Counted from the first letter of the stretch, positions 1 to 62,294 are shown. The stretch is 62,294 bases of DNA from Sedimentisphaerales bacterium (GCA_049643445.1 JBARPZ010000362.1:1-62294), one strand, 5' to 3'. Notes: generated by a model from the sequence alone, not told the origin. Numbers and translations: made by a program.

Positions 1-91
1 GGACGAAATCGAAGCGGCCAAAGCATACGACAACGCCGCAAGGAAATACCACGCCGAATTTGCATGTTTAAATTTCCCTGACGCCAAGTGA
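1..91 (+). CDS. 3' end of a gene truncated by the window edge; C-terminus of an AP2-type DNA-binding domain
   Basis: Frame 2 reads DEIEAAKAYDNAARKYHAEFACLNFPDAK, then TGA at 89-91. The pattern AA.AYD.AA.KYHGEFA.LNFP is the C-terminal signature of AP2 domains (HNH-AP2 / phage-type proteins). The 5' part lies outside the window. Confidence 0.5.
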   Translation, partial: DEIEAAKAYDNAARKYHAEFACLNFPDAK

Positions 92-220
92 GTTTACCCT
101 GAGCGAGCATAGCGAGTCGAAGGGCCTGTTTGAACTTCCCGGAATCGCCCGCGGGGCACGGATAAAAACCGCCTAATAGTCTTTGACTTAACCGGGGCGG
201 TAAGTTAATCTTCGGCGAAT

Positions 221-736
221 ATGAAAAGGGTGCTGACATCGTGTTTTGGCCTCGGCCAGCTGCCGCTGGCGCCGGGTACGTGGGGCTCGCTGCCGCCTGC
301 GGTCATCTTTGCGCTGATGTGCCACTTCGGAGTATTGGCCCCCTTGATATCCCTCGTAATGGCGGTTTTGGCTGTTGCGGGTTCTGTTATCTGCGTCATC
401 TTCGCCCCTGCCGCAATCGCGGCAACGGGCAAATCCGACCCCGGCGAAGTTGTCGCAGATGAATTCGCAGGCCAGGCGGTTACGTTTTTGGCTGTCCCAT
501 TTTTTATCACAGCCGATATATCCACCAGGCAGATACTTATCATAACGGCCCTGGGCTTTGGCCTCTTTAGGTTATTCGACATCGTCAAACCCTGGCCGAT
601 CCGCAAACTTGAGAACCTGCCCAGGGGCTGGGGCGTTCTGGCCGATGATTTATTAGCGGCCGTCTTTGCCGCGATACTTTTACTGTTTTGCCTGAAGGTC
701 TGGCTTTCGGGCACTTACGATGTGATCGTTGGATAA
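221..736 (+). CDS. pgpA: phosphatidylglycerophosphatase A
   Basis: 171-aa ORF with the blocks GLGQLPLAPGTWGSL, VVADEFAGQ and FRLFDIVKPWPI typical of PgpA. It has hydrophobic segments. The antisense ORF 205-714 is a shadow. Confidence 0.85.
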   Translation: MKRVLTSCFGLGQLPLAPGTWGSLPPAVIFALMCHFGVLAPLISLVMAVLAVAGSVICVIFAPAAIAATGKSDPGEVVADEFAGQAVTFLAVPFFITADISTRQILIITALGFGLFRLFDIVKPWPIRKLENLPRGWGVLADDLLAAVFAAILLLFCLKVWLSGTYDVIVG

Positions 737-739
737 ACA

Positions 740-3265
740 ATGGGTATGGCATCAGAATATAGCGTTCAGGTTATAAGGAAATTAGAGGAGGGGTTTCGCG
801 GCTGCGCTTTGCACAGGCCAATGAGGATTGCCCGTTACGAACCCGGGGCCGGGCTTGCTTATGATGTTACCGGTGTCGGGCAAACGGGAACGGCGCGGGT
901 GCATCTGGTTATCGAGGATTTTGTCGGCGGAGGGTTCGCCGGCCAGGTTTACCGGGTAAAGATATTGAGTATCGAGGCCGGCGAAGAACCGATCGAAGGC
1001 CTTGAAGTTGGCCGGGTCTACGCGATGAAGATTCTTGTCCCGCCCTCTTCATTTTCGCGCCTCTTTCGCAACCTACTTTATTGGGTCGGTTTCCAGGGCC
1101 CATTTCAGCTTCAGGTCAACCCGGCCGCGGCAAGGGCAGGCGCGATATGGCAGAAACTCATCCGGCGCGGGGCGAAAATTCGATTCGGCGACGAAAATAA
1201 GGTGACCGATATCTACGCTACGTTTGTCGACGGCCGACTTGGAAGCTGCGGGGAGTTGAGCGAATGGATCGACGGGCGGACGTGGCAATTGGAAGTCGAC
1301 GACCATCTTGATTCGCTCAAGCGCAGAGACAAGGCCGGTGAATCCGCTACTGGCGGACTCGGCTCACCGGAATACCGGGCAAAGCTCAAATTCATGCGTG
1401 ACTTTGTTAAGCTGTTGAACGATATGGGAGCGTATGAGTTTGCCCGGCAGTATGAATGGTGGACGTGCATGAGCCAGCCGAACTGCCTAAAACGCAGAGA
1501 CACCGAAGACAACCCTTCGGGCGGATTGGTTGCGGTCGATTTCAGGGCCGGTTTGGCCTTGCTGCCATTTTTGCCGATGAGCCCGGGCGATTTCAAGCTG
1601 ATATTAAAAGGACTTTTCCGAGGCTCTCTGGTCCAGTTTGACCGGGGAAGTATTAGCAAGCTTGACGCCTTTGCGCGGGCCAACAGCGAGCAATTTGCCG
1701 ACAGCCAAAAATTGCTGGATGAGCTAAAAGCGGTTGAGAATGTATATCGCAACTCGGTCCCGGACATCGCGCACAATCACGTTAGACTTTTTTACAGCAA
1801 AAAACTGTGGTCGACTATACTCGATAGCGCCGTCACCGGCTGGAAAGTGCGAAACCTCGTCGATGAATCCTGCGAACAGAAAATGCGAAGCAGCAAGGCG
1901 TCAACAATATTGTTTTACGTAATCGGCGTTGTACCGTTTTTGGGCAAATTGATTCGGCGGATTTGGGCCCGGCCCGACTGGCGAAGCCATTACGCCGCGA
2001 TGCTCACAAGCACCGATTATCTGCGCCACGCGGTCCGGGGCCGGATGATTGAGAAAGTAATTCTCTGGCACAGGGCAGGACGCATTGACGGCGAACGTGC
2101 GCCGAAGGTCGCGGCATCTTGGATGCGGTTCTTGCTTCACTGCCCGCTGTCGTTTCTGCCGGCCGGCCTCCACAGATTCCTCACCGACCGGGTGTTCTTT
2201 AAGGATAAGCTTCACTACATTTTTGTTCGGCCAATAAAACTTTATTTTAGCGCCAAACTTCGAGAGCAGTGGATGCGGGATATGGTAAGCGATGGACAGA
2301 AAAAACATATCCTCACCGATGAGGACGCACAAACAATACTCTCACGGATTCAAGAACCTTATATACAGAAGTATCTTAAGAGCCTGGCAGTACACGTCTG
2401 CACTTTGCCTGTGACGCAGATTGTCTCAGTGCTGGTGGCGTGGATTTACACACGAACGCACCCGGAGCTAACCGCAGCCCAGACAACCGGGGCAGTGGCG
2501 GCTATTCTGGTGCTGTTCCAGATCACACCTATTTCACCCGGTTCGCTGGTTCGCGGTTTTTATGTTTTGTATCTGGTTATAAGGGAGCGAAATTTCAAGG
2601 ATTACAATATTGCGGTGTTCCTGGGATTCTTCAAGTATATCGGTTATCTGGCATTTCCTATTCAGATGTCATATCGCTATCCCGCGCTTGCAAGGTTTAT
2701 GGCTGTGCACTGGTCGACGGAAGCGGTACATATTGTGCCGGTTTTCGGCGAGCACGGGGCATTGCTGGAGCATTGGGTATTTCGCCTGTTCTATAACTGG
2801 CCATTGACGATACGGCGCAGGATGCGCAAGCGGGCCGAGATGCGGGCATCCATAAAGCCGCGATACTGGTACGTGGGTTTATGGGCTGTGATCGCAGCAT
2901 TCGGCCTGGCATCCGTTGACTACAATTACCTTCAAAATGTCGGGAATACGCCGGGTTTGAGAGATATTTGGTACCTTGCGGCGCTGGTGCCGCTGGCTTG
3001 TGGGGCGCTGGTTACTCTTGGCTGCGGCGGGGCGAAATTGTGGAAAAGGTTTGTGGCTTCGACTATCTGCGGTATCGCACTTGGGCTGCTTTATACGTTA
3101 GCCTCTGCCCTGCTGGTTAAGAAAATGCCGATTGGCGATATTTCCGCGGGCTGCGTCTGGCCGGTATTCGTGTTTGCTATTGTCTCCACTATTGGAGCTA
3201 TAATTACAGAGCTGAAGCTGCCTGAGCCGAAGACTGAAAATACGGTTGAACGGTTTAACGGTTGA
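740..3265 (+). CDS. protein-kinase-like (ABC1/UbiB-like) domain fused to a polytopic membrane region
   Basis: 841-aa ORF starting 4 nt after the pgpA stop. The N-terminal part has a Gly-rich loop VGGGFAGQVYRV, a Lys in VYAMKIL, ELSEWIDGRTW, and a DFG-like LVAVDFRAG. The C-terminal ~450 aa contains many hydrophobic helices. Function is assigned from motifs only. Confidence 0.55.
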   Translation: MGMASEYSVQVIRKLEEGFRGCALHRPMRIARYEPGAGLAYDVTGVGQTGTARVHLVIEDFVGGGFAGQVYRVKILSIEAGEEPIEGLEVGRVYAMKILVPPSSFSRLFRNLLYWVGFQGPFQLQVNPAAARAGAIWQKLIRRGAKIRFGDENKVTDIYATFVDGRLGSCGELSEWIDGRTWQLEVDDHLDSLKRRDKAGESATGGLGSPEYRAKLKFMRDFVKLLNDMGAYEFARQYEWWTCMSQPNCLKRRDTEDNPSGGLVAVDFRAGLALLPFLPMSPGDFKLILKGLFRGSLVQFDRGSISKLDAFARANSEQFADSQKLLDELKAVENVYRNSVPDIAHNHVRLFYSKKLWSTILDSAVTGWKVRNLVDESCEQKMRSSKASTILFYVIGVVPFLGKLIRRIWARPDWRSHYAAMLTSTDYLRHAVRGRMIEKVILWHRAGRIDGERAPKVAASWMRFLLHCPLSFLPAGLHRFLTDRVFFKDKLHYIFVRPIKLYFSAKLREQWMRDMVSDGQKKHILTDEDAQTILSRIQEPYIQKYLKSLAVHVCTLPVTQIVSVLVAWIYTRTHPELTAAQTTGAVAAILVLFQITPISPGSLVRGFYVLYLVIRERNFKDYNIAVFLGFFKYIGYLAFPIQMSYRYPALARFMAVHWSTEAVHIVPVFGEHGALLEHWVFRLFYNWPLTIRRRMRKRAEMRASIKPRYWYVGLWAVIAAFGLASVDYNYLQNVGNTPGLRDIWYLAALVPLACGALVTLGCGGAKLWKRFVASTICGIALGLLYTLASALLVKKMPIGDISAGCVWPVFVFAIVSTIGAIITELKLPEPKTENTVERFNG

Positions 3266-3620
3266 ACAGTTTGACGGTGGATCGCTGTGCGGTAGTTTTC
3301 TAATTTTTTTGGCCAATGGTTGCGGGAGTTGATTTTCAGTTTTTCTGCATTTGCAGATTATTTCTAAGAGATTTATTTTCTTAATTACTTAACGAACCTG
3401 ATTTTAAGGAATCTTCCGGATTTTCTTGTAGAATCTCACGAAGAGATGTCCAGCGGAGGCCTGATTTTTCCTGTATTAAGGATGGAAGATGCTTCCATGT
3501 CGAATTAAGTTGCAATTGAAAGGATGCTGCAATGAATGAAACGGGATTAAGTGTCAGACCACCCACAAAAATCAACAAGGTTAACGACCAAAAAGAGGGA
3601 ATCCCGAAATTATCCCCTAA

Positions 3621-4157
3621 CTAAGCGGAGAAAACCTCATCTGCCAAGTCTTCACCTACTTGGCTGGCATAGTACTGTTCGACGACTTTTTGGCCTTGAG
3701 TTTGGAACTTATCCATAGAGGAAAAAATACCGATTTTCATAAGAAGTAAAATTGCGATACAAGCTGCTACATTTGCAGCGGAGTGCATATACTTGCTACA
3801 CCTTTCCAAGAGATTGGGTTCGGGCAGCATCATCCTAAGTTTTTGGGCTTTCGGTGCTTTTCGGAGACTGTGTTTCAATACACCAATGGCCTGAGTATTT
3901 GCACGCATCAATAAATCAAGCTTGTGTGGTTGAGATTTCATGGCCGACAGTGCAAGATTGACTTTACCGATGTTTACAAGTCGCTTATTACATCTTGGGC
4001 AATTCGCAATATGGTTCTGTACCCAGTCTGCATCGAGATGAAAGCGGCTGATTATAGCTTTATGCAACCAGGCCCTGATTCGTCTGCATTTGTTAGAACT
4101 ACCATTTTGAGATTTATTCCGAAATGGTGTCCCCTTGTTTTTGTTTATACTTATCAT
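3621..4157 (-). CDS. zinc-binding (ZAS-type) anti-sigma factor, single-pass membrane protein
   Basis: I moved the start to ATG 4157, which forms an ATGA overlap with the sigma-factor stop at 4154-4156. It has the H-x3-C-x2-C motif HIANCPRC and one TM helix (AANVAACIAILLLMKIGIF). It lies directly downstream of the ECF sigma gene. Confidence 0.6.
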   Translation of the reverse strand: MISINKNKGTPFRNKSQNGSSNKCRRIRAWLHKAIISRFHLDADWVQNHIANCPRCNKRLVNIGKVNLALSAMKSQPHKLDLLMRANTQAIGVLKHSLRKAPKAQKLRMMLPEPNLLERCSKYMHSAANVAACIAILLLMKIGIFSSMDKFQTQGQKVVEQYYASQVGEDLADEVFSA

Positions 4158-4732
4158 TTTCTTTCTTCTCTTTCTTTGCCCATCCATACAGCCAACAATT
4201 GGATTGCTTTGCATCTATAGACCCTCGCAGTTGCCGCTGATATGTCTAATATCCTGCCTACCTGTGCGTAAGATAATTCCCCCAGATCGCGTAACATTAC
4301 GACGTTCCTTAGATGTTCAGGCAGTTGGGCTATATGGCATCTCAAAGTTTCCTGTAAGTATTTACAATCAAGCTCATTTTCAGGCGAGATAGCGCCCTCT
4401 CTGGTAACAATAGCCGTGGACAATCTCTTTTTTTCAGTGGCTCTGTGTTTTAACATTGACACTGCAGCGTTGCTTGCCACACGGAAAATATACGCTTTTA
4501 TATGTTCGGGCTTTTGTCTTCCTTTGTAATGGGCGAGCTGTAAAAAAGTGTTCTGGTAGGCGTCACAAACATCTTGTTCATTCCCTAATATTCGCCAGAG
4601 TATTGTGACCAATCCCTGGCCGTGGCGTTGCATTGCAGACAATATCCACTGCTGGCTTTCATCTACAGCCCCGGAAAAAGTAAAGTCCCAAGTCAGCTCG
4701 TAATTAACGGCCTTACCAAACATAAACGCCAA
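4154..4732 (-). CDS. ECF-family RNA polymerase sigma-70 factor
   Basis: It has region 2-like DVCDAYQNTFLQLAHY / IFRVASNAAVSMLK and a region 4 HTH LRDLGELSYAQVGRILDISAATARVYRCKA. The exact start (4732 or an internal Met) is uncertain. Confidence 0.85.
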   Translation of the reverse strand: MAFMFGKAVNYELTWDFTFSGAVDESQQWILSAMQRHGQGLVTILWRILGNEQDVCDAYQNTFLQLAHYKGRQKPEHIKAYIFRVASNAAVSMLKHRATEKKRLSTAIVTREGAISPENELDCKYLQETLRCHIAQLPEHLRNVVMLRDLGELSYAQVGRILDISAATARVYRCKAIQLLAVWMGKEREERK

Positions 4733-4751
4733 TTCAGTTATTCTATTTATT

Positions 4752-4846
4752 AAGAGTGAGCACCTAACTACTATGTTAACAAAAAACTTGGTAATTATAT
4801 GGAAAAATCTTTTTTTTAGATAACATTTTAGGTGCTTTTGACTCTT
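4752..4846. promoter_or_regulatory. long-range inverted repeat in the divergent sigma / ATPase intergenic region
   Basis: AAGAGTGAGCACCTAA (4752-4767) is the near-perfect reverse complement of TTAGGTGCTTTTGACTCTT (4828-4846). The 9-bp core AGCACCTAA/TTAGGTGCT is perfect. The arms bracket a 60-nt AT-rich core. Confidence 0.35.
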
Positions 4847-4870
4847 ACTTTTGAAGCCAGTTAGTTGAAA

Positions 4871-6085
4871 ATGCCAAATTTGCTGACATCAAACGGTAAT
4901 GATATGAGTGCAAATGATCGTAAAAACGGCTCTTGCGGTGCTAAAATGGATGCCCACGATGTGGTATCCCTGGTGGACGATTTGTTCAAAAAAGCCATAG
5001 AATCCAATGCAAGCGATGTCCATTTCGAGCCCATGAGCTCCGAATTGGCTGTAAAATTTCGTCTTGATGGCGTCTTAAGCACAGTCGAAAAAGTGCCCAA
5101 ATCCTTGTCTGACAACATCGTTGCAAGGCTGAAGGTGCTGGGAGGCCTCCTGACCTATCGAAGCGATATACCCCAGGAAGGTCGGATTGAAATCAGCAAG
5201 AACCATAATGGCAGGATTACGGACCAGCGGCTTGCAGTTTTTCCAACGATACACGGTCAAAGAGCAGTGGTGCGGCTGTTCTACAAAAATAGAGAGCTTA
5301 TGGAATTGGGGCGGTTGGGATTTTCGGAGAGTACGTACACAGCTTTGAAGAGAATTGCTGCAAAAAATCAAGGTATCTTACTGCTAACCGGCCCAGCGGG
5401 TAGTGGAAAGAGTACCACGCTCGCCGCTCTTCTGCGACACATTCTAAAAAGCTTTCCCGGCAAGAGCATTGTAACTCTCGAAGACCCCGTGGAAATTAGA
5501 ATCGAAGGCATTACACAAACCCAGATTACACCGCACGGCCAGATGACATTTCCAACGGCCCTGCGGTCCCTGCTGCGACAGGATCCACAGGTTTTAATGA
5601 TTGGAGAGATCCGCGATGCAGAGACCGCAAAAATTGCTATCGAGGCAGGACTGACCGGGCATTTGCTAATGAGTACAATGCACAGCGGCACGCCTGCAGG
5701 GGCATTTTTACGGTTGCTGGAGATGGGTATTGAGCCTTACCAGGTAACCTCAAGCGTCTCAGCAGTCCTCAACCAACGGCTTGCCAGAAAACTTTGCAGC
5801 AAGTGTAAGAGAAAGATTAAGTCCACAAGGGCCGGATTTGAAGCAGTAGGATGTGACGACTGTTTTAACACCGGCTTTAAAGGACGGGTGCTCATAGCAG
5901 AAATGGTACAACTGGATGGACAGTTGCGAAAGGCCATCTTGGCAAAAGCCGACCTGGAACAGCTTGAAGATATCCTCGAAAGTAAAGGACATACGAATAT
6001 GCTTGAGGACGGCAGGCGCTTGGTCAGTGAGGGCGTCACAACACAGGAGGAACTGAATAAAGTTTGTGGAATCAGTACGAGCTAA
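4871..6085 (+). CDS. GspE/PilB-family secretion/pilus assembly ATPase (short form)
   Basis: It has ASDVHFEP, Walker A GPAGSGKSTT, the Asp box TLEDPVE, the His box GHLLMSTMHS, and the tetracysteine CSKCKRK...CDDC. The ORF opens at TTG 4865; the first ATG is at 4871. Confidence 0.85.
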   Translation: MPNLLTSNGNDMSANDRKNGSCGAKMDAHDVVSLVDDLFKKAIESNASDVHFEPMSSELAVKFRLDGVLSTVEKVPKSLSDNIVARLKVLGGLLTYRSDIPQEGRIEISKNHNGRITDQRLAVFPTIHGQRAVVRLFYKNRELMELGRLGFSESTYTALKRIAAKNQGILLLTGPAGSGKSTTLAALLRHILKSFPGKSIVTLEDPVEIRIEGITQTQITPHGQMTFPTALRSLLRQDPQVLMIGEIRDAETAKIAIEAGLTGHLLMSTMHSGTPAGAFLRLLEMGIEPYQVTSSVSAVLNQRLARKLCSKCKRKIKSTRAGFEAVGCDDCFNTGFKGRVLIAEMVQLDGQLRKAILAKADLEQLEDILESKGHTNMLEDGRRLVSEGVTTQEELNKVCGISTS

Positions 6086-6144
6086 TACTAATCAAATAAA
6101 ACTCGAAATATCTGTGGATCCTCCGTAGTTAATAGGAGCAGAAA

Positions 6145-7344
6145 ATGGCGACATTTGAATACAATGCATTGACATCGGCAGGCAGGCTGATGAAAGGCAC
6201 GATTGAAGCTGGGACTCGCCAAGAGGCGGGCGAGCTACTTAAACAAATGGAGCTTGCTGTTAATTCTATTGAAAAGGCCAAAGCCCCAAAGCCCAAGACT
6301 GCCATCGGAAGAAACGAGTTTATGCTTTTCAATCAGCAGCTTGCTTCAATAACAAAGGCTGGAATCCCTCTGGAAAGGGGGATGCGAGAGCTTGCAAGTG
6401 ATATCCGCTCGAAGTCAATGCGCAAACTCATTGATGCTATTGCCAGCGAACTTGAAGCAGGCACAAGTATTGAGGAAGCGTTTGAAAAGAGACAGAAGCG
6501 TTTTCCACCTCTCTATGGCCGGATATTAAAAGCGGGTGTTGAAACAGGAAGATTAAGTGAGATGTTGACGAGTCTTAACAGGCATCTGGAGTTGGCCCAT
6601 CAAACAAGGAGGATAATTTTCGAAGCATTGAGCTATCCTGCGGTCATCCTGGCCCTGGCTGCGGTTATTTTAACAGCTATATTTATGATAATAATCCCAC
6701 AATTCGGCCCCATACTGACAGAAATGACAGGGGGCGCAGAGTTGCCGGTGCTAACTCGATTATTCTTAGGTGTGACGGAAAATATAGTGCCTTTTTGGAT
6801 AGGCGCAGGAGTTCTTATCGCAGCGATAATTTTTATGGTTGGGTTACTCTCGTCTTCTCCGGCTGGACGAAGATTTAAGGAATCGCTGTTTTTGAGGGCG
6901 ATGGTTATCGGCAGGGTTTACCATAGTAGTGTGCTTAGCAGAATGGCCGAATCTATGGCTATGATGGTTGCTGCCGGTTGTGATATGCCGGCGTGCCTCA
7001 GATTAGGCTCTGCTTCAACCGGAAGCGAAAAACTCCTCTTGGAAAGCGAAATGCTTGCCAGCCAAATCGAACAGGGAGCTAATATCTTAGAGGCGGGACA
7101 ATTGTGTAAGATGATACCAAGGCTGTTTTTGTATTCGATTCAACTGGGCACGCAACGCAATGAATTGCAGGACAACCTTTACAGTCTGGGCCAGATGTAT
7201 TCTGAGCAGGCACGATGCGGACAGGCAAGGCTGCAGGCGGTCTTGTTGCCTGTTATGCTGATTGTTGTGGGAGGAGTTTTGGCAATGGCTGTACTTTCGA
7301 TGTTTTTGCCAATGATAACAATTATTACGCAGTTGTCTGTATGA
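6145..7344 (+). CDS. GspF/PilC-family inner-membrane platform protein
   Basis: 399 aa, preceded by the RBS TAGGAG. It has two T2SSF-like halves (FNQQLASITKAGIPLERGM...; VLSRMAESMAMMVAAGCDMPACL...) and three or more TM segments. Confidence 0.8.
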   Translation: MATFEYNALTSAGRLMKGTIEAGTRQEAGELLKQMELAVNSIEKAKAPKPKTAIGRNEFMLFNQQLASITKAGIPLERGMRELASDIRSKSMRKLIDAIASELEAGTSIEEAFEKRQKRFPPLYGRILKAGVETGRLSEMLTSLNRHLELAHQTRRIIFEALSYPAVILALAAVILTAIFMIIIPQFGPILTEMTGGAELPVLTRLFLGVTENIVPFWIGAGVLIAAIIFMVGLLSSSPAGRRFKESLFLRAMVIGRVYHSSVLSRMAESMAMMVAAGCDMPACLRLGSASTGSEKLLLESEMLASQIEQGANILEAGQLCKMIPRLFLYSIQLGTQRNELQDNLYSLGQMYSEQARCGQARLQAVLLPVMLIVVGGVLAMAVLSMFLPMITIITQLSV

Positions 7345-7358
7345 TGATTGGGTAGAGT

Positions 7359-8813
7359 ATGTTTGAAATTATAGCAATATTAACTTTGCTTCTCTGCGTA
7401 ATCCTGGCTTTTAAGAGGCCGGGTATTGCTTTGGTTATATTGCCTGTCGTATGTTTCTTGGTGGCTTATGCTGCCGTTTTGAGAGACTCGTTTGAGAATA
7501 TACTATTTGTACCCGTTATTTTCGTCGTTACATTGATGGTTGTGCTGATGACAAGACGTGAACCCGATTCTGAAAGTTGGCCTCAGCTATGTGCAAAATG
7601 GATGCTCATAATTCTTGCGTTTTTACTCTTATTTGTAACGGTAGGCTTTGTGTTTAGCGCTTTGTCGATTGTCGGCTTAATATTCTTTTTTTTATTCGTA
7701 GGTTCAATCATAGCTTACGGTTTAACATCCCGGCACGCGACTGCTGCATACGTCGTCTCGACAATTGGTTCGAGTATGCGGCAGAACCTGCCGTTACCTA
7801 TGGCCCTTGAATCAGCAGCCAGCGGGCGAAGAGACCAACGGTCAAGAATCTTAAGAAGAATACAACAATGGCTGGTTCAGGGCTACTCACTGAGCGAGTC
7901 AATCAAGCGAGGCTACCCTAAATGTCCCGGTTATGTAGTGGCAATGATAGCTGCTGCCGAGCGGATTGACCAGCTCCCGCTTGCGATTAAGAGCATTGAA
8001 ACTGATATGGTCGCCAAGGCCGATGAAAGCAGAAAAATCAGGCCGGTTCATGCATTTTACCCGGTAATACTAATAGCCTTTATGTTTTTCATAGTATTTG
8101 GATTAGTGTGGACGGTTTTTCCGCAATTTCACCAGGTGCTAATAGAAATGACAGGGGACACACAGTTTCCAGCTTCCACTCGAATCTTAATCTGGATCAC
8201 ACATTTTATCTCCTATGACTATGGGTGGTTAATCGCCTTGGTATTTGCGCTCGTAGTTCTTGTGGTTGTCCCTGCTTCGATTCGGATTAAGTTTCGGCCC
8301 CGTCGGCCGGACAAGCCTTATTTAACCTCGCGAATTGTTGATTTTGTTAAATGGCACTCGCCTGTTCTGCACTGGTTTGAGAAGAATTATTCGATGGTAC
8401 AGGTGGTTGAGCTTCTGAGGTTGTCACTCAATGCCGACGGTACGGTCGATAATGCGATTGCTAATACACTCGGGCTGGATGTGAACAATTGTTTTAGAAA
8501 ACGACTAAAAAAATGGCTGGAAAAAGTAGAGCAAGGTGACAATATTGCAACTGCGGCCAGGCAAACCGGATTAGGATCTCCTCTGGCTTGGGCGTTTGAT
8601 GAGCAGGTAAATCAGAGCAATACTTTGAATGTATTAGAAACACTTGAGTCGCTCTATCGCTCGAACTATAGCTACTATGCCAACCTTGTCAGGTTCATAA
8701 TGTGGCCTTGTGTAACACTAATTATGGGAGCAATGGTAGGTTTTGTTGTTTATGCCATATTTTCCCCGAGTATTGCCATTATTAACACTTTGGCGAACCA
8801 AGTGATGCCGTAA
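7359..8813 (+). CDS. second, divergent GspF/PilC-like platform protein with extra N-terminal TM helices
   Basis: 484 aa. T2SSF-like blocks (MRQNLPLPMALESAASG...QGYSLSESIKRG; MVQVVELLRLSLNADGTVDNAIANTLG) follow about four N-terminal TM helices. Confidence 0.6.
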   Translation: MFEIIAILTLLLCVILAFKRPGIALVILPVVCFLVAYAAVLRDSFENILFVPVIFVVTLMVVLMTRREPDSESWPQLCAKWMLIILAFLLLFVTVGFVFSALSIVGLIFFFLFVGSIIAYGLTSRHATAAYVVSTIGSSMRQNLPLPMALESAASGRRDQRSRILRRIQQWLVQGYSLSESIKRGYPKCPGYVVAMIAAAERIDQLPLAIKSIETDMVAKADESRKIRPVHAFYPVILIAFMFFIVFGLVWTVFPQFHQVLIEMTGDTQFPASTRILIWITHFISYDYGWLIALVFALVVLVVVPASIRIKFRPRRPDKPYLTSRIVDFVKWHSPVLHWFEKNYSMVQVVELLRLSLNADGTVDNAIANTLGLDVNNCFRKRLKKWLEKVEQGDNIATAARQTGLGSPLAWAFDEQVNQSNTLNVLETLESLYRSNYSYYANLVRFIMWPCVTLIMGAMVGFVVYAIFSPSIAIINTLANQVMP

Positions 8814-8835
8814 CAGGAATAAATGGAGCAAAGTT

Positions 8836-9216
8836 ATGTCTTGTAAGAGGATAAAACACGGCGGATTTACAATGGCTGAAATAATAGTAGCGCTTGCGGT
8901 CTTGGGAATGGTTATGGCTGGTTTGGCATTGTCACTGCGAACATTCGCAAAACTCAATCGCTGGCAGTGGATGAGGCAACACTGTATAACAGCCGCCCAG
9001 GCACAACTTGACAGCATAACTGTAACGGGTGAAGCGATTCGGGACGAAGATTTCAAGCGACTTTGGCCTAACCTGAGTGTTTCTATCAAAGAGTCAGCGG
9101 GGGCCGGCCAATGGGAGGGTATGAAATTGGTGGTAGTGACGGCAAATGGCAAGACCTTCAGTAAGGAAGTTAAAGTTCAATTGTGTAGATATTTTTTGGA
9201 CGAGCGGGAGCAGTAG
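8836..9216 (+). CDS. pseudopilin / type IV pilin-like protein
   Basis: It has the prepilin signal KHGG|FTMAEIIVALAVLGMVMAGLAL, with Glu at +5 after the predicted cleavage site. An RBS GGAG lies upstream. Confidence 0.75.
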   Translation: MSCKRIKHGGFTMAEIIVALAVLGMVMAGLALSLRTFAKLNRWQWMRQHCITAAQAQLDSITVTGEAIRDEDFKRLWPNLSVSIKESAGAGQWEGMKLVVVTANGKTFSKEVKVQLCRYFLDEREQ

Positions 9217-9218
9217 AA

Positions 9219-9734
9219 ATGCGCAGAGGTTATTCATTGGTGGAATTGTTGGTTGCGTTGGCCATTGTCTCAACTGTATCGATTGTTGTGTCGAAATTGT
9301 TCACTACCATTATTAGCGATATCCCGCGTTCCTATAGGATTGTACAGGAGAACACAAGTGTGCTCAATATGCTGGAGCAAATGCATGAGGATGTTGACCT
9401 TGCGAAAGGACTGCCGAAATCGTTCACCGAATATACAACAGATAAGGACCTGCTTTTGATTGAATTGCCAAATGGTATTGTCTGCTATCAATTGAAAGAA
9501 GGCAAGGTGCTCAGACGCAGCTTACCGACCGCTCAGGAACACTATGAAGAAGACACCAAAGTATGGTCCGTGCCGAATGCTAAAATAGAATGGCAAGTCC
9601 GCAGAAACAACAGGGCCGGTTATGCCGTGGAGGTTAAAACACACATAGAGCATCATGTTCGGGGCCGTTCGGAAGAAAAGATGGCCGGTTCACATCTGTA
9701 TTTCGTTGGTGCTTTTCGAAAGGTCAAAGAGTAA
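9219..9734 (+). CDS. pseudopilin / type IV pilin-like protein
   Basis: It has MRRG|YSLVELLVALAIVSTVSIV, with Glu at +5. It starts 3 nt after the previous gene. Confidence 0.7.
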   Translation: MRRGYSLVELLVALAIVSTVSIVVSKLFTTIISDIPRSYRIVQENTSVLNMLEQMHEDVDLAKGLPKSFTEYTTDKDLLLIELPNGIVCYQLKEGKVLRRSLPTAQEHYEEDTKVWSVPNAKIEWQVRRNNRAGYAVEVKTHIEHHVRGRSEEKMAGSHLYFVGAFRKVKE

Positions 9735-9736
9735 AG

Positions 9737-10123
9737 ATGAAAAATCCGCAGCAAAATGGTTTTGTATTGATACTTGTAGTAGCAGCAATAGGCTTGATCG
9801 GAGCCATGATGATCGTTTTAACCGGTAGTGCGAATAAGATCCTGTTCCAATCAGATACCGCTTACCTTCGGGCATGCCGGCGGAACCTGGTAACAAGCGG
9901 TTTGACATGGGCAAAACGAAATATCAAAAATGAAAACAAAGAAACCTTTAACAGGACCATAGAGTTGGATGTTACCTCAATGAGCATTAGCGGCGCGACC
10001 TTAAGTGTTAATATAGACATTCCGAAAGATCAGGAACCAGAAGTTCAAATAAACACATCGTGCAGTCGCGTGAGGCGGACCCTAAGGCACAATGAAAAAT
10101 ATCGCATTGGACTCAGACAGTAA
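9737..10123 (+). CDS. minor pseudopilin-like protein lacking Glu+5
   Basis: It has the N-terminal MKNPQQNG|FVLILVVAAIGLIGAMMIV with no Glu at +5, as in GspK-type minor pseudopilins. It starts 3 nt after the previous gene. Confidence 0.45.
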   Translation: MKNPQQNGFVLILVVAAIGLIGAMMIVLTGSANKILFQSDTAYLRACRRNLVTSGLTWAKRNIKNENKETFNRTIELDVTSMSISGATLSVNIDIPKDQEPEVQINTSCSRVRRTLRHNEKYRIGLRQ

Positions 10124-10255
10124 TTCTCATATAAAGCGGTTCGAGGTTTCCTGTTAGGCTTGGTCGACCTTCTCTAACCAAATGCATCGAAATATCCACT
10201 CTAATTTACTATAGTTCTCGTGTTTAGGCATACTTTGTATCCCCTGTTTCTCAGG

Positions 10256-10271
10256 TTTTTTTTGGGGGGGG
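10256..10271. repeat. T8G8 double homopolymer tract
   Basis: The sequence TTTTTTTTGGGGGGGG is read directly. It is intergenic and abuts repeat copy A. Confidence 0.9.
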
Positions 10272-10408
10272 TACCTACAACCGAGATACAACCACGGAGG
10301 CCATTATCTACCAATTCGCCAAAAATGACCATCTCATAAACCCTTCGCTTGCAGTAAGTTATAAAAAAGTGAAAATTTAGCGCCGGATTCAAAGTCCGTC
10401 GTTCAAAA
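10272..10408 (+). repeat. copy A of a three-copy ~115-nt intergenic repeat family
   Basis: It shares the core TTATCTACCAATTCGCCAAAAATGACCAT..CATAAA...AAAAGTGAAAATTTA with 21008-21124 and 29608-29732. All three copies are in the same orientation. Confidence 0.6.
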
Positions 10409-10636
10409 AGTGCGCCTATAATCCACATTCGGCAGAATATTCCACAAGAATGTGAATATAGCCAAGCTCCTGCGCGTATATTATGTTATAATAGTACGCC
10501 GTTATGACGTAGCCAAATTGGGAACGTTATGAAGCTATCTATCTGGAAAATCTCGACTTGGATAGATACGGGCCTGGCGTTGTAGCTGGGCTTGAAAATG
10601 AAAGGAACCGACAAGGTATATAGGAAAGGAGCGGTT

Positions 10637-12514
10637 ATGACTTATTCCAAAAGTTTCAGGAAGTGCGTAATCACCGTACTGGCAGTACTGATGATAGTCG
10701 GTAGTGCCTGGGCAGCAGACGCGGCGAAAAAAACGAGGGACCGGGCATTGCAGATGCTTCCGGCCGATACGCTGTTCTGTGTCAGGGTAAACAATCTTGA
10801 CAGCACCGCCGCGTCCGTGAATGAGTATCTTAAAGGTGTTGCCCCGGAGTCGCTCGATATTAAAGATGAGTTGCTTTCAAAACTGGCAGAGAGGCTGGGC
10901 AGTGAGAAGCCGAGGGGTGTTAATGTAAAGGGAACCTTCGCGATATTCGGCGTAAACCTGCCGAGTAAGGAGTCTGAGGTCAACCCCTTTGCCAACCTGT
11001 TTGTAGGGGCTTTAGTACAGGTCAACAATTACGACACCTTCGTCTCCAAAAATCCAAACGTGGGTGAAGCCGACGATGATGGTATCTCCAAAATAACAGT
11101 GGACGGGCATGAAGAAGCAATCGTTACGAAGAAAGGCCGGTTTGCCGTAATGTGTCCGCCCAGGTCCCGAGACAAGCTGATACGCTTCAAGAAGATGCGG
11201 ATCGGCAGGAAACGCGGATTGGGTGCTGTGCTGGACGAGAGCGAGAAGGAGTTGTTTAGGGCTTCGCCTATCTGGTTGTACGGAAATGTGCAGCAGTCTT
11301 CGAAGCTGTTCGCACCGTTGGTTTTTGCGCAGATCGAGGCGATGAAGGGATTGCTGAAGATGACACAGAAGCAGGGCAAGACCGCTATGGTGGATCCTGC
11401 CGCCATTGTCGACTTCTACATTGAGATATTCGAGATGCTGCTCAAGGGAACCGACCGTCTCGCCATCGGGATTGTGCCCACGGCCGAAAAGTGCACGTTT
11501 ACGCTGCAATGCAAGGCCGTTGACGGCACGCTCCTGGCACAGTTGCTGGTCGCGCCCGAGGGCGGCGACCTCAGCGAATTGATCGGCTATCTTGAGAACG
11601 GGGCATTCGCGAATGTTATCACCAAGGTCGATCGAAAGGGCATGAAGCTTGGCTACATGAAAATGTTCGATCTTTTCGCCTCCATATCACCCGATGCCAT
11701 GGACAAGGCCGAAACTGACAAGCTCAGGAAGCTGACCACCAGGTTCATCAATGCCATTGGCGATGGTATTGCGATATCGATGAAGTCCGGCGACGAGAAA
11801 AGCGGACCGTTCTCCTTTAAGTACGTCATCCAGGTCAAAGATGAACAAGCCTTCAAAGAGGTCATCGAAGAGGAATTCAAGATGATCGAGGAAGGGATGT
11901 TCGATAAGATGTACAAAGCCCTCGGCCTCGATATCCATTTGAAAATCGAGCGCGAGACAGCTACTTACAGGGGCGTAGAGATAAGCTCGGCCAGGCTGTC
12001 GTTCAAAATGGCCGAGGAGGATTCGAAAGAAGCCGAGATGATCGAAAAGATCTGGGGTAAGGGGCTGCAAATCCGCTTGGCGCTGCTTGATGGCTACTGT
12101 GCCTACGCATTCGGCGGCGACAGCGATAAAATCGTCCGCAACCTCATCGACCAGGTCAAGGCTGGTGGGCCGGACGGTTTAGCTTCAGAGATCGAGGCTG
12201 CCATCGACATACTTGAAGTCGGCGATGAGAATGACGATGAGGACTATGATTTTGGCGGGACGTTCAACTTTGTGCGGATGCTTAATATGACGTCTGGATT
12301 TATTGCCGCCTCGGGTGGGCCTCAGATCAAACCGCTGAACATGCTGACAAAGAGCAATATTGTTTTTGCCGGTCGGTCCCGAGATGGTAAGCTGCTCGTC
12401 GAGAGTGTGCTGCCGAAACAGCATCTGCTCGAGATCAAGGCCGCGGGTGAGAAGTTCGGTGAAGAGATGGGAAAAGGCGTGAAGGAGATGCAAAAGAAAA
12501 ATTCACCGAGATAG
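10637..12514 (+). CDS. secreted protein of unknown function (~625 aa)
   Basis: I moved the start to ATG 10637, preceded by the RBS AGGAG. It has the signal peptide MTYSKSFRKCVITVLAVLMIVGSAWA|AD. I recognise no catalytic motif. It is the last same-strand gene after the pseudopilin genes. Confidence 0.6.
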   Translation: MTYSKSFRKCVITVLAVLMIVGSAWAADAAKKTRDRALQMLPADTLFCVRVNNLDSTAASVNEYLKGVAPESLDIKDELLSKLAERLGSEKPRGVNVKGTFAIFGVNLPSKESEVNPFANLFVGALVQVNNYDTFVSKNPNVGEADDDGISKITVDGHEEAIVTKKGRFAVMCPPRSRDKLIRFKKMRIGRKRGLGAVLDESEKELFRASPIWLYGNVQQSSKLFAPLVFAQIEAMKGLLKMTQKQGKTAMVDPAAIVDFYIEIFEMLLKGTDRLAIGIVPTAEKCTFTLQCKAVDGTLLAQLLVAPEGGDLSELIGYLENGAFANVITKVDRKGMKLGYMKMFDLFASISPDAMDKAETDKLRKLTTRFINAIGDGIAISMKSGDEKSGPFSFKYVIQVKDEQAFKEVIEEEFKMIEEGMFDKMYKALGLDIHLKIERETATYRGVEISSARLSFKMAEEDSKEAEMIEKIWGKGLQIRLALLDGYCAYAFGGDSDKIVRNLIDQVKAGGPDGLASEIEAAIDILEVGDENDDEDYDFGGTFNFVRMLNMTSGFIAASGGPQIKPLNMLTKSNIVFAGRSRDGKLLVESVLPKQHLLEIKAAGEKFGEEMGKGVKEMQKKNSPR

Positions 12515-12517
12515 GCT

Positions 12518-12545
12518 AACAAAAAATCCCAAAGGGATTTGTAGG
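12518..12545. terminator. putative bidirectional intrinsic terminator
   Basis: The stem is AAATCCC(12524-30)/GGGATTT(12534-40) with loop AAA. An A-run lies upstream on the + strand, so on the - strand the hairpin is followed by TTTTTTG. It sits 4 nt after the stop of 10637-12514. Confidence 0.45.
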
Positions 12546-12559
12546 CATTGGGAGCATTT

Positions 12560-13100
12560 ATTTGGCCGGCGGAGTAGCCGAGAGACTTACGCCGGGTGTT
12601 AATTTTCATTCGCAGCAGCATTTTATTGGCTTTAATTGGGTTTGTATTGGGTTTGTTTTGGCTTTAATTGGCTTTGAATTGGCTTTGTATTGGGTTTGTA
12701 TTGGCTTTGAATTGGCTTTGTTTTCCTAATTGACCAAGTGTCCAATTGTACATAATTCCTTGTTAGTACTTTATTTACGTTCAACTTGACTTTTCGGAAT
12801 TTGGCTTTGTTTTGCATAAAAAGTTTATTTTTTCGTACGTAGACTTTCGTACTTCGTAAGTCGTTTATTAACCACGGATTAACACTGATTTCACGGATTT
12901 TTTCACCACGAAGGCACGAAGAACACGAAGAGAAATTAGACAGGATAACAGGATTAACAGAGATCATAGAGGTTTTTGGCCGGCTAAATAAGTGTTTATT
13001 TATCATTAATACACCAAAATGTTTCAATATTTGTCTTTTATGATGCAAAATAATGCCTTTTTGACTTGGGCTGCTGCCCTACTCGTGCGGTTCTTCGCAA
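12560..13100 (-). repeat. R1, a ~0.5-kb copy of a dispersed intergenic element and the inverted partner of 39819-40292
   Basis: The reverse complement aligns with 39819-40292. Examples: ATAAACGACTTACGAAGTACGAAAG identical; ACACTTGGTCAATTAGGAAAA identical; GAACCGCACGAG.AGGGCA at the inner ends; AAAATGCTGCTGC at the outer ends. Identity by eye is about 75-90% in the alignable blocks. Confidence 0.75.
12626..12722. repeat. tandem array of nine 10-11-bp units, TTGG(C/G)TTTG(T/A)A
   Basis: Units start at 12626, 12636, 12647, 12658, 12668, 12679, 12690, 12701 and 12712. Mean period is about 10.8 bp. Confidence 0.9.
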
Positions 13101-13143
13101 TAATTAGTATTTAGTATCTCGTATTTAGTATATAGCCGGTTGA

Positions 13144-13208
13144 GGCCGAGACGGCCGGTATTGCTTATTGACCGCCTACTGGCGGTTTACGTTTGTCTGC
13201 TGGCAAAC
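13144..13208. other. three consecutive short GC-rich stem-loops
   Basis: The three are GGCCG-AGA-CGGCC (13144-56), ACCGCC-TACT-GGCGGT (13171-86) and GTTTG.C-TGCT-G.CAAAC (13191-208). The first hairpin plus its flank recurs at 19035-19062. Confidence 0.5.
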
Positions 13209-13386
13209 ATAAGAATATATTAACATATTACCAAACAATGTTCAACAAAAAAATGAAAAAAAGTGCTTTTTTTAACCACGGATTTACACAGATTTTCGCG
13301 GATTTTTATTGTGGACGGGTGGGGGCGGGATTGGTAAATTGGGGGTTTAAAGATCGCAGATATACGTGAGACGCTTTTCAATGATT

Positions 13387-13436
13387 ATTGATAAAGGATA
13401 ATTGATTATTTATTGGATAAGGATGATTGATTATTG
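13387..13436 (+). repeat. tandem duplication of a ~25-nt AT-rich unit (TGATTATT motifs)
   Basis: ATTGATAAAGGATAATTGATTATTT is followed by ATTGGATAAGGATGATTGATTATTG. It lies 20 nt upstream of the 34-nt repeat and about 70 nt upstream of gene 13509. Confidence 0.7.
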
Positions 13437-13455
13437 TAAACGAAACCGGCGCGTT

Positions 13456-13490
13456 GGATTCTTATACGGAAACCATATATACAATAGTTG
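13456..13490 (+). promoter_or_regulatory. 34-nt conserved element (copy 1) upstream of island gene 1
   Basis: GGATTCTTATACGGAAACCATATATACAATAGTTG matches 14219-14252 at 31 of 34 positions. It contains the imperfect palindrome TATACGGAAACCATATA and a TATATA box. It ends 18 nt before ATG 13509. Confidence 0.5.
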
Positions 13491-13508
13491 CGGATTTGAG
13501 AAACGGGA

Positions 13509-14156
13509 ATGGATTGGAACGAGTTGGTATTAGAGTTCATGCTGCCAGCAGTTGGCTCGATTGCAACTGTTTTTGCGGCAGGGACAGCGATATGGGGCAT
13601 TCGCGCTTGGCGGCGAGAATATTTGGGCAAGCGTCGAATCGATCTTTCAGAAGAGATACTTGCGCTCATATATGAGGCGCGTGATGTCTTAGAAGCGGTC
13701 AGGTCTCCACTTAGTCGTAAGGGGGAAGGTTCGACGCGACAGGCAAATCCCGACGAGACACCGAAGGAAAAGGAAATGTTGGATCAAGCATACGTCCAGA
13801 TCGAACGATGTAACACACGCCAAGATTTATTTGCACAACTCCGCTCCTTGCGGTATCGTTTCATGGCGCAACATGGACGAGAAGCGGGCAACTTGTTTGA
13901 AGAGTTGAACGCGATAAGACGTGAGCTTTCGAGGCCGATTAATAAGTTGCACCTTCGTATTGGGGCATTGCGGCGGAAAAAAGACACTAGAAATAATGAT
14001 GCGTTTGACAAAGAACTCGACAAAATTTGGCAGGAGGAATGGCAAACGATTTACGGTTATGAAGGTGACAATTCTGACGGCGAGGATCCACTACTCAAGA
14101 GAGTTGACGCAATAGTTAAGCAGTTCGAAGAGATATGCCGTAAAACAATTAACTAA
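13509..14156 (+). CDS. single-pass membrane protein with a helical cytoplasmic domain; unknown function (island gene 1)
   Basis: 215 aa. It has an N-terminal TM helix LEFMLPAVGSIATVFAAGTAIWGI. The rest is charged and helical. No motif is recognised. Confidence 0.55.
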   Translation: MDWNELVLEFMLPAVGSIATVFAAGTAIWGIRAWRREYLGKRRIDLSEEILALIYEARDVLEAVRSPLSRKGEGSTRQANPDETPKEKEMLDQAYVQIERCNTRQDLFAQLRSLRYRFMAQHGREAGNLFEELNAIRRELSRPINKLHLRIGALRRKKDTRNNDAFDKELDKIWQEEWQTIYGYEGDNSDGEDPLLKRVDAIVKQFEEICRKTIN

Positions 14157-14218
14157 ACAATTTTAACTTGGGGCGAGTGCAGCGAAAATGATGTCTGTCC
14201 CTAATAAACAAGGATACT

Positions 14219-14252
14219 GGGTTCTTATACGGAAACCATATAAACAGTAGTT
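14219..14252 (+). promoter_or_regulatory. 34-nt conserved element (copy 2) upstream of island gene 2
   Basis: GGGTTCTTATACGGAAACCATATAAACAGTAGTT ends 26 nt before ATG 14279. Confidence 0.5.
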
Positions 14253-14278
14253 ATGTGTCATTGTAGAAAAGAGTAGCT

Positions 14279-15199
14279 ATGCAAGAAATTAAATTATGGA
14301 ATATTCATGATGATAATGTTGTTCAAATTAAGAAAGAGCATTTAGATTATGAAAGTAGACTGGAAAAATGGCTTATTGAAGATATATCAATCCTATCAAG
14401 TAATTTAGCAGTAGTTGGTACACAGGTTGTAACTTCATTCGGGAAAAAGATTGATATATTAGCGATAAATTCTATTGGGGAATTAATTATTTTAGAGCTA
14501 AAAAGAGATAAAACATATAGAGAAGTTATTGCGCAAGCATTAGATTATGCTACCTGGATAAAAGATTTATCTTATGAAGATTTGAATAATATTCTGAATA
14601 AATACGGAAAATCAGAATACAAAGATATTGGCGACTTATTTACAGCATCATTTAACAAAGAAGTTGATGATATAGATTTTAATTCAGATCATAAAATGTT
14701 AATTGTTGGATCCGAGATAGACGATTCCACGATAAGGATAATTAATTACCTTTCCAATGAACCTTATTCAGTAAACATCAATGCAGTTAACTTTAATTAC
14801 TTTAAAGACGATAATGGCCAGGAATATTTAGCGCAATCATTTATAAACCCAGAAGTGAATATAACTGAAGAAAGCCGAAGTAAAAAACGAAAAAGGGCTA
14901 AATCGATTATTGCAAGCCTTTTTGAACAAGATAAACTTCAAGTAGGACAGAAAGTATATTTCAAACCAGCTATTGATCAAGGACACAGAAAAGATAATGT
15001 ATGTGCAGAAATAGTAAATAAAAATCAGAATTGTTTAAAAAGGAAAGATAAGGAGGAATTGTATTCCTTTAGCAAATTACGAGGAATTCTAACTGATGAA
15101 TTAGAATTAGAGGATGTTAACAAATTTTGGGGTTTTGGTGTTAGATACGATTGGATTACTGAAAGTGGTAAAAACTTATCTGATTTACTTGAAGAATAG
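14279..15199 (+). CDS. NucS/DUF91-like PD-(D/E)xK nuclease domain protein with a RAMA/DUF4357-like C-terminal module (island gene 2)
   Basis: 306 aa. The core LEKWLIEDISIL...GKKIDILAINSIGELIILELKRDKTYREVIAQALDYATWI fits the D...ExK NucS-type fold. The C-terminus (LQVGQKVYF...ELYSFSKLRGIL...WGFGVRYDWITESGKNLSDL) resembles RAMA-type modules. The gene is very AT-rich: sampled 60-nt lines are 25-30% G+C. Confidence 0.6.
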   Translation: MQEIKLWNIHDDNVVQIKKEHLDYESRLEKWLIEDISILSSNLAVVGTQVVTSFGKKIDILAINSIGELIILELKRDKTYREVIAQALDYATWIKDLSYEDLNNILNKYGKSEYKDIGDLFTASFNKEVDDIDFNSDHKMLIVGSEIDDSTIRIINYLSNEPYSVNINAVNFNYFKDDNGQEYLAQSFINPEVNITEESRSKKRKRAKSIIASLFEQDKLQVGQKVYFKPAIDQGHRKDNVCAEIVNKNQNCLKRKDKEELYSFSKLRGILTDELELEDVNKFWGFGVRYDWITESGKNLSDLLEE

Positions 15200-15291
15200 T
15201 ACTGAGAAAACACATAACAGATCGTTGCACCTGACTTTTTTTCGCCTCGCTCCAAAATGCAGGTGAACTCAAGCTTTCGCCGGAAGAGATA

Positions 15292-15753
15292 ATGGACCAG
15301 AAATTTAAGGATCTGATCGATGGATTACACAGAAGATATGAGGACCTCATGGCCATGTCTCCTGTTACCATCGACACAACTCCGAATGAATGCCCCGTAG
15401 GCGGAGTCTACCTCTTCAGTGAGAACGGCACTCATCTTTATGCAGGCAGAACGAAGAGGAAGATAAAGAAGAGGTTGAAGGGGCATGTTAACACAGCCGT
15501 GGATTGTCCGTTTGCATGGCACCTTGCACGAGAAACAACAGGCATAAAGAAGGCCACGTACAAGAAAGAGGGATCTCGAAGGGATCTTCTCTCTCAACCA
15601 GAGTTTCGGCAAGCGTATGAATCAGCAAAGGACCGAATCCGAAGAATGGAAGTTCGGTTCGTTGGTGAGTCAGACCCCTTGAAACAAGCACTTCTCGAAA
15701 TCTATGTCGCTGTTGTTTCCGGGGCGAAATACAATGACTTTGACACACACTAA
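15292..15753 (+). CDS. GIY-YIG nuclease-domain protein (island gene 3)
   Basis: 153 aa. GGVYLFSENGTHLYAGRTKRKIKKRLKGH supplies the GIY, YxG, Arg and His positions. The later ALLEIYVAV supplies the conserved Glu. Confidence 0.6.
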   Translation: MDQKFKDLIDGLHRRYEDLMAMSPVTIDTTPNECPVGGVYLFSENGTHLYAGRTKRKIKKRLKGHVNTAVDCPFAWHLARETTGIKKATYKKEGSRRDLLSQPEFRQAYESAKDRIRRMEVRFVGESDPLKQALLEIYVAVVSGAKYNDFDTH

Positions 15754-15838
15754 TGGAATGGCGAACAAAGCCTTGGAGCCTACCGTGTAAACGCGGCGGC
15801 TCAAGGCAGTCCGTTCGACAACAATAACTATTGGATAG

Positions 15839-16708
15839 ATGATGCGTCTACGAATTCACATTGCAATGGCCAATGAAGAACTCGTCGCTCTAGTCAACGA
15901 GGGATACGATGCCATTTCAGCTATGCAAGCTGCCTATCAGGAAAGAAAAGCCAGTGAAGCCTATAACGACTCGAAGGACGTCGACGAACTCATAGCGCCA
16001 GTTAACGCTTGGGCGGATAAAGTAGTCGAATCGTTGGGACGAATTTTCCCGACGCAACTTGAGAAGAACCTGTTTCTTGATCCGGAAATCCCATTCGGTG
16101 CCGTCAGCGGCGACTACAAATACCAAAGTGCACTCAATCGGTGCCGCCACTTTGTCCGCGGCCTCAACAAGATCCGAATACATAACCTTCCCGAGTACAC
16201 GGACCTACCGCTGGACGTCCGGTTGTACGTCGAAGATATCGACAGCTTTCGCAAGGTTCGTGACGTCAATCCTGCTACCGTGATGGACGTGCTGACAGAC
16301 GGCTATCTTAACCGATCAGAAGACTCAATACAGACCGCACTAGAACGAATTCTAAGTGTTCCGTTCCACAAGAAGGATTGGGGGGGAGAGCAAAACGATC
16401 TTTACACTGCCAACCTGCTCATCAACGGGGCACGTCACGAGACCGCATTTCTATTGAAGGGCAATGGACTACGAAGCAAAACCATGGAAATTAAGCACTG
16501 CGGCGTCAACGGAGATCAGATCCTTCGCCTCTGTAACTCTCCTGCGAAGCTCTTCGTGGTTCAGTTTGTTGGCAGAATTTCAGAGGCTATCGTATCGGAC
16601 ATTGACGGTAAAGTGCGACACGCACGCTCTCAAGGAAAAGAGATGTGGTATTGCATCATGGACGGTCAAGACACCGCGAGGGTCCTTCGAGCATATGGCG
16701 AGTTGTAG
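15839..16708 (+). CDS. unknown protein with a possible restriction-endonuclease-like C-terminal domain (island gene 4)
   Basis: 289 aa. The N-terminal half is helical. The C-terminal block is KDWGGEQNDLYTANLLINGARHETAFLLKG...HCGVNGDQILRL...LFVVQFVGRISEAIV, with an acidic residue then a beta-strand ending in K, as in PD-(D/E)xK folds. The assignment is tentative. The start could be Met10 (15866). Confidence 0.4.
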   Translation: MMRLRIHIAMANEELVALVNEGYDAISAMQAAYQERKASEAYNDSKDVDELIAPVNAWADKVVESLGRIFPTQLEKNLFLDPEIPFGAVSGDYKYQSALNRCRHFVRGLNKIRIHNLPEYTDLPLDVRLYVEDIDSFRKVRDVNPATVMDVLTDGYLNRSEDSIQTALERILSVPFHKKDWGGEQNDLYTANLLINGARHETAFLLKGNGLRSKTMEIKHCGVNGDQILRLCNSPAKLFVVQFVGRISEAIVSDIDGKVRHARSQGKEMWYCIMDGQDTARVLRAYGEL

Positions 16709-17125
16709 AGATTACTGCCGAACAATTTCTAATCTCATATTTCGCTGCACTCTTCAAGATGTCCACATCAAGCATTTAGGTAAGTAAAATAACACAAAGA
16801 GACCGAAAAGGGAATGAAAAAGCACTTTTTTTGGCCATCCCCGCGAAGGCGGGGAGATGTTGGAGAGGTGTTTGGGTAGGGGTGAGTAGTTCATTGCTTG
16901 ACTATCTCGACAGGGCTCGACAGGCAAATGTAGGGCTGGGATTGAAGCTGGTGGAGTGGGAGTGAGAGAACTATACACCCCCCTCAGAATCCCCTATGAT
17001 TAAATATAACTTAAAACCTGGAGTTAGCCGGTAGTAAACAAACAACTAATAAGATCGCAATACATGGAAGTCTGCTTTTTAACAAGTTGTCATCTCCTAA
17101 ATACAGTTGATACTATAATTACAAA

Positions 17126-18664
17126 CTATTCAATCCAGAACGAATACAGCCTGGCATTCTTCAACTGAAACACTAATCGCAAGTGCCCATCACCTGGCTC
17201 TGCCAGCTCCTTCATTGATTTCCAGACCATCCTGCCCTTAGTTATATCTTCAGTCAACGCAATCGAATCATCCAGCGTATACGATTCAATCGGCTCTGAA
17301 TCTCTTGACAACACCGCGGCCTTGACCCAGCCGCCATCCGCCACTTCGACATTTAGAAATAAACCCTCACCCTTGAACGTCATAGGGCGGGTTATTATTT
17401 GGCCTGGTGTTTGGCCGGCATTGAGCGAGGCAAAACCATCCCGGCGCAGCTTAGCCAGACCGATACCAAACGACCAGTCGTTGACATCCTCGCGATTGGC
17501 ACTGCGCGCGCCGAAATAGTAAAACCACAGTTCATTGCCGACGAGAGCGGGTATGATTTTTGCGGGCCCTAAATAATCGGCGTCCCAACTGTCATCTGTT
17601 CCTAATGGAATAAAGGGCTTTCGCTGGCTCGGCCTGGACCAATGGCGACCGTCTCGGCTATAGCTCAATTGAATATCGACCTGTTTGAAGCCTTTGGGAA
17701 TTAGGCGCATAGTGCGTATCATCCCAACCCACATACTCTCATAGACAAACCCGATATGACCGTACAATTGCCGGTCCGGCGGGTCGAGCCGGTCGGGAAA
17801 CATAAGAAACCGCTCACGGCTCCAGTGGATAAGGTCGTCGCTTTCCATAAAGGCACGAAGTCTCAGCCTGGGTTTGTGGTCCTGGACGATTCCGAGTTGC
17901 TTGATTTTTTCTTCGGGAAAATACAAGTTGAATTTGGTATCGCAAATGTACTTTTTCAATACAGGATCGTAGCGAAAAATACATGTGTCCCCGACTCCTT
18001 TGGCCCAGAAAGGACCGGGTTTCATATAACTGTATGTTCTTTTGAGAATCGGATGTTTGAAACTCTGTTTCCAGTGCAGACCGTCTGCGGAGTGGTACGC
18101 ATAAAACCCGCCTGCTTCGTCTCCCCGTTTTTCGATGACGGCCTCATATCGCCGTTGTGGATCCGCCGCATCGGGATTAAAGATAAATCCTCTTACTTCT
18201 CCGGGGCCATTGAAGATTCTGTTGTCCTGCGGCCCCAGATCGGGTTTTGTCCAGTGAATGCCGTCGGTGCTTTCGGCGTAATTCATACTGTACCACATAC
18301 GGAATTTGCCGCTTTTGTTATCATATAAAACAGCCACCGGAACGCCGGGCATCAACGGATTACCAGAATATTTGGCCGGCTGATGAAATTGATGGGTAAG
18401 ATTTTTCATCGAGCCTATACAATAGTCATCAATAAACAGTTGCCGCTTTGAGTCAATCTTCATCGGCCAGTCGGTTACATTGCCCGGAAACATTATATGG
18501 TCGCTGGTCAAGATACTATAGGCTTCTGGAAACCGGTCGCGGTCCACCCAGGACTCAGATTTGTCAGTTGATTTCGCCGTCACCGACATAGCCGAAAGCA
18601 TAAGCAAAAAGAAACTTATGAATAAATACATACTGACTTTGAGAACTGTTTTACTGTTTGTCAT
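17126..18664 (-). CDS. secreted protein, probably a beta-propeller-type glycoside hydrolase
   Basis: 512 aa with the signal peptide MYLFISFFLLMLSAMSVTA. It has the pattern RQLFIDDYCI...NPLMPG...ESTDGIHWTKP and W-rich repeated blocks like uncharacterised GH43/32/130-like proteins. The family is not resolved. Confidence 0.45.
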   Translation of the reverse strand: MTNSKTVLKVSMYLFISFFLLMLSAMSVTAKSTDKSESWVDRDRFPEAYSILTSDHIMFPGNVTDWPMKIDSKRQLFIDDYCIGSMKNLTHQFHQPAKYSGNPLMPGVPVAVLYDNKSGKFRMWYSMNYAESTDGIHWTKPDLGPQDNRIFNGPGEVRGFIFNPDAADPQRRYEAVIEKRGDEAGGFYAYHSADGLHWKQSFKHPILKRTYSYMKPGPFWAKGVGDTCIFRYDPVLKKYICDTKFNLYFPEEKIKQLGIVQDHKPRLRLRAFMESDDLIHWSRERFLMFPDRLDPPDRQLYGHIGFVYESMWVGMIRTMRLIPKGFKQVDIQLSYSRDGRHWSRPSQRKPFIPLGTDDSWDADYLGPAKIIPALVGNELWFYYFGARSANREDVNDWSFGIGLAKLRRDGFASLNAGQTPGQIITRPMTFKGEGLFLNVEVADGGWVKAAVLSRDSEPIESYTLDDSIALTEDITKGRMVWKSMKELAEPGDGHLRLVFQLKNARLYSFWIE

Positions 18665-19215
18665 TATTTGCTCCTGTTTTTCCTACTTTGTCAAAACGGG
18701 TAATGATGCTGCGATTATCTGACATGTTTCTACTAAGTCCGGGTCGTCCTCTTATCAATCGATTAGTTAAATCGGTCATAACCGTTTGATATCTTGATTT
18801 ATCAAGTAGGGCAAATCTCATAACATTACTTTCTTGCGGCCAGCAAAGCCGGAATTATTTAAGAGAAATCCACAGTTGTCAATCAAGCCATTATGTGTAG
18901 AGAATAACAGAAATAAATCAAATATCGAAATGAAAAATGTAAAAATAAGTTGAGTAAACGCGTAAATGGGTGAATGAGTGAATGCGGGGGGGCCTTTTCG
19001 TCGCTCGTCGCTCGTGAAGCGTATCTCGCCAGAAGAGGCCGGGACGGCCGGCGTTGCTTTTAATAGATCCCTCGACTGCGCTCGGGATGACAGGGGGTGA
19101 GATTGCTTAGGCGTAACTTGGCGTCTTCTTGACGCGGAGTCGGGGAATCGTTAAGATACACGGCAAGAGTAGGAGTGATCTTTGTGTATGTCTTTATTGA
19201 GAAAGGACAATTGTT

Positions 19216-20700
19216 ATGACTTCGAAATCCGGTACAAAGGTGATTTTAATCAGCCTTCTTGTTGCAGTTTGTGGTTGCAGTAATGGCGCTTGGGATGGGC
19301 CGTACCAAGCCACCGGCATTAGAATTGGCGAGGTGACGGACAATGCAGCAATAGTCTGGACACGTCTGACGGCGAATCCTGAACGGGTGGGATCGGAAGC
19401 GCCTATGCCGGAGGTCCGGTATCTTGATTCCAAGACCGGTAAACTGACTAAGAAGCGCTCAGGAAGGCCCTATTCAGCACCTGTCGTCAGATTTCCTGAT
19501 AATTCAGCGATTGATACTATCGAAGGGGCCGCACCGGGGGCACCGGGAGAAATAAGGGTCCTTTACAAAACCGAAGGAGCCTCCAATTGGAAAGCCACCG
19601 ATTGGCAGAGAGCCAAGCCGCAGCGCGATTACACCGCCCAGTTTCAGTTGAGAAGTCTCGAAGCGGATTCTAAGTGTCAGGTGCGCGTAGAGGCCCGCAG
19701 CATCGCAGGAAAGAAGGGACAGGTCATAAACGGCGGATTTCGGACAGCACCGCGTGCTGATTACACCGGACGGATTCTTTTCACCGTTTCAACCGGTCAG
19801 GCGTATCCTGACCAGGATGTTGCCGGCGGCGGCTACAAGATATATGCTGAAATGCTCAAGCTTGATCCGGATTTCTTTGTCCATACCGGCGACATAATCT
19901 ACTACGACAAGCTGGCCAAGACAATAGAACTGGCCCGCTGGCATTGGCAGAGAATGTACAGCCTGGCCACCAATGTCGAGTTTCATCGCCGGGTAGGGAG
20001 CTATTTCATTAAAGACGACCACGATACGTGGAGGAACGATTGCTGGCCGAGCATGGAAAACAAGTTTATGGGCGATTTCACGTTCAAGCAGGGCTTGGCC
20101 GTGTTCCTTGAGCAGGTGCCAATGGGCAAGCGAACCTATCGAACTTTTCGCTGGGGCAAGGACGTGCAGATATGGCTGGTCGAAGGGCGTGACTTCCGCA
20201 GTGCCAATACAATGGACGACGGACCCGACAAAACAATCTGGGGCGCGGAGCAGAAGGGGTGGTTCAAACGGACCGTTGGGCAATCAGACGCCACATTTCG
20301 TATACTGATAAGCCCCACTCCGCTTGTCGGGCCGGATAGAACAAACAAGAACGATAACCATGCAAACGAAGGATTTACATACGAAGGTGATGAGCTGAGA
20401 CAGTTCATCTCAAAACAGAAGAACATGTATGTCATCTGCGGCGACCGTCATTGGCAATACGTTTCGGTGGATGCAAAAACAGGGGTACGTGAATACTCCT
20501 GCGGGCCGGCCAGCAACGAACATGCCGGCGGCTGGAGCAATGACCAGAGATACCCCGAGCACCAGTACCTGAACGTGACCGGCGGATTCCTCGCAGTTAC
20601 AGTCGACCGCCCGCAGGGCAAGCCAACACTGACCTTCCGACATTACAGCGTTGATGGTGAGATTCTAAACGAGGACCGCCTGACGGCGCCAGGTATATAG
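19216..20700 (+). CDS. PhoD-like alkaline phosphatase / phosphodiesterase
   Basis: 494 aa with an N-terminal signal or lipoprotein-like peptide. It has the metallophosphatase motifs FVHTGDIIYYD, FIKDDHDTWRND and VICGDRHWQY. Confidence 0.8.
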   Translation: MTSKSGTKVILISLLVAVCGCSNGAWDGPYQATGIRIGEVTDNAAIVWTRLTANPERVGSEAPMPEVRYLDSKTGKLTKKRSGRPYSAPVVRFPDNSAIDTIEGAAPGAPGEIRVLYKTEGASNWKATDWQRAKPQRDYTAQFQLRSLEADSKCQVRVEARSIAGKKGQVINGGFRTAPRADYTGRILFTVSTGQAYPDQDVAGGGYKIYAEMLKLDPDFFVHTGDIIYYDKLAKTIELARWHWQRMYSLATNVEFHRRVGSYFIKDDHDTWRNDCWPSMENKFMGDFTFKQGLAVFLEQVPMGKRTYRTFRWGKDVQIWLVEGRDFRSANTMDDGPDKTIWGAEQKGWFKRTVGQSDATFRILISPTPLVGPDRTNKNDNHANEGFTYEGDELRQFISKQKNMYVICGDRHWQYVSVDAKTGVREYSCGPASNEHAGGWSNDQRYPEHQYLNVTGGFLAVTVDRPQGKPTLTFRHYSVDGEILNEDRLTAPGI

Positions 20701-20702
20701 CC

Positions 20703-20875
20703 ACTGATGTCCAGCTTAGCCGGAGTGAAGGTATGAATGCCGTTCTGCACACTGTGTACTTCGGTGAGACTTTTGAGGATGTCAACACAGCCACCGTCGG
20801 CAGCCCCGGCATAGAGCTGACCTATGACCCCGGCCCCTTGCAAAAGAGACCACTTATTTCTGGCGGGTCGATCAT
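20703..20875 (+). pseudogene. frameshifted remnant of a secreted-protein beta-sandwich module
   Basis: One frame reads TDVQLSRSEGMNAVLHTVYFGETFEDVNTATVGSPGIELTYDPGP. The next frame continues LAKETTYFWRVDHWGS*. Joined, they give the YFG..F.DVN...YDPG.L...TTY(F/Y)WR(V/I)D signature common in large PVC secreted proteins. There is no start, no N-terminal part, and a 1-nt frame break in a C-run near 20833-20840. Confidence 0.5.
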
Positions 20876-21007
20876 TGGGGCTCGTAGCAGTCCGGGCGGT
20901 TTTGCCGTCCACCGGAAAAACCTCATTCGCCTTGTCATCAAAGCACTTGCGCGACCCTGCCACTTGCCACCGACCATAATATCCAGACATTAGAAAATCG
21001 CTAAGAA

Positions 21008-21124
21008 ACCTGACAACCGTACAACCTCTTATCTGCCAATTCGCCAAAAATGCCCATGTCATAAATATTGTGCAGTCAGAGATTTATGAAAAAGTGAAAA
21101 TTTAACACAGGTTTCAATGTCCTT
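21008..21124 (+). repeat. copy B of the three-copy intergenic repeat family
   Basis: It has TTATCTGCCAATTCGCCAAAAATGCCCATG, then the hairpin TCATAAAT(21059-66)/ATTTATGA(21082-89), then AAAAGTGAAAATTTAAC. Confidence 0.6.
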
Positions 21125-21446
21125 TTCACTTTCGTTTCTGGTTGTCGTTTTTTTTATGTAAGAACAGAAGGAACGAATCTGAAGTGATTTTCAAGATTGA
21201 CACAGGAAAGCTAAGTGACACACGGCAGGAAATCCCTCAAATACTCATCTCGAATCAGATCAATTTCTACTTGACTTTTGGATAGTGAAGCATACACTTA
21301 TGTCACTGTAGATGACTTTTAAAGCTCAGGAGGCAGAGTGATAGATGTGACAATATAATGCGGTTTTCGTGAAATTTTACGAGAAGATGTCGGTGCGCAT
21401 AAAGTGCATTGTGTGAAATATTAATCATTTTTGAAAGTGTGAAAAA

Positions 21447-22691
21447 ATGGAAAACAAAATGTTGACATCAGTATTACTTTGTGTGCTACTTCTGAGTGTC
21501 ACGGCCGGCGCAGCCGCGGCGACGGGCACAGAACGCGATTATTCCTTCGACGGCAAAATCTCACGCACCGTGCTCGAGAATTATCTTTCGCGCGCGATTA
21601 CTTTCTGCGAATTGCTCAACGGCGAGCGCGTCGAGAAGCAATTGCGAGGCAACACCGACGACAATATCCGAATGCTCACAAATGTCGGCGTCAAGTTCGC
21701 GGGCCGAGCGATCTACATGTGGGGCGGCGAGAGTCGCCTCGATGGGCTGCTCGAACGAGCCCGCCCGATAGTAAAAAAAATCCACGCTGCCGACCCCGAT
21801 ATGGTTCTGCAGGCCGCGGCCTTCGAAATAGTAAGCAGGCAGGTCGAGACGCTCAAAGTTCCCAAGTGGGTCTTCGACGAATTTGCCCTTGACTTCGAGA
21901 ATCGCAACTTCGACTACGAAGCGATGCTCTATTCCGACGGCCACCGCGTAAATCAATGGCGCACCGGCTCATCCGTACCCGATATGAGCAGGCTCGAGAC
22001 TCGCATGTGGTTTTTCTATCTCACTGCTCGTTATATCGACATCGGCGTCGAGGCAATACACTTCGGCCAGGTCGAGATCATGGACGACCGCGACCCGGAC
22101 CAACGTGGCTGGCGCGACATGATGGCCCGGGTCCGCAAATACGCCGCCAAAAACGCCAGACGACACTTCCTGCTCGCCGATGCACACGTCCCCAGCGGCG
22201 GCATCGTCCACGATGGCAGGCTCATGTTCGACTTTCACTCCTTTCCCCTGCGGATCGATGAGGTCGTAACCGAGCCCCAGAAGGGCATCTTGAAGGTCGG
22301 CTACCTGGACAGCATCTTCACCCGCAGCAAAGGCGGTATCACCCCGAGCGGCTGGCGATGTGACAGCCTGCCCTATATCGTTGAGCTGGACAACTTCGGC
22401 TCAAGCCGCAGGCCCGGCCAGAACATCGGAATGCACTATATATGGGGCTATGACGAAATCTGCTGGTTCGCTCACCAACCCGCCGACTATCGCAACTTCT
22501 GGCTCAAGTATGCATGGGACTGGATCCGCCGGCACGATCCCAACGGCTACCTCCAAATGCCCGGCGGCAGAACTTTGGCCAATCCCGTTGGAGATAAGAA
22601 TTGGTACTGGGCCAACACCACTTCCGAAGCCGTCCCAACCGGCTTCGCCCAGGAGGAAACAATAAAAGCAATCTGGACCGAAGACAAATAA
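21447..22691 (+). CDS. secreted protein of unknown function (possibly glycosidase-like)
   Basis: 414 aa with the signal peptide MLTSVLLCVLLLSVTAGAAAA. It is a long clean ORF overlapped by several high-GC shadow ORFs. No diagnostic motif is recognised. Confidence 0.5.
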   Translation: MENKMLTSVLLCVLLLSVTAGAAAATGTERDYSFDGKISRTVLENYLSRAITFCELLNGERVEKQLRGNTDDNIRMLTNVGVKFAGRAIYMWGGESRLDGLLERARPIVKKIHAADPDMVLQAAAFEIVSRQVETLKVPKWVFDEFALDFENRNFDYEAMLYSDGHRVNQWRTGSSVPDMSRLETRMWFFYLTARYIDIGVEAIHFGQVEIMDDRDPDQRGWRDMMARVRKYAAKNARRHFLLADAHVPSGGIVHDGRLMFDFHSFPLRIDEVVTEPQKGILKVGYLDSIFTRSKGGITPSGWRCDSLPYIVELDNFGSSRRPGQNIGMHYIWGYDEICWFAHQPADYRNFWLKYAWDWIRRHDPNGYLQMPGGRTLANPVGDKNWYWANTTSEAVPTGFAQEETIKAIWTEDK

Positions 22692-23042
22692 CACATTCCA
22701 CCAAAAGCCCGTCGCTCATTCCGAGCGAAGCCGAGGTCGTAGACGCACCTTTGGCGGAAATCTACCCTAATACGCTCTAAAAGGTTGCCGGTAGAATCAC
22801 AGGGAGAAAGAGAATGCCTCAAAATAAAAAAATGTGGCAACAAAAATCTCATTATTTGACTTTGAGCTCTTTATAGGTATCCGCTGCTCATGTTCCTTGT
22901 ACTTCGGTTGCTTTTTCTTTCTTTGCTGTGGAAGTAAAGGAAACTGAGGAGCAAGTTTATAGAATCATGCGGGAACGTCCGGCTCTTCGCTTCTTTTTGC
23001 CATCTGCTTGATTGTAAATTATTGATATTATTCTTAGACAGC

Positions 23043-23071
23043 TTGTTATTCTGTTGGAGATGGGGTATAAT
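23043..23071 (+). promoter_or_regulatory. possible sigma-70-type promoter
   Basis: It has TTGTTA (23043-48), a 17-nt spacer, then TATAAT (23066-71), about 80 nt upstream of ATG 23153. The promoter consensus of this lineage is unknown. Confidence 0.25.
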
Positions 23072-23152
23072 TTTTGGACGGATTTTTTGGCCCTATATTT
23101 TGTGGTCAGGGTGGTTTACTAATTTGCTTCTTTAATAAAAGGAGGCGGTTCT

Positions 23153-24421
23153 ATGGAACAAACAAAAGGTAAAGGTTTAAGTCGACGCAGTTTTTTGCGT
23201 GGTGTTGGGGGAATGATCGCGTTTCCGACAATTATATCTGCAACTGCCCTGGGGTCCGAGGGGAGGCCTGCGGCCAGCGAGCGGATTGTCATGGGGACGA
23301 TCGGATTCGGCGGACGTGGGAGCCATGTTATGCCTGCATTTATGCGCGAGGACGACGTTCAGATGGTCGCTATTTGCGATGTTAAAGGCAATCGGCGAAA
23401 ACTTGCACAGGAAACAGTCAATAGGCATTACGGAAACAAGGACTGCGATGCTTATATCGACCTGCGGGAATTGTTGGCACGAGATGATATCGACGCAGTG
23501 CTAATCGCTACGGGGGATTACTGGCATTCTGCGGCGGCCTGCCTGACGGCCCGGGCGGGCAAGGACATGTACTGCGAAAAGCCGATGAGTGTGACAATCA
23601 CCGAAGGACGGGCCGTGGCGGAAACGATGAAACGATACGGCAGAATCTTCCAGACCGGAACGCAGCGACGAAACGTTAGCCAGTTTATGTTTGCAGCCAA
23701 CCTTGTGCATAAGGGCCTGCTGGGTGAACTGAAGACCGTTCATGCCGAGAAGGCACCGAAATGGCATGACACATACGAGACTGTTCTGCCTGCAGAACCG
23801 GAACCGCCGCGTGAGGTATTTGACTGGGACTTATGGCTCGGTCCGGCAGCATGGAGGCCTTACAATTCCAAGTATGCATCACGGTCATTCTGGGGTGGTC
23901 ATCTGGATTTTGCGGGCGGATCGTATACCGAGTGGGGCAGCCATACAGTGGATCTTTGTCAATGGGCGGCGAGGAAAGACGATACTTCGCCGGTGATTTA
24001 TCATCTCGTGGGCAAGGATGTGGAGGCATATTATGAGGACGGGCTTAAGCTGATACTGCGGGCTGACATAGGACAGGGTTCCTGCGGTGTACGTTTCGAG
24101 GGGACAGAGGGCTGGATAGAAGTGGACGATTCAGGCCATATCGATATTCATCCGGAATCGCTCAGGTCCAAACGCAAGCTGGGCAAGGGTTATCCAGTGG
24201 ACGACCATGTGAGGGATTTTCTTAACAGCTTCAAGTCGCGAAGACAGCCGGCGGCTCCAGCAGAAGGTGCGCACCGTTCGATAACGGCCTGCCATGCGGC
24301 TAATATTTGTCGGCGGCTGGGCAGGACCGTGAAATGGGACCCTGTTAAAGAAGAATTTATCGGCGATGAAGAGGCCAATCGATTGAGTACAAGAGCTTAT
24401 CGTCAGCCGTGGAGGCTGTAA
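23153..24421 (+). CDS. Gfo/Idh/MocA-family oxidoreductase with a TAT signal
   Basis: It has the twin-arginine motif SRRSFLRGVGG, the Rossmann N-terminus MGTIGFGGRGS, and EKPMS; the domain order is typical of the family. Confidence 0.85.
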   Translation: MEQTKGKGLSRRSFLRGVGGMIAFPTIISATALGSEGRPAASERIVMGTIGFGGRGSHVMPAFMREDDVQMVAICDVKGNRRKLAQETVNRHYGNKDCDAYIDLRELLARDDIDAVLIATGDYWHSAAACLTARAGKDMYCEKPMSVTITEGRAVAETMKRYGRIFQTGTQRRNVSQFMFAANLVHKGLLGELKTVHAEKAPKWHDTYETVLPAEPEPPREVFDWDLWLGPAAWRPYNSKYASRSFWGGHLDFAGGSYTEWGSHTVDLCQWAARKDDTSPVIYHLVGKDVEAYYEDGLKLILRADIGQGSCGVRFEGTEGWIEVDDSGHIDIHPESLRSKRKLGKGYPVDDHVRDFLNSFKSRRQPAAPAEGAHRSITACHAANICRRLGRTVKWDPVKEEFIGDEEANRLSTRAYRQPWRL

Positions 24422-24475
24422 AGTAACATTTATAAAAAAGCCGGTAAGACGGATTGGCAAGATAAGGAGAATAAA

Positions 24476-26950
24476 ATGAATCGCAACCAGTTAATTTTCG
24501 GTCTGTTAATATTAAGCTGTGTTATCGCCACGGGTGAATCGTGGGCGGATACGGGAACCGTCGATACCGAGGTAGTTGCCGCGACAAAGGCAGGCCCCAA
24601 AGAACTGAAGAATCTCGAACTACGTGCGATAGAGACGATAAAGAGCAATGCCTCAACAATGGACAAGGACCACGCGTGCCGGATATTGCGGGTAATCGGG
24701 ACACCTGATTCCATCGACGCGCTGGGAGCATTGCTGACAGATGAAAAACTTTCGCATATGGCCCGATATGCACTGGAACCTATGCGCTATCCCGGGGCGG
24801 ACAAGGCATTGAGCGATGCACTCGGCAAGACCAGCGGTAAGGTAAAGGTTGGGATTATCAATTCGCTTGCTATGCGGGGGAATGAACGAAATTACGATGT
24901 TTTATTACCATTGCTGAAAGATAACGATACCGAGGTCGTAGGTGCCGCAGCATGGGCATTGGGTCGGATCGGGTCACCGCAGGCGGTGAGTACGCTTTCT
25001 GACCATTATAAATATTCGGGAAAGAAAAAACGTTCCGCTGCTGCCGACGGATTGCTGAGTGCGGCTGATAATTTGGTTGCACAAGGCAGTTTCCAGGAAG
25101 CCGTTGCGATTTATAAGCAGCTCCAGGGAGCAAATGCTCCGGAGCATGTTCGGATGGGTGCGTTTAGAGGTTTGATTGAGGCACAACCCGACAAGGCGGC
25201 AGGTATGCTTATCGAGGCTATTGGAAGCGATGACTGGAAGACCAGGGGCATGGCGATCGATATGATTGTTACGCTCAAGGGAGAAGGTGTTACCGAACGG
25301 TTTTCGGCGGGCCTTGATAAACTGGACGATGATACACAGGTGCTAATGATCGGCGCATTGGTTGGGCGGGGCGAAAAGGATGCATTGAGGCCTGTTATAA
25401 CCAAGGCGGCATCCAATTCGAATGCAGAGATTCGTGCGCTGGCGATAAAGTCTCTGGGGGATATCGGCGATGCCAGTTCGGTACAAGTATTGGTCAACGT
25501 AATAGAAACCGGCAAAAACGATGTGGAGAAAAAACTGTCAGCGTCGAGCCTGCGGCGGTTATCAGGAAAGAATATTAACGGTCAAATCATTAAATCCATG
25601 AAGACAAGCGGCGCGGACGGCAGAGCCAAGCTGATTGAGATTCTGCGTGATCGCGATGCTACAGAAGCGGTTGATGAGTTGTTAGTCGCAGGTTCGGATA
25701 AAGATGCCGAAGTTCGCAGGGCTGCTTTTAAGGCGCTTGCCGATTTGGCCGGGCCCGAACACCAGAAAGCCCTTATCAAACTGCTGTTGAACCTGAAAGG
25801 GGATGCGGGGCGGCCCGAAGCGGAACGGGCGGTCATAGCAATTTCCCGGAATCTCGACGATACAGCCAGTACAGAACCGATACTTGCAGTGATGGATTCG
25901 ACAACAACAACAAAATGTTCTTTACTGCGTGTGCTCGGGGGGGTCGGCAATACAAGAGGTTTTGTAGTCGTACGTCAGGGGCTTAAAGACCGGAATCCCG
26001 AGGTTCGGGATACGGCTGTGCGAACGCTTGCAAACTGGCCGGATTCTACACCGGCAAGTACACTGCTGGAAGTTTTTCAAACAACCTCAAACAGAACACA
26101 TCGGATAGTAGCACTTCGCGGGTGTGTTCGGCAACTGGGTATGGGTGCATTGACATCGGCGGATATGCTAAATATATGCAGTGAGTTAATGAAGGGTGCG
26201 GATCGGCCTGAAGAGAAAAAGCTGATTCTGGCCTTGCTTGCAAAGTCGGCCGATCCCGGTGCGACAAAAATTGTTGAGCCTTTGCTGGCAGACAACAAAG
26301 TAAAGGCCGAGGCGGAACTTGCAATGCTTGGCATTATAAGCAATATGATGGGACCGATGCCGGATGAGGCCAAAGCGGCGGCACAGACTTTGCGCAATAA
26401 GTCAAAGAATGAAACGATAAAGAAAGAGGCGGCAGCGGTTATACGGCTGGTCGAGAAGTTCGAAGATTATATCATGGCATGGCAGGTTTCCGGCCCGTAC
26501 TCAAAACCATTCGCCGTTCCGTATGATACAGCATTTGGACCGGAACAGACCGATGCCGAAGATGTGTTATGGAAGATGCTTCCAATCAGCAAAACCGGTG
26601 AACGGCCCTGGATGTTCGATTTGCAGAAAGCCCTCGGGGGCCAGAAAAAGGCAGGTTATGTTCGTACGTGGGTGCATTGCGAACAGGAACAGGCGGCAAG
26701 GCTTGACTTCGGTACTGATGAAGGTAATAAGCTTTGGCTTAACGGCAAGCTGGTCCATGCAAATTCTGCGGGTGGTGCGGCCGTACCCGGTGAGCACAAG
26801 GTGGCTGTGAAACTGCAAAAAGGCCGGAATGTTTTATTGCTGAAGGTTACACAGGGTACGGGACCGTGGCAGTTTTGTCTTGCCATTCGAAAACCCAACG
26901 GCGACAAACTCGAAGGGCTAAGCATTCAGTCAGCCAAACCGACAAAATAA
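24476..26950 (+). CDS. HEAT-repeat protein with a C-terminal beta-sandwich (lectin/PA14-like) domain
   Basis: 824 aa with a signal peptide. It has repeated ...VR.AA..ALG.IG....V..L units throughout. The C-terminus is WVHCEQEQAARLDFGTDEGNKLWLNGKLV...LLLKVTQGTGPWQF. Confidence 0.7.
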   Translation: MNRNQLIFGLLILSCVIATGESWADTGTVDTEVVAATKAGPKELKNLELRAIETIKSNASTMDKDHACRILRVIGTPDSIDALGALLTDEKLSHMARYALEPMRYPGADKALSDALGKTSGKVKVGIINSLAMRGNERNYDVLLPLLKDNDTEVVGAAAWALGRIGSPQAVSTLSDHYKYSGKKKRSAAADGLLSAADNLVAQGSFQEAVAIYKQLQGANAPEHVRMGAFRGLIEAQPDKAAGMLIEAIGSDDWKTRGMAIDMIVTLKGEGVTERFSAGLDKLDDDTQVLMIGALVGRGEKDALRPVITKAASNSNAEIRALAIKSLGDIGDASSVQVLVNVIETGKNDVEKKLSASSLRRLSGKNINGQIIKSMKTSGADGRAKLIEILRDRDATEAVDELLVAGSDKDAEVRRAAFKALADLAGPEHQKALIKLLLNLKGDAGRPEAERAVIAISRNLDDTASTEPILAVMDSTTTTKCSLLRVLGGVGNTRGFVVVRQGLKDRNPEVRDTAVRTLANWPDSTPASTLLEVFQTTSNRTHRIVALRGCVRQLGMGALTSADMLNICSELMKGADRPEEKKLILALLAKSADPGATKIVEPLLADNKVKAEAELAMLGIISNMMGPMPDEAKAAAQTLRNKSKNETIKKEAAAVIRLVEKFEDYIMAWQVSGPYSKPFAVPYDTAFGPEQTDAEDVLWKMLPISKTGERPWMFDLQKALGGQKKAGYVRTWVHCEQEQAARLDFGTDEGNKLWLNGKLVHANSAGGAAVPGEHKVAVKLQKGRNVLLLKVTQGTGPWQFCLAIRKPNGDKLEGLSIQSAKPTK

Positions 26951-27244
26951 TACTCAATTAATTCTACAGGTCTTCTTTGGGGAAGGTCGCCGGGAACCCC
27001 CTTGTTGCGCGTACCGTATCATTGACATTGAAGTCTCCTGTTATATATCAGCGGCTAGTTCAAAACAGAAAAACTGGCAAACATTTTCAATGAACGATGC
27101 TTTTGTTCCTTTCCTCGGCCTTTTCGTCAATACTGGTATACACAAGTTTTCTTGTCTGCCACAAATGGTGCTCTTCTCGTCAGTCAGCAGCAGCGGAGTG
27201 ACCGAATCGAGTCCGCTTGTGTCGGTAGGTAGATTGAAAGGTAG

Positions 27245-29482
27245 TCAGGGTTTTGTGTTAAATCGGCCGGGTTGTACGGTCAGTTGCGTTCCATCGCTGA
27301 AGTGTACGTTCATCGGTTTTGCAGTGATGTTGCCGGCCACATACGTGTTCTTTTCCTTTTGCGTGAAGACAACAGCCGTCGGGCAGTCGGCTGTGATCGC
27401 TCGATTTACCCGCCCCATCGCCTGCAGGTTTGAAATCCAGTGATATGCATAGGCCCGAGCGCAGGGATCTTTCAGTTCCGTTGCGGCCCTGAAACGCTTC
27501 ATCGCGTTGTCCGGATCATGTAGTGCTTCATACATCCAGAGAATCTCTCGCCAATCCTGCCACTCGTAACCGCCTCGCAAGTCTGCAAGACCTTTGAGAT
27601 TGCGCCTGACGTAATCGGGATAAAGGCCAAGGTATAATGAGCCTGACTGTATTGGCAGTAGGTTAATCCCCACAATATGCTCCGGCTTGCCGCTGAACCA
27701 CGTTGCAAAATCAGTCTTGCCTCCCCAGATCAACGCCGCCGACTGCTGCGTGTAGCCATCGGGGAAAAGATCGGCGTTGACGTCGAACCAGTATGCATTG
27801 ATTGCGTTCATTTCCGTGGTGTAGAGATAGATGCCGAGGTCTCGCAGCACGTGGTTTTCGTTGGCCTGGCCCCAGAGGATTATGCCGGTCCATGCGTTCA
27901 TTGCTTCCGAGGACGATTCCTGATTGTTTCCATCGCCAAATTTGGCGTGGCCGGAAGCCCACGAGTGACCTGCATACGGATCAAAACATCGAAGGAAAGG
28001 GAAGTGTTTGTCGTTTCTATCCGGATTGGCAATATCGCGGATTAGAAGATTCACGATGGCACCCCATTTATTTTCGTGCGCCCAGTTCTTATCCGTCCTG
28101 GCGACCTCTGCAGCAGCTCGAATAAAATAGCCGTAATGAAAGTGATGGTCGTTCAATTGGTCGCTGCTGCCGTAGCTCGGTTTGATGCCGATTAGAGTAC
28201 CCCAATTAGGGTCGTAGTAGAAGTAGCGATCCTTCTTCTGGTCATCCTGTGACGCAGTGAACCACTGCTCAAGGCGGCTCTTGAGGGTGTTGGCAAAGTG
28301 TGCAGCCGATGTCATATCGCCAAGTTGCTGTGCAATTGGAATCAAGTTTGATATCCGGCCCAGTTCCTTGCCGGCCCAGTAGGTGTCGGCGGGATTGCGG
28401 AGTCGGGCAGCCGCCGCTTCTTCTATGTATTTGGCAAGAAGATTGCGGTCGTATTTGCCCTTGTTGGGCATCGAAGGCAGCACACCCGGGAAACGCATCG
28501 TTGTGGTAAAGTGATTGCCGGCAGCTAATTTCATAGGGCCTCGAATCGAATTGTATGAATACGCCAGAAGCGAGACCTTTGTATTCTGCCACTGATGGGG
28601 ATAGAGGGCGAAAAGCGTGTCCTTCTGCGTTCCCTGTAAACACTCTGTCTCAAACGTAAAATCCGTTTCTACAAGCCCTTTACTTTGGACATAGCGCCAT
28701 TTAACCTCTGTGCCGACAATATGCGTATGGGCGTAACGTTCAACTAATTCAAGCGTTTGCCGGCTTTTGTCGGGCAGAATCGCCAGGGTGAAATGCGTTT
28801 TGCCCCTGTTGTGGTTTATGAATACTCTGCCGCCGAGTCCTGACCAAGTTGAAGCAGTCGGTCCGAACAAACCGTAGTGGCATCCTCGAACCGTGACGCC
28901 AAGTGTGGGGCTGTTGTTATCCCCGAACCATACGTGCACATCGGACTCGAAGCGTATTTTCGCACCACCATCGCTATACCGGGCGAAAACGAATGGGCAG
29001 CCGTGTCCGTAACTGAGGCGCATGCTATGCCGGCCCTCGGCAAACAGGACATCGACGAACCAATCACTGGACCCATCGATGCGAGCATGAGGGAATTGCT
29101 CGACACCGGAATGACCGAGTATGAGTTCCTTTTGGAAACTTGCGAAAATGTGGTTTCCCGTCGCATGAATCCCGGAGCCGGGGTAGGAGATGCGGAGCCC
29201 TTCTTCCGAGGCGCACATCGCCAGAGGGTGGGCGAAATGATTCGAAGAATACTGCTCCCATGCCAGCGAACTCCACCAGTCGGTTGTTGGCACGGGCCCG
29301 CTGAGGTTATCTGTCCTGTAAATTACGTTTGGCGGCAATTTGACGCCTTCAGGCATGCGCGTTGAATAACTTCCCTGGCCTACATCTGTCTTATCTTTCG
29401 CAGCCACGGCACATGAAATCAGTGAACCCAACAAACATACCGTGAACAAGTTGATCTGCTTTTGTTCTGCCATAGTGGACAC
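27245..29482 (-). CDS. glycoside hydrolase family 81 endo-beta-1,3-glucanase
   Basis: 745 aa with a signal peptide. It has the GH81 hallmark blocks LNDHHFHYGYFIRAAA and NQESSSEAMNAW. Confidence 0.8.
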   Translation of the reverse strand: MSTMAEQKQINLFTVCLLGSLISCAVAAKDKTDVGQGSYSTRMPEGVKLPPNVIYRTDNLSGPVPTTDWWSSLAWEQYSSNHFAHPLAMCASEEGLRISYPGSGIHATGNHIFASFQKELILGHSGVEQFPHARIDGSSDWFVDVLFAEGRHSMRLSYGHGCPFVFARYSDGGAKIRFESDVHVWFGDNNSPTLGVTVRGCHYGLFGPTASTWSGLGGRVFINHNRGKTHFTLAILPDKSRQTLELVERYAHTHIVGTEVKWRYVQSKGLVETDFTFETECLQGTQKDTLFALYPHQWQNTKVSLLAYSYNSIRGPMKLAAGNHFTTTMRFPGVLPSMPNKGKYDRNLLAKYIEEAAAARLRNPADTYWAGKELGRISNLIPIAQQLGDMTSAAHFANTLKSRLEQWFTASQDDQKKDRYFYYDPNWGTLIGIKPSYGSSDQLNDHHFHYGYFIRAAAEVARTDKNWAHENKWGAIVNLLIRDIANPDRNDKHFPFLRCFDPYAGHSWASGHAKFGDGNNQESSSEAMNAWTGIILWGQANENHVLRDLGIYLYTTEMNAINAYWFDVNADLFPDGYTQQSAALIWGGKTDFATWFSGKPEHIVGINLLPIQSGSLYLGLYPDYVRRNLKGLADLRGGYEWQDWREILWMYEALHDPDNAMKRFRAATELKDPCARAYAYHWISNLQAMGRVNRAITADCPTAVVFTQKEKNTYVAGNITAKPMNVHFSDGTQLTVQPGRFNTKP

Positions 29483-29607
29483 TCCTTATTCTTGCGGAAC
29501 ATTATATCCTCTCGCCGAATGTCTGTCATCCATGGAGCACGTCAACCTGATATGGCCAGTGCGCCCGTGCCGAGCACCCCGAAACAGGGCTCTTTTCGTC
29601 GGCAGGC

Positions 29608-29732
29608 ATCTACAACGAGACTATAGCCCGAAAGCCTGTTATCTATCAATTCGCCCAAAACACCCATATCATAAGTATTGTGTTTTCAGAGATTTATGGA
29701 AAAGTGGAAATTTATCAACATTTTCGGTGCCC
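29608..29732 (+). repeat. copy C of the three-copy intergenic repeat family
   Basis: It has TTATCTATCAATTCGCCCAAAACACCCATA, then the hairpin TCATAAGT(29669-76)/ATTTATGG(29692-99), then AAAAGTGGAAATTTATC. Confidence 0.6.
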
Positions 29733-30077
29733 TCCCTCCCATCAGGTAATGGGCAAGCCCCCTTAGAGTATAAGGCACTCTATACAAGAGGGCAGGCATG
29801 ATCGCAAACAAAAAGCTGATTTTGTGATAGACTTTTGAGTTTTTTGCCTTATACTACCGCGTTTTGGGCGGTTTTTGTGTTGCTTTAGCTCTTGAAATAC
29901 GCTTGAACCTGTGCGACAATTAAAATCTGATTTAAGCTGTTGTTAAGCAATTATCCTGTCAATTGTTTTGATGGTGATCTTAGTATTAAAATGTATAAAA
30001 AGCCTGCTTGAATCTCGATTTTCTGTCTCTGTAAAGATATCGGGTGTCGAGCTTGTTATTTTGAGGACGTAGTAATT

Positions 30078-30836
30078 ATGTCAGAAGATTATAACTGCCT
30101 ATGTGACGAGTTTTATCTCGATATGCATATCAATACCGAGCTTGACCTGCCAACCCAACGCGACACTATCCTGTCCTTTTTCGAGCGGATACAAAAGCAA
30201 TTCCCTTCTATGTGCAGTTTCTACCGGCGCGACAATAACGAGTACTGCCTTGAAGAGGACCGTGATGCCGGCAGTTACCGGTGGATTACTCTGGAAGTAG
30301 ACCGTATCGGCTCCGGCGTTGCGAATCCTCCAAACTTCGAAGCGGCTTACAGCCAGGATAGACTGGTGCTCGAACTCGCACCCTACATGCTCGGTGTAAG
30401 TCATCTTGATATCGATTCGCTGGACGTTACTTTCGCTATGGATTTTGATTATACCGGCAGTCATGATGAGATTATTGCCGAGGCACTGTTCAGCTCAACG
30501 GCCTTTAGCTGTCTTCTGGACCTGCCATCGGCCGCCCCTATTGGCTTTTCACCGGCCGTAGTGGTGGCGCTGACCGAAGATTGCCGTACGCAGGCCCGAA
30601 TCGGAGTAGAGTCAAAAACAAGCGTCGTGGAAAGCGGAAAACAAAAGTATAAGTCGGATGAAGCAATCAGTCTTTTCTTTACAATCCGGCAATACCCTTC
30701 AAGTACGGAAAAATTTGACGCGCTGGCCTCTTTCGAACATCAATGCCGGCTGGCAGAGGAACTGATGGCTGAAAAAATAGTCCCGAACTTTGTGCAGCCG
30801 TTAACCAGTGTTATCGCACAAAAACGAATAACGTAA
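30078..30836 (+). CDS. hypothetical protein (252 aa)
   Basis: It is a clean ORF with no signal peptide and no recognised motif. It is preceded by a ~600-bp non-coding region. Confidence 0.5.
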   Translation: MSEDYNCLCDEFYLDMHINTELDLPTQRDTILSFFERIQKQFPSMCSFYRRDNNEYCLEEDRDAGSYRWITLEVDRIGSGVANPPNFEAAYSQDRLVLELAPYMLGVSHLDIDSLDVTFAMDFDYTGSHDEIIAEALFSSTAFSCLLDLPSAAPIGFSPAVVVALTEDCRTQARIGVESKTSVVESGKQKYKSDEAISLFFTIRQYPSSTEKFDALASFEHQCRLAEELMAEKIVPNFVQPLTSVIAQKRIT

Positions 30837-30856
30837 ACTCCGGAAAGGACTTTGGA

Positions 30857-31336
30857 ATGGCTATCGAGGCACCGATAAGCAAATTCAGAAAAAACGGACT
30901 CATACTCTGGATGGTCGTCTGTATTGGAGTGGCAATTATTTTTGCTTATGATGGCTACCTGAGCAAATATGAATGGTCACTTCGTCACAGCTTCTACGAA
31001 AAACACTTCAAGGATGGTCAGCCCGACGATACAATGGTATTCAATCAAAAGTCACCTTTTATTTTTATTGGCGGCGCAGCACTTCTCGGTGCATACTTGT
31101 TTACAATCAGAAATAAGAAACTTATCGCCGACGAAAACGAGCTTATCATCAGCGATAAAGAAAGAATTTCTTATGATTCCATACAAGCAATAGACAAAAC
31201 TTATTTTAAGTCGAAAGGACGTTTTGTTATCACTTACAAAGATAAAAACGGCAGGGAAGCCAATCTCAAAATAAGTGATAGAAAATTTGACAATCTGGAG
31301 CCTGTTTTGGACCACTTAGTGGCAAAAATCACTTGA
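30857..31336 (+). CDS. hypothetical two-TM membrane protein with a small soluble C-terminal domain
   Basis: 159 aa with the TM helices LILWMVVCIGVAIIFAY and FIFIGGAALLGAYLFTI. It starts 20 nt after the previous gene. Confidence 0.5.
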   Translation: MAIEAPISKFRKNGLILWMVVCIGVAIIFAYDGYLSKYEWSLRHSFYEKHFKDGQPDDTMVFNQKSPFIFIGGAALLGAYLFTIRNKKLIADENELIISDKERISYDSIQAIDKTYFKSKGRFVITYKDKNGREANLKISDRKFDNLEPVLDHLVAKIT

Positions 31337-31405
31337 AAATAAGAGCATAAGGGAGCTTGTGCCTTGTGCGCTTATGACTTATGCACGATTTGTTTAAGGA
31401 AGTGA

Positions 31406-32686
<1,281 letters not shown>

Positions 32687-32763
32687 TTGAAGCTCAAAGG
32701 AAAAAAATAAAAAACTGTTTAGCTTAAAATACTATGTTTTTGTGGTGTTAATTTTTGTTTTAC

Positions 32764-33540
32764 ATGAAGAGCTTCGACGAAAAAATTGAAAAAACGGCCG
32801 AACGTCTTGGGCTGGCGCCTGAACAGATTCCACGCCATATTGCGATAATTATGGATGGAAACGGCCGATGGGCGCAGGAAAAAGGTCTGCCACGGGCCGA
32901 AGGTCATCGCCAGGGCGGAAAGACAGTCGAGGAAATAGCCCTGTGCTGCGTCGCCCTTGGGATCGAATCTCTGACTATATATTCTTTCAGTATGGAAAAC
33001 TGGGAAAGACCCAAAGCCGAAATTAATACCCTTATGCATCTGTATTCCCAATACCTTGTTGGGATTCGTCCTATGATGAAGAAAAACAAGGTAAAGCTCA
33101 TTCACCTCGGCCGATTGGCTCAACTGCCTTCAGCGGTAAAAAAAGATCTTACAACAACCATGAAAATCACCGCCGGCAATGCCGGTATGACACTTGCCCT
33201 GGCACTGAACTACGGTGGCAGGGCGGAAATCGTAGATGCAGCCAAGACAATTGCACAACAATACAAAAAGGGTAAACTGCGTCTGAAAGATATCGACGAA
33301 GAGTGCATAAGCCGACATCTGTACACCGCCGGTTTGGCGGAACCGGACCTTTTGATCCGCACGGCAAACGAAATGCGAATCAGCAACTTCCTGCTCTGGC
33401 AAATTTCATACAGTGAATTCTACGTTACCAAAACTTTCTGGCCTGACTTCAAACAAAAAGATTTGGAAAAAGCGATACTGGCCTACGCAAAGCGCAGCCG
33501 ACGCTTCGGTACTATCAAAAGCGCATCTCGTGGATCGTAA
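32764..33540 (+). CDS. uppS: isoprenyl transferase (undecaprenyl-diphosphate synthase family)
   Basis: It has PRHIAIIMDGNGRWA, TIYSFSMENWERP and RISNFLLWQISYSEFY. The ORF opens at TTG 32755; the first ATG is at 32764. Confidence 0.9.
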   Translation: MKSFDEKIEKTAERLGLAPEQIPRHIAIIMDGNGRWAQEKGLPRAEGHRQGGKTVEEIALCCVALGIESLTIYSFSMENWERPKAEINTLMHLYSQYLVGIRPMMKKNKVKLIHLGRLAQLPSAVKKDLTTTMKITAGNAGMTLALALNYGGRAEIVDAAKTIAQQYKKGKLRLKDIDEECISRHLYTAGLAEPDLLIRTANEMRISNFLLWQISYSEFYVTKTFWPDFKQKDLEKAILAYAKRSRRFGTIKSASRGS

Positions 33541-33576
33541 CGCATATCTGGAACGAAATACAAGATACGAGAGATT

Positions 33577-34440
33577 ATGCTCAAATACAGACTGCTTTAT
33601 GGCATATTAATGACGGTGGTCTTTACCGCTATTGTCATTTTCGACGGATGGCTGGATGGCTCATTGACCGCTTCGTCCGCCGACGACAGGACCGTACAGG
33701 GAACGATTCTCTGTATTCTTATTGCCGGCTTGATAATTCCTGCACAGCTCGAATTGTCCCGGCTGGCCAAGGCCAAAAACCTGAGAATTTTCACGCCTGT
33801 TGCAATCATCGCCTCTATCCTGTTTGCCGGCACCTGGTATTGGTTCCAGCTCATCGAAATGCGGCCCCTGATTTATCTGTTTTTCCTCTCAGCTTCTTCA
33901 CTATGGGCACTGCTTTTATACCAATATTTTCGATGCGGCACTTCAGGTGTAATTGCCAACTGTGGAGCAAGTTATTTTTCTATTATTTACTTAGGGCTTT
34001 TATGTGCCTTCGTAGTCGGGATTCGCATCGACTTTGGCCTCTGGGGGCTGCTGATGTTTATTATTGTCGTAAAGTCTGCCGATATAGGGGCTTACGCAAT
34101 AGGAGTTTTGTTTGGCAAGCACAAATTCTCGCCCAATATCAGCCCTGGAAAGACCTGGGAAGGCATGGGTGGCGCGGTCACAGCAGCGGTAATAGTCAGT
34201 TTTCTCTTTGGAGCAGGTTGTGATATAATGGCGTGGTGGCCGGCAGTAATCTTTGGTATCTTTATTGCCTTTACAGGACAGGTGGGAGATTTGGTAGAGT
34301 CTATGATGAAACGGGACGCAGAGACAAAAGATTCATCAAACAAAGTGCCCGGCTTCGGTGGAATATTGGACATCATTGATTCGCCGCTGTTTGCAGCGCC
34401 GTTTGCGTATTTGTTTTTTATTTTCGCCGTCACCGGATAG
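33577..34440 (+). CDS. cdsA: phosphatidate cytidylyltransferase
   Basis: It is a multi-TM protein with the signature SMMKRDAETKDSSNKVPGFGGILDIIDS. Confidence 0.85.
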   Translation: MLKYRLLYGILMTVVFTAIVIFDGWLDGSLTASSADDRTVQGTILCILIAGLIIPAQLELSRLAKAKNLRIFTPVAIIASILFAGTWYWFQLIEMRPLIYLFFLSASSLWALLLYQYFRCGTSGVIANCGASYFSIIYLGLLCAFVVGIRIDFGLWGLLMFIIVVKSADIGAYAIGVLFGKHKFSPNISPGKTWEGMGGAVTAAVIVSFLFGAGCDIMAWWPAVIFGIFIAFTGQVGDLVESMMKRDAETKDSSNKVPGFGGILDIIDSPLFAAPFAYLFFIFAVTG

Positions 34441-34449
34441 AGTAAGACT

Positions 34450-35388
34450 GTGGAAGTTACGATACAATTAGAATCAGTTCAGAAACTGCCCGAATTGTAC
34501 GGCCCGGCCGACAGTCACCTTCGCCTTCTGCGCCAATCTCTCGACATCAAAATCACGGCACGGCAGTCAAATTTAATAATCACCGGGAAGGAAAAAGATG
34601 TAAACAAGGCCGCTGAAATTATCGACAGAATGCAAAAACACTTAATCAAACATAACACGCTGACGACCGAAGATGTAGACGGTTTTATCAGGCGAGACGG
34701 CTCATCAAAAACCGCCGAGACGGGCAAGGCCATTACGGTGTATTCGGGCAAAAAGGTGATTGAGCCTACGACTAAGGGGCAGCTAAAATATATTGAAGCG
34801 ATGTTAGCCAACGACCTGACGTTTTGTATAGGTCCTGCAGGAACCGGCAAAACCTACCTTGCGGTGGCAGTTGCGGCCTCCATGCTCAAGAAAAAAGAAA
34901 TCAGGAGAATCGTTCTTGCCCGACCGGCCGTGGAGGCCGGTGAAAAACTCGGTTTTCTTCCGGGCGATATCCAGGCAAAGGTAAATCCCTATCTTCGGCC
35001 ACTTTTCGACGCTCTCGAAGATATGATGAATTTTGCTCAGATGAAAAAATTTATTGAGCTGGATATTATTGAAATCATTCCACTTGCATTTATGCGAGGC
35101 AGAACCTTAAACGAAGCCGTTATCATCTGTGACGAAGCCCAAAATACATCCCCCCTTCAAATGCTAATGGTCTTGACAAGACTGGGTCATGGCTCGAAAA
35201 TGATAATAACAGGTGATATAACGCAGATTGACCTGGAAAAAGGGCATAAAAGCGGAATGGTTGAAGCTATAGAAACTCTGCATCGAATAAAGGGAATTGT
35301 CTGCGTTCAGTTAACGCGCAGAGACATCGTACGACATCGACTGGTCCAAAATATCGTGCGGGCCTACAAGAAAAAGGGCGAAAAATAA
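34450..35388 (+). CDS. phoH: PhoH-family ATPase (YbeZ-like)
   Basis: It has a GTG start, Walker A GPAGTGKTYLAVA, LARPAVEAGEKLGFLPGD and ITGDITQIDL. Confidence 0.9.
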   Translation: MEVTIQLESVQKLPELYGPADSHLRLLRQSLDIKITARQSNLIITGKEKDVNKAAEIIDRMQKHLIKHNTLTTEDVDGFIRRDGSSKTAETGKAITVYSGKKVIEPTTKGQLKYIEAMLANDLTFCIGPAGTGKTYLAVAVAASMLKKKEIRRIVLARPAVEAGEKLGFLPGDIQAKVNPYLRPLFDALEDMMNFAQMKKFIELDIIEIIPLAFMRGRTLNEAVIICDEAQNTSPLQMLMVLTRLGHGSKMIITGDITQIDLEKGHKSGMVEAIETLHRIKGIVCVQLTRRDIVRHRLVQNIVRAYKKKGEK

Positions 35389-35448
35389 TAAATGGCCAAG
35401 AGATATCCTGTAGCGTTTGGCGGTTGATATTTATAACGAGGTAAACAA

Positions 35449-36996
35449 ATGCGGTTTTTTAAGAAAACAAGTCCACGGCGAAATCAGGTGCGCAAGAACA
35501 TTACTGCCGTGCGGTTCCTGCAAATAAGCCGGTTTGCCAACACCGACAGTTTAATCTCAGCTCTGCTATGGCTTCTTTTCGTCGGCCTCTGCGTCCTCAT
35601 TCTTTCGTTCAAACTAACGCAGCAGGGCCGTTATCGTGACCTGATACCTATAACAATCCTGGTAGTGTTGATTTCTTTAGCAGCAGCTTTCTATATCCAT
35701 CACTACCAGAAACGGATTATAGAAAACCACATCAGGGCTCTGGCACTGGTAGGCCTGTTTATCTTACTGTTAGCGACAACCAAATTCGCCGTGTTATCGA
35801 CCAGGCATACCCTCTGGGCCACCGGATCTGCCGTCACAGTAGCCATCATTTTGACAATCGCTTATGACCAGCGTTTTGCAATAGAGATGAGTATATTTTA
35901 TTGTCTGCTTGCCTGTTTTGCTGCAGGAGAACTCAGAACCAACCAGGAATATCAACTGACGAATATCAACCTGTTCCTGACAATGTCGGCCGGCGTAATT
36001 ACCTGCTGTTTTTCCCTGGGAGAAATCCGCACAAGAATGAAACTGCTCACGGTCAACAGCCTGGCAGCGATAATAGTGTTCATAACAGCAGGCACTTTAG
36101 CCTCTCTGGACTTTTTGGACAACAAGCTGCTTCTGCACCATGTCTTTAGTAACGCCGGCTATCACGCAGGCGCCGCACTGGGTGTTGGCCTGCTCATCCA
36201 GAGTCTACTTCCGCTTATCGAAAAGACCTTCCGAATAGCGACAAGCATGACTCTGTTAGACTATAGCGATGCCAACCAGCCGCTGTTGAAAAGACTCGCT
36301 ATGGAAGCTCCCGGCACATTCAGCCATAGTCTGCTGGTAGGTTCAGTTGCCGAGGGCGCCGCTGAGGCAATTAACTGTAACGGCCTTTTGTGCAGGGTCG
36401 GCGCTTATTACCACGATATTGGAAAAATCAATAAGCCCGGCTATTTCGTGGAAAACGAAATAGGCTCAACGAGTCGACATATTGAGCTCTCACCTGCGAT
36501 GAGTCAATTGATTATCGTCGGCCACGTCAAAGACGGAATAGAAATGGCCAAGGAATATGGCCTGCCCGCCGTGCTTCGGCAGTTCATTGAAACACACCAC
36601 GGAACTACCCTGGTCGAATATTTTTTCAGTGAGGCCAAAAAGAAAACAGATGAAAAACAGTCCCCGCCTTCTGAAAGTGAATTTCGATACGTGGGCCCGA
36701 AGCCTCGAACAAAAGAAGCAGCCATTGTAATGCTGGCCGACACCGCAGAAGGAGCCGTCAGGTCCATGCCCGCTGAATTGACCCCAACGAAAATAGAAAC
36801 AGCCGTGCATAATATAGCTATGAAACGTCTGCAGGACGGCCAATTCGATGAATGCGAGCTCTCTCTGCGAGAATTAAGCCAGATAGAGACAAGTATATCG
36901 AAAACCCTTGCGGCACACCATCACGCCCGAGTCGCATATCCAAAAGCGCCGGATGAACCGGAAGACACACAATCTCGACCCAAAAAAAACAATTAA
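35449..36996 (+). CDS. 7TM-HD membrane phosphohydrolase (PgpH/YqfF-like)
   Basis: It has an N-terminal polytopic region followed by an HD domain (GTFSHSLLVGSVAE, YYHDIGKINKP, HHGTTLVEYF). It occupies the conserved position between phoH and ybeY. Confidence 0.8.
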   Translation: MRFFKKTSPRRNQVRKNITAVRFLQISRFANTDSLISALLWLLFVGLCVLILSFKLTQQGRYRDLIPITILVVLISLAAAFYIHHYQKRIIENHIRALALVGLFILLLATTKFAVLSTRHTLWATGSAVTVAIILTIAYDQRFAIEMSIFYCLLACFAAGELRTNQEYQLTNINLFLTMSAGVITCCFSLGEIRTRMKLLTVNSLAAIIVFITAGTLASLDFLDNKLLLHHVFSNAGYHAGAALGVGLLIQSLLPLIEKTFRIATSMTLLDYSDANQPLLKRLAMEAPGTFSHSLLVGSVAEGAAEAINCNGLLCRVGAYYHDIGKINKPGYFVENEIGSTSRHIELSPAMSQLIIVGHVKDGIEMAKEYGLPAVLRQFIETHHGTTLVEYFFSEAKKKTDEKQSPPSESEFRYVGPKPRTKEAAIVMLADTAEGAVRSMPAELTPTKIETAVHNIAMKRLQDGQFDECELSLRELSQIETSISKTLAAHHHARVAYPKAPDEPEDTQSRPKKNN

Positions 36997-37001
36997 CAAT
37001 T

Positions 37002-37493
37002 ATGGCCCCTGCCAAACAAGAGCAAGATATAGTCGTTCAAATCGCCAAAAGTTTCGATGGGCTGGAAGTTGATTTTCCCAAGCTAACCAAACTGGTCAAA
37101 AGCGTCTGCTCCCGATTCAGGCCCTCAAAAGCGACCGTAAGTATCGCAATAGTTGATGACGCGGAAATACGCAGAGTAAACAAAAAGTTTCTAAGCTGCG
37201 ACCGTCCTACTGATTGTATGAGTTTCGATTTGTCGGACGAGAAGAGCCGCTCCAAAGCCACCAAATTATTCGAGCTTGTCGTTAACGGCGAAAGGGCGCT
37301 AAAAGAAGCAAAATTACGAGGTCATTCGGGCGAAGCTGAATTGGCACTTTACATAACCCATGGCCTGCTGCACAACCTTGGATTTGATGACGGCACAAAG
37401 GCCGAGGCCAAAAAAATGCACGATACCGAAGACGAAATCTTACAAGAACTTGGTTACGGTTTGGTATATAATAAGAGCAAGACTGTGCTGTGA
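37002..37493 (+). CDS. ybeY: rRNA maturation RNase YbeY
   Basis: 163 aa with the zinc motif ITHGLLHNLGFDD. Confidence 0.9.
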   Translation: MAPAKQEQDIVVQIAKSFDGLEVDFPKLTKLVKSVCSRFRPSKATVSIAIVDDAEIRRVNKKFLSCDRPTDCMSFDLSDEKSRSKATKLFELVVNGERALKEAKLRGHSGEAELALYITHGLLHNLGFDDGTKAEAKKMHDTEDEILQELGYGLVYNKSKTVL

Positions 37494-37538
37494 TTTACAC
37501 AGTGTAAATTTTGCGTTAAAGTAATTGAAAGGACTTAA

Positions 37539-38813
37539 GTGAGTATTGGCTGGATTTTGTTTCTGATTTGCATTCTCGCCGGTTGCGCGTTTTTTTTCTC
37601 CGTTAACGCCTCGGCGCTGAGGATATTTTCACTGGCAAAATTGCAGGATGCCTTCAAAGCGGTACACAGAGAAAACCTAACCGAAGGCCTTGTGGAAAAC
37701 GCCGAAAAACTGATTTTGACCTGCTCTTTATATCGGCTCATCACGAATTGCTGCATTTTGCTGCTATTGCTTCATGTCTTTGTGTCGCTTCACGAAAAGG
37801 GGCCTCAAATCAGCGACTATCTGCTTACGTTTATTATTGCGGTGGCGCTCTTTTCAATATTCAGCCTGGCCACCCCTCACGCGTGGGCAAAATATGCAGG
37901 GGAAAAGATTCTGTCCCGAACGTACAAACTTCTGATGCTCTCTGCTACTATGGCCCTGCCGGTTCTTTACGTCTTTGGCTTGTATGACAGGCTGATAAGG
38001 CGGCTGGCGGGCGTGGCAAAAACAACGCCTGAGGAACAGCAGGAAGAAAAGCAGGAAGAATTCCTGACCGACCTCGAGCAACACAGAATGGACGGCGTTG
38101 TTGACGAGGAAGAGCAGGAGATGATAGAAAGCGTCCTTGAATTGGACGAAACCAGCGCCGACGAAATTATGACTCCTCGCACCGATATCACGGCTGTTGA
38201 GGTCAATTCCGACCTGCAGACGGTCCTTGATACTATCTCCATCGCAGGGCATACGCGGGTACCGGTCTATGAGGAAAATATAGATAAAATCCTCGGGCTG
38301 ATTTATGCCAAGGACCTGCTGACCGAGATAGGGAAAGACCCGGCTGATTTTAAGCTGCGAAATAAAATGAGAGATGCTTATTTCGTTCCTGAAACAAAAC
38401 CTCTGAGAACCCTGCTCCACGAATTTCAATCTCGCAAGCTGCATATAGCCGTGGTGCTGGATGAATATGGGGGGACGGCGGGGATTGTTACTCTGGAGGA
38501 CATTATCGAGGAGCTGGTGGGCGAAATAACGGATGAATACGAGGAGACACCGCCCGAGCCGGTAAAGGAGATTGATAAAAACAGCTTTGAGGCCGACGCC
38601 AGGACATACGTGGATGACCTCAATGACCAGTTCGATTTGAACCTGCCGGAAGATGAGGATTATGACACTATAGGCGGGTTTGTGTTCTCGCACTTGGGGT
38701 ACATTCCCAAAACCGGGGAAAGCTTCGATTACAAAGGCCTGAAATTTACGATAGTTTCCGCTGAAGCAAGAAGAATAAAACGAATCAAAATCACCAGAAG
38801 TAAAGAACAATAA
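37539..38813 (+). CDS. HlyC/CorC-family transporter (DUF21-CBS pair-CorC_HlyC)
   Basis: It has a GTG start and an N-terminal TM region. The CBS region is ADEIMTPRTDI...GHTRVPVYEENIDKILGLIYAKDLL, followed by VVLDEYGGTAGIVTLEDIIEELVGEI and a C-terminal transporter-associated domain. Confidence 0.85.
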   Translation: MSIGWILFLICILAGCAFFFSVNASALRIFSLAKLQDAFKAVHRENLTEGLVENAEKLILTCSLYRLITNCCILLLLLHVFVSLHEKGPQISDYLLTFIIAVALFSIFSLATPHAWAKYAGEKILSRTYKLLMLSATMALPVLYVFGLYDRLIRRLAGVAKTTPEEQQEEKQEEFLTDLEQHRMDGVVDEEEQEMIESVLELDETSADEIMTPRTDITAVEVNSDLQTVLDTISIAGHTRVPVYEENIDKILGLIYAKDLLTEIGKDPADFKLRNKMRDAYFVPETKPLRTLLHEFQSRKLHIAVVLDEYGGTAGIVTLEDIIEELVGEITDEYEETPPEPVKEIDKNSFEADARTYVDDLNDQFDLNLPEDEDYDTIGGFVFSHLGYIPKTGESFDYKGLKFTIVSAEARRIKRIKITRSKEQ

Positions 38814-38858
38814 AAACATCCCTGTTCGATACTTTCGTTAAGTTCGTTTATTGATCTT

Positions 38859-39449
38859 TTACTCCTGCTTCTTCTCGCCTCTTCTCCAGCTTGTCGTTCT
38901 CAATTCCTTTAGGATCTCCTCAAATGTGGCCATCGCTGGATTCTTAACGACGTGTTCGTAAGACCCCAGAGGTATATCTCCCGAGAAGTCCCCAATCTCG
39001 AGTTCCAAGTGCTCTTCTTCCCTTACTTTTAACTCACGGGGCTCCAAGTACGAAAAAACTCGGACAAGCGCTTCCAGCGCCGGAAATACTGTCGCCGCTA
39101 AGTCCGTCGCCTTTAAGGCGTTGATCGAATTGTGCATCAATATGCCAAACTCTCTCACTTCCGTGTACAGTTTATTGGCCTCCCCTCCAACTCTTATCGT
39201 TGCATCTATCTTTTTTAATCTCTTCTGTACTTCTTGAATGAGCAATACGCTGGCCTTCGCCTCGCCATATCTTCTGTAGAATCCCGCCACAAATCTCGGA
39301 CCATTCTTGCCCGACCATGTTCGGGCGTTATAGAGGTACCAACTCTTGGGTGATAACATCCACCAAATCAACCACGCGAATATTTTTATCGCGATCCACA
39401 GTATTACCAAACCTGATAAAAATGCCAACACTAGCAGCACGATCTTCAT
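38859..39449 (-). CDS. hypothetical N-terminally anchored membrane protein (196 aa)
   Basis: It has the TM stretch MKIVLLVLAFLSGLVILWIAIKIFAWLIWWML followed by a helical soluble part. No motif is recognised. Confidence 0.5.
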   Translation of the reverse strand: MKIVLLVLAFLSGLVILWIAIKIFAWLIWWMLSPKSWYLYNARTWSGKNGPRFVAGFYRRYGEAKASVLLIQEVQKRLKKIDATIRVGGEANKLYTEVREFGILMHNSINALKATDLAATVFPALEALVRVFSYLEPRELKVREEEHLELEIGDFSGDIPLGSYEHVVKNPAMATFEEILKELRTTSWRRGEKKQE

Positions 39450-39818
39450 ATATCGAACACCTCGCTGACTCTTAGTAGAATCCTCACTACTAATTTTACA
39501 GAAAAATCAGAATAATAAGGGTCCGTTCACCTAAAAATCAGGGATAGGTCAACTATTTTTTCCACCCTATATTTCATTATAAAACCACAAACCCCAAATT
39601 TACCGTCAAAAAGGCTATCTACAATCGTTCACACAATTATCCCAACTGTGGTATTTTTGTCTATCGTGGAAAGTATGGGTTTTTAGGATTTTTTTCAATT
39701 AGGCAGTGGCCCCTGCCTTCGTTGAGGTTAGGCCGTTTTTTCCAGAAAAAACCGGATTTTTATTGTATATTTCGGGAAAGTTCAGTATAATACGAGCCGC
39801 CATAGAGATGGCAGATTA

Positions 39819-40292
39819 GCGGAGAACCGCACGAGCAGGGCAAGCCGCCCAAGTAAAATATCAATAATCAGTAAGAAAGGGCCCTATTCATGCACAAGTT
39901 GTTTGAAATTCCCTCTATTACTCTGTTTCTTTGTGTATTTTGTGCATTTTTGTGGCTAAAAAATCCATTTAATCAGCGTAATCCGCGATTAATAAACGAC
40001 TTACGAAGTACGAAAGCTTACGTACGAAATTATAAACTTTTTTTGCAAAACGAACCCAAATTCCGAAAAAGTCAAATGAACGTAACTGGTTATATGAAAA
40101 GGGAATATGAACAAATGGACACTTGGTCAATTAGGAAAAACGAACCCAAAACGAACCCAAACGAACCCAATTAAAGCCAAAAAAATGCCAAAACGAACCC
40201 AATTCAAACCCAAACAAACCCAATTTCAGAGGCAAAAAAATGCTGCTGCATTCGACAATTAATGGACTGCGAAAGAGAGGCCTGATATTCTA
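39819..40292 (+). repeat. R2, the inverted partner of R1 (12560-13100)
   Basis: See R1 for the alignment. It ends in the 61-nt module GCAAAAAAATGCTGCTGCATTCGACAATTAATGGACTGCGAAAGAGAGGCCTGATATTCTAC (40230-40292). Confidence 0.75.
40138..40222. repeat. tandem array of eight 10-11-bp units, (A/T)ACGAACCCAA type
   Basis: Units end in CCAA at 40148, 40159, 40169, 40179, 40190, 40201, 40212 and 40222. It is the complement-strand counterpart of the array at 12626-12722. Confidence 0.9.
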
Positions 40293-40384
40293 CGTAAAAA
40301 GTGGCTTAGCGCCACAGCCGAGAAAGGGTGTTTTGGAAATCCCCGGTAAATACTATATTGTTCGTTTTTTAGAGGATTGTGAAA

Positions 40385-42061
40385 ATGACCTTAAAACAGA
40401 AGAAAATATTGCTTATTTCAGCGAGCGCTGTCTTTGCGGGTTTGTTTATTTGCCAGGCGGGTTACGGGGCAATCGCAAAGGATCTTGTTTATGCGAAGGT
40501 TGACGGTCGAGAGCTTAAACTTGATGTTTACCGGGATGAAACGGCCGAGCATAGCATGCCCCTGATAGTATGTGTTCACGGGGGTGCGTGGGAGGGTGGC
40601 AGCAAGGACTGGTGCCCGGCTGCGCGGATGGTGAAAAGCGGCTATGTCGTAGCGAGTATTAACTATCGGCTGAGTCAACACGCACCGTTCCCGGCGCAGA
40701 TACATGACTGCAAGGGTGCGATTCGGTGGCTGCGCGCCCACGCAGGTGATTATCATATCGACCCGAAGCGCGTTGGTGTATGGGGGGCCTCTGCGGGTGG
40801 ACATCTTGTTGCGCTTCTGGGGACAACAGAAGGCAATAAAGAGCTGGAAGGAACCGTCGGTGGTAACCTGGAGCATTCCAGCAGAGTTCAGGCGGTGTGT
40901 GATTTTTTCGGGCCGACCGATTTGTTCGGCTTTTACAAAGACAAGAAGAACCGTCACTACGATTATACGACGAGAGTGGTCGACAAGCTGCTTGGCGGGC
41001 CGATCGCGGAAAAGAAAGACCCGGCCGAATCGGCCAACCCGGTGAATCACATCAGCGCCGACGACAGCCCTTTTTTGATTATGCACGGGGACAAAGACGA
41101 CCTCGTGCCCATGAAACACAGCGAAATTCTGAATGAGGCATTGAAAAAGGCGGGTGTGCAAACAAGGCTGCATGTGGTAAAGGGGGCAGGTCACGGGTTC
41201 GGCGGTTTAGAAATCAACAAGATGGTCGACGAGTTTTTTGACAGGCACCTCAAGGCCAGGATCAGGCTGATCGTGAGAGGGGATGATATCGGCTCGTGCC
41301 ATTCGGCCAATGTGGCGTGTATCAAGTGCTACCAGGAAGGTATCGTTCGAACGGTTGAGCTGATGGTCCCGTGTCCCTGGTTTAAGGAAGCGGTGAAGAT
41401 TCTCAATGAGAATCCGGGACTTGATGTTGGAGTCCACCTGACGCTGACGAGTGAATGGGAGAATTACAAGTGGGGGCCGCTGACGAAAGCGCCGAGCCTT
41501 GTGGACGCTGACGGATATTTTTATCCGATGACAAGGCAGCGGGGGAATTTTCCGGCCAACACGGGTTTTCTGGAGGGTAATCCGAAACTTCAAGAGGTGG
41601 AAAAAGAGCTTCGTGCGCAGATCGAACTTGCGATTAAGCATGTCGATAATATCTCTCATCTGAGCTGCCATATGGGAACGGCGACCGCGACGCCGGAATT
41701 GAAAGCGTTAGTGAAAAAATTGTCCGGTGAATACAAGCTGCCTCTCGGGACACCAGGTGTAAAATATATGGGCAGCTTTGCGGGGGGAGCTTCGGTCGAT
41801 GAAAAGGTGGATGCGATGGTGAATATACTGGAGAACCTGGATGCGGGAACCTGGATCTACGTGGAACACCCCGGGCTGGATACACCGGAGATGAAAAATA
41901 TCGGGCACATAGGCTACTGGAATGTAGGCACAGACCGGGAAGCGGTCACGCGTGTCTTCACGAGCGAGAAGGTCAAAGCGGTGATTAAAAAGAGAGGAAT
42001 AGAGCTGATCAGCTATGCCGATTTTTACAAGCATCTGAAAAATCAGTTGCAAGAGAGATGA
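40385..42061 (+). CDS. fusion protein: alpha/beta-hydrolase esterase domain plus YdjC/ChbG-like carbohydrate deacetylase domain
   Basis: It has a signal peptide. The esterase motifs are VCVHGGAWEGG, GVWGASAGGHL and GDKDDLVP...GAGHGF. These are followed by LIVRGDDIGSCHSANVACIKCYQEGIVRTVELMVPCPW, typical of the YdjC family. ATG 40385 has the RBS AGAGGA; the ORF opens at GTG 40379. Confidence 0.7.
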   Translation: MTLKQKKILLISASAVFAGLFICQAGYGAIAKDLVYAKVDGRELKLDVYRDETAEHSMPLIVCVHGGAWEGGSKDWCPAARMVKSGYVVASINYRLSQHAPFPAQIHDCKGAIRWLRAHAGDYHIDPKRVGVWGASAGGHLVALLGTTEGNKELEGTVGGNLEHSSRVQAVCDFFGPTDLFGFYKDKKNRHYDYTTRVVDKLLGGPIAEKKDPAESANPVNHISADDSPFLIMHGDKDDLVPMKHSEILNEALKKAGVQTRLHVVKGAGHGFGGLEINKMVDEFFDRHLKARIRLIVRGDDIGSCHSANVACIKCYQEGIVRTVELMVPCPWFKEAVKILNENPGLDVGVHLTLTSEWENYKWGPLTKAPSLVDADGYFYPMTRQRGNFPANTGFLEGNPKLQEVEKELRAQIELAIKHVDNISHLSCHMGTATATPELKALVKKLSGEYKLPLGTPGVKYMGSFAGGASVDEKVDAMVNILENLDAGTWIYVEHPGLDTPEMKNIGHIGYWNVGTDREAVTRVFTSEKVKAVIKKRGIELISYADFYKHLKNQLQER

Positions 42062-42169
42062 ATTCAAGCGAAGCTAACAAGGGTAACAGGTAAATGACGG
42101 CACATCGTGTATTGTTCATTTTAGAGTATTATGAAATAATTTCCAACCGGGACGGGCGAGAGCAGAAAA

Positions 42170-42230
42170 GCAAAAAATGCTGCTGCGTTTGACAATTAAT
42201 GGACTGCGAAAGAGAGTGCTGATATTCTAC
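42170..42230 (+). repeat. R3, an isolated copy of the 61-nt module
   Basis: GCAAAAAATGCTGCTGCGTTTGACAATTAATGGACTGCGAAAGAGAGTGCTGATATTCTAC differs from 40230-40292 at about 5 positions. Confidence 0.7.
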
Positions 42231-42322
42231 TGGAAACAAAACCCGGCGATACAAGTGAGCAAGGATATATGGGAAATCGGAGCACTACAAACAGCAGACA
42301 ATGGTGAACGGAAGGAGCAGGA

Positions 42323-44809
42323 ATGATGAGAATGTATGCTGTAATCTTTGTCGCCCTCTTCGTGTGTCTGCCATGGTCCACAGTGGGACCGGCAGGCGAA
42401 GAGGCTTCGACGGTGGAAGGCTTTGACTACTTCGCAAACAACTGGAACGTCGTTGGCCTGAAAGACTATATTCACGGCAGCCGAATCACGCCCGATAACG
42501 AGCTGCTGCTTTCTGGCAAGACGGTGATACAAGTTCGCGTCGGCGCCAAGCGCAGGCCTTTGAGCCGGGCACACGGCAAGCGAGCAATGGACGGGTGGAT
42601 GCCTATTATCCTGGTCGAGGCCGTGGAAGGACCGGTTCGCTACGAGATTGCCTACTGGGCGACGCCGCTGCCGAATGTCAAGGATTGGCAGAAGGCGTTC
42701 GACTGGCCAACGGATGGCGAGAACTTCCTGGTCTGGATTCGAGTCAAGGCCACCAATACGTCCGAGGAACAGGTCCAGGCATACGTTGAAGTCGGGCCGA
42801 ACGTTCAAGTGAAGGCGCCGAGAACGCCGGAAGAACAGAGCGAAACAAAGAGCGACAAGGCCCCTACTCGCAAACATTCCTGGTCGTGGCGACTGCCGGG
42901 CGGCGGGTCGGCCGAGGGCGTCGGACGATACACATTCTTTGCCATCGACGAACCCGGCAAGTATGACCGAGAGGATGCACACTTGTGGCTCAAACGGACG
43001 GCAGAATACTGGCAGGGCGTGATTGATCGCGCGGCCAGGATAGAGGTGCCCTGCCGGAAGGCCACAGAAGCACTGCGGGCAGCCCACGTTTGCCAGTTGA
43101 TTGCCAACGACCATGGCGAGGTGCATGGCGGCGAGGATTTCTACGACACGTTCTACATACGCGATGGGGCCTACCAGGTGATGGAGCTTGAGGAAGCCGG
43201 TTTCATGGACACCGCCGCCAAGGCGATCGAACTCTACCTCGTGCGCCAGCGCGACGACGGCCGATTCGAATCGCAGAAGAACCAGTTCGACGCGAACGGC
43301 CAGGCCGTTTGGACTTTGTGGCAGTATTACAGGATTACGGGCGACCGCGGGTTTCTCAAGCGGGTGTACCCTCAGATGCTGCGTGCCGTGCGGTGGACGA
43401 TGAAGGCCCGACGCACGACTGCTTCGCCGTTTGCCGGTGTGCTGCCAACCGCCCCTGCCGACGGCGAGTGCCTCTGGGGCGGGGAATACCACATTGTCGG
43501 TTACGATTTGTGGAACCTGCGCGGAATGTTGTGCACGGCCGATGCCGCCCGCGTTCTGGGAAAGAAAGCCGACGAAAAACAACTGCGTGACGAGGTCAAG
43601 GACTACCGCGCCGCGATCGATGCGGCGTGGAAACATACCGGCTTCGAGCACTTCCCGCCGAGCTGGGAAGGACGCGGTACGCACTGGGGCAACACCGAGA
43701 CACTCTGGCCGACCGAGCTGTTCAAACGCGACGAGCCCCGCGTTGGGGCACTGAGCCGGTATGTCCGCAAGGATTTCGCCGGCGGGTACATCGAGGGAAC
43801 CATTCAGTGGAAGGGTACTGGAAACATCGAAGCCATCCATCCCTATATGGGCGCGTATACTACGATGACCGACCTGGTCCGCGGCCGAGACGAGCAGGTC
43901 GTCGAGGACTTCTACTGGTACCTGCTGCACTCGACGGCCGCCCATGCATTCCCCGAAGGTATCTACTACAAGAAACGCATGGCCTGGAGCCATACGATCC
44001 CGCACGTTACCGGCGCGTGCAACTATGCAATCATGCTTCGACATATGCTCGTCCATGAAGCCGGCGACGAATTGCACCTGCTCAGCGCGGTTCCCGACTG
44101 GTGGCTTGGCGACGGCGAGGAAATTCGCGTGGAACGTCTGCCCACACACTTCGGCCGGATGAATCTGACCATCCGGGGAAAAACCAGGGGCGTCGAAGTC
44201 GAACTTGAACCACCGAAACGAAACCCGCCAAAGCGGATCGTGCTCAGGCTGCCGAAGTCACGGCCGTTGGCAGGTTCACTCAAAGGCGTTGAAGTCGTGC
44301 AGCGAGCGGACCAGAAGAAGCGGTGGGATTTGCCAACGGTATTGGCACTGTATAAAGAGACGGCCGTCTGGCTCAAGCCCGATGCGGAAAGCCTGACCAC
44401 GGGAAAGCCGGCCACCTGTTCCCATGCCCTGGATCCTTTCCCCGCCCGACTTGCCAACGACGGTTTCGCCGGTTCGACCGATTCCTTTTGGGCTACGGAC
44501 ATCGTGAAGCATAAGGCGGGCGCGGCCTGGTGGCAGGTGGATTTGGGGAAAAGCACGACGGTTGGCCGTGTCGTGGTCGTCGGCTATTACGGCGATAAGC
44601 GCTATTACGGTTTCACGGTGGAAACATCGCTCGACAGCAAGACATGGGAGATGGTCGCCGACCGTCGTGACAACAAGGAATTTTCCACAGCGAAAGGTTA
44701 CACGTGCCGGTTCGACCCGCGCCAGGTCCGCTACATCCGCGTCACGCAGACGGCCAACTCAGCAAATACCGGACGACACCTGGTGGAAGTGATGGCGTAC
44801 AAGGAATGA
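42323..44809 (+). CDS. secreted six-hairpin-glycosidase-like protein with a C-terminal F5/8 type C (discoidin) domain
   Basis: 828 aa with a signal peptide. The central region has (alpha/alpha)6-like blocks (FYIRDGAYQVMELEEAGF, ANGQAVWTLWQYYRITGD). The C-terminus is NDGFAGSTDSFWATD...AWWQVDLGKSTTVGRVVVVGYY...RYIRVTQ. The 640-aa antisense ORF 42227-44149 is a shadow. Confidence 0.65.
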   Translation: MMRMYAVIFVALFVCLPWSTVGPAGEEASTVEGFDYFANNWNVVGLKDYIHGSRITPDNELLLSGKTVIQVRVGAKRRPLSRAHGKRAMDGWMPIILVEAVEGPVRYEIAYWATPLPNVKDWQKAFDWPTDGENFLVWIRVKATNTSEEQVQAYVEVGPNVQVKAPRTPEEQSETKSDKAPTRKHSWSWRLPGGGSAEGVGRYTFFAIDEPGKYDREDAHLWLKRTAEYWQGVIDRAARIEVPCRKATEALRAAHVCQLIANDHGEVHGGEDFYDTFYIRDGAYQVMELEEAGFMDTAAKAIELYLVRQRDDGRFESQKNQFDANGQAVWTLWQYYRITGDRGFLKRVYPQMLRAVRWTMKARRTTASPFAGVLPTAPADGECLWGGEYHIVGYDLWNLRGMLCTADAARVLGKKADEKQLRDEVKDYRAAIDAAWKHTGFEHFPPSWEGRGTHWGNTETLWPTELFKRDEPRVGALSRYVRKDFAGGYIEGTIQWKGTGNIEAIHPYMGAYTTMTDLVRGRDEQVVEDFYWYLLHSTAAHAFPEGIYYKKRMAWSHTIPHVTGACNYAIMLRHMLVHEAGDELHLLSAVPDWWLGDGEEIRVERLPTHFGRMNLTIRGKTRGVEVELEPPKRNPPKRIVLRLPKSRPLAGSLKGVEVVQRADQKKRWDLPTVLALYKETAVWLKPDAESLTTGKPATCSHALDPFPARLANDGFAGSTDSFWATDIVKHKAGAAWWQVDLGKSTTVGRVVVVGYYGDKRYYGFTVETSLDSKTWEMVADRRDNKEFSTAKGYTCRFDPRQVRYIRVTQTANSANTGRHLVEVMAYKE

Positions 44810-44952
44810 ACAAAGCAAACTGCTCGCGCGGCGATGGGCTTGTCCAGCCAAGCGACTGATTGACGATTGCCCGTTGAAGACGCTGTCCATTCACCGGCGC
44901 TGAAATGAAGATGGGATTCTAACATGACCAAGCGAAGCACGAAAGACGAAAA

Positions 44953-45717
44953 ATGCTGACCAAGGACCTTGCTATTTGCATACGCGCTCTTGATTATTCA
45001 GAAACATCTCAGATTGTAACATTATTTACCAGGGCAACCGGCAAAATCAAGGCCATCGCTAAAGGTTCGAAAAGGCCCAAATCGGCATTCGACGGGGCCA
45101 TCGAAGTATTCTCTCACGGCAAAATCGTTTTCGCCGATTCAACCAAGGAAAAACTCGCCACCTTGACCGAGTTTGAGCAGCAACCCGGCCTTACACATCT
45201 GAGCGAAAACCTTTTTGCCTTCAACTGTTGTCTGCTTGCCACCGAGCTGCTGAGCAATTTGACAAACGATTACGACCCGCACACCGAGCTTTTCGACAGC
45301 TTCCTGCAATTTCTGCAAAACACTAACGAGCGACAAGCAACGCGCATCGAGAATCGAGAAACGCTTGTCCTGCTCATACTATTTCAGTTGGCCCTGCTCA
45401 AAGAAGTCGGATTACAGCCGATTTTAAGTCACTGTGTGAATTGCAAAACGAAACACGAGAGCAGAGAAACGAGAAACGAGTTATATTTCAGCAGCTCGGC
45501 CAACGGCCTTGTTTGCAGAGACTGTGAAGGGAGCTTTCCGGACAGGATTAGACTGCGCAAAGATTCCTCCGCCTGCCTGACCAACTTGAAAATGCTTGCC
45601 GAATCGAATGAAAAAACGCTGAACGAAGTCGAAAAGATTTTAATCCACCACTTCACCCACACATTAGGGCGTCCGCCCAAAATGGCAAAGTATATTTTAG
45701 AAAACCAAACACCTTAA
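44953..45717 (+). CDS. recO: DNA repair protein RecO
   Basis: It has the N-terminal OB-fold pattern AICIRALDYSETSQIVTLFTRATGKIKAIAKGSKRPKS and the zinc-finger pair CVNCKT...CRDCEG. Confidence 0.85.
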   Translation: MLTKDLAICIRALDYSETSQIVTLFTRATGKIKAIAKGSKRPKSAFDGAIEVFSHGKIVFADSTKEKLATLTEFEQQPGLTHLSENLFAFNCCLLATELLSNLTNDYDPHTELFDSFLQFLQNTNERQATRIENRETLVLLILFQLALLKEVGLQPILSHCVNCKTKHESRETRNELYFSSSANGLVCRDCEGSFPDRIRLRKDSSACLTNLKMLAESNEKTLNEVEKILIHHFTHTLGRPPKMAKYILENQTP

Positions 45718-46991
45718 TAGCTCGAGCTTCTCACTGGATATTTATCCTTTTGAAAACCAGTAGTAATAACAAAGATCATTAAAGCCCCCAAAAACCACAA
45801 AGCCATCAAGGATAGTATCAGACAATCATCAGCAAATCCCCCCAATTGGAACCTTTTGCCGAAAGCACTGCTTCTCAACAAGTCCTCATATCGGCCGGGT
45901 ATATAGAACAGTAAAAACAGACACAGCAGGCTCCAGAGAGTAAGTAAAAAACAGACCAGGGTTGACTTGGTCCTCTTGATACGCCTGGGCTTACGATGTG
46001 AAGGTTTCGATGCAAGGACACTTGCGACCAATTCGTCTTCAAGCGGACCGGCTGGAGCTTCTATGAGATCCCTGAGCTTTTCGGGTTTTTCGTATTCCTC
46101 AATCTCTTCGGATTCAGGAAATCCCTCTAATTCTTCAGGTTCAGGCATCCTCAGGGCTTTGAAGAGTTTTCCGCTTTCCTTGACTCCTTCAGGTTCTTTC
46201 GGCTCCTGAAGTTCCTTGATTTCACTGGGTTCTTCGAATTCATGGAATTCTGCAAAATCCTCAGGTTCCCGTGCTTTCAGGGATTCGACGGGCTCTTCAC
46301 TTTCCCTGACCTCAGGAGTTTCTTCCGGTTCCTGGGATATTTCAGGTTCCTGGGTTTCTTCGGGTTCCTGGGTTTCCAAAGATTCGAACGCTTCTTTGCT
46401 TTCCAGATCTTCCGGAGTTACCTCCGGCTCCTTGAATTCTGCAACTTCCTCAGGTTTCCAGATGTCCTGAAGCCCCTCAAGTTCTGAAGGTTCTTTTGCT
46501 TCCTGGCTCTCCGGGGATTCTAAAACTTTTTCACTTTCCAAGACCCCTTTAGGTTCTTCCGGTTCCGGTAGTTCTTCGGCCTCGGCCAATTCTGGAAATT
46601 CTTCAGGCTCCCGCGTCACCAGAGGTCCGGTGACAGCTGTGTCTTCCAGGTCTTCTTTAAATTGTTTCGTTTCCTCGAGTTCTTTCGGTTCCGGGAGTTC
46701 ATCAAGTTCTGAAGGTCCTGTGGCTTCCTGACTCTCCAAGGATTCAATGGGTGTGTCCCGTTCCGGGGCTTCTTGAGATTCTTCTGGCTCCCGGTTCCCC
46801 ATGGATTCGAAAACTGCTGTGTCTTCCAAGATTTCCCGGGGTTCTTCCGGCTCCCGAATATCTTCGGCTTCCCAGGCTTCCTGACGCAGTTTCTTATCAC
46901 ACTGCTCGCAGACAATACGGCCCTCATATACAAAAGCCTGTTCAGCAATGCCAATGATTCTGCTGCATTCACCGCAATTTTCTTCTTTCAT
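45714..46991 (-). CDS. zinc-ribbon / acidic Pro-Glu repeat / C-terminal membrane-anchor protein
   Basis: 425 aa. It has an N-terminal CGEC...CEQC ribbon. About 300 aa of degenerate (E/Q)EP(E/K)E..E repeats follow, also visible as ~18-21-nt DNA periodicity (e.g. 46318-46380). The C-terminus has 2 TM helices (LVCFLLTLWSLLCLFLLFYI; LILSLMALWFLGALMIFVI). It lies downstream of ruvB on the same strand. Confidence 0.65.
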   Translation of the reverse strand: MKEENCGECSRIIGIAEQAFVYEGRIVCEQCDKKLRQEAWEAEDIREPEEPREILEDTAVFESMGNREPEESQEAPERDTPIESLESQEATGPSELDELPEPKELEETKQFKEDLEDTAVTGPLVTREPEEFPELAEAEELPEPEEPKGVLESEKVLESPESQEAKEPSELEGLQDIWKPEEVAEFKEPEVTPEDLESKEAFESLETQEPEETQEPEISQEPEETPEVRESEEPVESLKAREPEDFAEFHEFEEPSEIKELQEPKEPEGVKESGKLFKALRMPEPEELEGFPESEEIEEYEKPEKLRDLIEAPAGPLEDELVASVLASKPSHRKPRRIKRTKSTLVCFLLTLWSLLCLFLLFYIPGRYEDLLRSSAFGKRFQLGGFADDCLILSLMALWFLGALMIFVITTGFQKDKYPVRSSSY

Positions 46992-47042
46992 ATTGTCAAA
47001 CCCTATCCCCAGCGTCAGCAGAAGTGTTCAAGCTTTTTGATT

Positions 47043-48095
47043 TTACTGCCTGTCCTTCTCAAACAATCCTGCCTGTTCAGAATCGGCTTTCTTTTTATGG
47101 AACTTTAGCCCTAAATGTTTAGTGGCTGCCTTGGTAATTTCCCTGCCCCTCTTGGTTCGCCTCAAAAAGCCGATTTGCAAAAGATACGGCTCAACCACAT
47201 CTTCGAGAGTGTCCCTTTCTTCGCCGAGCGTTGCTGCAATCGCGTCAATACCGGCCGGCCCCCCGTCATAGACATTAACCAACGCACGCAAAAACGCCCT
47301 GTCCAGCTCATCCAGGCCCAACGAATCTATCTGCTCCATCGCCAGCGCGCTTTCGACAATCCCGATACTAAAAACCCCTGAGCCTTTAACCTGAGCGTAA
47401 TCACGCACACGCCTTAACAATCGATTCGCCACCCGCGGCGCGCCACGAGACCGCCCTGCTATCAACTCCAGCGTCCCGTCCTCACACTGCAATTGGAGCA
47501 GGTTCGCCGACCTGCTTAAAATCGCAGCCAGCTCTTCGCGGGTATAAAAATCCAGATGATACAACATCCCAAACCGACCGCGAAGCGGAGCACTCAGCAA
47601 CCCCGCCCGTGTTGTTGCACCTACCAAAGTAAAACGCTTCAGCGGAAAATTTATCGTCTTTGCGTGCAGACCGCTGTCAACAGTAAAGTCGACCCTGAAC
47701 TCCTCCATCGCAGGATAAATAAACTCTTCGACCGGGGTGCTGAGGCGGTGAATCTCATCGATGAAGAGCACATCGCCCGTGTTTACATTGCTCAAAAGCC
47801 CCATCACGTCACCGGCCTTTACCAAAGCCGGCCCTGATGAGCCGCGCAGCCTTGCCCCCATCTCGTTCGCTACAACATTAGCTAACGTCGTCTTGCCGAG
47901 GCCGGGCGGGCCATAAAACAGGATATGCTCCAACGGCTCAGACCTTTGCTTGGCCGCTGTTATGGCAATTGTCAGCTTTTCTCTAACATTGCATTGGCCC
48001 ACACACTCATCCAGGAACTTTGGCCGAAGTGAAACGTTAAAGCTCTCTTCTACCTCATTCAAAGACTGCCCACTTATGATTCTGCCTATTGCCAT
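47043..48095 (-). CDS. ruvB: Holliday junction branch migration helicase RuvB
   Basis: It has Walker A GPPGLGKTTLA, DVLFIDEIHRL and the GATTRAGLLSAPLRGRFG sensor region. Confidence 0.95.
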   Translation of the reverse strand: MAIGRIISGQSLNEVEESFNVSLRPKFLDECVGQCNVREKLTIAITAAKQRSEPLEHILFYGPPGLGKTTLANVVANEMGARLRGSSGPALVKAGDVMGLLSNVNTGDVLFIDEIHRLSTPVEEFIYPAMEEFRVDFTVDSGLHAKTINFPLKRFTLVGATTRAGLLSAPLRGRFGMLYHLDFYTREELAAILSRSANLLQLQCEDGTLELIAGRSRGAPRVANRLLRRVRDYAQVKGSGVFSIGIVESALAMEQIDSLGLDELDRAFLRALVNVYDGGPAGIDAIAATLGEERDTLEDVVEPYLLQIGFLRRTKRGREITKAATKHLGLKFHKKKADSEQAGLFEKDRQ

Positions 48096-48141
48096 AGTAT
48101 CAACACCAAAAATTCGAATATCGAATTTCGTATTTCTTTTT

Positions 48142-48771
48142 TCAAACTGCCACTCCCTGCTTCAATCTGTACACCAAAGGCACCAGATCCTCGGCCGATT
48201 CCACATCAGGATTTTTATGAGAGGCCAACTCAATCAACTCTATCGCATCAGTTCTTTTTTCACCCCAAGCGATAAGTATCTCCAGGGCTTCAGCCTGAAA
48301 CGGCTTCAATCTCGCTTCCGCCGGCCTGCCCGCTTCGGCTCCAACCGCGAAAGTTTGCAGCTTGCCTTTTAGTTCGGCGATAATCTGCTGGGACATCCTC
48401 TTGCCCACGGCCGGAAGTGACATCAGCATCTTATCATCGGCGTTCTCAATCGCAGCCGCTATCGTAGCTATCGGAATACTCAACGAGCGCAATCCCTTTT
48501 TTATACCCATTCCTTTGACGCTGATAAATTTGGTGAAAAAATCCCTCTCGCCCGCATTCAAAAAACCGACCATCCTGGGTATCAGATTTCCGCCGCCCGG
48601 CGTACCCTCATAGTATTCCATCGTGCAGAGGGTAATATCGGCGCCGATTTTGTCCGATAGTGCATCAATACAATAGCTGGGCAGCATCACTTCATACCCG
48701 ACCGCCCCTACCTGCACCAGGGCGCTGCCGCTGTCGAGTTTGACAAGTTGTCCTTCAACCCTTGCTATCAT
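48142..48771 (-). CDS. ruvA: Holliday junction DNA-binding protein RuvA
   Basis: It has MIARVEGQLVKLD...VGYEV and the HhH region FISVKGMGIKKGLRSLS...LPAVGKRMSQQIIAELK. It lies upstream of ruvB. Confidence 0.9.
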   Translation of the reverse strand: MIARVEGQLVKLDSGSALVQVGAVGYEVMLPSYCIDALSDKIGADITLCTMEYYEGTPGGGNLIPRMVGFLNAGERDFFTKFISVKGMGIKKGLRSLSIPIATIAAAIENADDKMLMSLPAVGKRMSQQIIAELKGKLQTFAVGAEAGRPAEARLKPFQAEALEILIAWGEKRTDAIELIELASHKNPDVESAEDLVPLVYRLKQGVAV

Positions 48772-49053
48772 ATACCCTCGTCATTATCGGTCCGCCCAAC
48801 AGAACTAATCTTATGGCCTTTTAGCACCCGGCCTTGCCGGCATTTCTTTATAAACAGTAACAACTATACGTAGAATCATCAAGCGAAAATATCGCTATTT
48901 TCTTTATCGGCCATCCAGACCTACACCTCACATCCCGAGCTTAGCACCCGTTTTTGCCTTCGCAATCCGCAGGATACTTCTCTGCAGAAAGAACAGACAC
49001 GAAGTCGGATGGGCAGAAATCTTACAGCCAATCCAAAATCATCCTTCCGTGCC

Positions 49054-51588
49054 TTACCCGCTATGGCCCCAGGGCTCGATAGCTTCCATTGCGACCTGTA
49101 CGGGCCGGACCTGCCACACTCGGCGGCAGTAATCGCGGATGGACCGGTCGGAAGAGAACTTGCCCATGCGTGCAACGTTGATGATGGATTTTCGCGTCCA
49201 TGTCTGCGGATCGTGCCAGAGCGTGCCCACCTGCGTCTGACATTCGACGTATGATTGGTAATCAGCCAGCACCAGGAACGGGTCGCTTCCGAGGAGGTTG
49301 TCCACGAGCGGACGAAAGAGGTTCGTGTCACCGCCGGCCAGCGCGCCGGAGGCGACGAAGTCCAGCACCTCACGCAGGGCAGGGTCCTGCTCGTAGATAC
49401 CCCGTGGATAATAGGCGCACGCCTTGATGTCTCGGGCCTGGTCTGCCGTCAGTCCGAACAGGAAGAAGTTGTCGGGGCCGACCTCCTCACGGATTTCGAC
49501 ATTTGCGCCGTCCAGTGTGCCGATGGTTAGGGCACCGTTCAGAGAGAACTTCATATTGCCGGTCCCGGAGGCCTCCTTGCCGGCCATAGAAATCTGCTCG
49601 GAGAGGTCGGCGGCGGGATAGAGAGGCTGGGCGTTCTTGACGTTGTGGTCGGGGAAGAACACGACCTTCAGGCGGTCAGATACGGCGGGGTCATTGTTGA
49701 CGATGTCGGCGACGGAGCTTATCAGCTTTATGATGAGCTTTGCCATGAAATAACCCGGCGCGGCCTTTCCGCCGAAGATGAATGTTCTGGCCGGTATGTC
49801 GGCCTGCGGATCGCGCTTCAGGTCCAGGTAGAGCGTGAGGATATGGAGCACATTGAGGTGCTGGCGTTTGTACTCGTGGATGCGCTTGGCCTGGATATCA
49901 AAGAGCGACGCCGGGTCCACTGTTATGCCGCACCGCTGCTCGATGAGCTCGGCAAGCCTGCATTTGGCGGTCTGTTTTACGCGGCGCCATTGCTGCCGGA
50001 ATTCGTCGTCATCGGCGAACTTCTCAAGCTTGCGGAGCATGTCCAGGTCGTGGAGCCAGCCATCACCGACACAGTCGGTGAGCAGTTGGGCAAGCGGCGG
50101 GTTGCTGAGCGCAACGAAGCGCCGTGGGGTGACACCATTGGTGACGTTGCAAAATTTCCGGGGCCACATCTCGGCGAAGTCGCGCATCACGTACTTTTTG
50201 AGGAGATTGGAGTGCAGTTCGGCCACTCCGTTGACGCAGTGGCTGCCGACTGCGGCGAGGTTGGCCATGCGCACGGAGCGCGCGCCGGATTCGTCGATGA
50301 GTGACATTCGGCTTATGCGCGGCTCGTCATCAGGGAAGCGCGCGCGTACCTCTTGAAGGAACCGATGGTTAATGGCATAGATAATCTGCAGATGTCGCGG
50401 CAGGAGCCGGCCGAAGAGCGATGCGGGCCAGGTCTCCAGTGCCTCAGGCAGGAGGGTATGGTTGGTGTAGGCGAACGTATTTCGCGTGACCTCCCATGCA
50501 GTGTCCCAGTCCATGAGGTGCTCGTCAACGAGCAGACGCATGAGCTCGGCGACTGCAATGGCCGGGTGCGTGTCGTTGAGCTGCACGGCCCAGCATGTGT
50601 GGAAGTTCTCAAGGGGCCGACCTAACGTCAGGTGCAGGCGGATCATGTCCTGCAACGAACAAGTGACAAAAAAGAACTGCTGCTGAAGCCGTAAGACTTT
50701 ACCCTCACCATGCTCGTCATTGGGGTAGAGAACCTTGGTAATGTTTTCGGAGACCATCTTGTCTTCGACGGCTCGATAGTAGTCACCGTGGTTGAACGCG
50801 GCGAAGTCGAAGGACTCCACGGCCTCTGCTTTCCAGAGACGCAGGCGATTGCAGGTGCCCACACGATAACCCAGGATGGGGGTATCATAGGCCACGCCCT
50901 TGACGACGGTATCCGGCACCCAACGCACGCGGTAACGAGACCGGGCGTCCGTCCAGCTCTCTGTGCGTCCTCCGAACGGGACATCGAAGGCCAACTCCGG
51001 GCGCATTATCTCCCAGGGATTGCCGTAGCGAAGCCATTTATCGGTGATCTCCACCTGCCAGCCGTCGCGGATGACCTGATCGAAGATACCGAACTCGTAT
51101 CGTATGCCGTATCCGATGGCCGGTATCTCGACCGAGGCGAGCGAATCCAGGTAACAGGAAGCCAAGCGGCCAAGTCCTCCATTGCCGAGTCCCGGTTCCT
51201 CCTCCTGCTCAAAGAGTTCGTCCAGATTCACGCCGAGTCTGGCCATCGCCTTACGCGTCTGATCCATGATGCCGAGGTTTAGCAGGTTGTTGGCCAGATG
51301 GGGTCCTGGCAGGAACTCGGCCGAGAGGTATGCCACAACGCGTGCATCCTGCTCGGTATAGGTTTCCAGCGTTCGCACACCCTGCTTGAGCACACGGTCC
51401 CGGACGGTCAACGCGAGGGCGGTGTACAGGTCGTTGGGCGTGGCGGCCCTGGATACCCGTCCCATACCGCAAAAGAGGTTGTCGAGAAATGAGCGTTCAA
51501 TGTCCTCGGTGCGTGAGCCTGTACGTACGCCAGTGGCCGGGGCGCGCTTACGCGAATCTCGGCGGCACTTCTTCCTGCCTGAAGACAT
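49054..51588 (-). CDS. glgP: glycogen/maltodextrin phosphorylase
   Basis: 844 aa with the PLP-site block EASGTGNMKFSLNGALTIGTLDGANVE, GNGGLGRLA and HEYKRQ. Confidence 0.95.
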   Translation of the reverse strand: MSSGRKKCRRDSRKRAPATGVRTGSRTEDIERSFLDNLFCGMGRVSRAATPNDLYTALALTVRDRVLKQGVRTLETYTEQDARVVAYLSAEFLPGPHLANNLLNLGIMDQTRKAMARLGVNLDELFEQEEEPGLGNGGLGRLASCYLDSLASVEIPAIGYGIRYEFGIFDQVIRDGWQVEITDKWLRYGNPWEIMRPELAFDVPFGGRTESWTDARSRYRVRWVPDTVVKGVAYDTPILGYRVGTCNRLRLWKAEAVESFDFAAFNHGDYYRAVEDKMVSENITKVLYPNDEHGEGKVLRLQQQFFFVTCSLQDMIRLHLTLGRPLENFHTCWAVQLNDTHPAIAVAELMRLLVDEHLMDWDTAWEVTRNTFAYTNHTLLPEALETWPASLFGRLLPRHLQIIYAINHRFLQEVRARFPDDEPRISRMSLIDESGARSVRMANLAAVGSHCVNGVAELHSNLLKKYVMRDFAEMWPRKFCNVTNGVTPRRFVALSNPPLAQLLTDCVGDGWLHDLDMLRKLEKFADDDEFRQQWRRVKQTAKCRLAELIEQRCGITVDPASLFDIQAKRIHEYKRQHLNVLHILTLYLDLKRDPQADIPARTFIFGGKAAPGYFMAKLIIKLISSVADIVNNDPAVSDRLKVVFFPDHNVKNAQPLYPAADLSEQISMAGKEASGTGNMKFSLNGALTIGTLDGANVEIREEVGPDNFFLFGLTADQARDIKACAYYPRGIYEQDPALREVLDFVASGALAGGDTNLFRPLVDNLLGSDPFLVLADYQSYVECQTQVGTLWHDPQTWTRKSIINVARMGKFSSDRSIRDYCRRVWQVRPVQVAMEAIEPWGHSG

Positions 51589-51896
51589 AAGTGATTCCTT
51601 TCTGCATATCGCCGATTTTGCGTACCACTTTAACGCCCGCCCCGTATCCTGTCAATTGATATCCATGCCGAATCAGCCTTTGCGTATGAGTGGCTTCGTA
51701 GGAATGAATCCGCTAATTCCATAATCCTCCAATTCAACCTTGCGGCTGTAACCAAATACGCTATACTTTCCATTTTGAAGCCGCCTGTTATAAAGGTTAT
51801 TCTGGCGTTTTATTACGACAACTGATATTATTGGGCAGTAAACGGGCTCATACTCTAACCGATACGGCAAGTGTCAATCGGTGTCGAAAGGGAACT

Positions 51897-53375
51897 ATGG
51901 GATTGAAACTTTATAACAGTCTGACAAGAAGGAAAGAGGAATTCAAGCCGTTGGAGGAAGGCCGGGTTGGAATCTACGTCTGCGGCCCAACCGTCTACGG
52001 CCACCCGCATTTAGGACATGCAAAAAGTTACGTCAGCTTTGACATCCTGGTTCGATACCTTCGCTACCTCGGATACAGCGTTACTTACGTCCAGAATATA
52101 ACCGACGTGGGCCACTTGACCGACGATGCCGATGAAGGTGAGGACAAGCTCGTCGTCGCTGCCAAAAAGGAAAAGAAGCACCCAATGGCCCTGGCCGAGT
52201 ACTATACGCGAAGTTACTTCGAGGACATGGACCGGTTAAATTGTCATCGCCCCGACATTTCTCCACGAGCCACCGGACACATCATCGAGCAGATTGAACT
52301 CGTAAAGATACTCCTGGAAAAGGGCTATGCGTACGAAGTCAACGGCTCGGTCTATTTCGAGGTCGCAAAATTCCCCGATTATGGAAAGCTTTCGAGGCGA
52401 AATCTCGATGAAATGTTGGAAGGCGTCCGAGTTAAGGTCTCACCCGACAAAAAGGCACCCGCAGATTTCGCCCTCTGGAAGAAAGCTGAGCCGAACCACA
52501 TTATGCAATGGCCCAGCCCCTGGGGCCCCGGCTTCCCAGGCTGGCATCTGGAATGTTCGGTGATGAGTATGAAATATCTGGGCAAGACAATCGACATCCA
52601 TGGCGGAGGCCTGGAAAACCAGTTCCCACATCACGACTGCGAAATCGCCCAGTCAGAGGCAGCCAACGGCGTGCAGTTCGTGCGGCTCTGGATGCACAAT
52701 AATATGATTACCGTTGACAATCAAAAGATGGGTAAGAGTTTGAATAATTTTATTACTCTTAAGCAGGCTTTTGCAGGTGCACACGAAAGATTGACCAGAA
52801 GCTACGACCCGCTCGCGGTTAGGCAATTGATTTTGAACAGCCATTACAGAAGTCCGCTGGATTTTTCGGATGCTGCTCTGTTTGCTGCGCAAAGCGGCTA
52901 CCAAAAAATAACCGAAGCGGTTAAAGCGGTGCGAAAGAGAATGTCCACGGCAGTCGAAGGGCAGGCTGATAAAAAGACGGCCAAGCATCTGAAACAATTG
53001 AGAGTAAAATTTGAAGCGGCAATGAATGATGATTTAAATACCTCTGTCGCACTGTCGGTTTTGTTTGAACTTGTTCGACTGACGCAGGTACTGCTCGAAG
53101 ACAGCAATACAAACGTGGGAGCTCTTAACCTGGTTGATGTTCTTTTTGACCGGCTTGGCGGGGAGGTTCTGGGTATCGTAAAGGATGAATATCCTCAAGC
53201 CGGGGCGGATGATGATGAAGTAGTGGACAAGCTGGTTGATGTTGTGATTCAGCAGCGAAATGAAGCCCGCGCAAATAAGGATTTTGCAAAGGGCGATGAG
53301 CTCCGTGCCAAGCTCGATGAAATCGGCATTGTGCTGGAAGATAAGCAGGATGTAACCACATGGAGGACCAAATGA
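51897..53375 (+). CDS. cysS: cysteine--tRNA ligase
   Basis: I moved the start to ATG 51897 (MGLKLYNSLTRRKEEF); the ORF track opens at TTG 51831. It has the HIGH motif HPHLGHA and the KMSKS motif KMGKS. Confidence 0.95.
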   Translation: MGLKLYNSLTRRKEEFKPLEEGRVGIYVCGPTVYGHPHLGHAKSYVSFDILVRYLRYLGYSVTYVQNITDVGHLTDDADEGEDKLVVAAKKEKKHPMALAEYYTRSYFEDMDRLNCHRPDISPRATGHIIEQIELVKILLEKGYAYEVNGSVYFEVAKFPDYGKLSRRNLDEMLEGVRVKVSPDKKAPADFALWKKAEPNHIMQWPSPWGPGFPGWHLECSVMSMKYLGKTIDIHGGGLENQFPHHDCEIAQSEAANGVQFVRLWMHNNMITVDNQKMGKSLNNFITLKQAFAGAHERLTRSYDPLAVRQLILNSHYRSPLDFSDAALFAAQSGYQKITEAVKAVRKRMSTAVEGQADKKTAKHLKQLRVKFEAAMNDDLNTSVALSVLFELVRLTQVLLEDSNTNVGALNLVDVLFDRLGGEVLGIVKDEYPQAGADDDEVVDKLVDVVIQQRNEARANKDFAKGDELRAKLDEIGIVLEDKQDVTTWRTK

Positions 53376-53872
53376 GGATACTCGGCATCGATCCGGGTTT
53401 GCAGGTCTGTGGATATGCCTGCCTGGAGATAGGCCGGGATAAGGAAAAGTTAATTGAAGCGGGGATTATTCGTACAGACAGTGGCTCGGCCATAGAAGAA
53501 AAGCTCAACAGGATAGCGGAGGATACGGAGTCGCTGTTGAAAAGTTTTCGGCCTGGTGTTGTTGCAGTGGAAGAATTGTACGCACACTATGCACATCCAA
53601 GGACGGCGATATTGATGGGGCATGCGAGGGGAGTTATTCTGCAAAAATGTGCGGAGGCGGCCATTGAGGTCAGGAGCTTTAGCGCGACGCGCATCAAAAA
53701 ATCAATCACCGGAAACGGGAGGGCATCAAAAGGACAAATCCAAAGGACGATTCAAACTATTCTGTCTTTGCCCAAGCTGCCTGAACCGAACGATGTGGCA
53801 GATGCTATCGCAGCGGCGATGTGTTGTGTCAATTCGATGAAGACATCGAGATACTCAATGCGAGATGCGTAG
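53372..53872 (+). CDS. ruvC: crossover junction endodeoxyribonuclease RuvC
   Basis: It has MRILGIDPGLQVCGYA...VAVEELY. ATG 53372 overlaps the cysS stop (ATGA). Confidence 0.9.
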   Translation: MRILGIDPGLQVCGYACLEIGRDKEKLIEAGIIRTDSGSAIEEKLNRIAEDTESLLKSFRPGVVAVEELYAHYAHPRTAILMGHARGVILQKCAEAAIEVRSFSATRIKKSITGNGRASKGQIQRTIQTILSLPKLPEPNDVADAIAAAMCCVNSMKTSRYSMRDA

Positions 53873-53976
53873 ATGAGGATTAGTCGATAGTATTTAGTCG
53901 TAGGTATTTAGTGATGAGGGATTATTATCATTCGGAGGCCAGAACCTTCGCTTTGCTCAGGATGACAAGGTATATT

Positions 53977-54993
53977 TCAGATTTCAGATTTGGGTAGAAA
54001 ATGGCTGAGCTGGCGCAGGGCACCATTTAGCTGCTCAATGCTCATTGCCAGCGACTCTTTCGACTGCTGAAGATTCATCATTGCGGCCTGAACCTTTTGC
54101 CTGGCTGTAATCATCTCGCTGCCCTGGTTAGAACGAGGATTGTAGTCGGTGGCGAGGACCGCGGCCAGTGCCTGAACCGCTACCTGTGCCTTTTTCAAGA
54201 CCTCATCGAGTTGTGCCATGGCTTCATTATTAGCGGCTATGGTTTCCTGAATGCTTTTGATGACAATCCTTGTGTTATCAAAGGTGTGCCTGTATCGGGC
54301 GACTCCTTCCTGATAAGTCTGTCTGACCTGGCCGGACGAGAAGGGTCTATCGTAGATTGCCACATCGTCAATCATGCCGTTGAAGCATCCGGTCTTTGTT
54401 GCCGCATCGGCTCCGATTACGATTGCCTGTGGTCTGTTATCAGCGGACAGGTCAGAGGCGGAATTATCCAGGAGTCCGTTTATATAAATCGCGATGTTGC
54501 CGAAGGCACTTGTGACAACGGCAATGTGATACCAACAGCCGGGCCTTATCCTGGCTTTACTGTCGATGTAGTTGAATGAGTTGAAGCCCGCCCTGATGTG
54601 CGGATTCCCATCGCCATTTGGGTCGTACAACTCAAGCCAGTTATTATTACCGTCGCCGCCTTCGTCGATGAGATAGACGCCGTCGGAGGCCAGAGACTTT
54701 ATATATATCCAGAGCATTTTTGTCTGCTCGGCCGACAGTTCGGGGATCCGGCCCACTTCGAGATAGTCACCGTAGCCGTCGAGCTGCAGCGCCTTGCCGA
54801 ACGAACCAGTTACCCACACGGGATTGCCACGAATCGCCGCGTGCCTGCCGCCGAGCGAATCGAATGCCGTTTTGCCGCGGCCTTCGTTGAACCTCCAACA
54901 GGACGAGCTGCCCAACGCAAGCCCGGAAAGTAACGATAGCACCACAACCGGCACAACTTTAACCAGGATATTCGTGTTTCTTGTCATCTCCAC
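53977..54993 (-). CDS. secreted LamG (concanavalin A-like lectin) domain protein with a C-terminal coiled coil
   Basis: It has a signal peptide and FGKALQLDGYGDYLEVG...WYHIAVV...IYINGLL...FNGMIDDVAIYDRPFS. The C-terminal ~90 aa is helical and Ala/Gln-rich. Confidence 0.65.
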   Translation of the reverse strand: MEMTRNTNILVKVVPVVVLSLLSGLALGSSSCWRFNEGRGKTAFDSLGGRHAAIRGNPVWVTGSFGKALQLDGYGDYLEVGRIPELSAEQTKMLWIYIKSLASDGVYLIDEGGDGNNNWLELYDPNGDGNPHIRAGFNSFNYIDSKARIRPGCWYHIAVVTSAFGNIAIYINGLLDNSASDLSADNRPQAIVIGADAATKTGCFNGMIDDVAIYDRPFSSGQVRQTYQEGVARYRHTFDNTRIVIKSIQETIAANNEAMAQLDEVLKKAQVAVQALAAVLATDYNPRSNQGSEMITARQKVQAAMMNLQQSKESLAMSIEQLNGALRQLSHFLPKSEI

Positions 54994-55124
54994 GTCCTTT
55001 CAAAACAGAACAATATACAACTAAGCTCGATAGGGGGGCATTGGTATTGCCCCCGCTCAATATATTAGGACGACTATCGGCTGTAACGGTTGACAGAAAA
55101 ATTAAACTTACACATCAAAAATCA

Positions 55125-55162
55125 AATTTTGAAGATGGATTCCTGCTGCCTGCCTTCGCAGG
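55125..55162 (+). repeat. short intergenic word repeat (copy 1) flanking the FGE-like gene
   Basis: AAATTTTGAAGATGGATTCCTGCTGCCTGCCTTCGCAGG is similar to 56641-56687. Confidence 0.5.
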
Positions 55163-55275
55163 TACAAGCTGCGACATGCAGGGACAAGAGGGGCAGGGGG
55201 TGCTGTAATTTGACATAGAGAGGATATAATTATTTTCACGCGTGCGCAACATAAATTTTGCACACCTTAGCCTGT

Positions 55276-56316
55276 TTATTTGAGCGACTCAGATTTAGCC
55301 CGCTCTGCGGATCGTGCCACGCGGAAGCCAATGAAACCCATCTGAGGAAACCACCACTTACTTTTCGGTACCTGCGGGTCCATATAACGCCAAAAGGGTT
55401 CCTCGAATAACCTTGCGGCGCAGCGCAGTTCATCGGTGGGACTTTGCCATGAGCCGCCTCGGGCCACGTGCACCCTGCCTTGTTTTGGGCCCTTTGGATT
55501 CAAGGCCGGGGAGTTCTTTGACGCGGCGACATAGGCGGTTGGTTGGTAGAAGTCGTAAACCCATTCAAGCACATTACCATGCATGTCGTAGAGGCCCCAG
55601 GGATTGGGCTTCTTTTTAGCGACCTCGTGGGTAGTCTGTTCGGAATTGTCTTCGAACCAGGCGTAGTCTGTGAGATGGTTCGGGTCGTTGCCGAAAAAGT
55701 ATGCAGTTTCAGTGCCTGCCCGGGCGGCGTATTCCCATTCGGCTTCGGTTGGCAGACGATACTTGTTTCCTGTCTTTTTAGACAGCCATCTGCAGAACGT
55801 CATGGCGTTGTGCCAGGTCATTGCAATTGCGGGGTGCGTTCCTGCGCCCATGCCCATTGTCGCGTCGCCATAGATGGGTGAAGGCCCGGTAATAGCGTCT
55901 ACATCTTTTTCCTTTGCGACTTGGCCCCTGTCTCTCTGTACCGTTTCTTCGTAGTAAGCATCAAAAAACAACTCAAAGGTGGTCTCCGTCGTGCAGAGGT
56001 AAAAAGGCTCAATGCTAACCTCGTGCTGCGGGCCTTCGTTGTCCTTACGGCCTGCCTCCTTATTCAGGCTTCCCATCGTAAACTTTCCGCCGGGAATGAG
56101 CACCATCTCAAAGGTAAACTTTCCACCGATCGCGGAAGTGACGGTCTCAGTGTACTTGTTGGTAAGCCCGGACGCAGAAGTTGACGACGCGATAGTACCT
56201 GCACTAATCGGAGCAATAATATTGGCCGGAGCCAGGGTATTTTCGGCTAAGCATAAAACACCTGTGGCCACTACGATAACCGCCACAAAGATACGAAAGT
56301 TACTTAAACGTTTCAT
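55276..56316 (-). CDS. formylglycine-generating enzyme (SUMF1/FGE) family protein
   Basis: I moved the start to ATG 56316 (MKRLSNFRIFVAVIVVATGVLCLA signal). It has EAEWEYAARAG, GLYDMHGNVLEWVYD and RGGSW. Confidence 0.8.
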   Translation of the reverse strand: MKRLSNFRIFVAVIVVATGVLCLAENTLAPANIIAPISAGTIASSTSASGLTNKYTETVTSAIGGKFTFEMVLIPGGKFTMGSLNKEAGRKDNEGPQHEVSIEPFYLCTTETTFELFFDAYYEETVQRDRGQVAKEKDVDAITGPSPIYGDATMGMGAGTHPAIAMTWHNAMTFCRWLSKKTGNKYRLPTEAEWEYAARAGTETAYFFGNDPNHLTDYAWFEDNSEQTTHEVAKKKPNPWGLYDMHGNVLEWVYDFYQPTAYVAASKNSPALNPKGPKQGRVHVARGGSWQSPTDELRCAARLFEEPFWRYMDPQVPKSKWWFPQMGFIGFRVARSAERAKSESLK

Positions 56317-56640
56317 AGTAAGAGCCCTCAAATATACTAATGACGTTATTTTTATATTAGCGTTTGCCTGGCTGCCATAGCAGCCAGGCTTCACCATACA
56401 TATAATTGCGCAATAGGCTCTTATGTTACATCAATTTGGAAAAAAACCTGCTTAGGCCCGTATTTTTCGTACTTTCTGTTCAACTTGTAGCTGGACGACA
56501 TGCCGGCCGACAGGCTTAGGCCCCTTTTAGCCTTATTGTAAACCACGTGCCCATAACTCAAAAAACGGTCTCGCATCGGGAAGGGAAAGTGTTCTACGCG
56601 TGGGTACGGCTGTAATTTAGTTTTCAATTTTGAGTATTGA

Positions 56641-56687
56641 ATTTTGAATTGAAGAAGTGGATTCCTGCCTTTGCGGAAATGACAGAT
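56641..56687 (+). repeat. short intergenic word repeat (copy 2)
   Basis: AATTTTGAATTGAAGAAGTGGATTCCTGCCTTTGCGGAAATGACA contains the small hairpin TTCC..GGAA. Confidence 0.5.
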
Positions 56688-56796
56688 AAAGAGAGATTGC
56701 CATCACCATGTTGCACTTGGGGCTGGCACTCCAGGAAAGAATTTAGAATTGGTTTATTAGGTTATCAGAAGCGGAGAAGAGTTGGTGGAGAGTTTT

Positions 56797-57309
56797 TTAG
56801 AGGGTTCTTTTGTACTTGCGTTTTATGAGGGCAATTGCGGTTGCGGCGATGGCTTCTCCGGCGCCGATGTCGCCGAGGCCTTCATTTGTCTTGGCCTTAA
56901 CGTTAACTGCGTTAAAATCGATGCCGAGGAGGCTCGCGATGCAGCGTTTTATCTGAGGCTTTACGGAGCCAAGATAAGGCTCCTCGGCGTGTATTATTAA
57001 ATCAATGTTGACAATTAGCCATCGTTGTTCGGCGAGCATTTCCTTGGCGATAAACAAAAACTCCTTGCTGTCGACATCTTCCCACTTTGGTTCGGTGTCG
57101 GGAAAATGCGACCCTATATCGCCCATTCCGGCTGCGCCGAGGAGTGCATCGACGACGGCATGTAAAACAACGTCGCCGTCGCTGTAGCCTGCGAGGCCAT
57201 CGGCATCAGGGACATATACGCCGCCGAGCATGAGCCTGCGTGTATCATCCACGCAGTGGATATCGGTTCCGATACCTGTTCGATATTCGTGGTCGTGTTC
57301 TTCGATCAC
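56797..57309 (-). CDS. ispF: 2-C-methyl-D-erythritol 2,4-cyclodiphosphate synthase
   Basis: It has GIGTDIHCV...GYSDGDVVLHAVVDALLGAAGMGDIGSHFPD. The GTG start overlaps the hisB stop (GTGA). Confidence 0.9.
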   Translation of the reverse strand: MIEEHDHEYRTGIGTDIHCVDDTRRLMLGGVYVPDADGLAGYSDGDVVLHAVVDALLGAAGMGDIGSHFPDTEPKWEDVDSKEFLFIAKEMLAEQRWLIVNIDLIIHAEEPYLGSVKPQIKRCIASLLGIDFNAVNVKAKTNEGLGDIGAGEAIAATAIALIKRKYKRTL

Positions 57310-57890
57310 AATTGTCCCTTTGTGCTGGGGACATCCGTCCCAACGATTTTAACCGCTGCGGCAAGTGCCTGGCCGAGTCCTTTGAAAATGGCCTCTGCGA
57401 TGTGGTGACTGTTTGTGCCGTAGGGTACGTTTATATGGAGGTTGAATTTGCCGTTGTTCGAGAAGCTTCGGAGCATCTCTTCGAGGCACTCGACGTCGAA
57501 ATCGCCGATTTTGTCGCTCCTGTATTGGACATTATATATGCAGTTCGGCCTGCCGGACAAATCCACGGAGACATCGGCGAGGGTCTCTTCCATCGGTACG
57601 GAACTGTGGCCGTACCTGCTGATGCCTTTTTTATCGCCCAGGGCCTTTATGAGAGATTCGCCGAGGCATATCGCAACATCCTCAACAGTATGGTGGGCAT
57701 CGACATTCAAATCGCCTTTGGCCTTGACGTTGAGGTCGATTTTGCCGTGCTTGCTCAGGTGGGAGAGCATGTGGTCCAGGAAGCCGATGCCGGTATCAAT
57801 CTCGTATTTGCCGAGGCCATCCAAGTTAAGGTCAAGTGTGACGTCGGTTTCTTTTGTTTTCCTGTGAATCTTAGCTGTTCTGTCTGCCAT
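57306..57890 (-). CDS. hisB: imidazoleglycerol-phosphate dehydratase
   Basis: It has RKTKETDVTLDLNLDG, DAHHTVEDVAICLG and NSHHIAEAIFKGLG. Confidence 0.95.
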   Translation of the reverse strand: MADRTAKIHRKTKETDVTLDLNLDGLGKYEIDTGIGFLDHMLSHLSKHGKIDLNVKAKGDLNVDAHHTVEDVAICLGESLIKALGDKKGISRYGHSSVPMEETLADVSVDLSGRPNCIYNVQYRSDKIGDFDVECLEEMLRSFSNNGKFNLHINVPYGTNSHHIAEAIFKGLGQALAAAVKIVGTDVPSTKGQL

Positions 57891-58947
57891 GAGAAGGTCC
57901 TTTGCCTGATAAGATTTCCTTCAAAGTCAGGATGAGTTTGTCGTTTTGTTCGCTAGTACCGACCGTTATCCTGAGTTTATTATTTAGTAACGGAAGGTCA
58001 AAATACCTAATATAGATATTTTGCCGGGTCAGTTTTTCATAAATTTCTTTTGCTTCGCAGTTATTGCACTCGGCCAGGACGAAATTGGCGCTGCTCTTCG
58101 CGGCCTTGAATTTCAAAGCTCGCAGTTGTTCGATCAGTATGTCGCGGTCTCTTTTTACCTTTTCGACATTTTCTTTGAAATACTTTTGGTCTTTTATTGC
58201 GGCTGTGGCTACGGTGATAGCAAGAGCATTGACATTGTATGAGTCCTTGAGCTTCATTAGACCCGCTATCAAAGGCGGCTGGGCAATCGCATATCCGAAG
58301 CGGAGGCCCGCCAAGCCATAGCCTTTGCTCATCGAGCGAAGGATAATCACATTGTCAAAATCCTTAACCAGGTTTACGCAATTGTCATCTGCAAAATCTA
58401 TATAAGCCTCATCAATCAGCAATATGCCTTCCAATTCACCTGCAAAGGAGGCCAGCTCACCGGGTTCTACGAAAGTGGCACTCGGTGCGTTTGGATTACA
58501 AACGATAGTTAAGTTAGCACCGGTCGCGGCCAGTTTTGGGGGCAGATTGAACTCGGGGTCGAAGGGGACTTCAATCGCCTTGCAATTTTGCAGATTGGCG
58601 AGGACCGGATAAAGTGAATACGTAGGGACTGGATACGCGACAGGTCTGTTTTCATCGCAAAAAGCACGCAAGGCAATGGTAAGCAATTCGTCCCCGCCGT
58701 TGCAGCATAAGATATTGTCAGCAGAGACGCGGTGAACCTTGGCTGCGGCCTGGCGGAATTGCTCTCCGACGGGATCGGGGTATCGGCGAAGCTTTTCTGC
58801 ATCAATTTCTGCCAGCACCTTCATCACAGCAGGCGAAGGCGGGTAGGGATTCTCATTGGTGTTGAGCTTTAGCACGTCCGTTTGCTTCGGCTGAAAACCC
58901 GGCTCATAACCCTTTGCCTTTTCAATATTTTCCCTAAAATAACTCAT
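57871..58947 (-). CDS. hisC: histidinol-phosphate aminotransferase
   Basis: I moved the start to ATG 58947 (MSYFRENIEKAKGYEPG). The track ORF extends to 59277 through low-complexity sequence that overlaps the next gene. It has the PLP-Lys block RSMSKGYGLAGLRFGYA. Confidence 0.9.
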   Translation of the reverse strand: MSYFRENIEKAKGYEPGFQPKQTDVLKLNTNENPYPPSPAVMKVLAEIDAEKLRRYPDPVGEQFRQAAAKVHRVSADNILCCNGGDELLTIALRAFCDENRPVAYPVPTYSLYPVLANLQNCKAIEVPFDPEFNLPPKLAATGANLTIVCNPNAPSATFVEPGELASFAGELEGILLIDEAYIDFADDNCVNLVKDFDNVIILRSMSKGYGLAGLRFGYAIAQPPLIAGLMKLKDSYNVNALAITVATAAIKDQKYFKENVEKVKRDRDILIEQLRALKFKAAKSSANFVLAECNNCEAKEIYEKLTRQNIYIRYFDLPLLNNKLRITVGTSEQNDKLILTLKEILSGKGPSHGRQNS

Positions 58948-59053
58948 GTCAACTCCAAATACATTCCAAGCCTGGATTATACGGATATATGGTCGGGAGG
59001 GAAAGATTGATTTTACGATATTTACAGGATGATAACTAATACAGATCAGGAAC

Positions 59054-60223
59054 TTAATCGTAAAAACCGAACTGATAGGCGGCGTCAAAGAGGGCGAGGA
59101 TGTTTTCAGGGGAGACGCCGACCTGGATGTTATGGACATTATTGAATACGTAGCCGCCTCCCGGCTTGAATATTTCGATATTTTTTCGCACGTGCTCGGT
59201 GATTTCGGCAGGTTTGGCAAAGGGCAGGACGTGCTGGGCGTCGATGCCGCCGCCCCAGAAGACAATTTGACTGCCAAACATTTCTTTTAATTTTGCCGGC
59301 TCCATATTTACCAGGCCGATTTGGACGGGATTGAGAATGTCAATGCCATTGTCAATAAGGTCTGGAATGTATTCGTAACATGAACCGCAGGTATGATACC
59401 AGATTTTTGCATTGGTGAGGGACCTGATGTGTTGGACGAGTTTTTTTTGCCGAGGCTTTACTATTTTACGGTAAAAATCCGGAGAGAACAGAGGGCCGCT
59501 CTGGCCTGCGAGGTCGTCACCTATCATTACGATGTCAACGATGTCACCGAGTTCGGCCATGAAGCCGGTGTAATAATCGAGCCAGAATTTAAGGGTGTAG
59601 TCAAGGAGGGCCTGGCAAAAGGCGGGGGTTTCTATCATATCTATAAACCACTGTTCGAGGCCTCGCATGTACCAGCAATATTCATATACGACGCCGCCTA
59701 TGCCGGTCGATATGGCATACTGGGTATCGCTGCGTAATTGTAAGGCCTGCTGGCGAACTCCTGTAAAACGGGAAGCGTCACTGCCATCTGGGAAAGGATA
59801 ATTGTCGATGTCGGCGATTGTAGCGTTAGCTAAGGGATGATGTGAGATATCCATATAAAGGCCCTGGTCGTCAGGCATTGACCAGACGACGCCAAACTCG
59901 TCCTTTAGGTCGTGCCAGAGTTTGCCATTCCGAGTGTTCTGTTCAATTCCACCCTTGAAATCATCGGGGCCATGGGCGCAGATATAGCGAATATCAACCC
60001 GGAGACGTTTGAGGATTTCTTCGCTCGGTTTGGCAAGCTGCTGGACGGGGTCGAGGATTGTAATTTCTTCGGTGAGGCTTAGGTGAGAGAGTAATTCGAC
60101 GTAGGCTTTTTGATGTATGCCGGTCTGAAAGCCGCCGAGGTCAATGGGGACCCTGTCGGGGATTTGGTGATTGAGGGCTTTTATGACACGCTCTCTTGAA
60201 GTCATCGTCTCTTTATTTGCCAT
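59054..60223 (-). CDS. uroporphyrinogen decarboxylase (URO-D) family protein, MtaA/CmuA-like
   Basis: 389 aa. It has the N-terminal MTSRERVIKALNHQIPDRVPIDLGG; the length is also typical of URO-D-fold enzymes. The substrate is unknown. Confidence 0.7.
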   Translation of the reverse strand: MANKETMTSRERVIKALNHQIPDRVPIDLGGFQTGIHQKAYVELLSHLSLTEEITILDPVQQLAKPSEEILKRLRVDIRYICAHGPDDFKGGIEQNTRNGKLWHDLKDEFGVVWSMPDDQGLYMDISHHPLANATIADIDNYPFPDGSDASRFTGVRQQALQLRSDTQYAISTGIGGVVYEYCWYMRGLEQWFIDMIETPAFCQALLDYTLKFWLDYYTGFMAELGDIVDIVMIGDDLAGQSGPLFSPDFYRKIVKPRQKKLVQHIRSLTNAKIWYHTCGSCYEYIPDLIDNGIDILNPVQIGLVNMEPAKLKEMFGSQIVFWGGGIDAQHVLPFAKPAEITEHVRKNIEIFKPGGGYVFNNVHNIQVGVSPENILALFDAAYQFGFYD

Positions 60224-60268
60224 TTTCGATTCCTAAGTACAATATTCAACCAGTACCGGCTTTAAAAC

Positions 60269-61312
60269 TTACTTTCCAACCGATTCAAGGTAGTTTCCTA
60301 ATCCAACGACTAATGTTGAAGCGATGAGGACAAGGATACCGGCTAAAATAATTCGGTGGGTGCGTCGGCTGGTGCCCTTCCACTCGCGGAAAATCAGGCC
60401 CCAGATATTGCTGAAGACAATAATCAGGGCCATGAGGACGGTCCAGCTTGCGAAACTATATTTGCCCATTTTGGTTTTGCCCATTCCATAGAACATAAAC
60501 TGAAGATACCAGGTAATGCCGGCGAGGGCGGAAAAGATATAATTGTTGATGAGGGGGGTGCGGGTATCGATGTAATTTTTGGCCGAGCGATTTTTGATGT
60601 TCAGGAAAACGCACCAGATAAAGTTCGTTATAAAGCCCCCTGCAAAGATAACGATAAGAACGGGATTGTTCTGCCATAAAGGCGGGGCCTGGTTCTCTAC
60701 GGCAAGCTCGGCGATTGGTTCTCCGGCAGTGAAGCCAAATTCCATGCAGGCGCTCATTATGCCTGCAAATATTGCGACGAGAAGGCCTTTGAAAAAGTTG
60801 AATTCTTTAATGGTTTGTTTCTTTTTTTCGTCCGACAGCTCTTTTTCTTTTGATATACCTGCCCAGCCGCAGATTGCTATACCGACGAGACAGACAAGAA
60901 CGCCGGCCAGTGTTGTCAATCCGGAGATGCTGGTTATTAGTTCGCCGAAAGTGCCCTGGTAAATTGGAGGGACAATCGTTCCGAAAGCCGCGCAAAAGCC
61001 CAGCGCAATCGCGTACCCAAGTGACATGCCGAGATAGCGCATCGAGAGGCCAAAGGTCAGGCCGCCGATGCCCCATAACAAGCCAAAAAGGAAGGTCCAG
61101 AAAATGCTGGAAGCGGGGGCTTCGCGGAGAACCAGGCACAGTGCCGGCACAGTTAGAAACGCGATGAGCCAGGGCATGATAATCCAGGAAAAGAGGCCAT
61201 TTACGAGCCAGTAACTTTCCCATGCCCAGCTTCGTACCTTTTTGAAGGGGATGTAGAAACTTCCAGCAGCAAAACCTCCCAGAGTAATTAATAAAAGGCC
61301 TAAAATGGTCAT
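60269..61312 (-). CDS. rhaT: L-rhamnose/H+ symporter family transporter
   Basis: 347 aa with about 10 TM helices. YIPFKKVRSWAWESYWLVNGLFSWIIMPW, MRYLGMSLGYAI and WYLQFMFYGMG closely parallel E. coli RhaT blocks as I recall them. Confidence 0.8.
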   Translation of the reverse strand: MTILGLLLITLGGFAAGSFYIPFKKVRSWAWESYWLVNGLFSWIIMPWLIAFLTVPALCLVLREAPASSIFWTFLFGLLWGIGGLTFGLSMRYLGMSLGYAIALGFCAAFGTIVPPIYQGTFGELITSISGLTTLAGVLVCLVGIAICGWAGISKEKELSDEKKKQTIKEFNFFKGLLVAIFAGIMSACMEFGFTAGEPIAELAVENQAPPLWQNNPVLIVIFAGGFITNFIWCVFLNIKNRSAKNYIDTRTPLINNYIFSALAGITWYLQFMFYGMGKTKMGKYSFASWTVLMALIIVFSNIWGLIFREWKGTSRRTHRIILAGILVLIASTLVVGLGNYLESVGK

Positions 61313-61456
61313 AATAAAACTTCCTTTGTCTTTTTATTCGAATACGTTTTCAGACCAATTATTATAGACCTTATCCGCTATACTGCCAAACTCAATTCCA
61401 GAAAACCAAATACGTTTAAAATGTTCGAGGTCTGCAATTGTCACCGGCACAAAAGA

Positions 61457-62294
61457 TCAGGTTAGGGAATTATAGACGCGGCGGATGGTGTCAATGATAT
61501 AGTCGTTGATGCGCGGGGTGTACTTTGCGCCGACGCGGACCTGAACGAAACGGTCGAATATATCGAGGGTTTGTCGGCAAGTGTCCGGGCCGTATTTGAT
61601 TTTCTTTCCTTCGGGGCTGTTAAACGAAGGCCAGTTCGGATGCCTGGCTCGTTTGTTAATTACGGATTCCTGGACGGGCAGCAGGACGGAGCCGGTCAGG
61701 GTGGATGCGGGGACTTTTCGCTGTCTCAATTGGCGGATGCAGAGGTCGCGGGTTGCTTTATCTTTGGTTTCGAAATAGACGCCATAACCAATGTCACCAT
61801 CCGGGTCTGGGCGGTAGCGGAGGCGAATGCCGGGGAGGGTTTTAATGCCATTATATATGGCCCGGGCATTGCTGCGCAACTGAGCGAGCATTGAATTGAG
61901 CTTGGACAACTGGGCCCCGATGACGGCGCCGGTAAACTCACTCATCCTGAAGTTTTCGCCAGCAAAAGTTTGTACCCGGCTGGGGCCCGAACGGTCGAGA
62001 AAGAGCCGGCGTATCGTGCCCATATCGTGGAAGCGCGCGGACCGTTCGTAAATGATGGGGTCGTTTGTTACGAGCGCACCGCCCTCGCCGGAGGTAATCA
62101 TTTTGTTTACCTGAAAACTATAAATTCCCACGTCACCAATGGAGCCCAGAGTCTTTTTGCTGAAAGAACCGCCTACACACTGGGCGCAATCCTCGAGGAC
62201 GGCGACACTATTTTTACGTGCGGTCTCCATAATAGGGGCCATATCGCAGGGACCGCCGAGCAGGTGGACGGCAATGACGGCTTTTGTGCGGGGA
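61457..62294 (-). CDS. DegT/DnrJ/EryC1/StrS-family PLP aminotransferase, with the 5' end outside the window
   Basis: The reading frame stays open to the window edge (...KAVIAVHLLGGPCDMAPIMETARKNSVAVLEDCAQ). The PLP-Lys block is YSFQVNKMITSGEGGAL. Confidence 0.8.
   Translation of the reverse strand, partial: PRTKAVIAVHLLGGPCDMAPIMETARKNSVAVLEDCAQCVGGSFSKKTLGSIGDVGIYSFQVNKMITSGEGGALVTNDPIIYERSARFHDMGTIRRLFLDRSGPSRVQTFAGENFRMSEFTGAVIGAQLSKLNSMLAQLRSNARAIYNGIKTLPGIRLRYRPDPDGDIGYGVYFETKDKATRDLCIRQLRQRKVPASTLTGSVLLPVQESVINKRARHPNWPSFNSPEGKKIKYGPDTCRQTLDIFDRFVQVRVGAKYTPRINDYIIDTIRRVYNSLT

Follow-up and report, generated by a model that had tools for sequence, protein, structure and literature searches.

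A nuclease-rich four-gene island in a Phycisphaerae chromosome is probably a short integron-type cassette array without a nearby integrase

Whether genes that lie side by side also work together is the question raised by a foreign-looking island of four genes, g1 to g4, in the window, that is, the whole stretch of 62,294 nt analysed here, from a Phycisphaerae (Planctomycetota) chromosome. An earlier note on this DNA had taken them for a candidate uncharacterised defence-type system. The evidence makes it highly probable that the island is instead a short, CALIN-like array of integron-type cassettes with no integrase nearby, in which four unrelated one-ORF cassettes, separately acquired and separately mobile, follow one another. 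It is read as a small cassette array and not as a new four-gene defence system because the cassettes are separately mobile and at least one of them belongs to an already known type of anti-phage nuclease that works as a single gene. The described layout was reproduced throughout (Table 1). All four ORFs were recovered, with gaps of 122, 92 and 85 nt (g1-g2, g2-g3 and g3-g4, respectively), between non-coding flanks of about 1 kb (12515-13508) and about 0.4 kb (16709-17125). Upstream lies the pseudopilus cluster, of T2SS/pilus type (T2SSE, two T2SSF and an N_methyl pseudopilin), and downstream a minus-strand ORF of 512 aa (17126-18664), which has no Pfam match that would bear out the CAZyme label given in the note and is followed by a PhoD-like gene. 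The GC-rich hairpin reported after g4 is also present; it is not followed by a T-run, and a terminator scan made no call there.

Table 1. Features of the island and its borders (window coordinates; a slash within a sequence marks the crossover point)
Feature	Position	Strand	Details
Palindromic A/T motif	13257-13272 and 16816-16831		GAAAAAG-NN-CTTTTT; flanks the island
Array leader, non-coding	13301-13454	+	upstream of first cassette; 71% identity to L044 2024-2177
E-element copy 1	13455-13489	+	TGGATTCTTATACGGAAACCATATATACAATAG/TT; G 13487, TT 13488-13489; ends at crossover
g1 ORF	13509-14156	+	215 aa
Candidate R''-like remnant of g1's own attC	14161-14167	+	TTTTAAC; sequence inspection, weak
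E-element copy 2	14218-14252	+	G 14250/TT 14251-14252; g2 cassette start
g2 ORF	14279-15199	+	306 aa
g2 cassette attC, degenerate	15212-15281	+	R'' ACATAAC; stem GCACCTGAC with GCAGGTGAAC; R' = TTTCGCC, expected GTT
g3 ORF	15292-15753	+	153 aa
g3 cassette attC-like site	15760-15819	+	R'' GGCGAAC, bulged imperfect hairpin, R' GTTCGAC; crossover G 15813
g4 ORF	15839-16708	+	289 aa
g4 attC remnant	16717-16725	+	R'' GCCGAAC plus AA; first arm only
GC-rich hairpin	16838-16855		TCCCCGC-GAAG-GCGGGGA; between array and convergent 512-aa gene

Comparison with 73 related loci showed that each unit is found independently of the others and is bounded at G/TT, the crossover of integron cassettes. Two homology blocks can be distinguished in the window, one shared with the g2 loci (14218/14250-15277) and one with L049-L052 (15276-16725), and their breakpoints coincide with the crossover at 14250/14251 and 15275/15276. 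Homology to L055-L057 begins exactly at 14250, that to the g2 loci stops at 15272-15277, and that to the g3 loci begins at 15276. The g2 unit opens with G/TTATGTG in the window, L054, L055 and L058, with the variants TTCGGTG in L053, TTATTTG in L056 and L057, and TTGTGCG in L064, and the g3 unit opens with G/TTCGCCGG in L049 and L051. At the junction of g2 and g3, the window reads AAGC[T]/TTCGCC versus AAGCG/TT in L054, and this junction is the exact product predicted for a g2 cassette inserted between the E-element (see below) and g3 as they stand in L049. The cassettes measure about 0.5-1.0 kb, and every ORF of the island starts 16-28 nt after its crossover. In close relatives, the g2 or g3-g4 units are flanked by different cassettes, and the g1-containing array of a related genome (L041) occupies another chromosomal site, hisC-accD, which is empty in the window.

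Recognition sites accompany these boundaries. An attC site was defined as an imperfect hairpin with the inverse core site R'' (RYYYAAC) at one end and R' (GTTRRRY) at the other, and the calls come from a strict motif and hairpin scan of our own, not from the covariance model of IntegronFinder. The window has one strict, one degenerate and one truncated site. The only strict match inside the island follows g3 and forms a single hairpin (dG -15.1 kcal/mol, DNA parameters). The degenerate site behind g2 is conserved with L053 and L054, and its core position 15275 is T in the window and G in L054. Behind g4, homology to L049-L052 ends at 16725, the site being complete in those relatives. As for g1, no hairpin folds at the candidate remnant of its attC (14161-14167), and the remainder of the site would have been replaced by the second E-element copy. 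In other loci, canonical attC-like sites follow g4 in L003, L014, L021 and L049, which has three such sites, and g1 in L041; outside the window, g1 is a lone cassette with such sites behind it. A strict match lies downstream of g4 homologues in four of 29 cases, versus two of 138 control segments; the g4 family is not restricted to integrons, because most homologues (at least 25 of the 29) lack a strict attC alongside.

CALINs are attC clusters that lack an integron-integrase (Cury et al. 2016, PMC4889954; IntegronFinder 2.0, PMC9024848), called by default in IntegronFinder 2 when two or more attC sites cluster within 4 kb, and integrons have already been reported in Planctomycetes (PMC4889954, PMC9024848). 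The island resembles such sedentary chromosomal arrays in its ORFs, which share a strand, occur singly in the cassettes and have 5' leaders of 16-28 nt, in its ends at G/TT, in its attC-like imperfect hairpins with inverse core sites, and in a cassette content that varies among close relatives. It differs in that one or two recognisable attC sites are left, with core sites mutated or truncated, and in that two junctions bear a 35-nt non-hairpin element instead. A tblastn search with an IntI1 sequence, which does pick up recombinases in L012 and L056, gave no tyrosine recombinase or integron integrase below E 0.5 in the 62 kb, and none was seen on the contigs of close relatives. Since no tyrosine recombinase is encoded in the 62 kb, the array is regarded as decaying and integrase-less. 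It is not a complete integron, which would have intI beside attI and a Pc promoter: intI is absent from the 62 kb and promoter calls are at chance level, also in the array leader, whose counterpart in L044 precedes a first cassette unlike that of the window. The array may be the work of an integron integrase that is encoded elsewhere or was later lost, and the damage to the core sites (G to T at 15275, and the g4 attC cut after R'') may have frozen the present order.

The junction element itself, here called the E-element, had been noticed as an upstream sequence common to g1 and g2, and it is real: the two copies are 91% identical over 35 nt, and the 62 kb contain precisely two copies of its 20-nt core, where none would be expected. 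Its consensus is TTATACGGAAACCATATAWACAnTAG/TT. It adjoins G/TT ahead of g1, g2, g3 and other ORFs in L041, L044, L046 and L049-L054, including the g2 start in L053 and L054. The arrays of L044, L049 and L053 hold three copies each, always followed by G/TT or a mutated form of it, with an ORF beginning 14-83 nt beyond. As a sign of co-regulation of g1 and g2 it was rejected, being a junction element found ahead of numerous unrelated cassettes of related arrays. The element forms no hairpin, matches no described attI and differs from the classical attI, which is single, by recurring within arrays. To judge from where it lies in these sequences, it appears to behave like an attI-type junction element, attI-like by position only, and it may serve as an insertion site. 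A bolder proposal, which we consider possible but unlikely, is that it represents an undescribed attI-like landing site that seeds small integrase-less arrays at several different positions of Phycisphaerae chromosomes, with a distant integrase acting in trans. If true, cassette capture in this lineage would depart from the plan of one integrase, one attI and one array.

The attC-like features might also be incidental, the island being a generic defence island or what is left of a different mobile element, with the two palindromic A/T motifs as its borders. These motifs occur in the 62 kb only at the two positions flanking the island, and relatives of g4 are frequent in ordinary defence islands. 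Such an origin is nevertheless improbable: the motif is missing from all 73 related loci, the island and its immediate surroundings contain no integrase, transposase or phage gene, and both the breaks that fall unit by unit at G/TT and the insertion junction as predicted point specifically to integron-type recombination.

The 73 loci (g4, n=35; g3, n=13; g2, n=21; g1, n=8) also speak to how far the genes belong together. None of the 21 g2 loci or of the eight g1 loci holds another island gene, and the same is true of 31 of the 35 g4 loci and nine of the 13 g3 loci (L032-L040). The sole combination is g3 with g4, in four contigs (L049-L052) that are 96.3% identical to the window over the 1.45-kb block and were counted as one lineage because of this identity. 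This pair could be a co-travelling module of a GIY-YIG and an Mrr-like protein with g1 and g2 as unrelated neighbours, given that the adjacency recurs, with a gap of 85-88 nt, in contigs from four different samples. We hold such a module to be distinctly improbable, however, as these contigs match the window across the whole block, the 31 further g4 loci and nine further g3 loci contain one gene of the pair only, and a canonical attC-like site separates the two genes. Across the 31 loci, g4 has no conserved neighbour. A single cooperative four-gene system, suggested by the common strand, the narrow gaps, the presence of as many as three nuclease-type folds and the lack of a methyltransferase, is very unlikely and largely refuted, since neither co-occurrence nor order of the four genes is conserved outside those near-identical contigs, GC content is mosaic (29% in g2, 47-50% in neighbouring genes), recombination-site junctions stand between the genes and the family of g2 acts as a single gene. 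Of the earlier proposal, the foreign, nuclease-rich and probably defence-related nature of the island holds, and the single system does not, the note itself having named a lack of co-localised homologues as refuting it. Within the cassette array, the genes would function one by one and not as a complex.

The link to defence is clearest for g2. Its product matches the PADLOC PDC-S11 profile PDLC04916 (E 3.6e-59, residues 3-207) and, weakly, NucS_C, and 14 homologues all keep D59, E73 and K75, which bears out the proposed NucS-type PD-(D/E)xK core, N-terminal and with its catalytic Asp. The suggested RAMA/DUF4357 module found no Pfam support: residues 210-306 match nothing in Pfam or the PDB. 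Madara (PDC-S11) is a recently named, modification-dependent, NucS-like single-gene nuclease, and the one protein for which restriction of modified phage DNA is reported is that of E. coli ECOR34 (bioRxiv 10.64898/2026.09.05.749240). The g2 protein shares with it the N-terminal ~205 aa, the D...ExK motif and the character of a single, AT-rich gene on mobile DNA. It differs at the C-terminus, where Madara has a reported EVE-like reader and g2 has ~100 aa beyond the best profile, although one PDC-S11 profile extends to residue 256. By analogy, a predicted C-terminal reader in g2 would recognise modified phage DNA, which the NucS-like domain would cut.

For g3, the GIY-YIG assignment holds at the family level, PF01541 being matched by 28 of 32 homologues (best 1.4e-6); the window protein itself is under the Pfam cut-off (19.5 versus 22.6 bits), and the top PDB match is the UvrC GIY-YIG domain (E 0.02). 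It reads GVYLF...LYAGRTKRKIKKRLKGH...ALLEIYV...AKYN, and G37, G38, Y40, Y50, G52, R61, H65, E136 and N148 are invariant in the family, which supplies the GIY and YIG motifs, the conserved Arg and the catalytic Glu and Asn. The GVY...YxG-RTKR...R..H half is shared with UvrC, and the ALLEIYV...AKYN stretch presumably corresponds, by inspection, to the second half of that domain. In contrast to UvrC, g3 carries an N-terminal helix of ~35 aa plus an internal insertion, and it lacks a DNA-binding module. It is predicted to act as a stand-alone GIY-YIG nuclease.

The g4 protein combines an N-terminal helical bundle (residues ~8-119) with a C-terminal alpha/beta domain of ~165 aa that is widespread and bears no family name, and no sequence-profile match was found in Pfam, NCBIfam or PADLOC. 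The model of the C-terminal domain (pLDDT 87.6) has the topology alpha-beta-beta-beta-alpha-beta, and its Foldseek matches are weak (E 7e-3 to 5e-2), the RPB5 N-domain being best (7e-3), along with MUS81 and Mrr-domain proteins; further weak fold matches are Avs4 (TMq 0.47) and a phage 'restriction endonuclease' (probability 0.96). E169, D187 and K207 are invariant, and the arrangement E169...GGEQND187...AFLLK207 is one that we take to parallel the Mrr pattern E...D...QxK. It differs from Mrr and type IV enzymes in its LxK motif, with Leu at the usual Q/E position of (D/E/Q)xK. The restriction-endonuclease-like core suggested for g4 has weak fold support and no counterpart among sequence profiles; going by the model, the domain is probably Mrr/restriction-endonuclease-like, and g4 would join a helical N-domain to an effector domain that is widespread. 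Like the assignment of g2, the neighbours of g4 homologues (GmrSD, MmeI/Eco57I-type and PLD-SNF2 genes) speak for a connection with defence.

That integron cassettes carry defence genes is already known, such cassettes having been described as stores of these genes in Vibrio and other sequenced genomes encoding an integrase (Darracq et al. 2024, bioRxiv 10.1101/2024.07.02.601686). The cassettes of the island are likewise small, streamlined and mostly of single-gene, defence-type function, g2 (306 aa) being shorter than the PDC-S11 profiles (347-379 positions); they differ in forming an array in Phycisphaerae whose surroundings show no integrase, known from sequence alone. Among them, g1 encodes, as had been noted, a single-pass membrane protein, with an N-terminal hydrophobic helix (Kyte-Doolittle peak at residues 6-28) and a helical cytoplasmic part, and none of its 31 homologues has a domain match. 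Translation of g4 probably begins at its second ATG (15842).

The four island genes are open reading frames on the forward strand, exactly where the earlier note had placed them, and the intergenic gaps of 85-122 nt that it gave correspond to measured distances of 122, 92 and 85 nt. A total of 73 loci with a homologue of one island gene were each searched for the other three. Other island genes were absent from all of the g2 loci (0/21) and g1 loci (0/8), g3 stood without them in 9 of its 13 loci, and among the 35 loci with g4, 29 of which offer at least 1.2 kb of upstream sequence, g3 lay beside g4 only in L049-L052. These loci share with the window a single 1450-nt block (15276-16725) at 96.3% identity, and therefore represent one lineage and not independent support. 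A conserved neighbour of g4, of whatever kind, was found in none of 31 loci. Since homologues of g1-g4 do not co-localise in any of the 73 loci beyond this g3-g4 pair, the proposal of one uncharacterised four-gene defence system does not hold, and of the former interpretation of the island only the defence-type content is retained.

Open reading frames and attC-like sites of the island (window coordinates)
Feature	Position	Strand	Basis or description
g1	13509-14156	+	ORF call
g2	14279-15199	+	ORF call
g3	15292-15753	+	ORF call
g4	15839-16708	+	ORF call
attC-like site of g3	15760-15819	+	60-nt imperfect hairpin, GGCGAAC...GTTCGAC
Weaker attC-like site after g2	15212-15281	+	Conserved in L053, L054

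The sequence of the island matches what would be expected of a decaying cassette array without an integrase (CALIN-type), on the grounds of its G|TT units, attC-like sites, ORF offsets, cassette sizes, the GC content of g2 and the lack of a recombinase. CALINs are also known from other genomes, and integrons have been reported in Planctomycetes (PMC4889954, PMC9024848). The names in its 90% RuvB cluster assign the organism to the Planctomycetota/Phycisphaerae. DNA homology splits the island into units, one containing g2 (14218/14250-15277), with 92-97% identity to L053-L058, and another containing g3 and g4 (15276-16725). According to the aligned junctions, the g2 units of seven contigs share one start point, G|TTATGTG in the window, L054, L055 and L058, with the variants TTCGGTG (L053), TTATTTG (L056/L057) and TTGTGCG (L064); g3 units start with G|TTCGCCGG and g4 units with G|TTCGRC (window, L003 and L008). 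Crossover in integrons takes place at G|TT. Each ORF starts 16-28 nt from its crossover, cassette sizes are about 0.54-1.03 kb, and the GC content of g2 is 29%, compared with 47-50% for its neighbours.

Within the island, the attC-like site of g3 is the only one to pass a strict attC-type scan. The crossover G of the g2 site is a T in the window (15275), and mutation of this residue (GTT to TTT or ATT) recurs at other junctions, including L053 at ~8987 and ~7285, which should block excision and freeze the order of the cassettes. A complete attC follows g4 in L049 and L051 (GCCGAAC...GTTAGGG), and the homology of the window to it ends just past the first arm, at 16725. Canonical attC-like sites are also present after g4 in L003, L014 and L021 and after g1 in L041, while L049 contains three of them, in an array where four other small ORFs come after g3-g4. 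The attC hairpins of the related loci vary in length, and their MAFFT alignment is too inconsistent in the right arm for a covariance model.

The upstream element that had been recognised before g1 and g2 (13455-13489 and 14218-14252; 91% identity over 35 nt), here termed the E-element, has a 20-nt core present in two copies in the window, versus none expected, and always ends in ...TAG|TT. Its occurrence is not restricted to g1 and g2, as it also precedes g3 in L049-L052, g2 in L053 and L054, a 162-aa ORF and g1 in L044, and g1 in L041 and L046, with three copies in each of the L044, L049 and L053 arrays. The E-element is found at array starts and at cassette junctions and remains constant while the cassette that follows it varies. 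In the window, the order E-element|TTATGTG...g2...AAGC[T]|TTCGCCGG...g3 is what the insertion of a g2 cassette like that of L054 at the E-element|g3 junction of L049 would produce, a behaviour that is attI-like. Against an attI, the element shows no attC-type hairpin fold, no integrase lies beside it, and it recurs within arrays. A comparison of its core with viral contigs gave one uninformative match. The element may serve as a recombination site, as a promoter or leader, or as both. In L053 (7765-8003 and 8915-9240) and L049 (3930-4280), recurring ORF-less units of 150-300 nt separate a canonical attC from the ORF that follows. With an intact core site before them, they start with G|TTACGCGCGGTTCA.CGGAATTC, and the start of the 8915-9240 unit, located after a mutated core, has diverged. 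These units of L049 and L053 carry a promoter-like motif (TTGACT/TGGACT-N16-TATACT) and an E-element at their end, and may be promoter-bearing non-coding cassettes.

No tyrosine recombinase was detectable in the 62-kb window with IntI1 as the probe; the same probe found recombinases in L012 and L056. The L012 enzyme was discarded as an array integrase, being neither adjacent to the g4 homologue nor near an attC, and the ORFs considered as integrase candidates beside related arrays proved to encode other functions (a U32 peptidase, a 5'-3' exonuclease, a sigma factor and the like). The independent mobility of the genes, the G|TT junctions, the attC-like sites and the predicted insertion product are shown by the sequences; beyond them, the array would have been assembled by an integron integrase that acts in trans or has since been lost, and damage to the core sites would have frozen it. 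In L041, an array of three ORFs (5481-8468), one of them a g1 homologue, lies between hisC and accD. The L041 genome shares ruvB, ruvA, ruvC, cysS, hisB and hisC with the window at 70-90% amino acid identity, and the hisC-accD position of the window (58947-59054) comprises only about 100 nt; because the L041 array is missing there, arrays occupy different chromosomal sites in related genomes.

Residues 3-207 of the g2 protein match the PADLOC family PDC-S11 (E 3.6e-59), NucS matches are weaker, and D59, E73 and K75 are invariant in the family, in agreement with the NucS/DUF91-type PD-(D/E)xK core initially recognised. The similarity to plasmid homologues, annotated as DUF91/NucS-domain proteins, is limited to the N-terminal 60%. 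The C-terminal ~100 aa, although conserved among family members, have no match in Pfam or the PDB, which leaves the RAMA/DUF4357-like module once suggested for them unsupported. PDC-S11 has been characterised as Madara, a single-protein, modification-dependent defence that combines a NucS-like nuclease with an EVE-like C-terminal domain and loses its activity in a D63A mutant (bioRxiv 10.64898/2026.09.05.749240). The g2 protein would act as a type IV-like nuclease that responds to modified DNA, and this would explain why a methyltransferase is missing. In L056 (153-1187) and L057 (1460-4408), the g2 homologue lies directly downstream of a large protein with a PHP domain and an AAA_21/SMC-like ATPase, a context unlike that of the cassette arrays.

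The g3 protein is one of a tight family whose members measure 153 aa (390 homologues), and its GIY-YIG identity is upheld at family level, as 28 of 32 members match PF01541 and the family profile finds the GIY-YIG domain of UvrC as its top PDB hit. Close homologues of g4 are numerous (613 at 60-97% identity) and spread over Acidobacteriota, Planctomycetota, Clostridia, Desulfobacterota, Nitrospirota, Cyanobacteria, Patescibacteria and Methanothrix; no family library recognises g4, an exact sequence look-up gave no match, and no relatives were found in viral contigs. In its model (pLDDT 85.7), a helical bundle at the N-terminus is followed by a C-terminal alpha/beta domain, and owing to this two-domain composition a Foldseek search with the full-length model was uninformative. 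The C-terminal domain was therefore re-modelled alone for the fold search (pLDDT 87.6), and its matches, weak yet mutually consistent, include the RPB5 N-domain, MUS81, Avs4, a phage 'restriction endonuclease' and Mrr-domain proteins. Together with the invariant E169, D187 and K207, they make an Mrr-like nuclease, with the restriction-endonuclease-like core proposed earlier, the best guess for g4. These C-terminal ~165 aa (residues ~125-289; 16211-16708) form an independent, strongly conserved module spread horizontally over bacteria and archaea, with 1027 representative clusters at E <= 0.001 in an exhaustive profile search, and occurring in fusions with pentapeptide repeats, with HEAT repeats, with a STAND NTPase of 1417 aa and with many N-termini of unknown type. 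The module is absent from Pfam, NCBIfam and PADLOC, and no carrier protein matches PADLOC through it. The g1 protein (31 homologues) has an N-terminal hydrophobic helix and a helical remainder; homology searches with it gave no informative match, its only matches, to designed coiled coils, were rejected as a compositional effect, and neither g1 nor g4 found anything informative among PHROGs, NCBIfam and PDB sequences.

The island genes most likely act singly, with g3 and g4 as putative stand-alone nucleases, the latter probably combining a sensor-like N-domain with an effector-like C-domain. A false lead, that of a new four-gene defence system, is thereby removed, and its place is taken by a probable integron-type array, in decay, in the genome of an uncultured member of the Phycisphaerae, with defence-type single genes as cassettes. 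Such an array agrees with the recent picture of chromosomal integrons as stores of anti-phage genes, and integron-borne defence cassettes have been described before (bioRxiv 10.1101/2024.07.02.601686). A moderate interest remains in the unnamed family of the g4 C-domain and in the E-element, present at junctions and array starts with no integrase nearby.

Regarding the surroundings of the island, the pseudopilus-type cluster reported upstream is present (T2SSE, two T2SSF and an N_methyl pseudopilin). The two large flanking genes, of 512 aa (17126-18664, -) downstream and 640 aa (10592-12514, +), have no Pfam match, and for the 512-aa gene the 'CAZyme' label given to the downstream side is therefore unconfirmed. 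The stem-loop described after g4 exists at 16838-16855, with no T-run after it and no call there in the terminator scan; promoter and terminator scans stayed at chance level, and an Rfam scan of 12400-17200 found no RNA family. Two copies of the palindromic A/T motif GAAAAAG-NN-CTTTTT flank the island, at 13257-13272 and 16816-16831; the rest of the 62 kb has none, and neither does any of the 73 related loci. Much of the upstream DNA described as repeat-laden corresponds to a dispersed non-coding repeat of ~340 nt that lies outside the cassette array, with copies at 12599-12931 and, inverted, at 39928-40262 (78.7% identical) and in L049 (353-501), and holding 8-9 tandem 11-nt units (TTGGSTTTGNA). 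Short repeats of the type AACCACGGATTWACACWGATTT also lie in non-coding sequence ahead of the array (12864-12902, 12951-12977 and 13268-13307), the two longer copies showing 87.5% identity over 40 nt.
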